DNA of 64,000 bases from Rhodosorus marinus CCMP1338 (GCA_029953675.1 JAMWBK010000007.1:2148800-2212799); one strand, 5' to 3'. Counted from the first letter of the stretch, positions 1 through 64,000 are shown. A program made the numbers and translations. The notes: a model not told the origin generated them from the sequence alone.

Positions 1-2145
1 AATCTATTAAGCCAATAGAAGGTCCAGCAAAGAAGATTAGGCTTGCGAAAGTGGCGTCTAATATTTACGTAAACAGACTAGGAGCAGAAAAGCTGGTCGA
101 GCAAAAAGCGGAGTATGCAACCGAGGAGAAACAAACGGATGCACAGGATTCTCATCCTGTTGAGATCTCGAAAGAGAAGAACAGATGGTCCGAAGCAAAG
201 GTGAGTTGCGAGGTGGTGGCTTTCGATTTCGTCCAGCACGCATCGGGCGCACTTCCTCGTATCTCTGGCTGGTCTTAACATGAAAATCTGGTCCATGTAA
301 GATGCAGGATGAAGGTACCACATCCGGAGAACGCAAAGGCGAACAGACGCATAGAGAGACTCCTGTAGTTGCCGAAGATGAAGTGCAGAGCCCTCACCTT
401 GAGACTAGTCAGGATAATAGACAAACCGTCAGTGAAGTAGTAGCGGAACGGAGTGGCGAGCGAGATGAAGACGAGAATTTCGATGGGAGCATTAGCCGCG
501 CAGCTCCTTCTACGCTTGAATCTGGGACTGCTCACAACAACACGGATTCAGGACAGGGGACTGGAGGAGTCAACGACTGCTCGCGAACGTAAGCATCTCC
601 GATATGGGAGACCTTGGGGAGCAGCCATGATTCGGAACTGAATTGTCAAACTTCCTTCGGAACCCTTTGTTATTTTTCTTGCGCCAAGGCTCGGAGAAGT
701 GAGTGAACGAAAATCATGTGACGTCACAGAGACGCAAAGATCGTAAGTAGCTAAAACTGCCTTTGGACGCGGGACTGAGTTGAGGTACATGCTTTCTCAT
801 TTGTTTTTGAACCGCGGTCTTTTTTCAAACCTATTTCTGCCCTCAGCAATGAGGAGAGAGGTGAATCTACTCCGACACGAGTCTTGGACTTTGAAGCAGA
901 AGCTGACGATCACGAGGGACACGAAGGCTCACCATCTGTGAAGACACCATCGCGCCTGGCAAACCTGGTCACGACGATGACATCATTTCTACCGGTGCTT
1001 GGAGGTAGCAACAATCCGCAAGATGGGGCCACGAGCTCAGAAACTGAGAAGCTTGAGATGGCGACTACGAAGAGAAAGGAGCTTGAGAAGCGCGAGGAAG
1101 AGCTTGCAGAAAAGAGGAAAGCAGCTGCTGCAGCCAAGATGAGGGAACATGAAGAGAGACAGAAGCGAGCTGAGATGAAGCGAAGAAAACTCGCAGAACT
1201 AGTAAAGCAAAAAGAGCTTGAGAGAAGAAAAAAGGAAGAGGAGAGACATAAACGTCTGAAGGAACAGGAGCTGGCCAAAAAGAAGCAACGTGAAGATGAG
1301 GTATTGTGGGATTTCTGCACCTCGAATAACTAAATGCAGCCGAGCTGATTATGCTCCTATATCTGAATCAATCCAGGAGGTGCGACGAGAGGAGAGGAGG
1401 AAAAGAATTGAGGAGCACAAACGCAAGCTCGCTGAACAAGAAGAGGCCCGAAGACGAGAGCTTGAACTGCGGCTCGCGTCGAGTAAATACGAAGCTTCTA
1501 TGGCTCAAGCTCGAGATGCTGCGCTGATGCCTCCTCCCAAGTCGATCCCGTCCAAGCATACACCTCAAGCGAAGAACAAGGCAACCGAGGAGGAACTTTC
1601 GAGCTACCAAATGACGACGGAAAAGAATGACAACGATGAGGACAGTACTGACGAGGAATCTAGTACGAGGAATAACAAGAAGATTCCAGTTTGGGCCAGA
1701 CAACCTCATCTCAACCGGGCGCTTGAAGACCAGGATAAGGTATGTCGAACCCAACACTAATCAGTCTCGCCCGGACAGCACGAACCTTGTAGAAATTCGA
1801 GTTGTTCCCCTGGGTAAGACTCTGATCAAGATTCATTGCTTCGTGCTTGTCAGGCGCTTCGAGACCCTGATACCATATTTCCGAGAACCAGCGCTACATG
1901 TGACCTGGAGGAAGTTTTTGCTGAGGAGAAGAAGAAGAAGAAGAGATATAGGTATGATCAGAGCTCACATTGCCTGTTCACAATGTTCCCTCTACTCCTA
2001 TCCCAGTCGCCCGGCTGATTGCTTACAACGGAGTTTGATCGCATGTGCTTCGCACAGAACAAGAGGCAGCTCATCGAACTGGGTCAGGGACCGGCTCACT
2101 TGGAAGGAGGAAATGGACTATAAGAAAGCTGTCGGTCTGATGTGA
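1..2145 (+). CDS. INCENP: Inner centromere protein (INCENP), 3' part, multi-exon; start lies upstream of the window
   Basis: Charged E/K/R helical region (884-1760) followed by an IN-box/ARK-binding motif split over exons: IPVWARQPHLNRALEDQDK / DPDTIFPRTSATCDLEEVF / RGSSSNWVRDRLTWKEEMDYKKAVGLM*. GT..AG introns join the exons. Confidence 0.8.
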
Positions 2146-3765
2146 ACTCTTATAAATAATTATCCTTAAGAAAATTCATCTTGTTTTTGTCATGAGGGTC
2201 TTCCCTTCGCGGTCTTCGGCTGTCTCGGGAAAAACAGTTATACTCCTGCCGTGGTTTGGTTCTTGAATACGCTTCATTCGTATTCGCCTATTATGGCAGA
2301 GGAACCCTGGTTATCGTCCATGAGGTCTAGACCACAAGCCAAGAACGCTCTTGGAATTCCTTCCACTGTGCTGCCACTCGGCGAGACCTCTGGAGTCCTT
2401 GAAGGCTGGTCTACGGCTGGCCTTCAACGGAGATTTCCATCTGATGCGCAAATGCCACATGCACAATGTGAGATGATTGACTTGACAACAAAACGGGGAC
2501 CATCATTCATGTTGTCCCGCTCTGACTTGACGTTCCCGATTTTGTAAGATGGGGACATATGTCCCGCTTGAAGCAGTAAATCTTGTGCTACTCTGACTAT
2601 CCTGGATCATCTGTTTCCCCCTGGCCATGGCAATAAGCGGTGGTTGTGCTCAATAATCGTCAATTTCTTGGAGAGGTTTGGTCGCTGGATGGCTGTATAA
2701 TGGGTTGCTGATCGAACAGTGTTGAAAGCAGTTAATTCTTGGAACTCTGATAGTTTGCAAGACTTGTGCCACTGACGACTAGTATTTTCCTTTCGAGTTG
2801 AATTTCCGGCGAGAATGCCGTACCGATTAGTCTTGTGAAGTGTTCACGGGCGCTATGGTATTGGTGATATTTGCCCCCGCCCATTGAAGCAAGCCTTGAT
2901 CGAAGCTCAGAATCAAGGAATCCTGTCTAAGACCCGGTCACGGACCAATCGAAGCCGCAATTGGGCTTTGCTCGATCGTGTGAGCGTAGACCTTGTACAT
3001 TGCCTCCAGAGCTGTGGAGTTCTACTAGAGTTAGTGTGCCTCATCGCGGACTGAATCGCGAAAAAATCTGAAGCACCAGCGCTCAATGGGAGAAGAGGAG
3101 GCCGACAGTAGGGAAATAGTTCAGCTGCTATTTGTTTAAAAACCTGGAGGTCCTTAAGACCTACACGCAGTAGGCGCGTCAATTTTCGGCAGGAAAACTC
3201 GGCTAAATGAGCTCAGCTGGACGCGTCCAGCTGAAACTCGAGCCTTGTTGCTCTCCTAACTATCAGAAGATCCGGTCGATAGATTGTCCACATATCACTA
3301 ACTTGTCTTAAATTTAGTCATTCGATTCTCTAATTAGTGCGCTAATTTAACGCCTACAATTGATACTCATGAATTAGTATATGTTGGAGAAACATATATC
3401 TTAATCATAAATCCAACAGTATTTCATGCGTAGAATGTTAGAAAAACATGACCTCCGTTTTATTTCTCCAAACTTCGGTGCCTACGCCGTTAGTAAACGG
3501 CCAACATAGAGAAACGTCTTTGTTTTAGAGAGATACTCTTTATATTTGGTATGTTATGGTAAAGTAATTTGCATGTTTTTGTTTATACTTGACGTGGCTT
3601 CACGCAGTGTTTCGACTGCGAGGCACTGAAGCTGGTGATTGATGGTGTACTGTTCTGCGTGTGGTAGGACATGGCTCTTCTTGGCTCTTGAAAGGTATAA
3701 AGTGTCCGAGGTCAAGAGCAAAGGAAGTTCAAGGGTCATTTTGGTCTAGCAAAGGAGCATCTGGA

Positions 3766-5275
3766 ATGGGAGGGGGCTCTAGCGAAGGGATCTTGGAAGC
3801 GGGGGGGGTTGTTATGACCCCCCGTACTGGAAAGCGAGCATGGAACCGGGAGAGACTAAGGCGCATGAATAAGCCGCCGATAAGGGTAGTGGTTGTGCTT
3901 TTCGCCATTTGCGTAATAGCTTATCGAACTCTGTGAGTAGCTGCGTTTTTCTGCTTCTGTTGGGGGGCCCTCGCGTATTGCTGACTGGTTCCGAGGCTTT
4001 TTTTCTTTTGGGGGCCTTAGCTGGTCGACAGGCACCATGATCACTTCATTTTATGAAGCGTCAGACCCGAGCAACACTTCCCATTTAGGAACCGAAGCGG
4101 AAGAATTCAAAGGGATAAACTTGGCAGACCACAAAGCGGACTACGAGGACTATCAGCACGAGCACAAAACTCCCCAGTCCCCTCACGAAGGCGGTTACGG
4201 GTACAACATGGAGACACTTGTTGACGAGGATGATGAATACTATGACGAGAACGATGAAGACGATGATATCGATCGGGACCCTTACTACGATGAGCAAGGT
4301 GAAGAAGGCGAAGAAGAAGAAGACGAAGATGATACTGCAGCTGAGGAAGATGATGCGGATGCGGTGGACTCGGGATACTACGGTGATTCGCAGGACAAAG
4401 AGGAGGCTGAGGGAGGTGACAAATATGGGGAGTACGACGGCGAGTCTGAGAACGTACAAACGGGACTGGATATTGAGGTGTCAAATGACGGGGCCGCTGG
4501 TGATTTCGCTGTTGCCAGCGTGAATGATTCTGCCGGGCACGAAGACGGACACGATGAGTCTTATGGTGAACACGAGGACGAAGAGTCTTATGGTGAAGCC
4601 GAGGACAAGGAGTCTTATGGTGAAGACGAGGACGATGAGTCAGAAGATAATGCAGGCATCGGGGATGGTGAGGATGGCTTGGAAGGAGACGAAGGGGATG
4701 GAGACGAAGGGGAAGAATATGAAGGTGAAGAAGATGAAGTTGAAGAAGATGAAGGGGAAGCAGATGAAGGCGGAGAAGATAGAGGGGAAGAAGATGAAGG
4801 GGAAGAAGATGAAGGGGAAGAAGATGAAGGGGAAGAAGATGAAGGGGAACAAGATGAAGGGGAAGAAGATGAAGGGGAACAAGATGAAGGGGAAGAAGAT
4901 GAAGGGGAAGAAGAGGAAGGGGAACAAGATGAAGGGGAACAAGATGAAGGGGAAGAAGATGAAGGGGAACAAGATGAAGGGGAACAAGATGAAGGGAACG
5001 AAGATCAAGGGGAAGACGACAATATCGATTCTGCGGAAGATGGTTATGCAGTAGACAAAGATGAACCTCCAGTCGACGTTGTAGCGGCCGGCCATCAAAA
5101 GCAGGAAGCTGATGCGGGCATGGGTGCAAACGCTATGGGAGCCAATACCGAAGCTGTGGAAGTCGAAAGTGAGGGTGGTATTGTGGATGGTGGGCTAGTC
5201 CCCAGCTACGATGCAGGAAGAAACACAGGAAACACAGCGTTTACTTCAACGGACGTGCATGCAGGCGTGGTCTAA
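3766..5275 (+). CDS. Type II membrane protein with a very long acidic (D/E-rich) region
   Basis: Exon 1 encodes basic residues then a hydrophobic segment (IRVVVVLFAICVIAYRTL). Intron 3933-4020 (gtgagt...ttag) joins it in frame to the 412-aa acidic ORF 4037-5275. Further 3' exons cannot be excluded. Confidence 0.6.
4784..5014 (+). repeat. Coding 15-bp tandem repeat (GGGGAA[G/C]AAGATGAA), about 15 units, encoding GE(E/Q)DE
   Basis: Directly visible tandem array inside the acidic ORF. Confidence 0.95.
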
Positions 5276-8200
5276 GCAAAGTCTTTCTGGTGCTACCGAT
5301 TTGCTTTTGCAGGGTCCTCATCCAGTATGATCGTGTCTCGCTTTCGCATGGGCTAAGTAGATTGTTATTGATGCAGTATTCGAGCTCGACGACAACGAGC
5401 CCCGCCATCTTTGTTCTTGGCATCGTTTGGAAAGCTGACAACTGTCCTGTGGACATACGGGACTCGGAACTTAGGCCGAACAACTTCTGTGGCAGCGTAT
5501 TGTATTGATGAACAGATCCTTGACGGATAACCACACCTAAATAAATCTTTGACTGCTTGTGAGGTAGCAGTGTCCAAACTAGTATGAAACGCTTAGTAGT
5601 CCCTTCACTTGAGCTACAGAGTGGGGCGCCATTGGTCCTCAAGGAAGGCAAATTTGGCTAGGCCAAGCAAACCGCAGGCCGGGTTGTATTGTCTGGTTTC
5701 ACATAGGGCTATGAAGTTTCCCCATGCACTCGCCGGACTACGGCAGCAAAGCCACCTGCACATGCGCAGGAATTCTAGGCGAGATCTTTCAAGGCTGTCA
5801 GCTTTGCGGTCTCTCTAAAAGGATAACGAAATGTGTCCATCCAAAGGCTGTTTTTTTAAAAGGCGCCTGAAACAGCAACATCGACAACAAGACAGGCGTG
5901 AGGTGATCACAGTTTGGTTGAGCAATGACATATTAGGGCATTCTTGGTGTAGCTTCCTCAAATTTGTTGAAGCTATTTTGTAAGGTTGTACTTTCAGGAC
6001 TTGCTATATACCTACGTGAGCGCGTGAAGGGCTAGATTCCATCTTCTCAATTCCCGTCACTTCGCTCGTCGACATGCGCAGGGATTTCTGGAATAACTGG
6101 GTGAAAAAGTCTTCATAGTACGTCAGTTATTTCATTCGCGCAATAGCGACGTAGGAAGAAGTGCATGCTCCGATCTGATACAGTGATGGTTCGATATTTC
6201 AGCAAAGAAAAAGGCAACCCACATTCTAATCTGAGGTATACAGTTTCAAAGAACTGGAGAGGACTGTATGAGATTCGACTGTGTGCCCGAAGCTCCTATC
6301 GCCTTATTTTCAAGCCGCGCATCCACATCATAATATTCCCGTGAATTGCCCTGGTGGCGTCGGTATCTACAACACAAACCTAGTTAGGGCGCAGAGAGCG
6401 CGTCCCCAAGGCAGCGTTACAATACCAGAGAGTCAGACTCAAAGAAGCATATAGTCCTAAAAGAGCATCAGCGGGGTCGGTCACCGTAACACTCACGAAA
6501 CCAAGCACTCCCGGGCAAAAGAAGAACTCGGCGTGTGATCCGAAGACCACCCACGATCCCTTTCCAGCCGCTTGTCGGAACATACCCTCGATTGAAATTA
6601 AAAATAATTTCGCCTCTGTAAACATTTCCTACGAAATCTTCAATAAACAAGTCAACTCCTGATTCGGGCGGCGTATCAAATCAATACCCACAGCACAGCA
6701 CGCAGAGGCAATGTTCACTCTCGTTTCGGGACTCAGCGTATTGGTATGAGTTTGTTCCACTCATTTTCGAGTGCTTCGGTCAGTCGATAGTGTAGGTTTT
6801 CATTGGCTTCGTGTACTCTTTCGTAACGACCCAGCCCGTCTTGTTAGGCTCCTCCGGAGCTGTCTTTGACTCTCCGGCGGTCGAACGCTACGCGTTGTCG
6901 GGTGCGCGTCATCAGCAGGTTCTTTCCCACATCTCAGTGTAGTTAGTCTCTTAAGCGGGCGTGATTGTAATAAATATAAGTTGCAACTTCCGAATACCAT
7001 CAGTTACCCTTCGCCGTGATATAGGCGCATAAACTTGTGGGGGGGGGCCGGGGGGGTAGATTTATGTGAAAGCTACACTAAACAATGAAAAACTGATCGG
7101 ACAACTGTGCCCCTGTCAATAATTTTTCCCTGCATTATACTATGCAAGATGAACTTTCGGGTTTTTGGAAATCTGTCCTTCTGGTTTAGCTCAGTGTAAC
7201 GATTCATCAGGACGTCACACTCAGTCACGCTGGTTTAGCTAGTGCTCTAATCAGACTAACTCAGAATCGCAGCGTTTCGTGGTTGCTTTATTTTGTGTGA
7301 GTACTTCTTTGCGACTGGAAGTAAAAACTTCATTCCAGCTCTTTAGGTCTTTAGAAGTCTCTAGTAACTCCCTCAGTCTCTGCATCAACGGAGACCTCTT
7401 GAACTACTCAATAGGCTCATGTTCATCAATACGGTCAGCTTCAATGCGCGGGTACTCATATAGGTCTGCACGCACTCACCTGCAGCTGGTTTCTCTCAAT
7501 ATACAAGAGTTTTTCAACTTTTCTGAATCCAAGCCATTTCGCTTCGAATCAGTGAAGGGCATCTGCGATTGATCCGCGCGTATCAGTCGTTGAGGGTGAC
7601 GCGGGTGGAGTCTAGCGTAGCAAATCTTGTACTGGGCTGAGGATCAACTTCATCTAAAACTTTCACCGCACTCAGCGGGAAACTTCGAGAATCGAAGTCG
7701 ATCGTTTGCATGACATCAGTCCTCTGATGGTCTGGACAGATAACGTCAACCCAACGTCAAAATGAAGGAAAAAGTCAAGATCTCTGTCGGAGGTCGCGTC
7801 AACAACCCACATTGACGAAATCGTTTCGGAATCCCGGTTTTTCACGGTTAAGCCGATAAGCTGCATGGTAAAAACCCGCATAGTCGCAGCCAACAACTGC
7901 AACTTGTATTTGCTGCTTCTGATTCTAGCTTTGTTATAGGCAACTCGATTCCCTAAAAATAATGGTAAGATCTGCGACGTCCTATATTCCCTTAGGCCTG
8001 GCAAGTCTTGGCTCGCCCTTTGAAAGAAGATATTTTAATTGTAGTTGTCCTTGAAAGAAATCCAATACAAGTAAACATGAAAGCGATGGTCACTAGGGGG
8101 GGGGAACGGGGGGGTGGCCATAGACCCCTCCCGCTTTCTTGAATCGATGTGTACATTCTCCTATTTGAATATTGAAAACGAGGAGGTGGGAACCTATTCG

Positions 8201-9394
8201 AATACGATGTTTGTACATTTTTCTAGATACTTTCAAATAAATCGAATATATGTTTTAGAGTTTCCTGTCGTATGTATCCAACTTGTGTCCCGCAAATGCA
8301 TTTCAACACAGAACCCAGATCTGGTTGCCGTTAAAAGACCTCCTCGACCTGGTTCCTTAACCACTCTCCTGACTCTACCAGCTTGAGCTACTTGCAGTGC
8401 TAGGATGCTACGTCATGGAGACCATGAAGAGAAAATAAGGAGTCATCAATACGTTTGAAACTACTCAGACAATCCCGCGCCGGAGTAGTCAGTTAAGGGA
8501 GACCCACCGGACCTCGAGAATGGTCTCTTGGACATGCCGTTATGAGCAGCATACATGAGCTCGTTGCGCATCGATTAACGGTTTTTGAAAATCAGGAAAA
8601 CTGATCAGGTCAAAAAATTCTCCCCAGTCTAGGGGGAATTTTTTTTGATCGTTCGTTTTGATGCGTATTTTGCATCAACTCCTTTGGTATACGTCCTGAA
8701 GAACCAAAATAGATTATCAATGGAATTCTAATTAGCGTGGAGGCTAGGGTCTTCTGCGTCGGAAAGCAGTGCGAACAGGCGCTTTTGATAAAAAACGGGA
8801 TCGTCCGCGCATACAGTTGCCCCAGGTCGGAGCTTATATATTGCACTGGTTCTGGGTGGAGCCTCAACCGGTTGTAAATTGGGAGTGCTTCTTGTCTGTT
8901 GTATATGGGAAAGGGAGGCCAATTTGAAGGGTGTTGGCGTGGACTGCGCAGATGATCCGACGTACTTCGCGGAGGCAAAACGTTGAAGATGGTGCAGGAG
9001 AAATGGCCAGATGATACAATTGTAGCTGGGCATGTGGATGAGATGAAGTGCGAAGGGTTGATTGCAGGGAGAATTCGATTGCTTTCTGTTGAGCTGAAGC
9101 AACTGTGCGCGTAGCTGGTTTGCTCTTGAGGACCCCTCTTCGTGCAAGTGGTGAGTTTTGGAGTAGCGAAAGCGTTCTTCGCTACCTCGGGGATGTGGTC
9201 GTGCTTTCTTGACAAGGATGTGGAATTGATGAGCTGGTTGGATTCGGAGACGTTTTGGGCTGGAAGCCGTTGTTAGAAACGAGGTCGGAAGTGTTCTCGT
9301 GTGTAGGTAGGCTCACATGCGGTTAATGTGGCAAGGGAAGGTCGCCTGAGGATTTTCCAGTTATCATGGCCGTGGTGAATCGTTCTGGACTGGA

Positions 9395-11815
9395 GTGAAC
9401 TTGTTTTCGGAAGCTTGGGAAGGTGGCCTCGGGCTAGGCTCGTATAGGCTTTTGCGGTTAATGGCCGAGCTGATCGCTGCATTTCAGAGCATGATCCTGG
9501 CTCTGAGAGACAGACTCGCGGATGTAGTTGGTGTTGTGTTTCCGGCCTTTCAGATGCCGGAAGACTTTGTCCGCGAGCTGGATGAAGCGGCAAGGGACTA
9601 TCATCGGGATAACTCGGAGGCTCAATTGCGCGCACTATTGAAGGCTGTTGAGAATGGAAATGGTCGTTTAGGAAATCTGCTAGAGGCCTTGTCCGACCTG
9701 AGGGAATCCATTTCCCACGTGTTGGCCGTTAAGGTATTCACTGTGCTTAGTCACCCTAGGGTGATGTTGGAGATGGTCCAATTGTTGATGAAGAAAGAGG
9801 AAACCCGTCCTGAAGAGACGGACCTCCGCTTGCGATACGCTCACACATATGTCGCGGCAACAATTTTGAAAAGTGGCTCCCCAGAACTCCGCGAACTTGC
9901 TGTGAATCACAGCGGAGTAATGTGCGTCTTGCTAGGCCACTTTAAGAAGCCAATGCCTTTGGATCCTCTGATAACGGAGAAGGTTTCCCTCCTAATCAGC
10001 TCATTTTCCAGCGACTTCCCCTTCGACCTGTTGGAGCACGTAGAGGGAAAAGGCTTCATTCGATCAGCGGCGGTCCATATCTCAAACCCCAGCGTGGCTG
10101 AAATGATTGGCCAACTATTTGTTGGCAGTGGCGGGGTGGAACAGACAAGTCTGCCCGTGAACGGTTTCATGCAATTCTTCTTCGAGGAGAAAGTATACGA
10201 CGTTCTCGTGGATCGGTTCCTTGCAGCTTCCGAGTGCGAGAGTCTACTGAACCGTGACAACCGACCCGATGGTCTATGTCTGCAGGAGCAGGAAAATTCG
10301 CTCTCGGCTATGCATTCCATTATCAAGAGGGTAGCTCCTCTGTTCAATGAAGGTGACTTCTACAGCTCGGGAGATATTCGGGACGCGTTTGATTACATGC
10401 AGTTTGTGCAGAATGAGCAGCACCTGAACAGAATATTCGATACAGCGATAGAGCTTGGGGAGCGGTTTGCAGACTCGTCAGCCCTTACCGCGGCCATGCG
10501 CTTCGGATCGGATCTATTGGAAGTGTTCTCGTCTGGTACTTCGGGCACAGCGGCAAACAGCATCAACAAAGACGATTCGCTGTTTGCGAATTCTGTCAGA
10601 GACAGCTGGCACCCACAGGATGATGACACAACGGATGGTGATGGTGGCGGTTTCGGCACATTGAAGAGCGAGATGGGAAGGCCAGAGCCTAGTGGGAGCC
10701 AAACTCAGAAAAAGAGTTCGTACGAAGCCGTACTCATCCCAAGATTCGCTGGCCTGAGTCGTATTCTTGAGAGACACATTGCCGCGACTCGTCAGAGCAT
10801 TTCGAACAAGAATCCGTATCGCCTGGGGTCAACAGTCCTAGAAGTTGTGACCTTTCTCGGGGTCTGCTTCCAAGCACGGAATAGGGTAGGAACCAAAATC
10901 TCGGAAGTTCGAAGCTGAATTTTATAAATCGGCTAGCACCGACGCTCACACTTTCTTTCTTGTTTTCCTCTGTGTGATAAATCAGGACGTACGGAATGAA
11001 TTGTTTCGCCTTGGGATTCATGCTCAGCTCTACGATATGCTTGCACTGCATGAGGACAGCTCGATGTTGCACCAAACTGTGGAGGTTACAGTCGAGTTCG
11101 GCCTTTTAAACGACCCTAAGCTGGGAAGGATTGTGTGGCTGAAGGAATTCCGTCTAGCGGAGAAGCTTTTGTCCTTTTGGGAATCCTCCGTAAGTAGAGC
11201 CTCCTCATTCTGGCTTTTCGAGGGCAGTGCTAAAACTGCATGCAGTTTGAGAGTGCTTGCGAATGGAATCAACCAGCAGGGTGCTCCGTTTGCCTCTCCG
11301 ATGCTACAGAAGGACTTTCCCAATCTAGCGGGTTATAGTAGGAGTACTCTGTTTCTTTGGATTCTTTGTCGACAACCAAGACCGCGTTTCGTTTGCTGTG
11401 GTAGAGCGGCATGCTAACTCTGTCCCGTTCGTCTGTTTGGTCCGCTCAGTGTGTTAATATAACCGGAAGATGGTCCACGCGATTAAGTACTGCTGTGCAA
11501 ATGCTCTACTATGTATTGGAGATAGAGCATCGAAACGGAGGAGACAGTTCGGAGGTAAAGGGACTGCTAGGGGAGGAAACGTATGATCGGTTTGTACAGT
11601 ACTATGAAAATGAGTTGTCTGAGATTCTCAGAATTGAGAATCAAGTGATTGGTGGAAGCATTCCCCGGCAAGGTCACAACGGATTTCATAGTTTGAGCGA
11701 TTTTAGACATGCTCATATTGACGAGTTCGTTGATAGTGATGACGAAGAAGATACTTTTTCCAAGAGAAGGTCGTCGAGTCGCATTAGGAACAGAGCGCCT
11801 AACGTTGAATTGTGA
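9395..11815 (+). CDS. SIT4-associated / PP6 regulatory subunit (SAPS-family)-like protein, multi-exon, start uncertain
   Basis: 507-aa ORF plus downstream exons. Segments resemble the SAPS C-terminal blocks (RLGSTVLEVVTFL; LYDMLALHEDSSMLHQTVEVTV; YDRFVQYYENELSEILRIENQVIGGSIP) and are followed by an acidic DSDDEED tail. Confidence 0.6.
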
Positions 11816-12291
11816 TGGGGGTGGCCAGACGATTTTCTTTGGCAGTTTAGAGACTCCGGCTATTGGGAAAGCAAGCGCGAAGGTGGGGCGCCGACTCCGC
11901 GCTTCCTATATCATATTTATATCACTTTCTTTTGAGGACAAACTCGTTCTTGGCGGCGGCTATATTCCTAACGTACTCTGGAACCTTTAAAGGTGATAAC
12001 TTGTAGTTACCGCTGCTCTCGATCGCTTATGACACAACCATGCGCGTGAGGATGAGGCAGGAGAGTATTGCATGAACTGTACGGGGACAACGAGCCCTCC
12101 CGGCTCTGATTGGATTCCTTGCCTGTTTCGAAGCTTGTATAAAGGATGTTATCGGTGTAAAGGGCTGAGAGGACTGAGAGGACGCATATGCGCACGCTAC
12201 CATCGTCAACTACTGGCGGACGGACAAGCAAACTTGATCATTTCATCATCATCGTTTTATCCCTGCTTGGCTGTGGTAGTCGTCAGGATGT

Positions 12292-13592
12292 TTGCAAGGT
12301 TTCTTAGTAGCAGTTGCTTTGGCTGTCGTTCAGGAGTTCTGTGGTGCTAGGAGTATGAGACATTTCAGTCCCTGCATCTTGGAACGTCCAGATCAGATTT
12401 TCAGTAATCCACCACACCCATGGACCTTCAAGCGTTTGGACTTTGTTCCAGATGTGCCCCAAGAGCAAAACTCTACCGCCGGCAGGGGAGCCGTGTTTGC
12501 AGTGATCTATTGCATCCACGGAACTGCAAGCGTTGGTACTTGGTTCGTAACGGAAGTGTTCAAAAAGCATAACTCTAGCACAGGAATCCATGTGCTTGTG
12601 GGAAACTAGGTTCCCGATCCACCACCCTCAACTGTGATCTCCTAAGCAGTAAACGGGCTCAGCAGATTCATAGGGCAAGGCTTGACGAGCGGGCCGTTGC
12701 TGGATGTCGGATGGCCTTGTTCGTGGTTACGGAATTGGATGAACGCAAAGAGACCCTTACAATTATCGTACGAAAGTCGGTAGTTCGACGGGATAGCTTA
12801 GCACGACGTCTCCGATTCTTTAAACGTGTCCAACTCAGTTTCAGAGCGTCTGCATCCACCCCTTGAAGGAGTCAGACTCGCTGGTTTGTTGCTAGATGAA
12901 CAAGAAAGGCCTAGCCGCATCGCCAATTCTGAACCCTGTTGGGGCCCCAAGCGCCTTATTTCAACCCTTGGGAAAGTGTTTGTCGATATACGATAGGGAC
13001 CAAGGTCACCTTTGTTAGGATGCCAGCTGAGGAGCTGAATGTGAACAGAGTCATCAATGGGCTTACAGTGATACTCCGGAACGGGAAAGCATTCCCAGGC
13101 GAGGGCAATGGGCGAGTTTATGGATGACTTTCCGGTCCATGAAATCGACTTCCGGAGAAGCCTTAGTGCAGACTCGCATTTCAGCTGTAATCAACGTGGG
13201 TAGGACAAGGAAGCGAACAAATTTCAACGCGTTCAAAACACTATCGCAGCGCAGGATGTCTCTTAAACTATTAGATTCGTTCGCGAAGAAATTTTTTCTT
13301 GAGAGAGATCGTGTCTACTGGATTGTAGGTGTTCGTCCAAGGCATCGCCCAGCCACGAAGTCCCGTTTTTTTAACTCCGGCCAGGTCAGGGGAAACTCGT
13401 TTCATGTATTGGGGCCCTCAGCATGAGCCCTCAACTGAAGTGATGGGTTGCACCGATAACAAGCGTCCAAGTAGTGTTCATGAGGACTTTGGTGAACAAT
13501 CTATCAACTGTGCGCCCAACCATTCGAACGAGCTTACAATTTTGAAAAACTACACTGCTAGATTGATGGAGGGTCGATTCCCCCAAAAGTGA
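12292..13592 (+). pseudogene. Possible decayed secreted-protein gene
   Basis: Signal-peptide-like start (MQGFLVAVALAVVQEFCGA) followed by protein-like sequence broken by many stops; no recognisable family. Confidence 0.2.
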
Positions 13593-14345
13593 AAGAGGGA
13601 TGAGTTCACCCCCAAAAAGGCACTCAGCCGTTTGAGCATGCACAGAGGCCTTGTGCTCCGTGCTTCTTGAGCACGAGGAACAAGTCATTTCCTGAGGTCG
13701 AGGGTGGGTTTTCTTAAGATTGAGAACGTGGTCAAGCCATTGTGATTTCTCACCTAGGAATGCGATGCTGCGGTGAGGGGTACTGACATATAGCTGCATC
13801 GGGGTTGGTTGACGCAGTTGAGCACAGCCTTTCTCTATTCAACTTAGAAAGAAATCGAGCTTTTCAACAAATAGATTTTTTTCCTTTCCTCTTCCTTGAA
13901 CGAAACGCAAGATTGAAAAACGATCACCACCTGCTTTGGGCTCGGTTGGTCATCCAAGGCTACTACCTGTCGGTTTGAACCCACCCAAATAAACGATATG
14001 GGTGTCGACAGTTCGCTAGTAGATTCTCCCGCCCCAGGATACCCCCCCACCCCCGTTCTCTTTTACGCTCACATGAAACCGCACGCCTATTTTCATTCGC
14101 AGTTCGTTATACGGTCCGGTACGACCTCTTCAAATTATTTGGAAAAACATCAAATCCGAACACCATATAACAATATGTGATATGATGCTAATTCATGGTT
14201 CGCAAATTAGACCCTTACGCGTGTCTCCGTTCTAGTTGGATTGCAGGGAAGTACTAAATATTTAAGATAGTGTTCGCCAAGAAGCATAATTGATGCGCAT
14301 CTACGGTCTCCCAAAATCACTATGAGAAAGGGTGATACATTGTTT

Positions 14346-14792
14346 CTACTGTTTCAACATCTCTTTCGTCAGCCATGACAACAGTTGGTGTTCAACCCCC
14401 CCCGGTTCCACGAGAAACCGCTTCCTAGCGTAGATACTGGTATGGGCAGTAGATAAACGATAAGTGCTAAATTTCCACGAGCACTGGATTGCTAAAAACG
14501 CCCTGCGAGGGGGATTGCGTGGAAAATTCAATATGTGTAAGCTCGTTTCTACATAGTTTCTACGTAATTCCGGGCCCATTTCTGAGGAATCTATCTGAAT
14601 CACTGCCTGCAGCAGGGTAGCAACATTGTCAGAAAACCTGGAATCCTGGTTCCCTAGATCAATTTCGAAGAATGCTCGTTTTGCCACACTGCTAGTTGTG
14701 AACGCGATCTCGGCGTTCACATATAATGCTTGTAAACATATCAAAACTACAATACGCTTCATAAACAAGAAGAAAATTGACACCCTTCTCAT
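14346..14792 (-). CDS. Hypothetical protein with possible signal peptide
   Basis: 148-aa ORF; MKRIVVLICLQALYVNA looks like a signal peptide; no domain recognised. Confidence 0.25.
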   Translation of the reverse strand: MRRVSIFFLFMKRIVVLICLQALYVNAEIAFTTSSVAKRAFFEIDLGNQDSRFSDNVATLLQAVIQIDSSEMGPELRRNYVETSLHILNFPRNPPRRAFLAIQCSWKFSTYRLSTAHTSIYARKRFLVEPGGVEHQLLSWLTKEMLKQ

Positions 14793-14840
14793 TCACAAGA
14801 GGCCGTAGCAATAGCTGCCCTGAGCACTAATCGCGAGTAC

Positions 14841-14915
14841 TTCGCCGCGCTTAGTCTTTTTTTCCCCTCGGGGTTTTTTTTTTTTTCAGCCTCCGATTAA
14901 ACCATTCATTCAATG
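14841..14915 (+). repeat. Dispersed ~75-bp AT-rich repeat, copy 1
   Basis: TTCG[C/G]CGCGCTTA..T-tract..TTCAGCCTCCGATTAAAC[C/AA]ATTCATTCAATG shared with 25414-25489. Confidence 0.75.
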
Positions 14916-15928
14916 TGATTCAAATCAATTAAGAATAAGGAGAACGCTTGAGCGTCGACACATATAGGGTTTATCGCCATTACCCTAAACGGCCCCACAA
15001 AGCCGTTAAGCTGAGCGTCCATCTCAGTTTTTTTTGGAGAAATTTGAATTTGCCGTCGGAATCGTGGTCCTCTAACAAGTTCATTTTTTCTGTATGTTTT
15101 TCACCTACGGGACCTAAGCGCAATAAAATTTCAAACCAAAGCATAAATATTTTCCGCGGTGAGGATTATCGGCAAGAGCCGCTGTTCAGCTCGCAATCCT
15201 TGGTTGCCCCAATTCGAGGAAATACGCAAAGGGACGCGGTGCTCGAGCCAGTGAATGTACGAATATCTGATAGTTCCCAACAGCAACTTCAAAAAAAAAC
15301 AACAATTTCAACCTCGGAAACAAGGCAAATGGAGTAACTACGCTTATACTCAGAACAATTGATTTTGGACACGCGTCAGACCATGATTCATAGGAATTCG
15401 TTGGCGTTTCACCCAGACAGAGTATAATTGGATCAACGCATTCAGTTGGAGGTTGTACTCGTCTGGTCTTGATGTGAAGGAAGAATTCGTCAAGCCATTG
15501 TTTTTAAGAAATAAATTGCTCAGAAGACAATTCATTATGATATTCAATTAATTTTGATCGAGAGCTGGACCGGAAAGCGTCAAGCAAACGAAATACTCTG
15601 CTCCAAGGGGTTCCCTTGAATATGTAATATTTTACGAGCGCGTCTTGGGGAAAGAACCATTCAGTCATGTTCTTTTTCTCATGCTTCGGGAATTTTTTTC
15701 TTTCAAGAGTCTAGAAGATGACGATCTCTGATTCAAACGGACCCAACGAGGCGAGAGGAGCTCGCTTCGAGAAGCCTACATAAAGGGGATTTGATGCTGC
15801 ACACCGGAGAAAGAGGAGATAGATCCAAAAGAGTAAGTATACAGATTCAAGAGAGTTGAAGCTGAGGAGCAGAGAGTGAAAGGAAAAACTACGCTGTAGC
15901 AGAAAAACTAGGGTTTCCGGATCAGGAT

Positions 15929-16483
15929 ATGTCATTGCTGTTTATGAGTGATTTAGTAGCTGTTGACCTGGAGAATCAACTTCTGGCATCGTTCGCAGAG
16001 GGCGGGCCGGCGTTTGCGCCGGTAGACTTGGATCTTATTGCCCCGGAAGAGTTGGAAGTTGAGAACTCCCTGTGGTCCACTGAGAGTGCTTCGCTTAGCG
16101 AAAGCTCGCATTGCAGCGATGATGGTGACTTTCTCGAAAAGTTCCTCGCTGAGATCGAGCCTGAAATCCCAGTTGTCAAGGTGGAACCTGAGACGGTAAA
16201 GCCTGTTGAGGTTGTCCGCCCATCGAACGCAATGGCAACATGCCCAATCTGCCATTCGAACTTTTTCCGCAAGTACGAGATGATCAGGCATCTGAAAGCT
16301 ACTCATTATCGCATCCGCCCTCACCAATGTAAATACTGCAAAAAATCGTTCGCGCGAACATGCCACCTCAACGTGCACATAAAAAACGTACATATGAAAC
16401 GCGATAAGAAGAAGAGGCAAACGAAGAAACAGAAGACAGAACCAACTATAACTGGCTTCCGGGAGAACGGAACCCTGTTGTAA
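15929..16483 (+). CDS. C2H2 zinc-finger protein (two fingers), likely transcription factor
   Basis: CPICHSNFFRKYEMIRHLKATH-YRIRPHQ-CKYCKKSFARTCHLNVHIKNVH, acidic N-terminus, basic NLS-like C-terminus. Confidence 0.85.
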   Translation: MSLLFMSDLVAVDLENQLLASFAEGGPAFAPVDLDLIAPEELEVENSLWSTESASLSESSHCSDDGDFLEKFLAEIEPEIPVVKVEPETVKPVEVVRPSNAMATCPICHSNFFRKYEMIRHLKATHYRIRPHQCKYCKKSFARTCHLNVHIKNVHMKRDKKKRQTKKQKTEPTITGFRENGTLL

Positions 16484-19225
16484 CTTGTATACCAACTTAA
16501 TAAAACTATCCGAAGTTGAAATGAAACAGATTTTCGGGAACGTCCCTTGCCCTCCTTATCACAACATACCTGAGCACGTCAATCAAAAATCTTGAGTTCT
16601 CGAGAAGGACGCGGGATCCTCCACCGGATTAGAAGAGGAGCAAAAGCATACACAGACGAGAACACAAAGTTCAGTTCCTCAGCACGGTCGTACAGTCTGC
16701 TGCCTGTTCCGATTTCCCTCTGGGAGCAGAGTTGTTCCAACTCGGGGTTGGCAGACAGTCGGCTTTTCTCAAGACCATTCAGCCGTTTTGCTAGAGCTGC
16801 ATAGATACCTAGAGGTTTGCGCTCCTTGCCTACGCTGTTCTTTGGAAAACAAACAAGCACTCGCCGCTGTCCACGACCAGCCTTTCCCTTGCATACTGCA
16901 TTCTACAAACGATTGTGTGCTGACTGAGACTACCTTTCTCTGTGGCGTAGAAGAGGCGCGTGGGTATAACAGATGAAATGGAACAACCGAATCCCTGTGA
17001 CCAACCAATCACAGCTACGGCGGGATGAAAGGTTCAGTACCCGTTTTCTTTGAGTTCGGATCAACTTTGATCATCTTCTACTTCAAATTGGCTGCACAAA
17101 ATGATTGCTCCCTCACGATCAGTCAATATGTGCTTTGATATAGAATTGTGAAAAAAATGACCATCACGCAAGCTGTATTTTTCGATCTTTTAGGATCGCT
17201 CTTTTCCGTCTGTAGCGGATGCCAATCCATTGTACAGGGTTTTAACCAGGTAAAAACCGAAGTTTCCCTCTCAAATCCTTGTTTTTTTTGGCGATGACTT
17301 ACTTTTAGTAGTGTCGTACCCAGCGACAGGGCGTGGTTTCGGTCTCACACCCAGGTAGAGGTATGAACTAGAAGTAGTAGCACCGTCGTATGCATAGATA
17401 CCCGCATTACAATACCATAGTCACGGTCTCTTGCCAGCACACCCGAATTGATCAGGGAGCCTGTCTCCGTGGGGAGGCTGACTGGCCAGTATATTCAGAA
17501 TATTTCAAAGGCACGTGCATGATCACGATAAAAAAGTCGTTAGGTTTCGATACCCAAAGGGTTGCCCCTGTTTACTGTTTATCGAGCAGGGTAGGTCACC
17601 CGGTTGACCCTAATCTAGACTAAAGATTTGACTTTCTAGCAAAAAGTTTGTAAAGTAAGCCTATGCTCGGGCGTTTCATGTTACAGCCTCATTTCCGAAA
17701 CGAATTTGGCGAATATGGCAGGAAATCAAAGACATCATGGTGTTAACTGTGGATATGCTTGCCCTAGATATTTCTCAATTTTTGGGACATGTAGACGTTA
17801 TCTGTTCGAATGGGACCCCTTTGTCATGGAAATGGCGTTTCCTGAAACGTCCAGAACTGACGTTTGTCCCCGGCCAAACTATTCTCAAATTCACCTTTGT
17901 CTTCTACCTAACCTGATAATCCTCTGCAGCGCAATGCTTCTCTTAACATCCTTCCAATACCCGAAAAGAATTGTGGTTGGAGTTTGCGCAGTGTCCGGTG
18001 TGATACTCCTCGCCAAACTGGTCCTCCACCAATTCTTTCAAAAGCTGAAAGCGTTCAGAGTAGTTGAAAGAACAAGACGTTCGGGTACTGTGGTTTCGCG
18101 ATATCCCCTTGGTTGATTCACAGGATAGTCAGCAGTGCAAAGCAAGAATGGAGACCTTGAAAAAGTATTTGCAAAGCAAAGTACAAAACGGACTCCGGCG
18201 ACTCTGAGTTAAACCGCTCGGTTTGGATATGGATGAGCGTTTCTGAGCTAAGCCGAGGTCAACACTGACAACCATAGCCCCACAAAGGCGCGAAACATGG
18301 GTTTAAGCCTGCCCTGGTCATTAATATTACACTCCGAAATAAACCAAATTAAAGATCCGAGTGACGGGCGCACCCCACAGCTGAATATTGACACCGTAAC
18401 TGACATCGATTAAACCAATTCATTCAACTAGACGAACGCACTTGCCTTGACACCTATTGTGGGCCAATCAATTTTGGGGTCACTTAGAATGGGAATCAAA
18501 TTTTAAAGCGAAATATTTGCCAATTTTTACATGCCGAACTAGCCAATGATATGCAGTCGGAGAAATAGTATCCTTTCAGCCAAAAAGCAGGTAAAACAGG
18601 TGGACAGACCCCCCTGGCAGCAGAGGTTGTTTTTCTCTTCTTGTCGATGAGAAAAAGCACGTTCGATAATGTGGTCAAGATGGCCTTCTCCCAAAGCAAA
18701 GTTTCCCCGTTTGTGCTGATCTGAGTGTTAATTGCCACCACCTCGGCGGCAACGTGAACGGCATCCTTCCTCTTGTGCCCCTCCAGGACTAAACCCCAGC
18801 CTAACGAAGCTTTTTGCGTTGGAGACGGAGTGCGCGTTTTGGGGCTGAGGCTTGATTGCTTATGTAGTTTCTTGTGGATAGGTGAGTGAGCAATTGAGCG
18901 AAGGGTGTTCAATTTCTTTTTTTTTTGGAAGGCCTTGGATGTTTCTACGATGATCAAGTACAGGGGCTGGTGAGCAAGTCGCGTTCTTCTTGTTTCCTGT
19001 TAAATGGGATGGGTGAATGAAACGCGAAATGACAGTTGGGCTGGGGAGGTGGGGGACCTAGGTGTGAATGGAGCGCAGTGAGGATCAAAGTGTCGTGGTG
19101 TGATATCCGTTTGCTAGGAGGTAGGTGGCTTGGTTTTGAAAACGGTGAGATGCGCTTAGGGGTAGCGACTGCTAGTGCTAGGTAGCAGCCTTTGCCTTCG
19201 AGCAGGGTCGGAAAAAAAGTTGAGT

Positions 19226-20778
19226 ATGGAGATTGGGAAAGGGGGAGGTTCCTCCGTGAATATCAATGCATCCTGGCTGTTTTTGAGCTTGATGTATTTG
19301 GTTCAAGGGATTCCGCTTGGCCTGGCCGCAGGGAGTGTTTCATATTTGTTGAAGAGCTCTATGACATACTCCGAGGTCGCAATTTTCTCTTTTGCAACTT
19401 GGCCATATGCGTTGAAGCTTTTTTGGAGTCCAGTGGTTGATGGGTTCTACTGGTCCAAACTGGGAAGGAGGCGCAGTTGGATTCTGCCGGTGCAGATACT
19501 TATAGGTCTCACAATGATTTATATTTCGCAATGGATAGATTGCTACTTGCCTGGCGAAGAGTGCTCGACACAAGGTCCTCGTCCTGAGGCACCTGGTATC
19601 CGGTTCATTACCTTTTGGTTCTTCATTTTGGTGCTTCTTAGCGCAACTCAGGATATCGCTTTGGACGGGTGGGCACTAGAGTTGTTGCCCGAGAGTGACA
19701 GGCACCTCGCATCAAGTGCACAAACGATGGGGCTTACTGGTGGTTTCTTTCTGTCCTTTACGGTACTGCTCTCACTATCTTCTAGAGCTTTTGTACGCGA
19801 ATGGCTCCCTTTTCTAGAGGGTCCGCCCATAACTATCTCCGGTTACATTCGATACGCCGGCATTGCTGCAGCAACTATGAGCGTTTTCGTGCTTCTCGTG
19901 CCTGAGTATCCGCCAACGGAAGAACTGGATGTCATGGACGTGTACAGGAAGCTTGTCTCGGTCGTTATCTCTCGGCGGGATTTGCTGCTTGTTCTTCTTG
20001 TACATAAGTTGGGATTTGTTGCGAACGATGCTGCATCAAGCTTGCTATTGCTGGAGAGAGGCTTTAGAAGAGAGGACTTCGCGCTGACAGCAATGTTGGA
20101 CTTCCCCGTACAGCTTGTTGTCGGGCTTATAGTGACACGCTGGTCAAAGAAGCGGAACCCAGTCCAACCGTGGGTTACTGGACAACTTATGCGACTTGCT
20201 CTGTGCTTTATCATGAACGTATTTATTTATTATGCAGTTGGAAGAACCTCCGGGCTGGAAGCTTTCTTTCCGTTGGTGGTCTCCTTGTCCATTCTTACAA
20301 GCGTAGCTGGCACAGTCATGTTCATATCTCAAGGGGCATTTTTCGCTGTAATATCTGATTCAGCGATAGGCGGCAGTTATCAAACGCTGCTCAACACGGT
20401 AAGCGAGAGCAGAAATGACCCACCGGATATGGCCTGGTTTGAATGGAATCAGCGCCTTGGTTATAGCTCTACTTGTTTGACCCTTGTTTTGCTGATGCGA
20501 ATATCATTGCTTCGTTTCTTTTCGTTCATGGCTGGCAGTTTTCGAACTTTGGTGGGACCTGGCCGAAGTTCTTTGTCCTCCGGGCCATTGATTACTTTAA
20601 CGTTGAGGTTTGCGACAGTATGAGCAACTGCGTGCGTACTCGGGAGGGTTATGTTCCCGTCTCGTTTGCGACTGTGTCCCTTGGTGCTTTATTGTTCGCT
20701 TTTTTGGTGAGGCCAAGAATTCAGGATCTCGTGCAGAGCAACAGGAATAGCGCCGTCGCGAAAGACAAGATGTCATAG
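19226..20778 (+). CDS. SLC33A1: Acetyl-CoA transporter (SLC33A1/AT-1 family, MFS)
   Basis: LMYLVQGIPLGL, WPYALKLFWSPVVD, GRRRSWILPVQ, LSATQDIALDGWAL, GGSYQTLLNT | FSNFGGTWPK; intron 20399-20538. Confidence 0.9.
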
Positions 20779-21838
20779 ATTTTTGCACTGGATCGACCGA
20801 TTCCGTATCATTGTCGAAGTCGAGGGAATTGGCTGCTTAAGCTCTTGGATATCTTTTGTCCAAGTCATAGAGGTTGACCATGGTGAGCAGTAGTAGGGAG
20901 TAGATTATTAAAATCATGAACTCGTGGCTAGCAAGGAACAACCCGACTCTACCAACCCGTATGGTCTGGCTGGCTTCGCCGGACCTGAGACCATCTCGAA
21001 CTGAGGAACAGGTTTTTCTAAAAGGAATTCTCAAGCTGAAGAAAGAAATCCGATTCCTGCCTATCAGCCGTTTCGAGTACATACTCAGTCACACGCTACA
21101 TACGGAGTCCAGCATGCCTGTACTGTCGTTTGAAAGTTTAGCTCATCCAAGAACTGTTTGCGCAAACTAATCACCTCATCCCTGTGGCGGGGACGGGAAA
21201 GATTTTCAGCGAATTTCGATCTGCAATTCCGAGTTGAGCGCTCCATAAAGGTTGACTGAAATAATGACTGCTTGTTCTACCTATTCACCATTGGCTTATG
21301 AGAACACGTGCTAAATGATAATTAGATGAATTGAACTTTCGAAATATTTTCAAAAACGAAGAAACTCCGGTTGAAAAAACGCCCCCTTTCGCCGTCGGCG
21401 TCGCCAAGACAGGCTGTCAACAACCCACAACCCCCAATTGAGGGAACAAGTTCTTCTTTTGAAGGGGGGGGTTAGCTAACTATACCACAATACAAAATAA
21501 TAACTTTCGCTACTTTTATGAGTTTCCAGGCAGTCTTTTCCAGTCACTGTATACCCTACATGAAATCAAAGGAAATCTATTGCATCAAATGTAGAAGCCG
21601 ATTTCTGCGTTTTCGAGGTAGATTGTAGTTTTCGGTTTTTGCTTTTATTTTCGTGTTTGCCGTCGGTGTCGACGCCCTCTGACGCCGCAAAAGGCTTTGA
21701 CTCTTGTGTGAGAGGCGAAGTCCGAGCGACGAAGTTGCTGGTTGCGGGTGGGGTTGCTTGTGGAGGTTGTTTGAGATACGGATAGGAGGCTGGGATAGGG
21801 TTGTGCGTTCTTTTGGTCCAGGGACTGGAGGGTTAGAG

Positions 21839-22805
21839 ATGAAGACGCTTTTGAGCACGGGGTTTCTTCCCCTCCCTGAGGGAGGTAAGTTTCGCTGTCA
21901 AAAAGGAATATTCGCCATTGGTGTGGGTGACTTTTTTTTTATTTTTATTTGTTTGGTCGTGCCTTGACCGTGCTCTTTGCTGTGGAGGTCATGCTCGGGC
22001 ACTCTTGAGCTTAGGTGGAAAATTTTAACCTGGCCATTTGTCTCTCGTGTTGAACATTTGTTGTGGCGCGAGGATGATGAGTTTTTGACGTTTTGTTTTC
22101 TGCCTTGGTGCCTTTAGTAACTGTGGAGGTGCATTCTCGAATAGTCGAGGTCACCGGACCTCGTGGGACGCTGAGTCGCGACATGCGCCACATGAACTTG
22201 CAAGTTCGCAAAGTTGAAGGCGGGGAGAAAATTCGTGTAGATATTTGGCACGGGAAGCGGAAGCACGTTGCGGCGATGAACACTATCTTGTCCACCATTC
22301 AGAATCTTATTACGGGCGTTACGAAGGGTTACAGATACAAGATGCGTTTTGTCTATGCGCATTTTCCGATTAATGTGAACGTCGCCGATGATAAGCAGTC
22401 TGTCGAGATTAACAATTTCCTTGGAGAGAAGCGCGTGCGTAAGGTGGCGATGCTGAAGGATGTAACATGTATGAGAACCTCGACGAAGGATGAGCTCGCG
22501 TTGGAAGGAAATGACTTGCAGCTAGTGTCTCAGTCAGGTGAGGGTTTGCGCACTAAAGTTCTAGTTATTTGTAGTGAAGCGTGGAGTGGTCAATGTCCTT
22601 CTGCGCAGTGACTCAGTGTGCACCGCGCCTTGTTTGATCTGTGTTCGCCTTGGATTGGATGATGGTCTAACTTCACGCTTTCTTTGATATCCCCGACGCA
22701 GCCGCACTCGTACATCAGTCTTGCTTGGTGAAGAATAAGGATATCCGCAAGTTTTTGGACGGCATTTACGTTTCTGAGAAAGGATACGTAGGGGAGGAAG
22801 ACTAA
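21839..22805 (+). CDS. RPL9: 60S ribosomal protein L9 (uL6), 3 exons
   Basis: [15 protein letters not shown] | [19 protein letters not shown]...[17 protein letters not shown]...NFLGEKRVR | [18 protein letters not shown]; introns 21885-22117 and 22538-22701. Confidence 0.95.
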
Positions 22806-23236
22806 ACTAAATATCTTATCCTACTTTGCTTGTCTCCTGGGAATTTCATCAGCTCCTGCCATGTAATCTATACTAGTACTAGATTTGACCTCATGTTTTT
22901 CAACATGCATCATTGAGGGTTTCTGTTGACAGTCCCTGGATCTTGTTGCTGGCGAAGGCCATGATACAAAAGCGCGGAACGGATAGCGATTGGTATACCC
23001 CACAACCATGTCTTCCTTCGATGTGTTCGTCGCGAGCGCGTCACAGAGGGTTTCCGTGGCCACAAGTTGATAGTATTTTGTACGCGAGCTACTAGAATCC
23101 CGCAGGTCGTCAACTGCGTTCCATTTAGGGTGTCCTAGAGCAATTAACAATCGAAGCGTGGGCGTTCATAGTAGTTCGCAGTGTGATTTGCACTCTTATA
23201 AATAGGGACGTCGATTGGTTTTGCCTATCTAGTGCA

Positions 23237-24142
23237 TCACTTGCTGACGGTGAACAGCATGAACGGTGCGAGCCAGTGAATGCTTTCCATAACCCACAAA
23301 CGCCCGGAGAAGATGGACTTCAGATCGTTAAGATAAAGAGGCCGGTACAGGTAGTAAGCAGTGAAGCTCGTGAGGTACCGTGAGAGCAGGAAAATATTGT
23401 TCAGTCCGCCATACAAAGTCTGCAAACAAAGGGCGGGACGTTAGCAATTGTCAAGACTTTCATGACCTTCAAAGCCCGATTCTAAGAGACGACGCGCGCT
23501 GCCAATTGTACGGGATCATTCGTGGGTTACGATGTACAGAAAAAGTTAAGGGTATCAAGATACCTGATGTAGGATCACCTTCCCCGCAGGCTTTACGTGA
23601 CTGAGGCACATGTCTACACAGTCCCTGCGTTCCTCAGTAGCTGATCAATGAACACAAAAGTGGTCAATAAGTTAGACCTATTAGCTATTCGCACTCGATC
23701 TCATAACGGGACCAGAAGCAACTTACTTGGGAAGACCACTAGAGTAGTAATACACAAGCAGCAGTTGTACTCACTCTGGCTTGCGTGACTCAGATATTCT
23801 ACTCTGACCTTGACTTGGTTCTCCAATCCCTCCTTGGCGATCTCCAACTCAAGGAGTTTCGCTGCCTGTGCATCCGGCTCAACGCAAACTGGTACGACGG
23901 GAATTGTTGACGATCAGAAGATTATCTCGATTTGAGGGATCTAAGCAGCGAGAGTTACCTATTGACAAATTTTTCTCCAATATTATATCCTTGTTCCTAA
24001 GCAGTGCAAAACCGTCTCCAGTACCCACGTCCAAAACCTTCCACCCTGATTGACATCGTTTGAACGCCTCCTTGTAGCCTAAGGTTGTCTGACCAGCCCC
24101 GATCAGCAACCTATAAATCAATCCCGACATGTGAACAAGCAA
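23237..24142 (-). CDS. Class I SAM-dependent methyltransferase, multi-exon, boundaries approximate
   Basis: Motif I WKVLDVGTGDGFALL; downstream protein-like exons (AKLLELEIAKEGLENQVKV; TLYGGLNNIFLLSRYL) with a gctaac...tttgcag intron signal. Confidence 0.5.
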
Positions 24143-25413
24143 GAGGAACCCAAAAGTAAACTAAAAGACTGAAACGCGCTCCGCACAGGTTCTTGTGAAT
24201 AACCTCAACAACCTCGAGTGCAGCTGGAAAAACCTTGCATGCCCTGCACAACACGCGAGACTCTCGGCGCAATTTACGTCTCAGCGATATGTCAACGCAC
24301 GACTCTCGAAGTGGCAGAAAAATTCAGGAGAAGGGTGGCTCTCGATGTGGTAGGCATCACCTCACAATCCGAACCAAAAAAAAACACCGATAGCGTCCGA
24401 TAAAAGCTAATAGGACCCGCAATTGCGTAATAATTAGGCCATCGACCTCTTGCTGGCGTCCGATGCATGTTTATAGGACTTGAATAAGCAAGAAAAATAC
24501 TCTGCTCGTCCGATAACCTTCCAAATCGATATTCTTCAATCAACGATGAATATTGATTGACTGATTGAATATCAATCTTCTTCATCAGGGACACGTACAA
24601 AGAGGTACGATGTGAACAGTTTACCGCCGATAATCATATTATTACCCCTCCCATCGGAACAACCGAAAAAACCACTAGATTGTGCTCAGTGCTTGGAAAT
24701 TCGATAAATTTAATTCTACTGAATTGGTTAATAATTTGGACATACACCCACTGGCAGATTTATTGATAATTCATGATTAGCATATTGCAGGATCGTTTGA
24801 GGAATCGAGATGCATTAATAATTCTAAACAAATTCATTCGATAATTCCGAAGTCCAAAGGGGAAGGTTGGTAGAGAGATAGGAAACAAGAGGAGAGGACG
24901 TTTCGGGAAAACAGATTCTTGGGACTTGAGACAGTTCAAGTGGGAAGATTTGTTGATTGCTTGGTGATTGAGCTTTTCTTTAAACACCACCGCGCAGAGA
25001 GGCACGTTCTAGCGCAAAGGATCGAAGTTGCTGACCAAGCTTCGTCTGAGTCAAGCTCTTGAGGTGAAGCCGGAACGGTTGGGATTTTATTTTTCGATTT
25101 AGAGTACGTAAAAAGTTTGGGGTTTTTACTAAGACCACTCGTGGAACTCAGAAGTAATCTTAATTCAATACATGAGAGACAGCTTGTCATCGAGAAGTAA
25201 ACATAATTCAATATACGTACCAAAGATGATTGACTATTGTACTAGCCGTGATTCAATATCGGACAGAAAACAGACTTGTTTTTGAATAATATAGATTAGA
25301 CACACAAGTTTTCTAATGTCGTTCAATAGTCTATCCGAAGAAAGTTTATTGGACGCGTCCGATAACCGCGCTATCGGACGGCCTATGACAACCCTAATGA
25401 TGGTACGAGGATC

Positions 25414-25489
25414 TTCGGCGCGCTTATTTTTTAGCCTTTTTTTTTCTCTCGGCGGCTTTCAGCCTCCGATTAAACAAATTCATTCAATG
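25414..25489 (+). repeat. Dispersed ~75-bp AT-rich repeat, copy 2
   Basis: Homologous to 14841-14915. Confidence 0.75.
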
Positions 25490-27955
25490 ATGGTACACGG
25501 GATCGCAGAGAAGAAAACCAGGTGTTCTCTGGTTTTCGAGTCCTTAACAAATTCGTTCAATGATTCAATGACAGTATTGATTCAATGATGGCCAACCAAG
25601 CTGAAACGAATCTTCACCGTTCAGCATATCCAATAAATACATAATAAAACAAACCTGCGGAATATGCAGAAATATGTAATAAGAAATTTTTCTTGGGTAT
25701 CAATCATTCGTTGAAAAAGCACAATTCAATGGCGAATCGAACACATTTGAGCGGCACCAGTTTTTCTTCCGTTCCCAGTTTGAAGATCATTGGCTCCTCC
25801 GTCAAGCACGAAATCCAACTGACCTTCATCGCGAGATTTCTGACAACGTGCGCATATTGGTAGGTGGTCTGCTTCTTGTGCTGGATTTTGTTTCGTGATC
25901 GCGGATGCGTCCGCGGTTCTGGGTTTATCCGCTGTCTTTACGCTTGGGGTTAACGTTACGGGTTAACCCCGGAGCCAGTATGCCAGAACTTGCGTGGTGG
26001 ATTTGCTCATCAAACTATCCGCGTTGTTCTGGCTTCCACAGCTCAAATTTTGTCTCCGCTGCTAATGATGAAGTCCCCTTACCCCCTCCTACATCGATTG
26101 GAAGGAATTCTTTCAGCAGGTCTGGTCTGGTCGGCTATAGGAGCAAATTAACTCCCATCCGCCTGCATCGGTGTTTAGGTGCATGGTTGCCTCCCTTGGC
26201 GCAGAACGAGAAGCCGCGGACTTCCCCTCTGATAGACATGAAGCGAGTCTCAGTTTGAGTTCAATAGTTCCGCTCGCTTGGTTTTTTGAATAAATTTAAA
26301 AGCATTCGAGTGCCATGGCGATTGCTGTTGTAGATGTTCCTTCGTGGGATGTTTCTTCAGATTGATTTGGGTACCAAGAGCGACAGCTGGGCAAGAGGCC
26401 CAAGTACATTGGTCGGCACCACAAGCACAAGCAACCTAACTTTTGCAGTCGAGCTCTTGGCGGAGCGTGTTCCTGTCACTTTCAAACATGTATCTACGAC
26501 GTCGGTTTCCGCTATCACCACTTGAGTGTTCAAAATTTCTGAGCAATTAACAGGCCCCCCCTTTTAAGAATCAAGTCGTGCCAATACTTCCGCTGACTTC
26601 CATCCCCGCAAGTAGTAAACGACGATCCTTGCCCCAAAGGCAGAAGAGCTTTAAACATGGTCTTAAGATAAAGGTCTAATCCCCTCCCAGCAGACCCTAC
26701 TTTCCACTGCAGGAATGCAGCTTCTCCCGAACCTTTCGCTGGGCGCTGGATGCAGGCGTTGACGAGTCTCCAACGAAATTGTGCAACGAAGGCTTGCGCT
26801 ACCAGTTATCAGTATGGACGTGAGCTCCGAGGTTTCGCATTTAGTGGAGAAGCTCATCAGCAGCCCCAACGCCAGTAGATACTGCTGGGCAGAGCGTACC
26901 GTAGGATCCCCTATCAGATACAAACTCGATCTGTGCGTTTCCTCAAGCTTGCAAGAATTTCTGCTTCAAACGCAGGTGGAGTTGATTAGATAATCTGCAC
27001 TAGATCTGTCTGCAGAAGATTTGCTCGTGACTAAGTTGTTAGAGGTGATGGTGCTACCTAGGACAAATAGCCAGAACTGTTCAAGCGCTTTTTTACGAGA
27101 AGACCGTCTTACCATGTCACCAACCAATACGATGCCGAAGACTTCTCTCCGCCGTTGATAATGAAAAACAGACGAGGACAGGGCACCCTACCCTCTGCGA
27201 CATGAGAGTGAAGGAGCTAGTTCAACACTTTCTTATTTGCATCTGAAAGAGAACCCCGTGCCTGACCTTACAAACGTAACCCTAGGTGCACGGCCATGCG
27301 CTGGACCCAGTCTCGAAGCGCGGCACGTCAGTTCCCCCTGTCGTATTCGTATCTTATTGGAAAGTCTGTTTTTGGAAACTGATTCAATATCATGCAATTT
27401 CAGCATCCCCCACCCTAGTCCGCTTCTTTTCGCCCCCTGCCTGTTGTAATTTTGATATTAAACATATATACCCCGTCAACAATCCACCGGTTAGGACGTT
27501 TTTATTCTATTTATAAAAATAATTCGATTTTGATCTAAATGCCATAGAAGTACCCCCCAAGAGATTCCTTCCGAAACTTCATATTAATCTTCGACTCTGC
27601 AGTTGGTAGTAGGGAGTCCAGCTCTGTGGGGTTTGTACGAATAAAATGAAATCAATTTTTTTTGCCAGCGTCGGGGTATTTCTAGTTGGAGCCGCCAACT
27701 CACATCAAATGGCTGGGAATGGCATTGGCCTCTCAGCGCATTTTTTACGACGGCTAAAGTACATGACTACTAGCTCAGCCGGATCAGAAACTGGAGAGGG
27801 ATGGGACAAGGTATGAGAGGGAGGAGATAAGTCGTTTGGATGTTGATGATCTTTGAAGCACTCGGTTTGATGGTAGAGGTGGTTGGCGAGTCTCTCTTTT
27901 GAGGGAGGTGGATGTGCGTTGATGAACTTTTTTTTGGGTAGATTGCTGTTGAAGA

Positions 27956-29716
27956 ATGGATGAGATTACTGGATTTGTGGTTGGTGGATGGGCAGCGGGT
28001 CACCGCACCCAGAGGCTGACTCCACTGCGAATGTGTGCAGCCCGGGATGGTGAGAGCTCAAATGCGAATGGGAACGGCGTACCTAACGGCAAAAGCGCAA
28101 ATACGAACGGGAATGGCTTTCCGCGAAACATGACAAATCCATCTGAAGGGCTGGATCAGTTCGTTATCGGGTATTCAGTGGATAAGCTAGGTTGGTGCTC
28201 CGCAACAACAGAGGTCCAAGCGGGTGAATTGGCTGCGACTGTGCTTCCTGAGTCCGCCCCCGAGGTAGAAACAAGACTAACACCGGAAGATGAACTTGAT
28301 GTATGCCCAACCGAGGACGAGTATTGTCCTGAGAAACTCACTCCTAGAGTTATGACACCTTTTTTTGTGGATACGTTTCGAATGTCGTCCGTTTACATCA
28401 ACCTCTTCCGGGACACAACGTTTGTCATCCATATCCCCGGTTGCATACTGGAGGAGCCACTGTTCGAGTCGATTATGGAGGACTTGGCAACTTTGTCGAT
28501 AATTGGCATCAAGCTGGTTCTGGTTCTTGGTCCTAAAAGACAAATTGAGAGGCGCATGGAAGAGTCAAACTTGGAGGAGCGGTTTATTGACGGTGTTAGA
28601 ATCACTGACGAGAAGATGCTGCGCGTGATCAAGGAGAGTGCTGGCGTATTGCTTTTTGAAGTAGAATCCAAACTCTCCAGGGGCGTGGTTAATATTCCCA
28701 CGAAGAACAAGATCTCAGTCGTTTCCGGCAACTTTTACACCGCTCAGCCTATTGGGGTCATTGACGGTGAAGATTTTGGGCACACGGGAAAAGTGCGAAG
28801 GATCGATGTGGAGGCTATTGAAAGGCGATTGGGGCAGCGAGACGTTGTTATGCTCTCGAACGTTGCGTTCTCTCCCTCCGGTGAATCCTTTAACTGCCAA
28901 TCAGAACACGTCGCTGCTGTATGTGCGGGGCAGCTGAAAGCGGAGAAGCTTATATATTTGGGCTCCAATGAAGTTATTTACGACACGGTAACCAAGTCCA
29001 TGGTTCCTAACTTGCCTCTGAGGACTGCAAAAGAATTTCTGGCAATGAACGCTGCTCTGCTGCAGCCTACGTTTCGAATGCGAGTTGAGTCCTGCATTAG
29101 CGCTTTGTCGCATGGTGTCCGACGAGCTCACATTCTCAACAGATTTGTCGATGGCGTTCTAATTATGGAGATTTTTCATCGTGACGGTGTGGGTATCATG
29201 ATTTCCAGGGATCTCTACGAAGGGGTCCGCCCAGCTAGCATATCTGACCTTCCGGGCATTTTCGAGATCATAGAGCCCTTGATGGATCGGGGAGTACTTG
29301 TCGCGCGCTCTCGAGATCAACTCGAAGCCGAGTTTGGTAGCATGGTTGTCGCTGAACGAGATGGAATGATCATTGCTGTGGCCTCCCTGGGAACATTCTC
29401 TGACAGTCCGGAAATGGCGGAGCTCTCATGCTTTGCCGTCCACCCGCAATACCGCCGGAGTGGTAAGGGCGGATCTCTCCTGTCGTATGTTGAGCGTGTA
29501 GCTTATGCCATGGGTATAAGACAGCTCTTCTTGCTCTCTACCCAATCATTTGCCTGGTTCCGTGAAAGAAAATTCTTCGAAGTGGGACTAGACAGGCTGC
29601 CGGAGTCTCGAAAACAAAGGTATAATCATCAGAGAAACTCGAAGGTTTTAATGAAGGACTTGTCTGAAAGCGATGAGCTTGAGGAGCTGCTCATTCAAGT
29701 TCAGGACGAGGTGTGA
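27956..29716 (+). CDS. argA: N-acetylglutamate synthase (amino-acid kinase-like plus GNAT domains), plastid-targeted
   Basis: Intronless 586-aa ORF: DTTFVIHIPG, KLVLVLGPKRQI, GVIDGEDFGHTGKVRRID, AEKLIYL, GVRRAHIL, EIFHRDGVG, ELSCFAVHPQYRRSGKG. N-terminal transit-peptide-like GFV...RMCAA. Confidence 0.92.
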   Translation: MDEITGFVVGGWAAGHRTQRLTPLRMCAARDGESSNANGNGVPNGKSANTNGNGFPRNMTNPSEGLDQFVIGYSVDKLGWCSATTEVQAGELAATVLPESAPEVETRLTPEDELDVCPTEDEYCPEKLTPRVMTPFFVDTFRMSSVYINLFRDTTFVIHIPGCILEEPLFESIMEDLATLSIIGIKLVLVLGPKRQIERRMEESNLEERFIDGVRITDEKMLRVIKESAGVLLFEVESKLSRGVVNIPTKNKISVVSGNFYTAQPIGVIDGEDFGHTGKVRRIDVEAIERRLGQRDVVMLSNVAFSPSGESFNCQSEHVAAVCAGQLKAEKLIYLGSNEVIYDTVTKSMVPNLPLRTAKEFLAMNAALLQPTFRMRVESCISALSHGVRRAHILNRFVDGVLIMEIFHRDGVGIMISRDLYEGVRPASISDLPGIFEIIEPLMDRGVLVARSRDQLEAEFGSMVVAERDGMIIAVASLGTFSDSPEMAELSCFAVHPQYRRSGKGGSLLSYVERVAYAMGIRQLFLLSTQSFAWFRERKFFEVGLDRLPESRKQRYNHQRNSKVLMKDLSESDELEELLIQVQDEV

Positions 29717-29902
29717 AGGGATGGCCTGGGTCGAGTTTGTAGCCAACGCAGACCAGCGTATAGCGGCGGTAGGTAGAATCAGACTGTGGTCTTTCTTATA
29801 AATATGAACATAATATTCGAGCTCAAAGACTGCTAGCCAGAAGACTAGGGATTGAGAACGACTCCTCCAGGTTTAGTTTTTAGCCGTCGAAGGGTTTTAG
29901 AT

Positions 29903-30020
29903 GATTTAACCGATTGCCAGGTGAGCGAATCAGCCCTCCACACCACACTTCCACAACGGGAATGCCCATCAGCAAACCTAAAACCGCACTTTGGTATAGA
30001 GCATATGGTGCATACTTGCA
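29903..30020 (+). repeat. ~118-bp direct repeat, left flank of the Copia complex
   Basis: Near-identical to 34642-34758. Confidence 0.9.
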
Positions 30021-30044
30021 TCCTTGCGAAAACTGACCAGTGCG

Positions 30045-32528
30045 TTAGTTCGCACAACCTGCTCCATATGGCCTCGGAGGATCTACCTGCCGCCCTCTGG
30101 GCTGAACTCGCAAATGCGGCGGTTTACCTTCGCAACCGTGCAGCCACAAGAGTTTTGTGCTATGATATTCCCTATCATAGGCTTTACAGAAAGCTCCCTA
30201 ACTACCGTCACCTAAGATCTTTGGAGCCCAGAGGGAGACAGCACGTGCGAGCAGAAGAACGAACCAAGATTGATCGCACATCAAGACAAGTGTTGGTAGG
30301 TGATGAGGGTAGTAACTATCGCCTGTGGGATGCGGCAAGAGGGATCGTACGAGTCTCTAGCAGCTTTGTGGAAACGGAAACAAGGAGTCTAATACAAGTA
30401 TGAGTGGTACAAGTCCAGCAGGATCCAGAAGAGACAGAAGAGGATGCAGCGGAACCGACATCAGAACACGAGGAACACACCTCCGAAGTGGCTAAGAGCC
30501 CTAAGCTAACGAGAAGCAAGAGGACAAGTAAGAAACTTAATTGGTTTTCAGTCAATCAATCGGAAGCCTTAAGCGCAGCGGCGGCTGACCCAAGCACATA
30601 CCTTGCAGCCGTCAATGGAGTTGACGGGAAGGAGTGGAGAGCTGCGGTGAACAAGGAGCTGGAAGTTCTTGAACGATCAGGCACTTGGCAGTTCTCAGAG
30701 TTACCGGAGGGAAGAAGACCCCTGGCTACAAAGTGGGTCTTCGCAACGAAGAGAGATGCTTCGGGGACACCCACTAAGCGAAAGGCGCGTTTGGTGGCGA
30801 AGGGATTCCTTCAGAGGCGAGGAGTGGACTTCATGGTATATGCACCAGTAGTCCGATCCAGCAGCCTTCGGCTATTACTCTCCTTCGTGGTGCAGAGGAA
30901 GATGCTGCTAAGACAGTTCGATATTGAATCTGCATATCTACATGGGAAATTGGAAGAGAATTTGTACCTTCAAATTCCGGAAGGAGTAACTCCACCAGAT
31001 GAAATGACAAGAGCAGGACTGAATTGATCAAAGCCATCTACGGCCTGAAGAGGGAGGGAGGGTATGGAACCAGACCCTGGACAACAAGTTGCGGAGTATT
31101 GGATTTCAGCCCACGAGACTGGGACCTGCGTGTACCTGAAGAAGGAGTGAACCATGTACATCTCATTGTACGTAGACGATCTCTCCTAGTAGCAGCACCG
31201 GTTATCAAGGACATTGATTGCGTCGTGGGGCTCATCAAGGCGCAATTTCTCGTGAAGGAACTTGGTGAGGCCAGAGACTTACTGGGTGTAAGACGATCGT
31301 ACAACCGGGAACATGGTGTGCTGAAGTTAATCCAGCCAGGATTAGCTCAGTAAATCTAAAACGAAGCAGGTGTAGCGATTTGTTAGTACACCCCTCGACG
31401 CAGGAAACATGGTATGTGCGGATGACGGAAAAGAAATTCGACAAGCGGGTCAGTATCGAACATATTTGCCAGGTACAGGGCCTGTGGGAAAGGCCCTGTA
31501 CCTGGCAAATATGACCCGACTCGATCTAAGCTTCGCGGTGCGGTATCTGGCACAAACCGTAGCATCTCCCACGGAACGAGGATGGAAGAACCTTGTGCAC
31601 CTGTGCAGATACATTGGTACAACGGCAAATGCAGAACTCACGTACAGTACTACTTCGGTGCCTGAAGTCGTTGCTTACAGTGATGCAAGCTTCGGAAACG
31701 AACGAGGAAGAACACAGTGACAGGCTACGCAACTCTACATGGTGGAAATCTGATCAACTGGGGGTCTAAGAAGCAGCGCGTTGTTGCTCAGTCAACTTGC
31801 GAAGCGGAACTAATCGCGGCGAACGAAGGAGGTGGAGATGCTAAAAGGGCGTATAACCTCCTGTATGAGTTGGGCGGAGAGACTCAAACACCCCTCATAA
31901 GAGTGGACAACAGTGGGGCCTTGGCGTCGATAACGACCAAAGGAGTGACTCCGAGAACAAGGCACCTGGAAATCAAGCAGCTATGGCTACAATATCAAAC
32001 CCAACAGGGGAACTTGAGGATAGAGTATTGCCCGACGGAACACACATGATTGCTGACCACCTGACGAAGACTATTACCGGCAAACGTATGAGAGAACTCA
32101 CAAACATGAGCGCGTTAAAGTTGGATACTTGTCTGAGGGGGAGGATGTTGGACCAGAAGCATTCGAGCATCCAATTATACACACAAGTGGGAAGAGAGCG
32201 CATTGGATCTGAGGAATGAAGGCTCACCTAGAGCGTGGAGACCTGAAATAGGATCATCAGAGGTAACCGGTGTTCTTGATAGGCCTATACTGCGTAGTGT
32301 AGTATGAAATCGTATCCGATATCGTGGATGCTATTTTTGGTTTTGTTCTTAATGCCACATCGAAGGGTAACCTAGATTTAGATTTAGGCTCAGGGTATCG
32401 AAGCCTAGCTTCGGTACTTAAACGGAAGTTGCACATTGTAGTAGAAAGGTAGCTTGAAGTAAAGGCGACGAAGGTCCAGGGTTATCCAGGAAGACATCGG
32501 TCTGAGCTTTGCGGTGAGCAAGACAACA
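30045..32528 (+). mobile_element. Ty1/Copia LTR retrotransposon, 3' half (integrase C-terminus, RT, RNase H, PPT, 3' LTR), frameshifted
   Basis: LPAALWAELANAAVYLRNR; KWVFATKR..RKARLVAKGFLQ..VYAPVVR; FDIESAYLHG; IKAIYGLK; out-of-frame LYVDD; YSDASFG; WGSKKQRVVAQSTCEAELIAA; RTRHLEIK; PPT GAGGGGGAGGA at 32135-32145. Confidence 0.92.
32146..32528 (+). repeat. LTR (TG...CA, 383 bp)
   Basis: Starts TGTTGG right after the PPT and ends GACAACA; homologous to the inverted copy at 34207-34641. Confidence 0.92.
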
Positions 32529-32595
32529 ATTAACAAGAGTGAGGCCGTGGCCGAAATTGCATCATTAGTACGACAATTTCGGAATCAACTGGATA

Positions 32596-34641
32596 AGAAG
32601 GGACGAACTCGCCTCCATTCTCAGTGCGCAGCTTTAGTACCTTCGTATCCAGTTGATTCCGAATTGTCGTACTAATGATGCAATTTCGGCCACGTCCTCA
32701 CTCTTGTTCTCCAGGAATCTTATCCAGCTATACCTTGTGTGGTCGTCGGTGACTAGTAAGAAGTATCGCTTCCCTCCGATTCACTTCTCGGGAAATGGTC
32801 CACACAGGTCGATGTGCCACAACTGCCCGGCCTCCCGGGTTCGTTGAGAGTTCACTGGTGCGCGGCTCGTGTACCATCCGTGCTGCTTGGCACGCGTCAC
32901 AGACTTCATCCTGTGACATATCCGTGGATGAAAGTACTCCCGCTTTGATCATCTTCTTTAGGACGTCCTTCCCGGCATGTCCCAACTTACGATGCCAACT
33001 CATCAGCGTGTTGTCTATCTCCTCAGTTTTGGCTACATAGCCGCAATCGTTTCCTGGCACATCCAGAATTCTGATGCGCCCGTCAGAAGTCCCTTGTGCA
33101 ACTAAGTGACCGTCTCGTATCTCATATCGCAACTTTCGGGTTGAAGCGAACCTCATAACCCTTCTTTGTCAGTACCCTTACTGACAAGACGTTGCCCGTC
33201 GCCTATGGTGCATAGAGTACGTTCCGGATTTCATACTCCACTCCCATCATTTCACAGGAACGGAGCCCGCCTCCTTTGCTGTGCATTCAGCACCACCTGC
33301 TATGCGGACCCTAAGTGGGTCAATCATATTCAACTCCACGAAATAATTCCTTTCGGGCGTCATATGGTGACTCGCCTCGGAGTCCACCAACCAGCTCGAT
33401 ATCTCCCCCGGATCGCAGCGTGATTCACTGACTTCGGCGGTCATTACTTCTCTTTGACCCCTTCTCCCCTCATTGTCTGGTAGTCTCCTCCGGCATTCTT
33501 TCTTCCAATGTCATGCATTTCCGCAGTAATGGCATTTGCCGAATTTCTTGGTGATCTCTTTTGCGCTGCCATTGCCGTCGCTTCGGGCCTTCTATCAACT
33601 TCTCTGTTTCGATGCGCCCGGCCTTGCTCCTCCGCAAGGAGCTTCTCTGTGACCTCAGCGACCATTGGAACATCCCTCTGACTTCGTTGGATTTCGGCAA
33701 AGGTTTCGTAGTCTCTCGGAAGACTTTTCAACAAACAGAAAATTGCCTGTGTGTTGTTGACGTCTTCCCCAAGCAGCTCGAACTCCATTCTGATACAGTT
33801 AAATTTCTTCACGTTTTCTCTCATCCCGATCTCGGAATCCATTTCGAAAGAATGAAAGGAATCGATAAGGCGGAATTTGTTCTCAATCCTAGCGGATCTG
33901 AAAACCTTTTGCAATTCCGTCCACAATTTCCCAGCGTGGTCGCCACACCTCATCGCGTAGTCAATGTACTCTGTCCCCATCAACTCGACCATCAAATTCA
34001 ATGCCGTATCACTAGCCTCCGTTCCAACGCAATGTTTTTCTCCTTCTGTTAGAGCCTCCAGGACAGCCGCACCTCGCTTCTTCGAAGCCCTCTTTATCCG
34101 GAAAGCCCATTCCGGATAGTTTACTTCGGTCAGTTTAGGAATCAACTACCTTTCCTCAGAAAGCACCTTTGTGTCCAGGTCTTGAACTCTGGGATCATAA
34201 CCCAATTGTTGTCTTGCTCACCGCAAAGCTCAGACCGATGTCTTCCTGGATAACCTTGGACCTTCGTCGCCTTTACTTCAAGCTACCCTTCTACTACAAC
34301 GTGCAACTTCAGTTTAAGCACCGAAGCTAGTCTTCGATACCCTGAGCCTAAATCTAAATCTAGGTTACCCTTCGATGTGGCACTAAGAACAAAACCAAAA
34401 ATAGCATCCACGATATCGGATACGATTATGAAATATGAACTACACTACGCAGTATAGGCCTATCAGGAACACAGGCTACCTCTGATGATCCTATTTCAGG
34501 TTTCCACGCTGAGGCTTCATTCTTCAGATCCAATGCTCTCCTCCCGTTCGAGGGTCGAACAGTCCTCAAGTGGGAAGAGAGCCAATTCCCTCTCTTCCCA
34601 CTTGTGTGTGTAATTGGATCTTGAATGCTTCCGGTCCAACA
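32596..34641 (-). mobile_element. Ty1/Copia 5' half in opposite orientation (5' LTR, PBS, gag, protease, GAG-pre-integrase, integrase N-part)
   Basis: gag IPKLTEVNYPEWAFRIK (33444-34145); protease WLVDSEASHHM; WHRKLGH...CDACQ; integrase ending KLRTENGGEF. Confidence 0.92.
34207..34641 (-). repeat. LTR (435 bp), minus strand, with an internal fold-back insertion
   Basis: Reverse complement of the 32146-32528 LTR with scattered substitutions and about 50 extra bp. Confidence 0.92.
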
Positions 34642-34758
34642 GATTTGACCGATTGCCAGGAGAGCGAATCAGGTCTCCAACACCACACTTCCACAACGGG
34701 AATGCCCATCAGCAAATAAAACCGCACTTTGGTATAGAGCATACGGTGCATACTTGCA
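34642..34758 (+). repeat. ~118-bp direct repeat, right flank of the Copia complex
   Basis: Near-identical to 29903-30020; abuts the LTR terminus. Confidence 0.9.
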
Positions 34759-35053
34759 GGGCAGTCCCCCTCTTATAACGTTTTCAACCTTTTGCCTACC
34801 ACCCCATCAAATATGGGAGAGAAGTGACCCCTTAGTGCGTGTTCGGTATCCTATCTACTTAAGAATCAGTTTCTTTTTGAATGATGAACGGTTGCGTCCG
34901 TTGGCTGTCAGGCGAGAATTTGAACTGAGCTAGGTGTGGATTGCCTTGTGGACGGGACCGCAAGCTGCAAGCCTCTTTTCCTCTTTGCTACTGTTTTTCA
35001 AAGCGGGGTGCAAGGCGGCCCTCGAGAAGCTTGTTTGTGGGAAACCGTGAGAC

Positions 35054-35545
35054 ATGGCAGATGTATCGTCCGAAGCCGCTGAGTTCGTCGACGAGTTTGA
35101 CGATATTGCGCAGAGGGTGGATGATTCGGATGCACTGTCGAAGTTAGCTGAAAGCGATGCTCCGTACCCTCGGAAGGATGGGAATGCAACGACAGATGAT
35201 ATTGTTGGAGACCATATCCGGAGACTGGCGACACCTGTGCTTTGCATGGTCAAGCGCAGGCCCGGGGAAAGGGACTACCGTCTAATCCCGGTGGAGGGTC
35301 GCACAACTAAGAATGAGATGATCGATGACGAAAACATCTTCCTGCTGAACACTGGCCCTGAGGTCTGCATTTATGCTGGAAAGAATGTGAGAACGGTTGA
35401 CCTAAAGTATCTCGTCAACTCTACTCCTGAACTCTTCGAGAAGGCCTCGATCGAAAAGGGGGCCACTGTTTCTGTGTTTTTACCAAAAAGCGATTCCGCA
35501 AGATTCCTTCTTCGACTGGAAAGGTATGCAGCGCCTCCAAGATAA
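35054..35545 (+). CDS. Small single gelsolin-like-domain protein
   Basis: ENIFLLNTGPEVCIYAGKN resembles the gelsolin-repeat core (DVFILDxGxxIYxWxG); acidic N-terminus. Confidence 0.5.
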   Translation: MADVSSEAAEFVDEFDDIAQRVDDSDALSKLAESDAPYPRKDGNATTDDIVGDHIRRLATPVLCMVKRRPGERDYRLIPVEGRTTKNEMIDDENIFLLNTGPEVCIYAGKNVRTVDLKYLVNSTPELFEKASIEKGATVSVFLPKSDSARFLLRLERYAAPPR

Positions 35546-36316
35546 GCGAGAAGTTCTATGCGTTGTACAGGATCCCGCGGAGTTGCGGTGAAAGCTTTTC
35601 CTCGTATCCTTCCCTTCATATGTCATGGAAATTGTGCTGGCTTGACAGCTCATCCGCTCTGATTGAGATGATTCTACAGTGATAAGTGTACCTGCCAGAT
35701 TTGTTTTGTGCGCTGGAGAAGCTAGGTCATGGTCGGATCGGGAATGTTCAATCGAATGAATTACTTCGGAAAACCCTAAGCTGCGAAAAGTTTACCCTTC
35801 ACCCACCCGCAATATCCCATCTGGTGCTATTCTCCAGAAAACAGTGCCTCTGTCTGATCCCTTTTGAGCGGTCACATCATCAGCTGGCGCTTCCGAACGA
35901 TTGTGAGCCGATGTGTTCCAGGCACTGTTTGAAAAAGGACTAAAAATTGCCTTTGTCCTCTGGCGTACGATCAAGACTAGCGTTTGATGTATACTTGCAA
36001 CGGCTATAGTATGTAACTGTCTATATGCAAGGCGGTACCCGTGCAGGTGTGTGGCAATGAAAACGGTTCAGGTTGATCATCATGTCAGCTTCCTTTCTTT
36101 ACCACTAGCTTGTCAAACGTAGATTTGCAGAACCACTTTTCAACCCATAACATTCCAGGATGGAACCAACCGGTTTTGCTCAGGTTGGCGAGCGCCGCGA
36201 TCTGAAGCGATCTGAAGCGATCTGAAAATTCTCATCAAGGAAAGGCTTAGAACCGCTAGATACAATCACCTGCTCCAAAACCGTTCACCTTGAAAGCGAT
36301 CGTCCGTGGACGAGAA

Positions 36317-36625
36317 TTACTGCCGAGCAATCAACCAGATGATGAGTGAGGAAACGAGAACACCACCCAACATCGCAACGATCAAAGCAAGCGATTCAAA
36401 GCTAACGTTCGTTATTGGCCCGATATCGAGTGTTAGTCGAACTGTAGCATCGGCTATTGGGCCATGGCCCAACACCGCCTTGCCGCCGAAACCCATTCCG
36501 TCTACAGCGGAATGTGCGCTCATCTGCAGAGTGCTTGACCTACGAGCTCCATTTCGATTGCATCTGAGCTTCTCGCCGTTCCTTCCGAACAGAGCAGAAC
36601 CGCTCGATACAAACGCACAATCCAT
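36317..36625 (-). CDS. Small plastid-targeted protein with one C-terminal TM helix (102 aa)
   Basis: MDCAFVSSGSALFGR...LQMSA transit-peptide pattern; C-terminal LALIVAMLGGVLVSSLIIWLIARQ. Confidence 0.55.
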   Translation of the reverse strand: MDCAFVSSGSALFGRNGEKLRCNRNGARRSSTLQMSAHSAVDGMGFGGKAVLGHGPIADATVRLTLDIGPITNVSFESLALIVAMLGGVLVSSLIIWLIARQ

Positions 36626-39381
36626 GGTCAGCAATAATCGATCGCTCGCCCCGCAGTGCCCGATGAACACGACGAGCTAGGACTCTGGCGCAAAAACAAG
36701 ATGGATCTCCACCGGCCTTTCCCTTTACCCACACCCGTCAACTCCAAATCCCTGCAAGCCAAGCCAAGACCGTTTTCTAGAACCTGTGCAGAATTACCGC
36801 TCGCAGTAATCAAGTCGCGACTGAGTTCCTCACCACGATCATCCATAGTCACATGAAGATCTAATCTGCCCTAAAAGCGGATGCCGGCTGGGCGTGCCCC
36901 AATTGCACAGCTCATCTCATCGACCAGATTTTTTGGAGAAACAACTTTTTCTTGCGGAACTACGATAAAACACGATATGAGTGGAAATAGACGAGAAAGC
37001 GATCGGATATACAATGTGTTCATATTTGCAGCGTTGGTGCACGGTCCAATAGCAGTAGAAAATTTCGACCGCGCAGTACCAAGGCTACGCTCTATCGCTC
37101 TCTCGTAGTCCTTCGCATTTTCCTTTTGACTTCGGTTTACTTTGTCATTTACTACTAGACTGGGGCCAATTTATAAGACTAGGTGACCCGCTTGACCCCC
37201 TTTGATGCACCCGCTTGACCCACCTTGATGTATATTTAATTCATGCCCTATGGTAGTATCGTTATTATTTCTAAAATAGGCTATTTTGAAGTACATTCGT
37301 ATTATGAAGAAAATCCATCGTCCTATCATTATATTGAATTATTAAACTGAAATTCACGATCCTATAGGTTTTGAAGGACATACTTGATTGCTTCCTGAAA
37401 AGCTTAAGAGCAGAAATTCACGGAACGTTCGCTTTTCCTCAGGGTAGTTAGGCTCTGAATGAACGGATGATGCGACTGCATACAAGATTGCAACTTTGAG
37501 GTAGAGTCAATGCGAACTGGGCAAGCAACGGTTTAACCAGCTCCCAGAACGGAAGTAGGAAAGGAAGACCTGAAAACAAATTCTGTACCGAAAGTTGATG
37601 AGTTCGGTACTTAGGACATCTTGATCCTGATATCCTGGACACGATCTTAGAGGAGAAAGCCAAGCTGGGAGAAAACGAAGAGATACTTAGCATTCCTGGG
37701 CATCCGCCTCTCAAACGTTTTGCAGAGCCAAGGAAGCAAGATGGAGATCGAACAGGTCCTGAAATAATTCGAGGAATCAAGGAACCGGAGTAGAAAAGTC
37801 AATCTTGACTACTTTTAGTAATACAACCTCATCAGTGTGTATTCAGAGACAACAAACCTGAGCGCATGAAAACTAAGACAAACAGTGAGAGTAGAAGAGA
37901 TGCTCACCAACAGAAAGCAGTGAAAATTACGATCTCAACGCTGATTGGTTTGTGGCAAGCCACAAACCAAACATAAGCACGCCAAGAAAAAGATGCCACA
38001 GCCAGCTTCTCCGGGGAACCTCTCAACCTCAGCTCTTCTGGTTGCCACCGATTACAATAAGGAACGTGTTTAACAAGCACAGTACATCTCAACTCTCTAA
38101 ACACGACTAGCTCTTCGCTTGATCAAGGGGTGATGATAAAACAATAGTTAAAACGTCAGATGCGAAGCCGCAGACGGATGTACAATTCAACCACACCTCC
38201 GCCATAGCATCCTTGTTCGACGATATTCAGTGTTCTTGCTCCCTTAACCATCCAACAGAAGCGACCTTAAAAGCTCGAACCATCGATTTCACAACTGAGC
38301 TGCTCCTAGAGGCTCGTACCGAAGCACACCTTGGCATAGGGCCATAGGGCTCGCATACGGCCTTGTATAGGGCTGCTATAGGGCATCAAAATTTGACTGG
38401 CCCGTTGGAATCGACAATTTGAGCATAGGATAGTGCATATTTTAGGACAAGCTGTTGAAATTTGTACCGCAATATTCATAGGGCTAATAGGGCATTTGCC
38501 ACCTTAGATCCTTAGATCCTTTTTCCAAAACGAGTAAGTTCTCCTGGCATATGCATATCCGACACGAGTAGATCATATATGCTTAAAGGTAAAGCATATG
38601 TTCATGACCATAGTAAATCGGGGTATTTTTGAAAGTCGCCTACGAGGCGCACGCGGCGTGAGCTAACCAATTATTTGTCTTTGGCCATAATCGTTTCATT
38701 ACATATCCACGCCCGAGGTGGGACGGTGGGTAAGCGGCGTAATCTTCGCCGGCTCCATTTGTTTTGCGGGTTGCAATACCTTTTTTTACCCACACACAAT
38801 GTCATTGCGCACTTCCCTTTCCTAGGGGGCGGATGGGTACTTTCTGTGGTGGTGACATGCTCTGTTTGTCCGAGGCCGAGGACAGTTTTTCTATGCGTAC
38901 AAAGTGGAGAGGGCATGCATATTTTCCTCAACCGAACCTTGGGTTCTCTTGTCCCATGTCCTTCCAGCTTTTATTCTCACAGAGGATATTGGGATTCAGC
39001 CTCCGATTGGATCCAGCAAGGTAGTACCGGATCGTTTGCTTCCCTATTTCTGCAAGTGTAATAGTGTAAACTGCTTTGGGCTTCAATGCCGCTCTCGGTC
39101 AGGCTGAACCCCTCCTCTCCGTATGATTGATTGGGACGCGCAGGAACTAGTTGGTTAGGAAATGCGGAGGGGTGATCGGGGAGTTTGCTAAAGACTCAAA
39201 TTAATGTGGACGGAAAGTGCTTTTCTGGGCCTACGGTGAGATTTCTTGAGGTTGGAGCGGTGCATTCGAGTCGCGCAGCTATTTGTGCGGAAAACACGCC
39301 CGTCAAGGTGAACGCTAGACTAGCGCAAAGGCGACACTGTCACGAAGGTGGGTTTGCTAGTGTGTGGAATCTCCATTCAGT

Positions 39382-40036
39382 ATGCTCAGGGTCAAAGGTG
39401 GTGTGCAAGCCGGGCGAGTGGGCTTTTCACGCGGATTCCATTCTTCCTCAACTACCATGAGTCGGCTGCGGAACTATAGAGAATGGCATCCAAATAACCA
39501 ATGGGAACCCCCGAGGCATCTCACGTACGAGGCCCTTCCACTAGATGAGGCAATGATAAAACCGGGGACCCATTGGTCACCGCCCCGGGGTGGTTACGAT
39601 CATCTTCCGTTTCGGGTGCGTCCAACCGCAGAATCTTCGCATACGGCGAAGAGCGCCTTCTCCTCGCGAGGACAGAAATTACTTGGCGACTGAAGCAAAA
39701 CGTACTCTGTGGTTCTAGGTTTTCAGGACTTTTCATAGGCAGCTTCCAGTCTACAATGACCGCCGTGGAAATGGACATCAGAGAACTATCCTGAGGCGGT
39801 TTAGGGGGGACATCAAGGTGTGTTTCCCGAAATTTCTTTTGACAGGGTCTTCTAAAGAGGTTCTGATTCTGTGGTCTCCGGCTCCTCAAATCCCGTCCGT
39901 TGTCCCCCAGGCTCTTGTCAGAGAAATGTCGAAAGTGTGTGACGATAGGAAGATAGTCATCCACGAAGGAAAGCTGGAAGTCAGTGGAGCCTACCGGCAG
40001 AACCTGATCTGCTGGCTCAAGAGACTTGGTTTTTGA
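39382..40036 (+). CDS. MRPL49: Mitochondrial ribosomal protein mL49 (Img2), multi-exon
   Basis: Presequence-like N-terminus; HLPFRV; QLPVYNDRRGNGHQRTILRRFRGDIK; GKLEVSG...WLKRLGF* C-terminus. The exact splice path in the middle is unresolved. Confidence 0.7.
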
Positions 40037-40500
40037 ATTTTGGGCAAGAAACGCAGTGCTTGCAGTTACCGACGACGATCAGTACTTCATCGCCGACTAG
40101 GCCGCAAGCACAAGCTTGCATGAATTCTCTTGTCAATGGTGTTCAGCTTCCGAATAGCAATATTTATCAGTCTATGACCTTTCCTGTGCTGGTCGCGTTC
40201 ACCATTGCAGATGATAACGCCCACCGAATTCACAATGATAGACGCGCGCGTGCGTGGCGTGGACTGGATCTGGACCCGACGGACCCGGCAGAGGAATTGT
40301 GCCGGACGCGGAGTAAGAGAGGAAGTTGGACAAAGCGTTTCGAAATATGTCCTTCTCGTGTCCTGCTAATAAACAGAGAAGACTGTACTGTAGGGCTGCA
40401 TATATCGTCTTTAATTTTTAATTTCTTGATTTGGCTTTGACGCAGCTACAAAGCGTTTCGACGAGTCCGCGGGGTTTAAAGGGTAGCTTGTGTTGGAAAA

Positions 40501-42619
40501 TCACGTTTGTATGTTCAAAATGCTGAACACGTAAGGGTAGAAGTCTTCTTGGGCGATCCCCGGAATGGCTGTAGTTTCCCCTTCCTTTTCGTTTGAACTT
40601 GCCTGCCGAGGGCCGAGTACAAAGTTGGTGAGAAGCGAGGCCTTCAGCAAAGACAGTTAGGTAAGGTCGAGGATCCTATATCCTACCCAATTCCCTCCCA
40701 GATGCCCGTACATCTCCTGCAAAGCGGCTCTAAGCCTCGATTCCGATTTTGCCTGTGGCAAAATCATCGCGACCTCGAAATTCACCTGGAAAGTGCATAG
40801 AGGAAACTGAGCTTAGGCATCCAGACGACAATAGGTTTGCCCAATAAGTTATCCCCGGACTACCAAGTATCCAAATGTGAATGCCGTTGGACTTACAGGA
40901 AGACCATAGCGCAGTACGGACTCCACGAACGATCTTACAGCCTTGAGGTGCATCTGTGCAATAACCGCTTCACCAAAAATAGTTTCGCACCACTTCACGA
41001 AGTTGACATGCTGATCCTCTAGTTCAGTTCGCAGGCGAGCGTATTCCTGGGACAAGTTATAGCACCGCGGCGATGTCGAATACACTAAGCTTCTACATCA
41101 ATGTGGGCCAGAGACTAGAGAAAAGTTTGCAGTCGGGCAACAGAATTGGAAACCAACAGTACCTCCTCAGAAGCTTGAATGTCATCCGCCTTGAACTTGA
41201 AATCTCGAACAGTGAACCTTCTCTCTCTGCAGGCAACCTTGAACTAAATTATGCGCATGCCGAGTCAGGCGAAGCCTTAAGCTGGACAACGATCCAAAAG
41301 CGGATCGAATCAGGTGGGTTCTGTACGCTTACCTCCTCCACGCACTTCTTGAAGAGCGTGACGGATACCAGCGCATAATCGCTGTCACTTGTTAACACCT
41401 TTGCGCTTCTGGGGATCACCATAGTTGCCAATGATTCGTAAGACGACAAGAACTCGTCGAGATTATCTGCGCGGGAGAGCAAGAGGGTGCGTTACACTAG
41501 TCAGTGGCTACTTTTTTTTTTTCTACTTAAGTGCGAAGTCACGGGTAAGGAAACGAAGGCTGTATGTATTCGTACATGACGGAACCACAATGAACACGGT
41601 CTGCATGTGTTCAGTTTCGATGTACTCCTCTTCTTTCACGATCCCTACCAAAGATTTCGTCATCAGGTTGCCTTGGTTTCGACGTTCAATTCCCGCCACT
41701 GCCTGTTTTGTCTGAGTGTAATCGTTCACTAACCAAAGAATGGTAGAATGGGAAGCTTAAGATGCCGGCATATGGATATGCCGCGACTTCCCGCAACATA
41801 TCCAAATTGTGGGGGCTTTAGGCCGTCCACGGGCAGTACTCACGACGAATCTTCAGGTCATCCTCCGTCCGCGCTACAAGTTCCATAACAGCAGATTCAA
41901 TTTCTTCGAGTGTGTCACCGCTGGAGAACTTGGCTTCATCCCTACGGAACGAGACGTTGCTTAAAATATATTCGAACATACAGATAGCCGAGAAGAGCAT
42001 GCACATATCAAAAATGTGTTATCCTACCATTCAAAGTTGTGCAGATACTTTGGCAACTCCACAAACTCTACCAAGGGCACGATATCCTGTGAAGACAGGA
42101 TTGGAGAGCATGTTCAATTTCGGAGGTATCGCAACCACCACAGCGATTATCCAGAATGATAGAATCAAGGCTGTCCACAGAAGAACAAAGGATATATTCA
42201 TTGCTATTAGAGAAGCTGATAATCTCACCGGCTTCTTTGACAGGTCTCGGTACTGACGGAGTAACCTATCCACCACTTGCTCAATTGCATGATCGTGTTT
42301 CGTAAGAGTGTCGCTGAGTGCCATCTGCACGTGCAAAAGGAAATACAAAGTGGACCAGAGAATATGAACGTCAGAATTTGGAGGTATAGCTGTTCTTGAG
42401 ACACCTTTGACAAAGGCAGGCTGCACGATTCAAGGGGTAATGGGGGATTCTGCGAGAAGTCTACCCGCTTACCAGGGAATCTAGTGTACCCACTCGAAAC
42501 GCTGGAATCCGAAAAGGATACACCGAAGCAACCCCCAGCTTGTTCTCAAGTTTTTCCCTCATCATTTCGTAAGCGCCTTGCCCGACTTCGCTCGGGGCAG
42601 AAACTAACCAGTGCTTCAT
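40501..42619 (-). CDS. ATP6V1C: V-type H+-ATPase subunit C, multi-exon
   Basis: MKHWLVSAP...[14 protein letters not shown] | [18 protein letters not shown] | DEAKF | [12 protein letters not shown] | [18 protein letters not shown] | [10 protein letters not shown] | EDFYPYVF. Confidence 0.92.
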
Positions 42620-42756
42620 TGCGGAAAAGTACGCTCGAAAACACCGCCTTCACCTCAACTTAATCTTGATATCGCTTCTCACAACACGGATCCACCCCAC
42701 TTCGCCGTACTTGACGCTCAAGATCTGGTCTCTCACAAATCAGCAAAACAGCGATC

Positions 42757-43023
42757 CAATGTTTCAAGCAATCTCCGTCACCGAATTGAACTTTTCGCGT
42801 TTGCCGGGTTAGCGATTGACCTGGTTTAACGGAAAATCATTGCCGTCCAATATTTCGAGCCTCCGTCACCGAATTGAGCTTTTGGCGTTTGGCGTTTGAG
42901 CGATTGGTCTTGTTTAACGGAAAATCATTACCGTACAATGTTTCAAGCCTCAGTCACCGAATTGAATTTGTGGCGTTTGGCGCCTGAGCGATTGGCCTTG
43001 TTTATCGGAAAAGCATTGTCGTC
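42757..43023. repeat. Degenerate 88-bp tandem repeat, 3 copies
   Basis: GTCACCGAATTG...GCGTTTG...AGCGATTG...TTTAACGGAAAATCATT recurs; GAATTG at 42783, 42871 and 42959. Confidence 0.9.
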
Positions 43024-44627
43024 TTACAGCTTGCTTCTATCACATATAGAACAAATCGTTCTCAGTTTGCAGCGAGGGCCGGGGCGGGGGAATTCTTGGT
43101 TAAGATCTGTCTGAGTCTAGTATGAGCTCTGAAAGCTCGAGACATGGAAACCTTGACGACAGGTGAAACACCGACCTCACGGGTGGATGATCAATCACGA
43201 TTGCCCGTCCCCATAGCGCAAGGTAAATACCGTATGTAGGTTGAGGCGTAATGAGTTGGAACCGCCGGGTCTTGAATAAAATTATTGAAAAACATTGTCT
43301 TGAGTAGAGTGGTCAACGGTTTTGTATTAGTGCTGGATCGGTGTCAATGGACGGTTTGCCACCTCCGATCTGACTACTCTTTCTTAGCGTAAGTGCGCAT
43401 TCTAATGCTGGTCAACCTTTAGGGCGGTTGGGGAGTGCTCGATGTTTTGTTCACCGGGATTGCTGCGAATTGCGTTCGTCACATTGCAATCAGTCATTTT
43501 GAACTACAGACTAGTAAGAGCAAACGCAAAACGGCTTACAGAATGGAGGTCGCGGTGGTAGGATGATATCAAGCGAATTTCAAGAGATCAAGGACCGCGG
43601 TGCTGTTTGCCGTCAGATCACGCCCGGAATGCCTCAATGATCAGTATCTGTAGATTCTGCAATCAGAAGATTTTTACTTCTGCAACTGTCGAGACTTGAC
43701 TAAACTGCTTCTATTCACTGCGGGATGCATGTTGACTTTGTTTTGTGTGTCGACTGGTATCTCCTGAGCCGAATCCCTTAAAATCTAGAAACTCATCATT
43801 GGACAGTACCAATACCAGATCGTCTCTATTGGTCGAAGTGATTGCGGTAGAGATCCCCAGACTCACCGCATCAGCCGGGCAACTAGTTCGGGGGGGAGGG
43901 ACCGGGTCGTAATGCTCGTTTCCGAAAAATGCGCTCAATCGCCGTAGCATGGGCTACTTTCCAAGAACCCAAGAGTGCCCAAGAAACATCAGCCGGTCTG
44001 AAAGCTCGTCTGTGAAGTACAGATCACTTCTCCAGTCCCCGGGGCTGGTCTATTAGTATTATGAGTGCGTCTCCAGACTAGGTGCTGAAAGTGTTCTAAA
44101 AGCTAAAAAACGCAAGAAACGCGATCGAAAGCTGATGTTCTTGGCATATTGGCTTCATTTAGAAGGGGTGGACGGACTCGTTGCTTGGAGGTTGGATCGG
44201 AGAAGGTAAGACAATCAGTCCTGGCGACGGAAAACTGTTAGTTAGTGGATCTTTGAAGGGCTTGAAAGGGCGATTTCGAAGGAGTGTACATGGTCATAAA
44301 CTATCAGCAGCTTTGGACGTGGCAAGCTTTTGAAACCGGAGAGTGGGGATTGTTTAGGCGACGTTCACCTCTGCGTGATCCTCGTGACTTTCGTTCATGG
44401 CGAGCGTGATTTCCGGGAGATTGCAAACGGCTAGATTGCTCGGGTCTGTTAGACGTTCATTTGCGCACACGGAGATCCTCAACAAATGGGGATCAACTTA
44501 TTGTGGCAATGCATGCGGCGGAGGACGTCAGTAAGTGGAAAACGGATCTCTCATTAAGCTGAAGGTTGAGAGCTTCTTTCATGGGGCACTTGAGACAGCT
44601 AACGATACGGGTCTATCCTTTTTCGTA

Positions 44628-46956
44628 GTGGCAGCCGCTGGCTGTCATCGGCGAAGCCATCATTCACAGTTGTTGAAATGCCAAAGCTTTCTCCAACGAT
44701 GGAAACTGGAAACATTGTGTCCTGGATGAAAAAGGAGGGAGAACATATTGCCGAGGGAGATGCGATTGCGGAGATTGAAACGGACAAGGCGACGCTTACC
44801 ATGGATGCACAGGACGAGTGCTACATGGCAAAGGTACAAAAGAGAACATTCGTGCGCTGCCCTAGTTCTGGATGCAAGATTCCTGATCCTGACCTTGTAA
44901 ACGCAGCATCCATAAGTGAGGGAATTGTCGTCAACTGAAACGGTTCTTCTTTGCCCTGAAAAAAAGATTCTTGTAGCTGAAGGAACCACCGATATTGAAA
45001 TCGGCAGACCTATTGCCGTGTCCGTGGAGGAAGCGAAGGATGTTGAGGCGGTAGCTGCCATGGAGGATTCTCTGTTCGGCGGTGCCATCCAGGAAGTAAC
45101 CCCAGTTATGACGGTAACCGAAGCGATTTCAGAGCAATCCACACCCCCATCAGAGCCTCCACATTCTGCGAGCTATCCTGAGCACACGGTACTGGAGATG
45201 CCCAAACTTTCCCCAACAATGGAGACTGGTGTTATCTCGGAGTGGACAAAAGCGGAAGGTGACGAGATCAAGAGTGGGGACGTTATCGCGTCAGTAGAGA
45301 CGGATAAGGCGACGATTGATTTCGAGGTGCATGAGGACGGATATCTGGCCAAGGTTCGTGCTCTCCGACGGGGACTCTGCTTTCTTCTGTTGGTCACGTA
45401 CTTTACGATCGGCCACAGAGGATGGCGCGAATCGAGCTAGAACATGAAGGATTGTCACCTGCTTCTTGTGACTGACTACTCTTCGTGGACCCCAGATCCT
45501 AGTGGAGGCTGGCAAGCCAGACATTGCAATCGGACAACCAGTAGCAATAATGACTGAGACTCCAGTTGAGACAGCCGTGTTCGAGGGATATCAAAAAGAG
45601 GGTGTGCAGGCCGTTGAACAGGTGACCGAGCAAGCTCCATCAGCAATACCCGCAATTGAGGAACAATCCGCATCTGCCACCGTAGCTCCTCCAACAAAAG
45701 CAGAGGTGGAGACAGTGAAGGCACCTTCATCGATAACCCCCGCCTGGGAAGGCTCGTATGAGGATATTGAGTTGACAAAATACAGAAGGGTGCGCGTTTT
45801 TGTTTGATCGATCAGGGTCCTTGTTCCAATGAACTGGTCTGAAGCCTTTGTCCTTTTGAACATCGCCATTAGATCACTGGAGCGAGGCTCGTGGAGTCCA
45901 AGCTGAGCATCCCCCACTACTACCTTTCGGTTACGTGTTGCGTTGATCAGATGAGCGAAATGAGGGCCAGAATCAATGACAATCGCAAGGATGGAGAGCC
46001 AAAGGTCAGCGTCAACGACTTTGTTCTCAAGGCATGTGCCGTGGCCTTAAGAAAGGTGAGAAATTCATGTTCTAGTGCCCAAAAGTTTTTCCTCATGAGC
46101 CATAGGGCGGAGCCGCGAGCGTTGAAAGCGCTCGTTGCCTGTGGTGCGGGCTCTTCTAGCTCGCTCTCTATACCCTTTTTAGGCCCTCCGTTAGCAAGCG
46201 CTTTCTGCTCATGTTTCTCAAGTGATCAATGACTTCAGGTACCGGAGGTGAACTCGCAATGGGCTGGTGAGAGCATTCGTCAAATGCACGCTGTAGATTT
46301 ATCGGTTGCTGTACAGACTGGTGAGTGAGCTGGTGTCGCAAAACATCCCATTCAACCAATGCTCCTTGCATTTTTGAGTTGAATTCCCGCGCTGAAGGTG
46401 CTGCTGTCTGGCCTACCCTCGTGCTCTGTACTGTTGCGATGAACGCTTGCGTGTGCCTCAAAAAAACAAGAGCGAGGATTGATCACACCGATAGTACCGG
46501 ATGCGGACCGGAAGACGTTGAAAGAAATGAGCGCCAAAGTTCGCGAACTAGCTCAAAAAGCGAAGGAAAACACCTTGCTCCCAGCGGAATTCATGGGCGG
46601 TACATTCACGGTAAGATCGGACCCAAAAAATCGGGAAACACGTGTCGGCAATTAGCTGGTTTCCGGTTGTTTGCTCATTGGTGGGCATAAATCGCTGCTG
46701 TTCTTCACAGGTCAGCAACTTGGGCATGTTTGGCGTTGATGAGTTCTCCGCTGTCATAAATCCACCTCAATCCGCAATTTTGGCTGTTGGTACGGGCCAC
46801 CAAAAGGTTGTTCCCAACGGCGAAGGCGGGTTTACCAACAGCCAGTTCATGACTGTAACCTTGAGTTGTGACCATCGCGTAGTTGACGGCGCTCTTGGAA
46901 GTCGCTGGCTAGCCTGCTTCCAGGAGAATATTGAAGATCCAATCAATATGCTGTGA
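44628..46956 (+). CDS. DLAT: Dihydrolipoamide acetyltransferase (PDH E2) with two lipoyl domains, multi-exon; presequence exon upstream not resolved
   Basis: [11 protein letters not shown]...IETDKATL and [11 protein letters not shown]...VETDKATI; [11 protein letters not shown]; [14 protein letters not shown]; GGTFT | SNLGMFG...[12 protein letters not shown]; [14 protein letters not shown]. Confidence 0.92.
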
Positions 46957-48120
46957 TATGTAAATTGCTAGTGAGTGTAGCGGACAAAGCTCAGGTCGAC
47001 ACACCCATAGCTACAGATCAAGTCGAGGATTCTTTGAAGCAATGAAGCAAAAACCTGAAACTTGTTCACTGTCATAATGCTGTGAGATCAGGAAAACACG
47101 ACAGAGCTGGCATTGCCAGCACGGCTACAACATTGCAACCTCTGTAGCAAGCACGTGCCCAGCTCGAGCATAGATTACACGTTGGTCGGTTCTGACCGAG
47201 CTTCTTGCCCGCGTGAGTCATTGAGGCAGCACATCACGTAGTCTTCCACGAGAGTACCTGAACACGAGGTGAATACGGACCTTAAGATTCAGCCCATCCT
47301 CACGGGCCGAAATCGTTTCGCGATGAGCAGCATACGGAAACTCATAAATTACTTACATGTAGAAATGAGCAGTTCGAAGTTAAAATCTGGGGCGACACTT
47401 CCGATAGTCAAAACAATCTCAGGCCCGGGCGGTGAATGCTTTCCTACGAATGAGAACACACAATTAGTCCCCTCCTACATTCCATATGTGCTTGCTAAAT
47501 CCAATCTGTGTGACAATTACCATTGCGGATTGACCCGGATACCACCGACAATCTGTGTAACTCTTCATGGTTAACGTGGCTGAGAACCCTTTTTTGGCTC
47601 ATCTTGCAATGGCGAGAAGTTCCGCTTGAATCCCTGCTATGCACGAAACTGCGGTAGTCTGCAATGTTCTTCTCTTTTCAAGAGACTCTCAGGAAGGTCC
47701 CTCCGCAGGCGACACAGGGTTGGAACGTTTGCTCAATTCGAGAAGCCGGGGCAAAACTTTTAACAACATGAGCACCCCACCGACCCCCCTGCGTATGTAG
47801 GGAATACCTTGGGCAAAAGGGCAGAGAGAAACGAACCATGTAACTTGTCTCACCCAAGGCATCGTTGAATCTACTCGGAGCAAGCGACACTTCCCCATGC
47901 TTTGCGGAGGCCAACCAGGCCTAGGTGCATGTACATTTTTATTGAGAAACTAACAACCTCGGCTGGGTGTGCTACGATAGGGAACGGGGAGTCAACGACA
48001 GGTGACAGTGTACTTCTCAGTTCAACTCGAAGCCTACTTGAAACCACCATTTTCATCGGCTTGCTTTTCCAAGACCGTTTACAAATATTGATCGGCTGAC
48101 GTCGGGAGTTGATTTCGTCT

Positions 48121-48257
48121 AGTGGGTGGTTTTACGTCCGGGGTTACGTGCGGGAGCCGGGGTTGAGCCTGATCATTTCCATAGACAGTGATAGGATTAG
48201 TGTTGCGCTGCAGTAGGCAGCTGCCCAGTAAAGGATACAGTTACGTTAGTCTGGGGT
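48121..48257 (+). other. Proximal border of the subtelomere: variant telomere repeats, CAGTAAAG motif and one perfect telomere unit (possible mini-element)
   Basis: GGGGTTACGT at 48141, CCGGGGTT at 48158, CAGTAAAG at 48226-48233, GTTACGTTAGTCTGGGGT at 48240-48257. Confidence 0.65.
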
Positions 48258-51070
48258 GTCGGGACCAGCAGCACACGGCCAACGTACGCTCAGCGCACTG
48301 TCGAAAATACTCCAGCTCGAGCATCAGAGGCTCAACTGCGACCAGCAGGACGCCCAGGCCCACAGACCCAGCAGGCAGCACTGCGACAGCTGCACGCCAC
48401 AGTGGGAAGGTCCTCCTGGGGACCTGAGACCAAACCGGTACTGGCGACCCTGAGGAATGTAAGACCGCCACGGCTGGACGAGGTAGCCCCATCGGACTTC
48501 ACCACGGTTCTTCGCAGAGCCTTGGGGATTCCGAGCTCTTATGTGGCGCACGTGGACTTCATCGCTTCCCACGCGTGCTTACTATGCCCTCCGGACGCGA
48601 TTCCGATTCCACAAAGCGCCATCTCTCGGGGCGTTTTCAGGACGGGGATTTTCGGATCGTTCACCCAGAGACACCCCGATCGGCAAGTGACTCTCTACAC
48701 GGGACAGGCACTGGATACAGACAACCTGTTGGGCTATAATGAACGTCAGCACATTGCCCCAGCGAACATCGGGGCCCAGACCCTGAAAAGAGCCATTGAC
48801 CAGACTATCCGGATCCGCGCGAGGCTTCGCAGAAGGCAACTCTCGTTCAACACTCTCGCAGCGATACACGAGTACCTGGAGAGCAGACTCGGAGACCTAC
48901 AAGCCAGACAACGTACTCCAACGGTACAAGGGGAGAGCGCGGAACCCCCAGCGCCTGCAGCCACCACGAACGCAGACCCTGAAGCCTCGTCCGTTACAGG
49001 GGACGCACAGGCAGCCCGTGGGACAGTCGACGCTCCGGATATTCCCCTAGCGACTTCCCAAGTACCTGAAGAGGATGCACCCGAGGATAACCCTCATGCA
49101 GGCTCCCCTGCAACCTGCCCGAGCCTCCTCAACACAAGCGGTCGCGAGTATCCACTGATGGCACAGGCCAGGATACCGAGATGACTCCGGCAGGCGTCGA
49201 GGCTCCACAGGGCAACACTGCACCCCAGGCCGACCACACTGCCACCCATCACGCGATGGACACACAGGACAGCCAGGAAACACCTACGCAATAATGCCCA
49301 GCCGACAAAGGGGAATCACAAGAAGACGCGACGAGCCTCTGTTCTTCTCGGATCGTCAAGCCTGGGTTAAACGGTGGACCGACTTCGCTGACCAAGTTAC
49401 AACAGGAGGCAGGCATTGGACGCGCCTAACACACTGCCCGGTACCCACACGGCGCTTTGTGCCCCGTGCCCACGTCAATACCTGGAGCCGCCTTCTTCAT
49501 GCAGCTCTTGAGATTTCCATGGACACAGCCGCACCCGCCAACGCTAGCCTACTTCTTGTCGGACTTCCAGGCCTGGTGCTAGGACGTTGTGCACTTGACA
49601 TCGGTATTCAGGTCACACATGTGCTCGAAGGAGAATTCCATACGGTGTGGACCGCGCTTGAAGACAGGGCGTCCCTACTGCAGCAGAATACTGCCACACC
49701 GGGAACCGAAGCGACTCGCCGCCAAGCTTTAGGACGCCAGAAACAAGCCCTGAAACTGGCACACCTCGGTGCCTCTCGGACGCTGCTCGTCGACTGCAGG
49801 CAACGGAAATGGCTCCCCTCACCCAGACTACCTGGCGCCAACTCCAAGGACTCTTCCCAGAACCTGCGGCAGGTAACTTACCAGACGAGGTGGCCGAGGC
49901 CCTGGAATCACTGCGCAACACTGACGATACGACTCTTCAGAGCCGATGGGATTCCACAAAAGCCGCTGATGAGGGTCTCCTGTCGATTGTGGCACGTCTT
50001 CCGCAGGGCAAGAGCCCAGGCCCCAGTGGAATGAGCGCGGAACATCTCCAAGGCGCCAATCAACAGACGCAAGTGGCTTTGATCCGCGTACTGCGACAAC
50101 TAGCGACAGCTCCGGAGAATTTTCCTTCTCCGCTGACGCGTGCCCTGCGTAGCAGCAGACTACTACCATTCGCGAAGCCACCGAAGGAATCGGCTCCACA
50201 GGAAAACCCAGGCGTTCGGCCCATCGGCGTCCCTGAAGTTCTGCGAAAAGTGGCGACTCAATGGACCCTTCGCGCGGTGATCGACAGGGTGCGCACGCTC
50301 CTGGTGCCATAACAACTAGGAATCGGAGTCAGTGGCGGATGCGAACGCTCACTTCACGCGATCCAGGCCCATCTGTCATGTGAACCAGACGCGGTGGTGC
50401 TTAGGCTTGACCTCGAGAATGCATTCAACAGGATTGATCAACGCCTCGCCAAGAAACTCGTGGACCAGCACTTTCCGGAGCTTGCGGTGGTCTACAGACT
50501 TGGGTACGGAAGCGACGCAGCGGACTCGCCGACGCTTTGCGGCTGGCGCTCTGCACCTGGAGAGAACCAAACGGAACACTCACGACTGACGCTCCAAGCA
50601 GCTACGGGAGTACAACAGGGAGACCCTCTTGGGCCGGTGCTACATGCACTAGCACTCGCACCGTTCCTAAAAGCTCTGCGAACAAAGTTCTCTGATCTAA
50701 CGATTGTCGCTATCCATGACCATATTACGATCGTGGGACCCCTGCAGGAACTGAAGCAAGCACTAGCCTGGAGCCGAACCATGCTCCCATCTCTTGGGGC
50801 CCGCCTACAACTCAACAAATGCACGCTATACGGCCGAGCCTTGACGACGGCGCGAGTCATCAATCGCGAGATACCTGACATACAAGTTACCCGAGAAGGC
50901 GTCACTATCCATTCGATCCCGATAGGAAACCGGGAATATATCGAGCACGAGTGCCGTGCGCTTCAAAATAAGCACGAAAAGGTCATCAAGGAAATCGCCC
51001 AGCTACCGCAACATGAACTTAACGCACAGGTCGCATTGTTCAGGTACTGAGCTGAAACGCGGCTAGATTA
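48258..51070 (+). mobile_element. CRE-like non-LTR retrotransposon, lineage A/C, copy A (frameshifted, 3'-truncated)
   Basis: PGPSGMSAEHL, LRSSRLLPFAK, VRPIGVPEVLRKV, LRLDLENAFNRI, GVQQGDPLGP, AIHDHITIVGP. Begins directly after a telomere unit and is cut at RY*AETRLD by element B. Confidence 0.88.
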
Positions 51071-51217
51071 TGTTTCTTTTTCGGTCGCGAGCGTGTTCGT
51101 TTACGGGAAGCGCTTCCTCTGGTACGCCTTCCCCTCGATTTTCCGCGGGGCGTCGTTTGTATTTGCAACCACTTCCGTCTTCCGGGTGGGTGTGTTGCGG
51201 GGCCTTTCCTATTTGGG

Positions 51218-52702
51218 TTGGGTTTGGTCGATTATTCTCTCGGTGCGGTTTCATATTGGTGGTGCAACGTTTCCTTTGCGCATTCCCTCAGGATGGTAGC
51301 GATATCTCCGCGCTCGACGGAGCCTCATCCCAAGGAGGCACTGCCAGGTGGGGGACTCCGTGTTCGCCTCAGCTGCGGCACGTTTTCTTCCGAGGTTGAC
51401 TTGGAAGGCGCTTCTGGCACCCAGGCGCGTGCACTTATCTCCGCTGTCTCCAGCCTGATCACGGCTGCGAGTGATCGTGGAGTGCTCCCTCAGCTCACCA
51501 AGAAGCTAGGTGGGCTGGAATCGGGATTGCTGGCCAGGTCAAATTCAAATTCGGACGAGAATTTGAATTGCCCCAGAGTGGCAGGATTGGCTGAAGGCAG
51601 TCAACATCAGGTCAATCAACATGAACCTGTCCCGGGACAGGCGAGGGCGGTTGCTTCTGCGCGGGACAGTACGACGTTGGGGAGCGTCAGGCCGGGCCAA
51701 AACGCGCTTCAGCGCTCGGGGACTCGAGGCAATGGTGGTGGTGACTGTGCGGCAACCGGTGTGGAGGAGACTGCAGCTGTGGACTTCCCTCTCTTGGACC
51801 AGCCCTCAGGTGGTCACCAGCTCCCGGCTACTTCGGGGGCACGTGGTGGCCGCAAGGGGGGTGCTTCGTACGCATCAGTCTTGCGGAAGGGCACCACTGC
51901 CACACGTACGGCGGCTATGCTCCGTTTCATACCATCTCGCGAGCCTCAGGATGGACCTGTGGAGACCACTCTCCAATTTCTGTGGGTGCGAAATGTCCGG
52001 CCCCAGACTACACGAGGACAGGTTCCGTCTATGCGAGACTTCCGGGACACTTTTGCGGAATCGTTAGGGTGCAGCCGGGGTGATTTCTTCTTCGCAAACT
52101 ATGAGGGCCGCGATGTGCTGTTTTTGGTCTCCGCAACCGCCGCCAAGTACCTGGAGGCCTTGCTGGCGAAGCCTACCGAGCAGTGGCCTGAGAGCGCCCG
52201 GTGGCTGCGCTGCAACCCGCAGGTGGTTTTGCACTTGGATTTTGACCGTTTCTCGGGCAATTTCCTGTCTCCGGGAGAAACGGCAGGGCTCTCTGAGCAT
52301 GAGAGCAGCGTGAAGGCGGCAGCGATCCATTGGCTACGGATTCAGCGCCTTGAGAGGATCTTGTTGGAGCGGTTCCGGTCGGGCCCTCGTCACCTGCGCA
52401 TGGCGGTTTCCAGTTTCTTCGATCTGGAGAGGCGACTTGTGCTGACTTCGCGCTACAAGACAGAGCTGCAGCGGGTGGGGATTTTGGAGGGCTCTGCTTC
52501 CAGCACTACTTCCAGCGAGAGTGGTGAGGAAGGGGAGCAGACTGAGGGCATGGCGGTGGAGGACGCCCAGGTTACTTTGCTGAAGCCCGCGGGATCCGTT
52601 CCGCGAGCCTCGCGGAGTGGGCGGCTCACGACTTTGGTGCGGATAGGAGGTAAGAGAGCGAGGACCGACTCCCCCGGGTCTAAGGGGGAGAAGCACGATT
52701 AG
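51218..52702 (+). CDS. Element B ORF1 (494 aa), function unknown
   Basis: Uninterrupted ORF; a partial homologous copy lies at 59244-60390; contains a SYASVLRK motif and a basic C-terminus; true start uncertain. Confidence 0.65.
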   Translation: MGLVDYSLGAVSYWWCNVSFAHSLRMVAISPRSTEPHPKEALPGGGLRVRLSCGTFSSEVDLEGASGTQARALISAVSSLITAASDRGVLPQLTKKLGGLESGLLARSNSNSDENLNCPRVAGLAEGSQHQVNQHEPVPGQARAVASARDSTTLGSVRPGQNALQRSGTRGNGGGDCAATGVEETAAVDFPLLDQPSGGHQLPATSGARGGRKGGASYASVLRKGTTATRTAAMLRFIPSREPQDGPVETTLQFLWVRNVRPQTTRGQVPSMRDFRDTFAESLGCSRGDFFFANYEGRDVLFLVSATAAKYLEALLAKPTEQWPESARWLRCNPQVVLHLDFDRFSGNFLSPGETAGLSEHESSVKAAAIHWLRIQRLERILLERFRSGPRHLRMAVSSFFDLERRLVLTSRYKTELQRVGILEGSASSTTSSESGEEGEQTEGMAVEDAQVTLLKPAGSVPRASRSGRLTTLVRIGGKRARTDSPGSKGEKHD

Positions 52703-52733
52703 CGCTCCAGGCACGGCTGCGAGGTCGCAGCCT

Positions 52734-55700
52734 ATGGATCTACAGTCTTATGTCCTGAAGGAGGGCGGAGACTGGGGCATTTGGCGTACGCGTTTTCGGA
52801 GTTGGCTCCGGCGGTGGATTTCTTTGGAAGGAGGCTCGCTTCCCCTCCGTGGGGGCATTCCCCCAGTCGTCCTTCCTCGTGGAGACCTTCTAGTAGCTGG
52901 AACCATTCTCGATTTCATCTTCACGAGCCTGGCTCGCAACATTCGGGACACAGTCATTTGGGTTTTTCTGGGGGTCATGCCGCGCCTGATTCTGGCCCCC
53001 ATTCACACATCGGAGCGCAGATGGCGAGTACGAGACCGACTGGCCCTGTTCTTGAAGGGAGATTTCGAAGTATTACAGCGCAGCTATTTGGTGTCGTCAG
53101 CACCATCCGCCCGTCGGACTCGGCATGGCACAGTGTCGCCCGTGCCAGCTCGAGTACAGAAATTGGTAGCAGTGAGCGATTTAAGTCGAGCGGCGCGGGT
53201 TTTGGAGGGCCAGGCGCCTGTCCTCCCCTACGATGATAGTCTCGCCCAGACGGTGTCGTCTTTGTTCCCTGAGTCCGACGTGGATTTGTCCCCTGAATTC
53301 GAGGTATTCTTGGACCGTCCGGAGTTGGCCAAGTTTCGCATCGATCTGACGCTCAGTGAGTCTGACCTGGAGGATTTGCTTCGTACCTCGCGTCGGGGAC
53401 GCTGTCCCGGACCCTCCGGACTAATAACAGAGCTATTGCAGGCCCTGAGCCAGCCTGGCAAGAGCGCGCTTCTGAGGATCCTTAACAAGTTGTTCCAGGG
53501 CGTATCGGGTGCGTCTGCGCCATGGGAACATCTACGGCAGGCACAGCTTTGCTTGCTCACGAAACCTGACCACCAGCCGGCCCACCCGCGTCTCCGGCCG
53601 ATCGGGATGGTGGAGAGCCTACGGAAGTTAGCCGGGAGGTGGCTATGCCAGCGCCTTCGCCAGCGCGCCACAGCTTTTATGGCGCCCTTGCAAGTAGGGG
53701 TGGGATTTTCTGGGGGTTGCGAACTGATCACCCATGGGATCGAGCTAGAACGCGCCAGTAGGCCGGAGTGGGGAGTCTTGGTGGTTGATTTCCGGAAAGC
53801 ATTCAACAGCGTGTCGCGGACGCATGCGCTAGAGGTGCTCCAACGTGTGTTTCCGGAGGCGTGGCCGTTTCTATCGGGTATTTACGGAGGGGAGAGCCTC
53901 CCCTACTTGACAACGGAGGGCACTGTTTTTCAAGCACATACTGGCGTCCAACAAGGCGACCCTTGCGGACCTCTTCTTCATGCCTGTGCCCTACAGCTCG
54001 TACTTTTACGTCTTTCGACTGAGGTCTCGGATCTTCGAATCTGCGCGTACCACGATGACGTAACATTGCTGGGCACCCCTGACACGCTGGCTAGGGGACT
54101 GACCGCGATCGAAGCGATTGCACGTCGCGCCGGTTTGACTGTGGAAACAGAAAAATGTCGCTTTCTCCCCGCGAGGGACGTGTCGCTGAACTCTCTGCCA
54201 CCCACTCTGCGACTAATCAGCGAACGTGAAGGGTTCGAACACCACGGCGTCGGATTGGGGACTGACAACTTTGTCCAAGCATCCTGCGAGCGAGTTTTGG
54301 CGCGGCACAAGCAACTCACCGACGCCATTGAGCACCTACCCGATAACATGCTGCAATCGGCCTGCTTGGTTTCCCGCTTTTGTGCCGGTCCCAGACTCAA
54401 CTACTGGTTGCGCAGCCTGCCTCCAGCTTGGGGCTCGTGGATCGCGGCTAAAGCCGACGAAATGACCCTGCAACACTGGGGAACGCTCTTGGATGAGCCT
54501 CTCGATCTTGAAGCTGCTCCCGACAGGGACTTAATTCGTGCGCAGATCGCTCTACCGTTGCGATTAGGGGGATTCGGCGTCGCAGACCGTGGGCTGGTAT
54601 GCTCGCCAGCGGCGGTTGCCTCCTGGGCTACCGCGCTGCGAACGTTGGTGACCTTCCAGATGCGAAGTGCCTGCCTCTTGGCTCGAGCTTTGACCAACGA
54701 GGATCCAGTGACCCTGCCGCCCCCGCTTTTGACAATTTATGATGGTCTTCAACACGCGTTCAGGAGGTGAACGCCGTGGCGGACGCAAATCGGTCCCGCT
54801 TTCGTTCCTGGAGGGAGCTGCTATGGGGACGAGCTGAAGCGATTAAGGATTGTCCCCTCGACCGAGTTCTTGCCGATGACGGAGAGGCTAGCCCCGGGTC
54901 CCCTGTTGCAGACTACCTGGGTTTGAGCCGATTGTGGAGCTCCCGCGCTGATGTGATTCAACATAGCCTCACCTGGGGCCAACACAGTGCCGCTCACACA
55001 GTCATGCTCAATTCTCCTCTCACGCCGCCTACCACTGCCGCTCGTCTCCGCGGCATGGGAGGCCACCTCTCGCACTTGTGGTTAACCACTCTACCGTCGT
55101 CATTGAGTCATCGTCTCGATGCTTTCCAGTTCCGTTCTGCCGCACGCATCTATCTCGGTTTGCCACAGGCTCCGTGGCAGTCTAATCGGCCGTCTTTCTG
55201 TCAGGGATGTGAGAGCCGGATTGACGCTTGTGGCTACCACTTCCTGGGTTCCTGCGGACTGTTGCGAGGTCTCCGTACGAGGCGTCACACTCGCCTCAAG
55301 TGCATCCTCAGCGCATTTTTGACTCGGATCGGGCATACGGTTGAGGTTGAGTCGGAACTGCCCAGATCAATCTCGGACTCTGCACCGCCCCGTTGTATAG
55401 CCGATCTCCTCGTCTCCGACGCTGCTGCCAGACGCTCAACATATGTGGACCTTGCGATTACCTGCCCCGTGGCCAGCGCCCACCTCACCGCAGCCGCCCG
55501 CCGCCGGGGGGCCGCGGCTTCAGCCCTTCGAAGAGTTAAGGAACGACGGTATATGCTGAGAGCATGGCCAGTCTGCCTTGCGCTGAGGGTCGCTCTCACC
55601 GGTTCCAGCCATTCATTGTGGAAAGCTTTGGTCACGTGGATAAGTCGGGTTTAGAGTGGGATCGGAAATGTTTTGCTGAGCATCCTACTGAATATTTGGC

Positions 55701-55806
55701 GCTCTTGAGGCGTTTAAGTGTCTCCCTTTGGCGATATTCCTGCAACATGCTTTCCGAGGCGCGCCATCGGCGCCTGGGGTTGCATGGTTCCCTCCCTAGT
55801 TATTAG
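52734..55806 (+). pseudogene. Element B ORF2: RT plus CCHC plus restriction-like endonuclease, two frameshifts (~54765, ~55550)
   Basis: PGPSG, LRPIGMVESLRKL, VDFRKAFNSV, GVQQGDPCGP, AYHDDVTLLG; CQGC..H...C, RRHTRLK, IADLLV...YVDLAI, KERRY, PFIVESFG. Confidence 0.9.
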
Positions 55807-55852
55807 TTCATCTTCACGCCTTGCGTAGCGCTTCAGGCTATGCTAGTAAAGT

Positions 55853-56512
55853 TCCGAACGAGGCGTCACACTCGCCTCAAGTACATCCTCAGCGAATTTT
55901 TGACTCGGATAGGGCGTACGGTTGAGGTTGAGTCGGAACTTCTCAGATCAATCTCGGACTCTGCACCGCCCCGTTGTATAGCCGATCTCCTCGTCTCCGA
56001 CGCTGCTGCCAGACGCTCAACATATGTGGACCTTGCGATTACCTGCCCCGTGGCCAGCGCCCACCTCACCGCAGCCGCCCGCCGCCGGGGGTCCGCGGCT
56101 TCAGCCCTTCGAAGAGTTAAGGAACGACGGTATGCTGAGAGCATGGCCAGTCTGCCTTGCGCTGAGGGTCGCTCTCACCGGTTCCAGCCATTCATTGTGG
56201 AAAGCTTTGGTCACGTGGACAAGTGGGGTTTAGAGTGGTTGCGGAAATGTTTTGCTGAGCATCCTACTGAATATTTGGCGCTCTTGAGGCGTTTAAGTGT
56301 CTCCCTTTGGCGATATTCCAGCGACATGCTTTCCGAGGCGCGCCATCGGCGCCTGGGGTTGCATGGTTCCCTCCCTAGTTATTAGTTCATCTTCACGCCT
56401 TGCGTAGCGCTTCAGGCTATGCTAGTAAAGTCCAGTAAAGTCCAGTAAAGCCAGCCAGCCAATAAAGCCAATAAAGCCAAGCCAATAAGAACCAGTAAAA
56501 ACCAGATAAAAA
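55853..56512 (+). mobile_element. 5'-truncated B copy (B2, REL region) with a degenerate tandem-repeat tail
   Basis: Near-identical to about 55272-55852; tail of CCAGTAAAG/CCAATAAAG-like units at 56423-56512. Confidence 0.9.
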
Positions 56513-56946
56513 TTCGAGTCAAAGCCTGGGCTGGGGACACGCATCGCGTTACTAGGATTGGCCTTAAGTAAACCCCCAAATGCTCATAAAGGCGATTAGT
56601 TTCGAAAAACTATGTGGCAGTTCTTTGCGATGGGCGCATTGCCAGCCAGGAGTGAGGAACCAGTCAGAGTAAGCTGGGATAGCGGTAGCCAGTCTCTGAA
56701 AGCATATGTATAGTGTGCGAGTGATGCCATTCAACGAACACTAAACGGACGCAAGAGGAGTAGAAACCAAGTAGCTTACTACGCAGGAGATCCGTACTCT
56801 TCGCGAGGCAGATACCTGGCCATGCTCCACGAGCTCTGCCGGATGGTCTTTTGGAACTGGAAGGCCATTGCAAAAGCTGTCCTCAAAAACAAACGGGATG
56901 AGGTTTCTTCGACGTCCGTGAGTGTCTTGCAGAATAGATTCAACTT

Positions 56947-58560
56947 TTAGTGAACAACGTGACCAATGACAGATATGAACAAAAACTTGGGTCTATGTAC
57001 GATTTCAGTGCGTCTGTTCCTTCCGATGGAGCGGGAGATTGCACCATCCCTTTTCTGCTCATCGTTTAGCTCGGCGAATTCTTGCTCAAAGTCCGCGTCG
57101 CTCTCGTTCGGATCAGTCTCACCGTGGTACTCGCCCTGGACGAAATCTGAGTCTTCAGCGACTTTGGCCTCTTGGACCCTGGAGGTCGCCATCTTGAAAT
57201 TGAGTCCGAGCTCACGCTCTCCTCTGTATGACGTTCCCCATCGCATGGCTAGGGCCGACCTTTTCGTGATCCATCCGCCGTGCCACAGCTTATGCTTGAG
57301 GTAGAGGATGGTCCTACCTGACTCTTGCTCCTTAATAGTTTTGTAGAAGTTGGCGGCGCCGCTGCCGGGCTTCGAGAATCCCCAGTTGAAGTTCTTGCTC
57401 TTCGAACCATCGGAGTAGCGGATGTATCCATAACCACTGACCGGTTCATCGACCTTGACCCTGCTGATAAAGCCGAACTGGAAAGGACACATCTTTTTCA
57501 CGACGGGATTGACTGCTCTAAGTACTGAATCTGAGTCGTGAAGATGCGTACCGGCTTGCGGTATCTAACAGTAAAGCATAGCTCGGTCTTCTTTCGGTTG
57601 AAGCTCTTGATGGAGGTGTTGTTCTCAACCCAGTTGGACACCGCGCTGGTATCGCCAAGCCTCGACTTGACAAAATCAATGACTTAGCTCGGTCTTCTTT
57701 TCGTTGATGCTCTTGATGGAAGTGTTGTTCTCAACCCAGTTGGACCGCGCTGGTATCGCCGAGCCTCGACTTGATAAAGTCAATGACTTTGTCAGTGATC
57801 AGTTCGTTGAGGTCGAAGGTGAGCTGCTCCTGGATGTCGGGCCTGCCCAGCTCACCAATAACCGCCTCCTCAACTTCCTTCACCAGGCAACCCTTCAAGT
57901 CGTAGAAGTAGTTGATCACATTGTTCAGCTTGTCGAGCACCCAGGAGTCCGGCTTGATGTCAAAGTCCACCTTGACGTACTTCGGAACCATTTTTGACAA
58001 TCCCTTCCTTCTTCTTGCTGGATTGGAGCTTGAAGTAGATCCTGATGTTGAAGTTGTCCAGCGAGATGTCGTGCTTGAGGAAGTGCGCCTTGCACGGAGC
58101 ATCTGTGCGCGTGTTGCTGCATCCAATTTTTACTTCGGGACCCGCGCTCTCCATGTGAAGCCTCAACACGTTGAGCTGACCCATCTTGGGGTGTTTGTAA
58201 GGGTAGAAATCGATGTCCTGAGTGCAAACGTCCCGGATTTAGACCTCGTACAAACGGTTGAAACCAGGCTTGTTGGGGACCTTCTTGGCCTTCTTCGGAA
58301 GTACCTTCAGCTGGATCCGTTTGCCAAAGGGGAAGACAAGGAAACTTCCGTCCGGATTATACCAGCGATTAGCGATTCCCTTCCACGTTCCCAAGCTGTC
58401 GAGGCACTTGTGGATCGAGTTGAGGTTCTTCGACAAAATTGGATAACAACAGAAGGAAATATTCTGTTTGATATGGTTGCATACATCTCGGAGGATACAA
58501 GATTGTGCAACCTCAACGTTCTCCTCTACCTTGGAATTGTCACGGACGATTAAGTTCCGC
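56947..58560 (-). pseudogene. Orphan gene fragment with frameshifts, stops and a 106-bp tandem duplication
   Basis: Collinear protein-like frames (58560-58239, 58235-57960, 57990-57731, 57501-56947); duplication 57579-57684 / 57685-57788; no family recognised. Confidence 0.55.
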
Positions 58561-58586
58561 CTCAACTGACGGCTTAGTGTAAAAAC

Positions 58587-59258
58587 TCTAATCGGCCGTC
58601 TTTCTGTCAGGGATGTGAGAGCCGGATTGACGCTTGTGGCTACCACTTCCTGGGTTCCTGCGGACTGTTGCGAGGTCTCCGTACGAGGCGTCACACTCGC
58701 CTCAAGTGCATCCTCAGCGCATTTTTGACTCGGATCGGGCATACGGTTGAGGTTGAGTCGGAACTGCCCAGATCAATCTCGGACTCTGCACCGCCCCGTT
58801 GTATAGCCGATCTCCTCGTCTCCGACGCTGCTGCCAGACGCTCAACATATGTGGACCTTGCGATTACCTGCCCCGTGGCCAGCGCCCACCTCACCGCAGC
58901 CGCCCGCCGCCGGGGGGCCGCGGCTTCAGCCCTTCGAAGAGTTAAGGAACGACGGTATGCTGAGAGCATGGCCAGTCTGCCTTGCGCTGAGGGTCGCTCT
59001 CACCGGTTCCAGCCATTCATTGTGGAAAGCTTTGGTCACGTGGATAAGTCGGGTTTAGAGTGGGATCGGAAATGTTTTGCTGAGCATCCTACTGAATATT
59101 TGGCGCTCTTGAGGCGTTTAAGTGTCTCCCTTTGGCGATATTCCAGCGACATGCTTTCCGAGGCGCGCCATCGGCGCCTGGGGTTGCATACTTCCCCCCC
59201 TAGTTATTAGTTCATCTTCACGCCTTGCGTAGCGCTTCAGGCTATGCTAGTAAAGTCC
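58587..59258 (+). mobile_element. 5'-truncated B copy (B3)
   Basis: Near-identical to about 55181-55852; flanked by AGTGTAAAA at 58576-58584 and 59259-59267. Confidence 0.9.
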
Positions 59259-59267
59259 AGTGTAAAA

Positions 59268-60390
59268 GAAGGTACAGTGAGGAGTTGCTGTCGAGGATTG
59301 GAGTTTTGTTTCTTTTTCGGTCGCGAGCGTGTTCGTTTACGGGAAGCGCTTCCTCTGGTACGCCTTCCCCTCGATTTTCCGCGGGGCGTCGTTTGCTTTT
59401 GCAACCACTTCCGTCTTCCGGGTGGGTTTGTTGCGGGGCCTTTCCTATTTGGGTTGGGTTTGGTCGATTATTCTCTCGGTGCGGTTTCATATTGGTGGTG
59501 CAACGTTTCCTTTGCGCATTACCTCAGGATGGTAGGGATATCTCCGCGCTCGACGGAGCCTCATCCCAAGGAGGCACTGCCAGGTGGGGGACTCCGTGTT
59601 CGCCTCAGCTGCGGCACGTTTTCTTCCGAGGTTGACTTGGAAGGCGCTTCTGGCACCCAGGCGCGTGCACTTATCTCCGCTGTCACCAGCCTGATCACGG
59701 CTGCGAGTGATCGTGGAGTGCTCCCTCAGCTCACCCAGAAGCTAGGTGGGCTGGAATCGGGATTGCTGGCCAGGTCAAATTCAAATTCGGACGAGAATTT
59801 GAATTGCCCCAGAGTGGCAGCGTGGGCTGAAGGCAGTCAACATCATGTCAATCAACATGAACCTGTCCCGGGACAGGCGAGGGCGGTTGCTTCTGCGCGG
59901 GACAGTACGACGTTGGGGAGCGGCAGGCCGGGCTAAAACGCGCTTCAGCGCTCGGGGACTCGAGGCAATGGTGGTGGTGACTGTGCGGCAACCAGTGTGG
60001 AGGAGACTGCAGCTGTGGACTTCCCTCTCTTGGACCAGCCCTCAGGTGGTCACCAGCTCCCGGCTACTGCGGGGGCACGTGGTGGCCGCAAGGGGGGGGT
60101 TTCGTACGCATCAGTCTTGCGGAAGGGCACCACTGCCACACGTACGGCGGCTATGCTCTGTTTCCTACCATCTCGCGAGCCTCAGGATGGACCTGTGGAG
60201 ACCACTCTCCAATTTCTGTGGGTGCGAAATGTCCGGCCCCAGACTACACGAGGACAGGTCCCGTCTATGCGAGACTTCCGGGACACTTTTGCGGAATCGT
60301 TAGGGTGCAGCCGGGGTGATTTCTCCTCCGCAAACAATGAGGGCCGCGATGTGCTGTTTTTGGTCTCCGCAACCGCCGCCAAGTACCTGG
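59268..60390 (+). mobile_element. B copy 5' portion (B4), 3'-truncated by telomere repeats
   Basis: Homologous to 51071-52154 with extra upstream sequence; ORF1 has CAA>TAA at 59934; ends at AAGTACCTGG. Confidence 0.9.
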
Positions 60391-60452
60391 GGTTACGTTA
60401 GTCTGGGGTTACGTTAGTCTGGGGTTAGTTTGTCTGGGGTTATCTGGGGTTA
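60387..60452 (+). repeat. Interstitial telomere tract: 2 perfect 16-bp units followed by shortened variants
   Basis: CTGGGGTTACGTTAGTCTGGGGTTACGTTAGTCTGGGGTTA-GTTTGTCTGGGGTTA-TCTGGGGTTA. Confidence 0.95.
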
Positions 60453-60929
60453 TTGGATAAGGTTCGAAATTAAGTTTGTAGGTTTGGTTCGCCTGGGGTA
60501 AAATATGCCAAACACTGGCACTTCCCCTTCGTTTGGGGAGGGGAATTCGAAGAATACCGGTGCAATGAGCGGAATGCTGCCTGCCTCTCCAATTGCTGAA
60601 CGAGAGGACGGGCATGGGTCACATGATGGACTACAAGCGACTACTTTACGCCCAGAAGAACCGTGCCAGGAGGGGAGTCGGACAGAGCCTTCTACGTCAT
60701 CCTCTCCCGCTAACACGTTCCTCCACCAACTTCGAAGCTACGATCAGTGCTATCACGCCCTCGGAATTGGGGAGCAGGACATCGCGAACTTCTACAAAGC
60801 AGTCTTCAATCTCTACTCGCGAATTAACAGTACCACAGAGATACATAATGTCACCAGCCGCCTCACGGAACTTGCACAGAAGCCCCACATGTGGCAAGCT
60901 TCTGCACAGACTTCGAATCCCTCGGGAGC
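60453..60929 (+). mobile_element. Probable 5' end of a retroelement (segment D; 142-aa ORF 60505-60933) ended by telomere repeats
   Basis: The ORF's stop codon is supplied by the following telomere tract; bounded by telomere repeats on both sides; family assignment unproven. Confidence 0.4.
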
Positions 60930-60957
60930 TTAGTCTGGGGTTACGTTAGTCTGGGGT
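60930..60957 (+). repeat. Interstitial telomere tract (28 bp)
   Basis: TTAGTCTGGGGTTACGTTAGTCTGGGGT. Confidence 0.95.
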
Positions 60958-60958
60958 A

Positions 60959-63484
60959 ACCCCAGACTCTGACGAGAGCCTCCTGTCAACGCTGGAACAC
61001 CTACCGTACGCCACAGCCCCCGGGCCGAGTGGACTCAAAGCCGAACATCTGCGAAGTCTCACCATGACAACGCAACCGGTACTTGTACGCTTCCTTCGCA
61101 AGCTTGCCACCACTCCGGAGAGCTTCCCTGACGTGTTTCTCGAAGCCATGCGCAGCAACCGACTCCTCGCGAAAGACAAGCGAACGTCTGCCGAAGCTAG
61201 ACAAGGGTACCCTCTTCGCCTACGCCCGCTAGGGATTCCTGAGGTACTGCGGAAGGCCGTCACCCAATGGACACTTCGCGCTGTCGCCACGCCCCTTCGC
61301 GACTTTCTGCTCCCGGAACAACTCGGCATCTCGGTCAGCGGCGGCTGCGAACACGCTATCCACCTCGCGGAAGCCCACCTCGCAGCGCGCCCAAATGACG
61401 TGCTCCTCAAACTTGATCTCGCAAACGCGTTCAACAGAATCGACCGACGCCTCGCAAACCGTATCATCGAGCTAGCTTTCCCCGAATTGAAGTCGCTTAT
61501 GACAATGAGCTACGGACCACGAGGCGAGAGCGCCCCACGCCAATTCGGATGGCGAGACAGCGATGTCGATGACTGGCTCCAGCTCCGAGCCTGGACTGGA
61601 GTCCAACAAGGCGATCCGCTGGGACCTGCTTTACACGCGCTCGCCCTTTCCCCACTCCTACGAGCACTACGAGACCGGTTTCCGAGGATCACCCTTAGCG
61701 CAATCCACGACGACCTCACCTTACTTGGCCCTCTGAAGGACGTGAAAGAAGCGCTACACTGGAGCGAGCACCACCTCCCCGAAATAGGCGCACAACTTCA
61801 AAGGACGAAATGCGAGCTTTTTGGACTCCAACTGCCGACGACCAGACTCGTCAACAGGGAAATTCCCGACGTACATGTCACCCGGGACGGAATCCAACTT
61901 TATTCCATCCCTATTGGCACACGGACCTACGTCCAAGACGCGAACAGGAAGCTACAACGAGAACATGAAAAACTCGTCCAAGAGGTCATCCGTCTACCGA
62001 CCACTGAGCTACCAATTAAACTGTGCCTATTCCGCTACTGCGCAGGACCGCGTCTAGACTTTGCTCTACGCACGCTCGCCCTACAATACGGAGCCAATCT
62101 CGCACGCGAAGCCGATCGCATCTCGCTCCTGGAACTCGACAAACTGTGCGGCTCGCTCCTCGAAGGCCAGGGCCTCACAGGACCCGCAAAAGACGTGGTC
62201 GAAGCGCAGATCCAGCTCCCTTGCCGATGGGGTGGCGCAGGCCTAGCGATGAGAACACGAATACAACCCCTCGCCTTCTTCAGCAGTTGGCGACAGACTC
62301 TGAAGCTCAATTGGACTGGATCTAGCCACCTAGGAGCGCTACTCGATGCCTGCACATCGACGAACCTGACCGAGCACCATCACATTCGACCCCTGCTCCA
62401 CTCGACGGATCAACTTGGAGCACAACTAATCGAAGCGAGCCTCCACTCAAAACGCTGCCTGGCACGAGGAACACCGGCCCCCATACTTCGCCTAACAGAA
62501 TGGCAATCGTTGGAGAGCCAAGAACAAGCAGAGAACCCGCACACACCACCCGACAGGCCCTTGATCGGTTCAACCCAAAAACTCCTCTCCAACTGGAGTC
62601 ACCGACGGGCATTCGAGGAAATGGTGGAGAACGCGGAGATCAGCGAGACGGCACGTGCGCGAATACGCTCCTGCAAGGGATCAGGAGGGGTACTTGGCTG
62701 CGAGACTTGCCAAGGAAACACGGACGCGGCCTAAGTAGCGGAGAACTGAACCTGAGCCTTCGACAACTGTTGGGATTACCCCTGCCGGGTGTACGAATAC
62801 TTAGTACGTGTACGATATGTTCCCAACCACACGACGCTGCAGGCATTCAACGCCTTCACCACTGCACCAGCTCTACCGGCAGTTGGACAATTCGGCATAA
62901 CATGGTCAGGGACGCCCTGGCGACAGTGCTGAGACAATGGCGACTAGAAGTGACAATAGAACCGACCGGACACTACCAAGGCAGTCGGCTTCGGCCTGAC
63001 ATTCTAGCCCGACACCCACGAACAGGCAAGCTCTACGTGATCGATGTGAAGGTGACCTCGCCTTTGCAAAGAACACACCTCCACAAAGCGTCTTGGGAGA
63101 CCGGGTATGCGGCACGGAAAGCGGAAAAGTTTAAAGAGTCCAAATACCGTGACAGTATCGGAGAACATAACGACGACATCTTCGTCCCCTTCTGCCTGGA
63201 AACATTTGGGCAGATGGGACAACAAGCGAGTGAGTTCCTCAAGGAAGCGACTATACACCTGGATCAGCGGGCAACGCAAGTAAGTGAGGCTCGGGCGATC
63301 TTGAACCGCACTTTGTGGAAAGGAAACGCTATCCTTGCCACCCAGGCACGTCGTGTCGACGAAGCAGACTATGACATCGTCCCTATCTTAGAACGTAGCC
63401 ACACAACCCATTAGGGGTTTCTTTGCTGACCAATAGGATCCTTATTGCTTCTTAATGGGCTCCAATAGGGAGTTCTTCAGTAAA
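60959..63484 (+). mobile_element. CRE-like non-LTR retrotransposon, lineage A/C, copy C (5'-truncated; RT-CCHC-REL with one frameshift; 3' UTR joined to the telomere)
   Basis: APGPSGLKAEHL, LRPLGIPEVLRK, LKLDLANAFNRI, GVQQGDPLGP, AIHDDLTLLGP; CTIC...HHC, IRHNMVRD, RPDIL...YVIDVKV, AEKFKESKY, PFCLETFG; stop at 63414. Confidence 0.93.
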
Positions 63485-63532
63485 GTGTACGCGGTTACGT
63501 TAGTCTGGGGTTACGCAGACTAACGTGTACGC

Positions 63533-64000
63533 GGTTACGTTAGTCTGGGGTTACGTTAGTCTGGGGTTACGTTAGTCTGGGGTTACGATAGTCTGGGGTT
63601 ACGTTAGTCTGGGGTTACGTTAGTCTGGGGTTACGATAGTCTGGGGTTACGTTAGTCTGGGGTTACGTTAGTCTGGGGTTACGTTAGTCTGGGGTTACGT
63701 TAGTCTGGGGTTACGTTAGTCTGGGGTTACGTTAGTCTGGGGTTACGTTAGTCTGGGGTTACGTTAGTCTGGGGTTACGTTAGTCTGGGGTTACGTTAGT
63801 CTGGGGTTACGTTAGTCTGGGGTTACGTTAGTCTGGGGTTACGTTAGTCTGGGGTTACGTTAGTCTGGGGTTACGTTAGTCTGGGGTTACGTTAGTCTGG
63901 GGTTACGTTAGTCTGGGGTTACGTTAGTCTGGGGTTACGTTAGTCTGGGGTTACGTTAGTCTGGGGTTACGTTAGTCTGGGGTTACGTTAGTCTGGGTTA
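63533..64000 (+). repeat. Terminal tandem array (GGGGTTACGTTAGTCT)n, about 29 units, likely telomere
   Basis: Homogeneous 16-bp unit with the G-rich strand running 5'->3' toward the window end; two T>A variant units at 63588 and 63636. Confidence 0.9.

Follow-up and report, generated by a model that had tools for sequence, protein, structure and literature searches.

Retrotransposons with a Restriction-Like Endonuclease beside a Probable 16-nt Telomere Repeat in the Red Alga Rhodosorus marinus

The final 16 kb of the 2.2-Mb Rhodosorus marinus contig JAMWBK010000007.1 is occupied by a stack of retrotransposons, dead or broken and running in one direction, in which all of the classified pieces lie on the plus strand with their 3′ ends facing outward, toward a terminal array of a 16-nt repeat. 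The DNA analyzed is the final 64 kb of this contig (64,000 nucleotides, hereafter the window), and its last base is contig base 2,212,799. Our best explanation is that the window probably ends at the right end of an R. marinus chromosome that carries a 16-nt telomere repeat, and that a clade of elements, represented by the pieces designated A, C, and E, inserts into this repeat through synthesis primed from a nick in the C-rich strand, with breakage and re-capping of the end also contributing to the subtelomere. This assessment applies to the explanation as a whole, which we favor over the alternatives discussed below without regarding it as settled.

The 16-nt array at the contig end

The terminal array (63533–64000, plus strand) comprises 29 units of GGGGTTACGTTAGTCT and extends to the contig end, as judged from TRF, unit matching, and the contig position. 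TRF returns 29.1 copies of the 16-bp unit at 63533–63997 with 99% matches. The G-rich strand runs 5′ to 3′ outward, toward the contig end, and two variant units are present near the proximal edge of the array. When up to one mismatch is allowed, GGGGTTACGTTAGTCT has 33 matches in the window as compared to 0 expected on the basis of 100 shuffles, and all of the matches are confined to 60389–60420, 60937, or 63491 onward. An exact-word scan of the window places interstitial telomere tracts at 48240–48257, at 60387–60427 together with 60432–60452, at 60930–60957, and at 63493–63515, and finds none in the 47 kb upstream of the block. The G+C content is 0.43–0.51 upstream and 0.52–0.60 from 48 kb on.

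The initial annotation, which was made from the sequence alone, had proposed that the 16-bp array is a chromosome end, and the data agree, as the contig does end here, the polarity of the G-rich strand is correct, and 29 units are present. The regularity of the array points to active telomerase. The telomerase-type features, namely terminal position, polarity, and regularity, are seen at a single chromosome end, and the microhomology-seeded addition at the piece designated B4 (see below) fits telomerase as well. The RNA template of such an enzyme would be expected to contain at least 17 nt complementary to the repeat, corresponding to a permutation of AGACTAACGTAACCCC plus an overlap. To our knowledge, a 16-nt repeat is much longer than the 5–12-nt telomere repeats known outside the budding yeasts. 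The searchable literature yielded no description of the repeat, in several rotations, or of Rhodosorus telomeres, and among JGI contigs from metagenomes and transcriptomes, telomere words of 32 and 18 nt have 0 matches. In the publication of the assembly, telomeres are marked on the ends of 12 contigs.

The assembly, GCA_029953675.1, comprises 17 contigs and was built from Nanopore reads, and the frameshifts and short interstitial tracts described below could include errors. One could therefore imagine that chimeric or mis-joined reads at the contig end produced the alternation of telomere, element, and telomere, and the several apparent frameshifts, one of which occurs at a GGGG run, would be in line with such an artifact. 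However, the interstitial tracts are of unequal length and degree of decay, and precise junctions are seen, with microhomology at a healing junction. In addition, an independent R. marinus transcriptome contig (L003) places a 3′-truncated piece of the B family next to an ORF like that of unit D, as is also seen here. We consider an assembly artifact very improbable.

Layout of the final 16 kb

At the proximal edge of the block is a degenerate telomere-like remnant (GGGGTTACGT... GGGGTTGAG; 48136–48165, plus strand), which includes a 10-nt exact telomere word at 48140–48149. The 60-nt window at this remnant has a score of 26 as compared to a null maximum of 25, which is marginal; the remnant may mark the oldest position of the chromosome end. 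It is followed by E (48166–48239, plus strand), a 74-bp 3′-terminal fragment of an element resembling C and L002, the transcript of a sister family. E ends in ...CCCAGTAAAGGATACA directly before telomere sequence and is additional to the pieces named in the initial annotation. Its local alignment to the 3′ UTR of C has a score of 33, which is reached by 3 of 2000 shuffles and 2 of 2000 genomic controls, and the motif CTGCCCA(G/A)TAAAG is common to E and the 3′ end of L002. E and A are arranged head to tail, and the 3′ end of the former is separated from the 5′ end of the latter by an 18-nt (1.1 unit) interstitial telomere tract, GTTACGTTAGTCTGGGGT (48240–48257, plus strand), an exact match to the cyclic repeat. 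A itself (48258–51072, plus strand) is a dead element that retains an ORF1-like region and a reverse transcriptase (RT) and is truncated at its 3′ end.

The central part of the block is occupied by family B, the pieces of which share 97–99% mutual identity by self-BLAST. B1 (51068–55852, plus strand) is a near full-length element of 4.8 kb containing ORF1 (494 aa), RT, and a restriction-like endonuclease (REL), with two apparent frameshifts, and it ends in CTAGTAAAGT. Directly after its tail lies B2 (55853–56510, plus strand; 97% identity to B1 55272–55852), a 5′-truncated B 3′ end with a tail consisting of a decaying (AGTAAAGTCC)n repeat. B3 (58587–59261, plus strand; 99% identity to B1 55181–55852) is likewise a 5′-truncated B 3′ end, with the C-terminus of REL intact. 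B4 (59262–60390, plus strand; 97.8% identity to B1 51068–52154) is the 5′ part of a B element, truncated on the 3′ side within ORF1; its homology to B1 begins at 59304, and the preceding 59262–59303 may be extra 5′ sequence of this copy.

Between B2 and B3 is an unclassified segment of 2.1 kb (56511–58586, about 13% of the block), which has ORFs on the minus strand and a G+C content below that of the surrounding elements. It has no homology to any element and no telomere remnant at its edges. The interval at 56.4–58.6 kb was considered as the missing 3′ part of A and was ruled out, as there is no homology. An Rfam search of the whole window matched zero families.

Distal to B4, an interstitial tract (60387–60452, plus strand; 3.6 copies by TRF) contains two perfect telomere units followed by shortened variants. 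Next is D (60453–60929, plus strand), a small ORF-bearing unit that is 3′-truncated and capped by telomere sequence. This cap is part of a 28-nt tract (1.75 units), which is followed by a 13-nt inverted telomere word (60956–60968) at the 5′ junction of C, the whole spanning 60930–60968 on the plus strand. C (60958–63492, plus strand) is a 5′-truncated element with RT and REL and a complete 3′ end, ...CAGTAAAGTGTACGC. Finally, the stretch at 63493–63532 (plus strand), immediately before the terminal array, contains a telomere piece of 23 nt, a telomere word of 11 nt in inverted orientation, and 8 nt that repeat the 3′ end of C (GTGTACGC); it may represent either a further insertion with very severe truncation or a duplication of 40 bp.

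The description of the last 16 kb as consisting almost entirely of same-strand non-LTR elements thus stands with respect to orientation, but not for the unclassified segment at 56511–58586 or for D. The ORF of D matches P0075, a complete 173-aa ORF in the R. marinus transcriptome (E 3.3e-22), and no homology links D to A, B, C, or L002. Homology to RT or ORF1 is also lacking, and the status of D as a retroelement is not supported. The idea that D might be the 5′ portion of an element of the A, B, C, or L002 type was rejected, since no homology is found and the only relative is a free-standing 173-aa ORF. A telomere-like leader shared by the regions upstream of the D and L003 ORFs is not significant, as 100 of 1000 shuffles are as good.

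At the A|B1 junction, A is 3′-truncated, there is no telomere sequence between the two elements, and there is no downstream remainder of A. This telomere-free junction means that a simple cycle of insertion, breakage, and healing is insufficient, and that insertion of B into A, a template switch, or recombination is needed. Recombination could be taken further, with break-induced replication or ectopic exchange with other chromosome ends delivering ready-made segments, such that few of the junctions were made locally. The A|B1 junction and the unclassified 2.1-kb segment would be accommodated by such a patchwork, and comparable events are documented in MoTeR arrays (PMC7367193). It would, however, leave the first origin of the phase-specific junctions described below unexplained, and merely move it elsewhere. 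We consider this account of the block quite improbable.

Element families and the endonuclease domain

Pfam RVT_1 matches above the gathering score are found in A (ORF 50394–51050, E 2.7e-8), in B (ORF 52734–54770, E 3.4e-16), and in C (ORF 61064–62734, E 2.7e-13). The RT amino acid identity of A and C is only 51%, and the two therefore represent separate families, not the single lineage that had been proposed. With an RT identity of 32–34%, B is a more distant family.

The REL motif of B reads C-x2-C-x9-H-x4-C-x9-RHT-x17-E-x17-IAD-x14-D; the published motif is C-x1-3-C-x7-8-H-x3-4-C-x9-10-RH(D/N)...E...(R/K)PD-x12-14-(D/E) (PMC12857005). In C, the RHN, E, RPD, and D-V-K elements are all present, and the zinc knuckle is a lineage-specific variant common to L002, with a Q in the usual His column and a conserved H beside the last Cys. 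Across an alignment of 20–21 homologues, C40, C43, C58, H69, D118, and K148 are invariant, and R68, E90, and D103 are nearly so. An AlphaFold model of the C REL domain (pLDDT 84.2, pTM 0.83) has R2 retrotransposon proteins as all seven of its best matches in the PDB (E 1.6e-7 to 1e-4, probability 1.00). In the PDB, the RT matches R2 and L1 ORF2 weakly, and the similarity to the R2 RT is marginal (E 0.0018). Together with the predicted fold, these data confirm B and C as non-LTR retrotransposons with an RT and a C-terminal restriction-like endonuclease. The RT and REL-type architecture in the initial annotation is thus borne out by RVT_1 in A, B, and C, by the REL motifs, and by the structural matches of C. 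The CCHC, RH, and PD..D motifs, which had been read as a mark of the CRE clade, are common to the whole REL group (R2, NeSL, R4, CRE, and others).

The window contains 0 intact copies of the telomere-associated clade, since A is dead and C is 5′-truncated and frameshifted. A has no REL domain because it is truncated inside the RT, its reading frame is interrupted by at least one frameshift (about 49800) and by an in-frame stop, and its catalytic box is mutated, reading HDH, as seen from a comparison with P0002. The NCBI gene model for A, NDN08_004844, is a decayed retrotransposon, with the model spliced around the frameshift and the stop codon, which is of relevance to annotators. The single frameshift in C occurs at the GGGG run near 62690. 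A programmed RT–REL frameshift was considered and rejected: the shift is −1 at the GGGG run in C and +1 about 10 codons upstream in L002, and P0002 has none there. This inconsistency suggests decay or sequencing error. No members of the A/C/E clade are found in the 47 kb upstream of the block. Searches of a protein index for homologues of C and B yielded no additional proteins from the R. marinus genome, and neither the B RT ORF nor P0003 (the NCBI model of A) has a record in that index.

A published automatic RepeatMasker table lists 24 LINE/CRE families amounting to 2.82 Mb, or 9.04% of the 31-Mb genome, the families not being mapped to A, B, or C. Any support that this table gives to a placement of these elements in the CRE clade is therefore indirect. 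With such a share of the genome, most relatives cannot be telomeric, and the families described here could include interstitial copies.

Junction phase and a proposed route of insertion

Telomere sequence flanks C at both ends, E at its 3′ end, A at its 5′ end, and the 8-nt mini-copy. The 3′ junction of E reads ...CAGTAAAGGATACA|GTTACGTTAGTCT and that of C reads ...CAGTAAAGTGTACGC|GGTTACGTTAGTCT, with an identical junction at the mini-copy, and the 5′ junctions of A and C are both preceded by ...TCTGGGGT|. The exact-word scan agrees with the earlier observation of telomere sequence on the 5′ side of A, on both sides of D, and at both ends of C. For the A/C/E clade, the junctions of retrotransposition type, 4–5 in number, all occupy one 3-nt window of the 16-nt unit. 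In simulations, this clustering has P = 0.016 with 4 junctions and P = 0.003 with 5 junctions, the sample (n = 4–5) being drawn from one chromosome end, where C and the mini-copy may not be independent.

The healing-type junctions are found at other phases, CTGG|GGTTACG in B4 and ...GAGC|TTAGTCT in D. These joins are off-phase and inside elements, as expected for breakage and healing. The idea that the end has been broken and re-capped is thus upheld, in that B4 is 3′-truncated and joined to the telomere via a CTGG microhomology overlap, and D is 3′-truncated and capped. By contrast, no telomere sequence is found at the retrotransposition junctions of the B copies themselves, and searches beyond the B2 tail and in the vicinity of B3 and B4 find no degenerate telomere sequence. 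B accumulates in the same region, but its insertions appear to be placed beside its own (AGTAAAGTCC)n tail and not within the telomere repeat.

These data bear on whether the block is simply a graveyard, in which elements without any target preference survive because subtelomeric selection is weak, all telomere tracts arise from breakage and healing, and the telomere flanks are coincidental. Healing is indeed evident at B4 and D, copies of B lie in the same block without telomere sequence at their own junctions, LINE/CRE elements at 9% of the genome are mostly not telomeric, and the sequence past the AATAAAG...ACAGT 3′ motif of L002 is non-telomeric. Nevertheless, healing would have to coincide precisely with the 3′ terminus in three cases, namely E, C, and the mini-copy, always at the same phase, and A and C would require this phase at their 5′ ends too (P 0.003–0.016), whereas the healing joins that can be demonstrated are at other phases and inside elements. 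On the basis of these results, we consider a passive origin unlikely.

For insertion into the telomere repeat, our starting points are the observed domain identities, junction sequences, orientation, and contig-end position, from which we infer where the nick falls, that reverse transcription is target-primed, that telomerase takes part, in what order the events occurred, and any specificity that extends past this one chromosome end. The clade would consist of the families of A, C, and E, with the L002 family as a relative, and would be characterized by an RT and a C-terminal R2-type restriction-like endonuclease. The endonuclease would nick the C-rich strand where it faces GGGG/T in the unit, and the freed 3′-OH would then prime cDNA synthesis, with the element RNA copied from its 3′ end. 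The predicted sites in G1G2G3G4T5T6A7C8G9... are opposite G2|G3 for the C-strand nick and after T5 for a cut in the G strand. C-strand-primed synthesis would give a fixed orientation with the element 3′ end outward, precise 3′ junctions in which the element end is followed by (G)GTTACG..., and 5′ junctions ending in ...GGGGT. The copies would often be 5′-truncated. Terminal breaks within elements would be healed by telomerase from short G-rich microhomology, as proposed for B4 and D, and the healed end would provide a fresh telomere tract as the target of the next insertion. A broader version, in which at least three red-algal LINE families insert only into this 16-nt repeat, of which we found no description, at one position and by a C-strand nick, in which insertion, breakage, and healing build every subtelomere, and in which the D-like unit is a non-autonomous passenger, is a tentative proposal that we would lean against.

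The head-to-tail, same-strand arrangement at a chromosome end is also reminiscent of attachment of the Drosophila type, in which priming would occur from the G-strand 3′ overhang without an endonuclease, and the elements would help to maintain the telomere. However, G-strand priming puts the element 3′ ends proximal; here they are distal, which contradicts this mode of attachment. Moreover, the array of 29 regular units points to telomerase, and a conserved endonuclease is encoded. Attachment of this type is, in our view, scarcely credible.

Retrotransposons specific to telomere repeats occur in insects, fungi, Giardia, a green alga, a lizard, and rotifers (PMC10088271), and we found no report in the literature of such elements in red algae. 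If true, the red-algal case would represent an independent origin or an ancient lineage, and it would put to the test whether the specificity of a restriction-like endonuclease can be adapted to a repeat as long as 16 nt. MoTeR1 and MoTeR2 of Pyricularia (Magnaporthe) oryzae and FoTeR of Fusarium oxysporum also combine an RT with a C-terminal restriction-like endonuclease, with the motif CCHC...RH(D/N)...E...(R/K)(P/A)D...(D/E) (PMC12857005). They insert into telomere tracts, as proposed here, and are likewise frequently 5′-truncated. MoTeR elements form head-to-tail arrays with spacers of half a unit to many units, as here, and, as proposed for CTGG at B4, their truncation is followed by de novo telomere addition from 1–4-nt seeds (PMC7367193). 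In contrast, the 5′ ends of MoTeR elements are always nearest the chromosome end (PMC7367193), whereas in R. marinus the 3′ ends face it. The opposite orientation suggests that the opposite strand is nicked, and a paired comparison could reveal how strand choice is set. Variant telomere-like repeats occur at MoTeR 5′ ends; the 5′ end of A, which starts with GTCGGGACC..., has none. The fungal elements further differ in their TTAGGG target as compared to a 16-nt repeat, in their fungal as opposed to red-algal host, and in that the R. marinus elements have a separate ORF1.

SART1 of Bombyx mori inserts at a fixed position in the telomere repeat and coexists with an active telomerase-type repeat, two features that the elements described here may share. 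The sense strand of SART1 is continuous with the G-rich strand, which places its 3′ end outward, as here. However, SART1, a member of the R1 clade, carries an APE-type endonuclease at its N-terminus and ends in poly(A), in contrast to the C-terminal restriction-like endonuclease and absence of poly(A) seen here. It is listed as a telomere-intercalated element (PMC10088271).

The R2 elements of Bombyx, zebra finch, and turtle share the C-terminal zinc knuckle and PD-(D/E)XK fold, and their target-primed reverse transcription is the model that we have adopted for R. marinus. Unlike the elements described here, R2 targets 28S rDNA, has a single ORF, and carries N-terminal zinc-finger and Myb domains; Pfam finds no such domains here. 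An RT with a restriction-like endonuclease is also present in CRE, SLACS, and CZAR, in Cnl1, and in GilM and GilT. CRE, SLACS, and CZAR differ in targeting spliced-leader genes, and CRE-clade families can also reach thousands of dispersed copies, as in Ectocarpus (PMC12477816). An association with telomeres is described for Cnl1 and GilM/GilT (PMC12857005, PMC10088271).

Chromosome end and element block

Rhodosorus marinus is a red alga of the Stylonematophyceae, and its Nanopore-based genome assembly comprises 13 large contigs, 12 of which carry at least one telomere according to the authors, whose searchable text does not give the telomere sequence (PMC10250338). The last base of the window is the contig end (base 2,212,799), and the array that reaches it is built from a 16-nt unit, with 29.1 copies at 99% matches over 63533-63997 (TRF). 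The unit, GGGGTTACGTTAGTCT, has 33 matches at ≤1 mismatch versus 0 expected, and two variant units, GGGGTTACGATAGTCT, are found close to the array's proximal edge. The array runs 5′ to 3′ into the contig end as the G-rich strand, a position and polarity that fit a telomerase-made telomere and support the proposal of the initial annotation that it marks a chromosome end. The motif, queried as six sub-words, was not found in the searchable literature, nor was any paper on Rhodosorus telomeres.

At ~48 kb the G+C content changes from 0.43-0.51 to 0.52-0.60. Self-BLAST, three-frame translation, junction reading and an exact-word telomere scan resolve the block that follows into a marginal, degenerate telomere remnant (48136-48165); E, a 74-bp element 3′ end (48166-48239); 18 nt of telomere (48240-48257); the retrotransposon copy A (48258-51072); copies B1 (51068-55852) and B2 (55853-56510, with a (AGTAAAGTCC)n tail) of a second family; an unclassified stretch (56511-58586); B3 (58587-59261) and B4 (59262-60390); 3.6 telomere units that decay distally (60387-60452); D, a small ORF-bearing piece (60453-60929); 1.75 telomere units (60930-60957); the copy C (60958-63492); a 40-bp piece (63493-63532) that combines telomere with an inverted telomere word and a mini-copy, 8 nt long, of the C 3′ end; and the terminal array (63533-64000). 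Classified elements make up ~80% of the block, unclassified sequence 13%, telomere ~4% and D 3%. The earlier description of the last 16 kb as same-strand elements holds for the classified pieces, which are all on the + strand, but does not extend to the unclassified 13%. Blastn and tblastx find no sequence resembling the block's elements in window 1-47000. On its minus strand, the unclassified 2.1 kb separating B2 from B3 carries ORFs of 131-184 aa, none of them matched by Pfam; it also contains a 129-bp direct duplication of 88% identity (57579-57707 / 57685-57810).

Encoded proteins, families and state of the copies

Pfam identifies RVT_1 in A, B and C. B has ORF1 (494 aa), a reverse transcriptase (RT) ORF (678 aa) and a restriction-like endonuclease (REL) ORF; ORF1 is present in A as well. 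In an alignment of the region of C after the RT with the B copies and 17 database homologues, C40, C43, C58, H69, D118 and K148 are invariant and R68, E90 and D103 nearly so. Restriction-like endonucleases display a zinc-knuckle / RH / E / (R)PD / D / K pattern (PMC12857005), and the conserved residues reproduce it. AlphaFold models the C domain with confidence (pLDDT 84.2, pTM 0.83), and R2 retrotransposon proteins account for all seven of the top PDB matches to the model (E 1.6e-7 to 1e-4, probability 1.00), in agreement with the RT plus REL architecture proposed initially. The elements are not R2-clade, since their RT resembles that of R2 only marginally (E 0.0018) and no N-terminal zinc-finger or Myb domain was found with Pfam.

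The RT identities are 51% for A-C, 51% for A-L002 and 49% for C-L002, where L002 is a transcript-like JGI contig of 4.2 kb with a full-length sister family; B is 32-34% identical to all three. A and C therefore represent two families within a single clade, rather than the one lineage first supposed, and B is a different lineage. Outside Rhodosorus, the nearest relatives, from environmental and eukaryotic data, are 27-37% identical. C and L002 have in common a knuckle variant in which Q occupies the column that is usually His and a conserved H stands next to the final Cys. L002 1-113 matches B 54922-55034 on the opposite strand at 89% identity, which points either to a chimeric assembly or to an element copy that adjoins an inverted B fragment.

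A is interrupted by a frameshift near 49800 and by an in-frame stop, it breaks off within the RT, and its catalytic box reads HDH versus HDD in P0002, a less damaged close relative from an MMETSP transcript; judged by these lesions, A is a dead element. The database protein P0003 is NCBI gene model NDN08_004844, which is A spliced around its defects. This model (49294-51050), with introns drawn around the frameshift and the in-frame stop, presents a retrotransposon pseudogene as a hypothetical protein. C is 5′-truncated, and its reading frame is restored by a -1 shift at a GGGG homopolymer, a shift that could be a sequencing error of the Nanopore assembly. B1, essentially full-length, carries two apparent frameshifts, and the B pieces are 97-99% identical. 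E and A are more decayed and proximal, and C is near-intact and distal. Both C (62640-62760) and L002 (3290-3420) change frame in a Gly-rich linker just before W-L-R-D-L-P. Programmed frameshifting was considered and rejected, as the two shifts run in opposite directions at a distance of ~10 codons and P0002 needs no shift at that place; decay or homopolymer sequencing error appears to account for them.

Telomere junctions and a putative insertion cycle

Junctions were numbered on the unit G1 G2 G3 G4 T5 T6 A7 C8 G9 T10 T11 A12 G13 T14 C15 T16. The 3′ junction of E reads ...CAGTAAAGGATACA followed by G4TTACGTTAGTCT, and that of C ...CAGTAAAGTGTACGC followed by G3GTTACGTTAGTCT, with an identical junction at the 8-nt mini-copy. 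E is a true 3′ end, given its alignment to the C 3′ UTR (3/2000 shuffles reach the score) and the CTGCCCA(G/A)TAAAG motif common to E and L002. At their 5′ ends, A and C are both preceded by ...TCTGGGGT5. The four or five target-primed-type junctions all fall within three of the 16 unit positions; by simulation, P = 0.016 for four and 0.003 for five, all at one chromosome end.

B4 is 3′-truncated at ...AAGTACCTGG and then continues as GGTTACG, with CTGG as a 4-nt overlap with the repeat, and D is 3′-truncated at ...GGGAGC, followed by T10TAGTCT. These ends look like breaks that telomerase then healed from a short seed, a process documented in MoTeR arrays (PMC7367193). The initial claims of telomere at the A 5′ junction, on both sides of D and at both C ends, and of breakage with re-capping, are supported by the junction reading and word scan. 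No telomere was found at B's own junctions; B2 begins immediately after the B1 tail and B4 ≤42 bp beyond the B3 tail, suggesting insertion next to B's own tail repeat.

The sense strand of the elements runs on from the G-rich strand, with the 3′ end distal, which means that the priming 3′-OH must be on the C-rich strand. At the terminus this strand offers no 3′ end of its own, and an endonuclease nick is therefore needed. This agrees with the conserved endonuclease and excludes Drosophila-type G-overhang priming. For the C insertion, a single case, the upstream and downstream flanks would overlap by 3 bp (GGT), which would be consistent with staggered nicks. The block is best read as repeated cycles in which an element would insert into the telomere tract, the chromosome end would break within an element, and telomerase would heal the broken end. 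The A-B1 junction is at odds with a simple cycle, as telomere and the remainder of A are absent, and needs B insertion, template switch or recombination.

Two inverted telomere words are placed exactly at junctions, one separating the upstream telomere from the C 5′ end (13 nt, GTAACCCCAGACT, 60956-60968, forming a palindrome of 10-bp arms with the adjacent telomere) and one separating telomere from the mini-copy (11 nt, CAGACTAACGT, 63516-63526); they could reflect a template switch in second-strand synthesis. An (A/T)GTAAAG or AATAAAG motif occurs 7-15 nt before the 3′ ends of E, B, C and L002 (48226-48233, 55846-55852, 56425-56454, 59247-59256 and 63479-63486; L002 ~4108-4114), and perhaps also in a D-like unit of the contig L003 (~927-934). 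It may act as a polyadenylation signal or as a common 3′ recognition site for the RT.

Known systems, D and the flanking sequence

The A, C and E elements would belong to an already known kind, the telomere-inserting retrotransposons. SART1 has the same orientation as the window elements, but an APE-type endonuclease. MoTeR and FoTeR are closest in enzyme type and array structure; however, MoTeR 5′ ends are always nearest the chromosome end (PMC7367193), whereas here the 3′ ends are distal. Known telomere-intercalating retrotransposons include SART/TRAS, GilM/GilT, Zepp1, MoTeR1, Tx1-1_ACar and Athena (PMC10088271), as well as Cnl1 and FoTeR (PMC12857005), and none listed in these two sources has a red-algal host. 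The interest lies in that host, the 16-nt target, the strand choice and a telomere repeat that we did not find described in the searchable literature.

The label "CRE-like" comes only from a published automatic RepeatMasker table, in which LINE/CRE accounts for 4036 pieces, 2.82 Mb and 9.04% of the R. marinus genome, in 24 families, two of them at ~1% divergence. This share indicates that restriction-like-endonuclease LINEs in the R. marinus genome are mostly not telomeric. Past its 3′ motif, L002 continues into non-telomeric sequence, and in other algae CRE-clade families can number thousands of dispersed copies (PMC12477816).

The D ORF has a sole match, P0075 (E 3.3e-22), a complete 173-aa ORF from the R. 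marinus transcriptome, and nothing indicates the retroelement that D was first taken for. L003 (1-1752; JGI 3300017118, R. marinus transcriptome) carries an 80-bp, 3′-truncated B piece 90% identical to window 55555-55634, then the P0075 ORF, then an opposite-strand gene (209-aa ORF), mirroring the window order B4, telomere, D. The match and this arrangement make D a 3′-truncated, telomere-capped copy of a recurrent B-associated unit, which may be mobile or a recurrently captured subtelomeric unit.

An intron-free ORF at 19175-20623 has an acetyl-CoA transporter (Acatn) domain (E 1.3e-87), so ordinary host genes reach to ~16-20 kb from the block. The ORF at 27956-29716 (gene start at contig base 2,176,755) has amino-acid kinase and GNAT domains, and just downstream is a called gene with a Ty1/copia-type RVT_2 (~30005-31027; 4050-5072 of contig L001). 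A non-coding 88-bp tandem repeat (3 copies, 83% matches) occupies 42755-43023, and a 15-bp repeat, GGAAGAAGATGAAGG, with 22 copies at 4681-5016 inside ORF 4037-5275, would encode a Glu/Asp/Gly-rich stretch.
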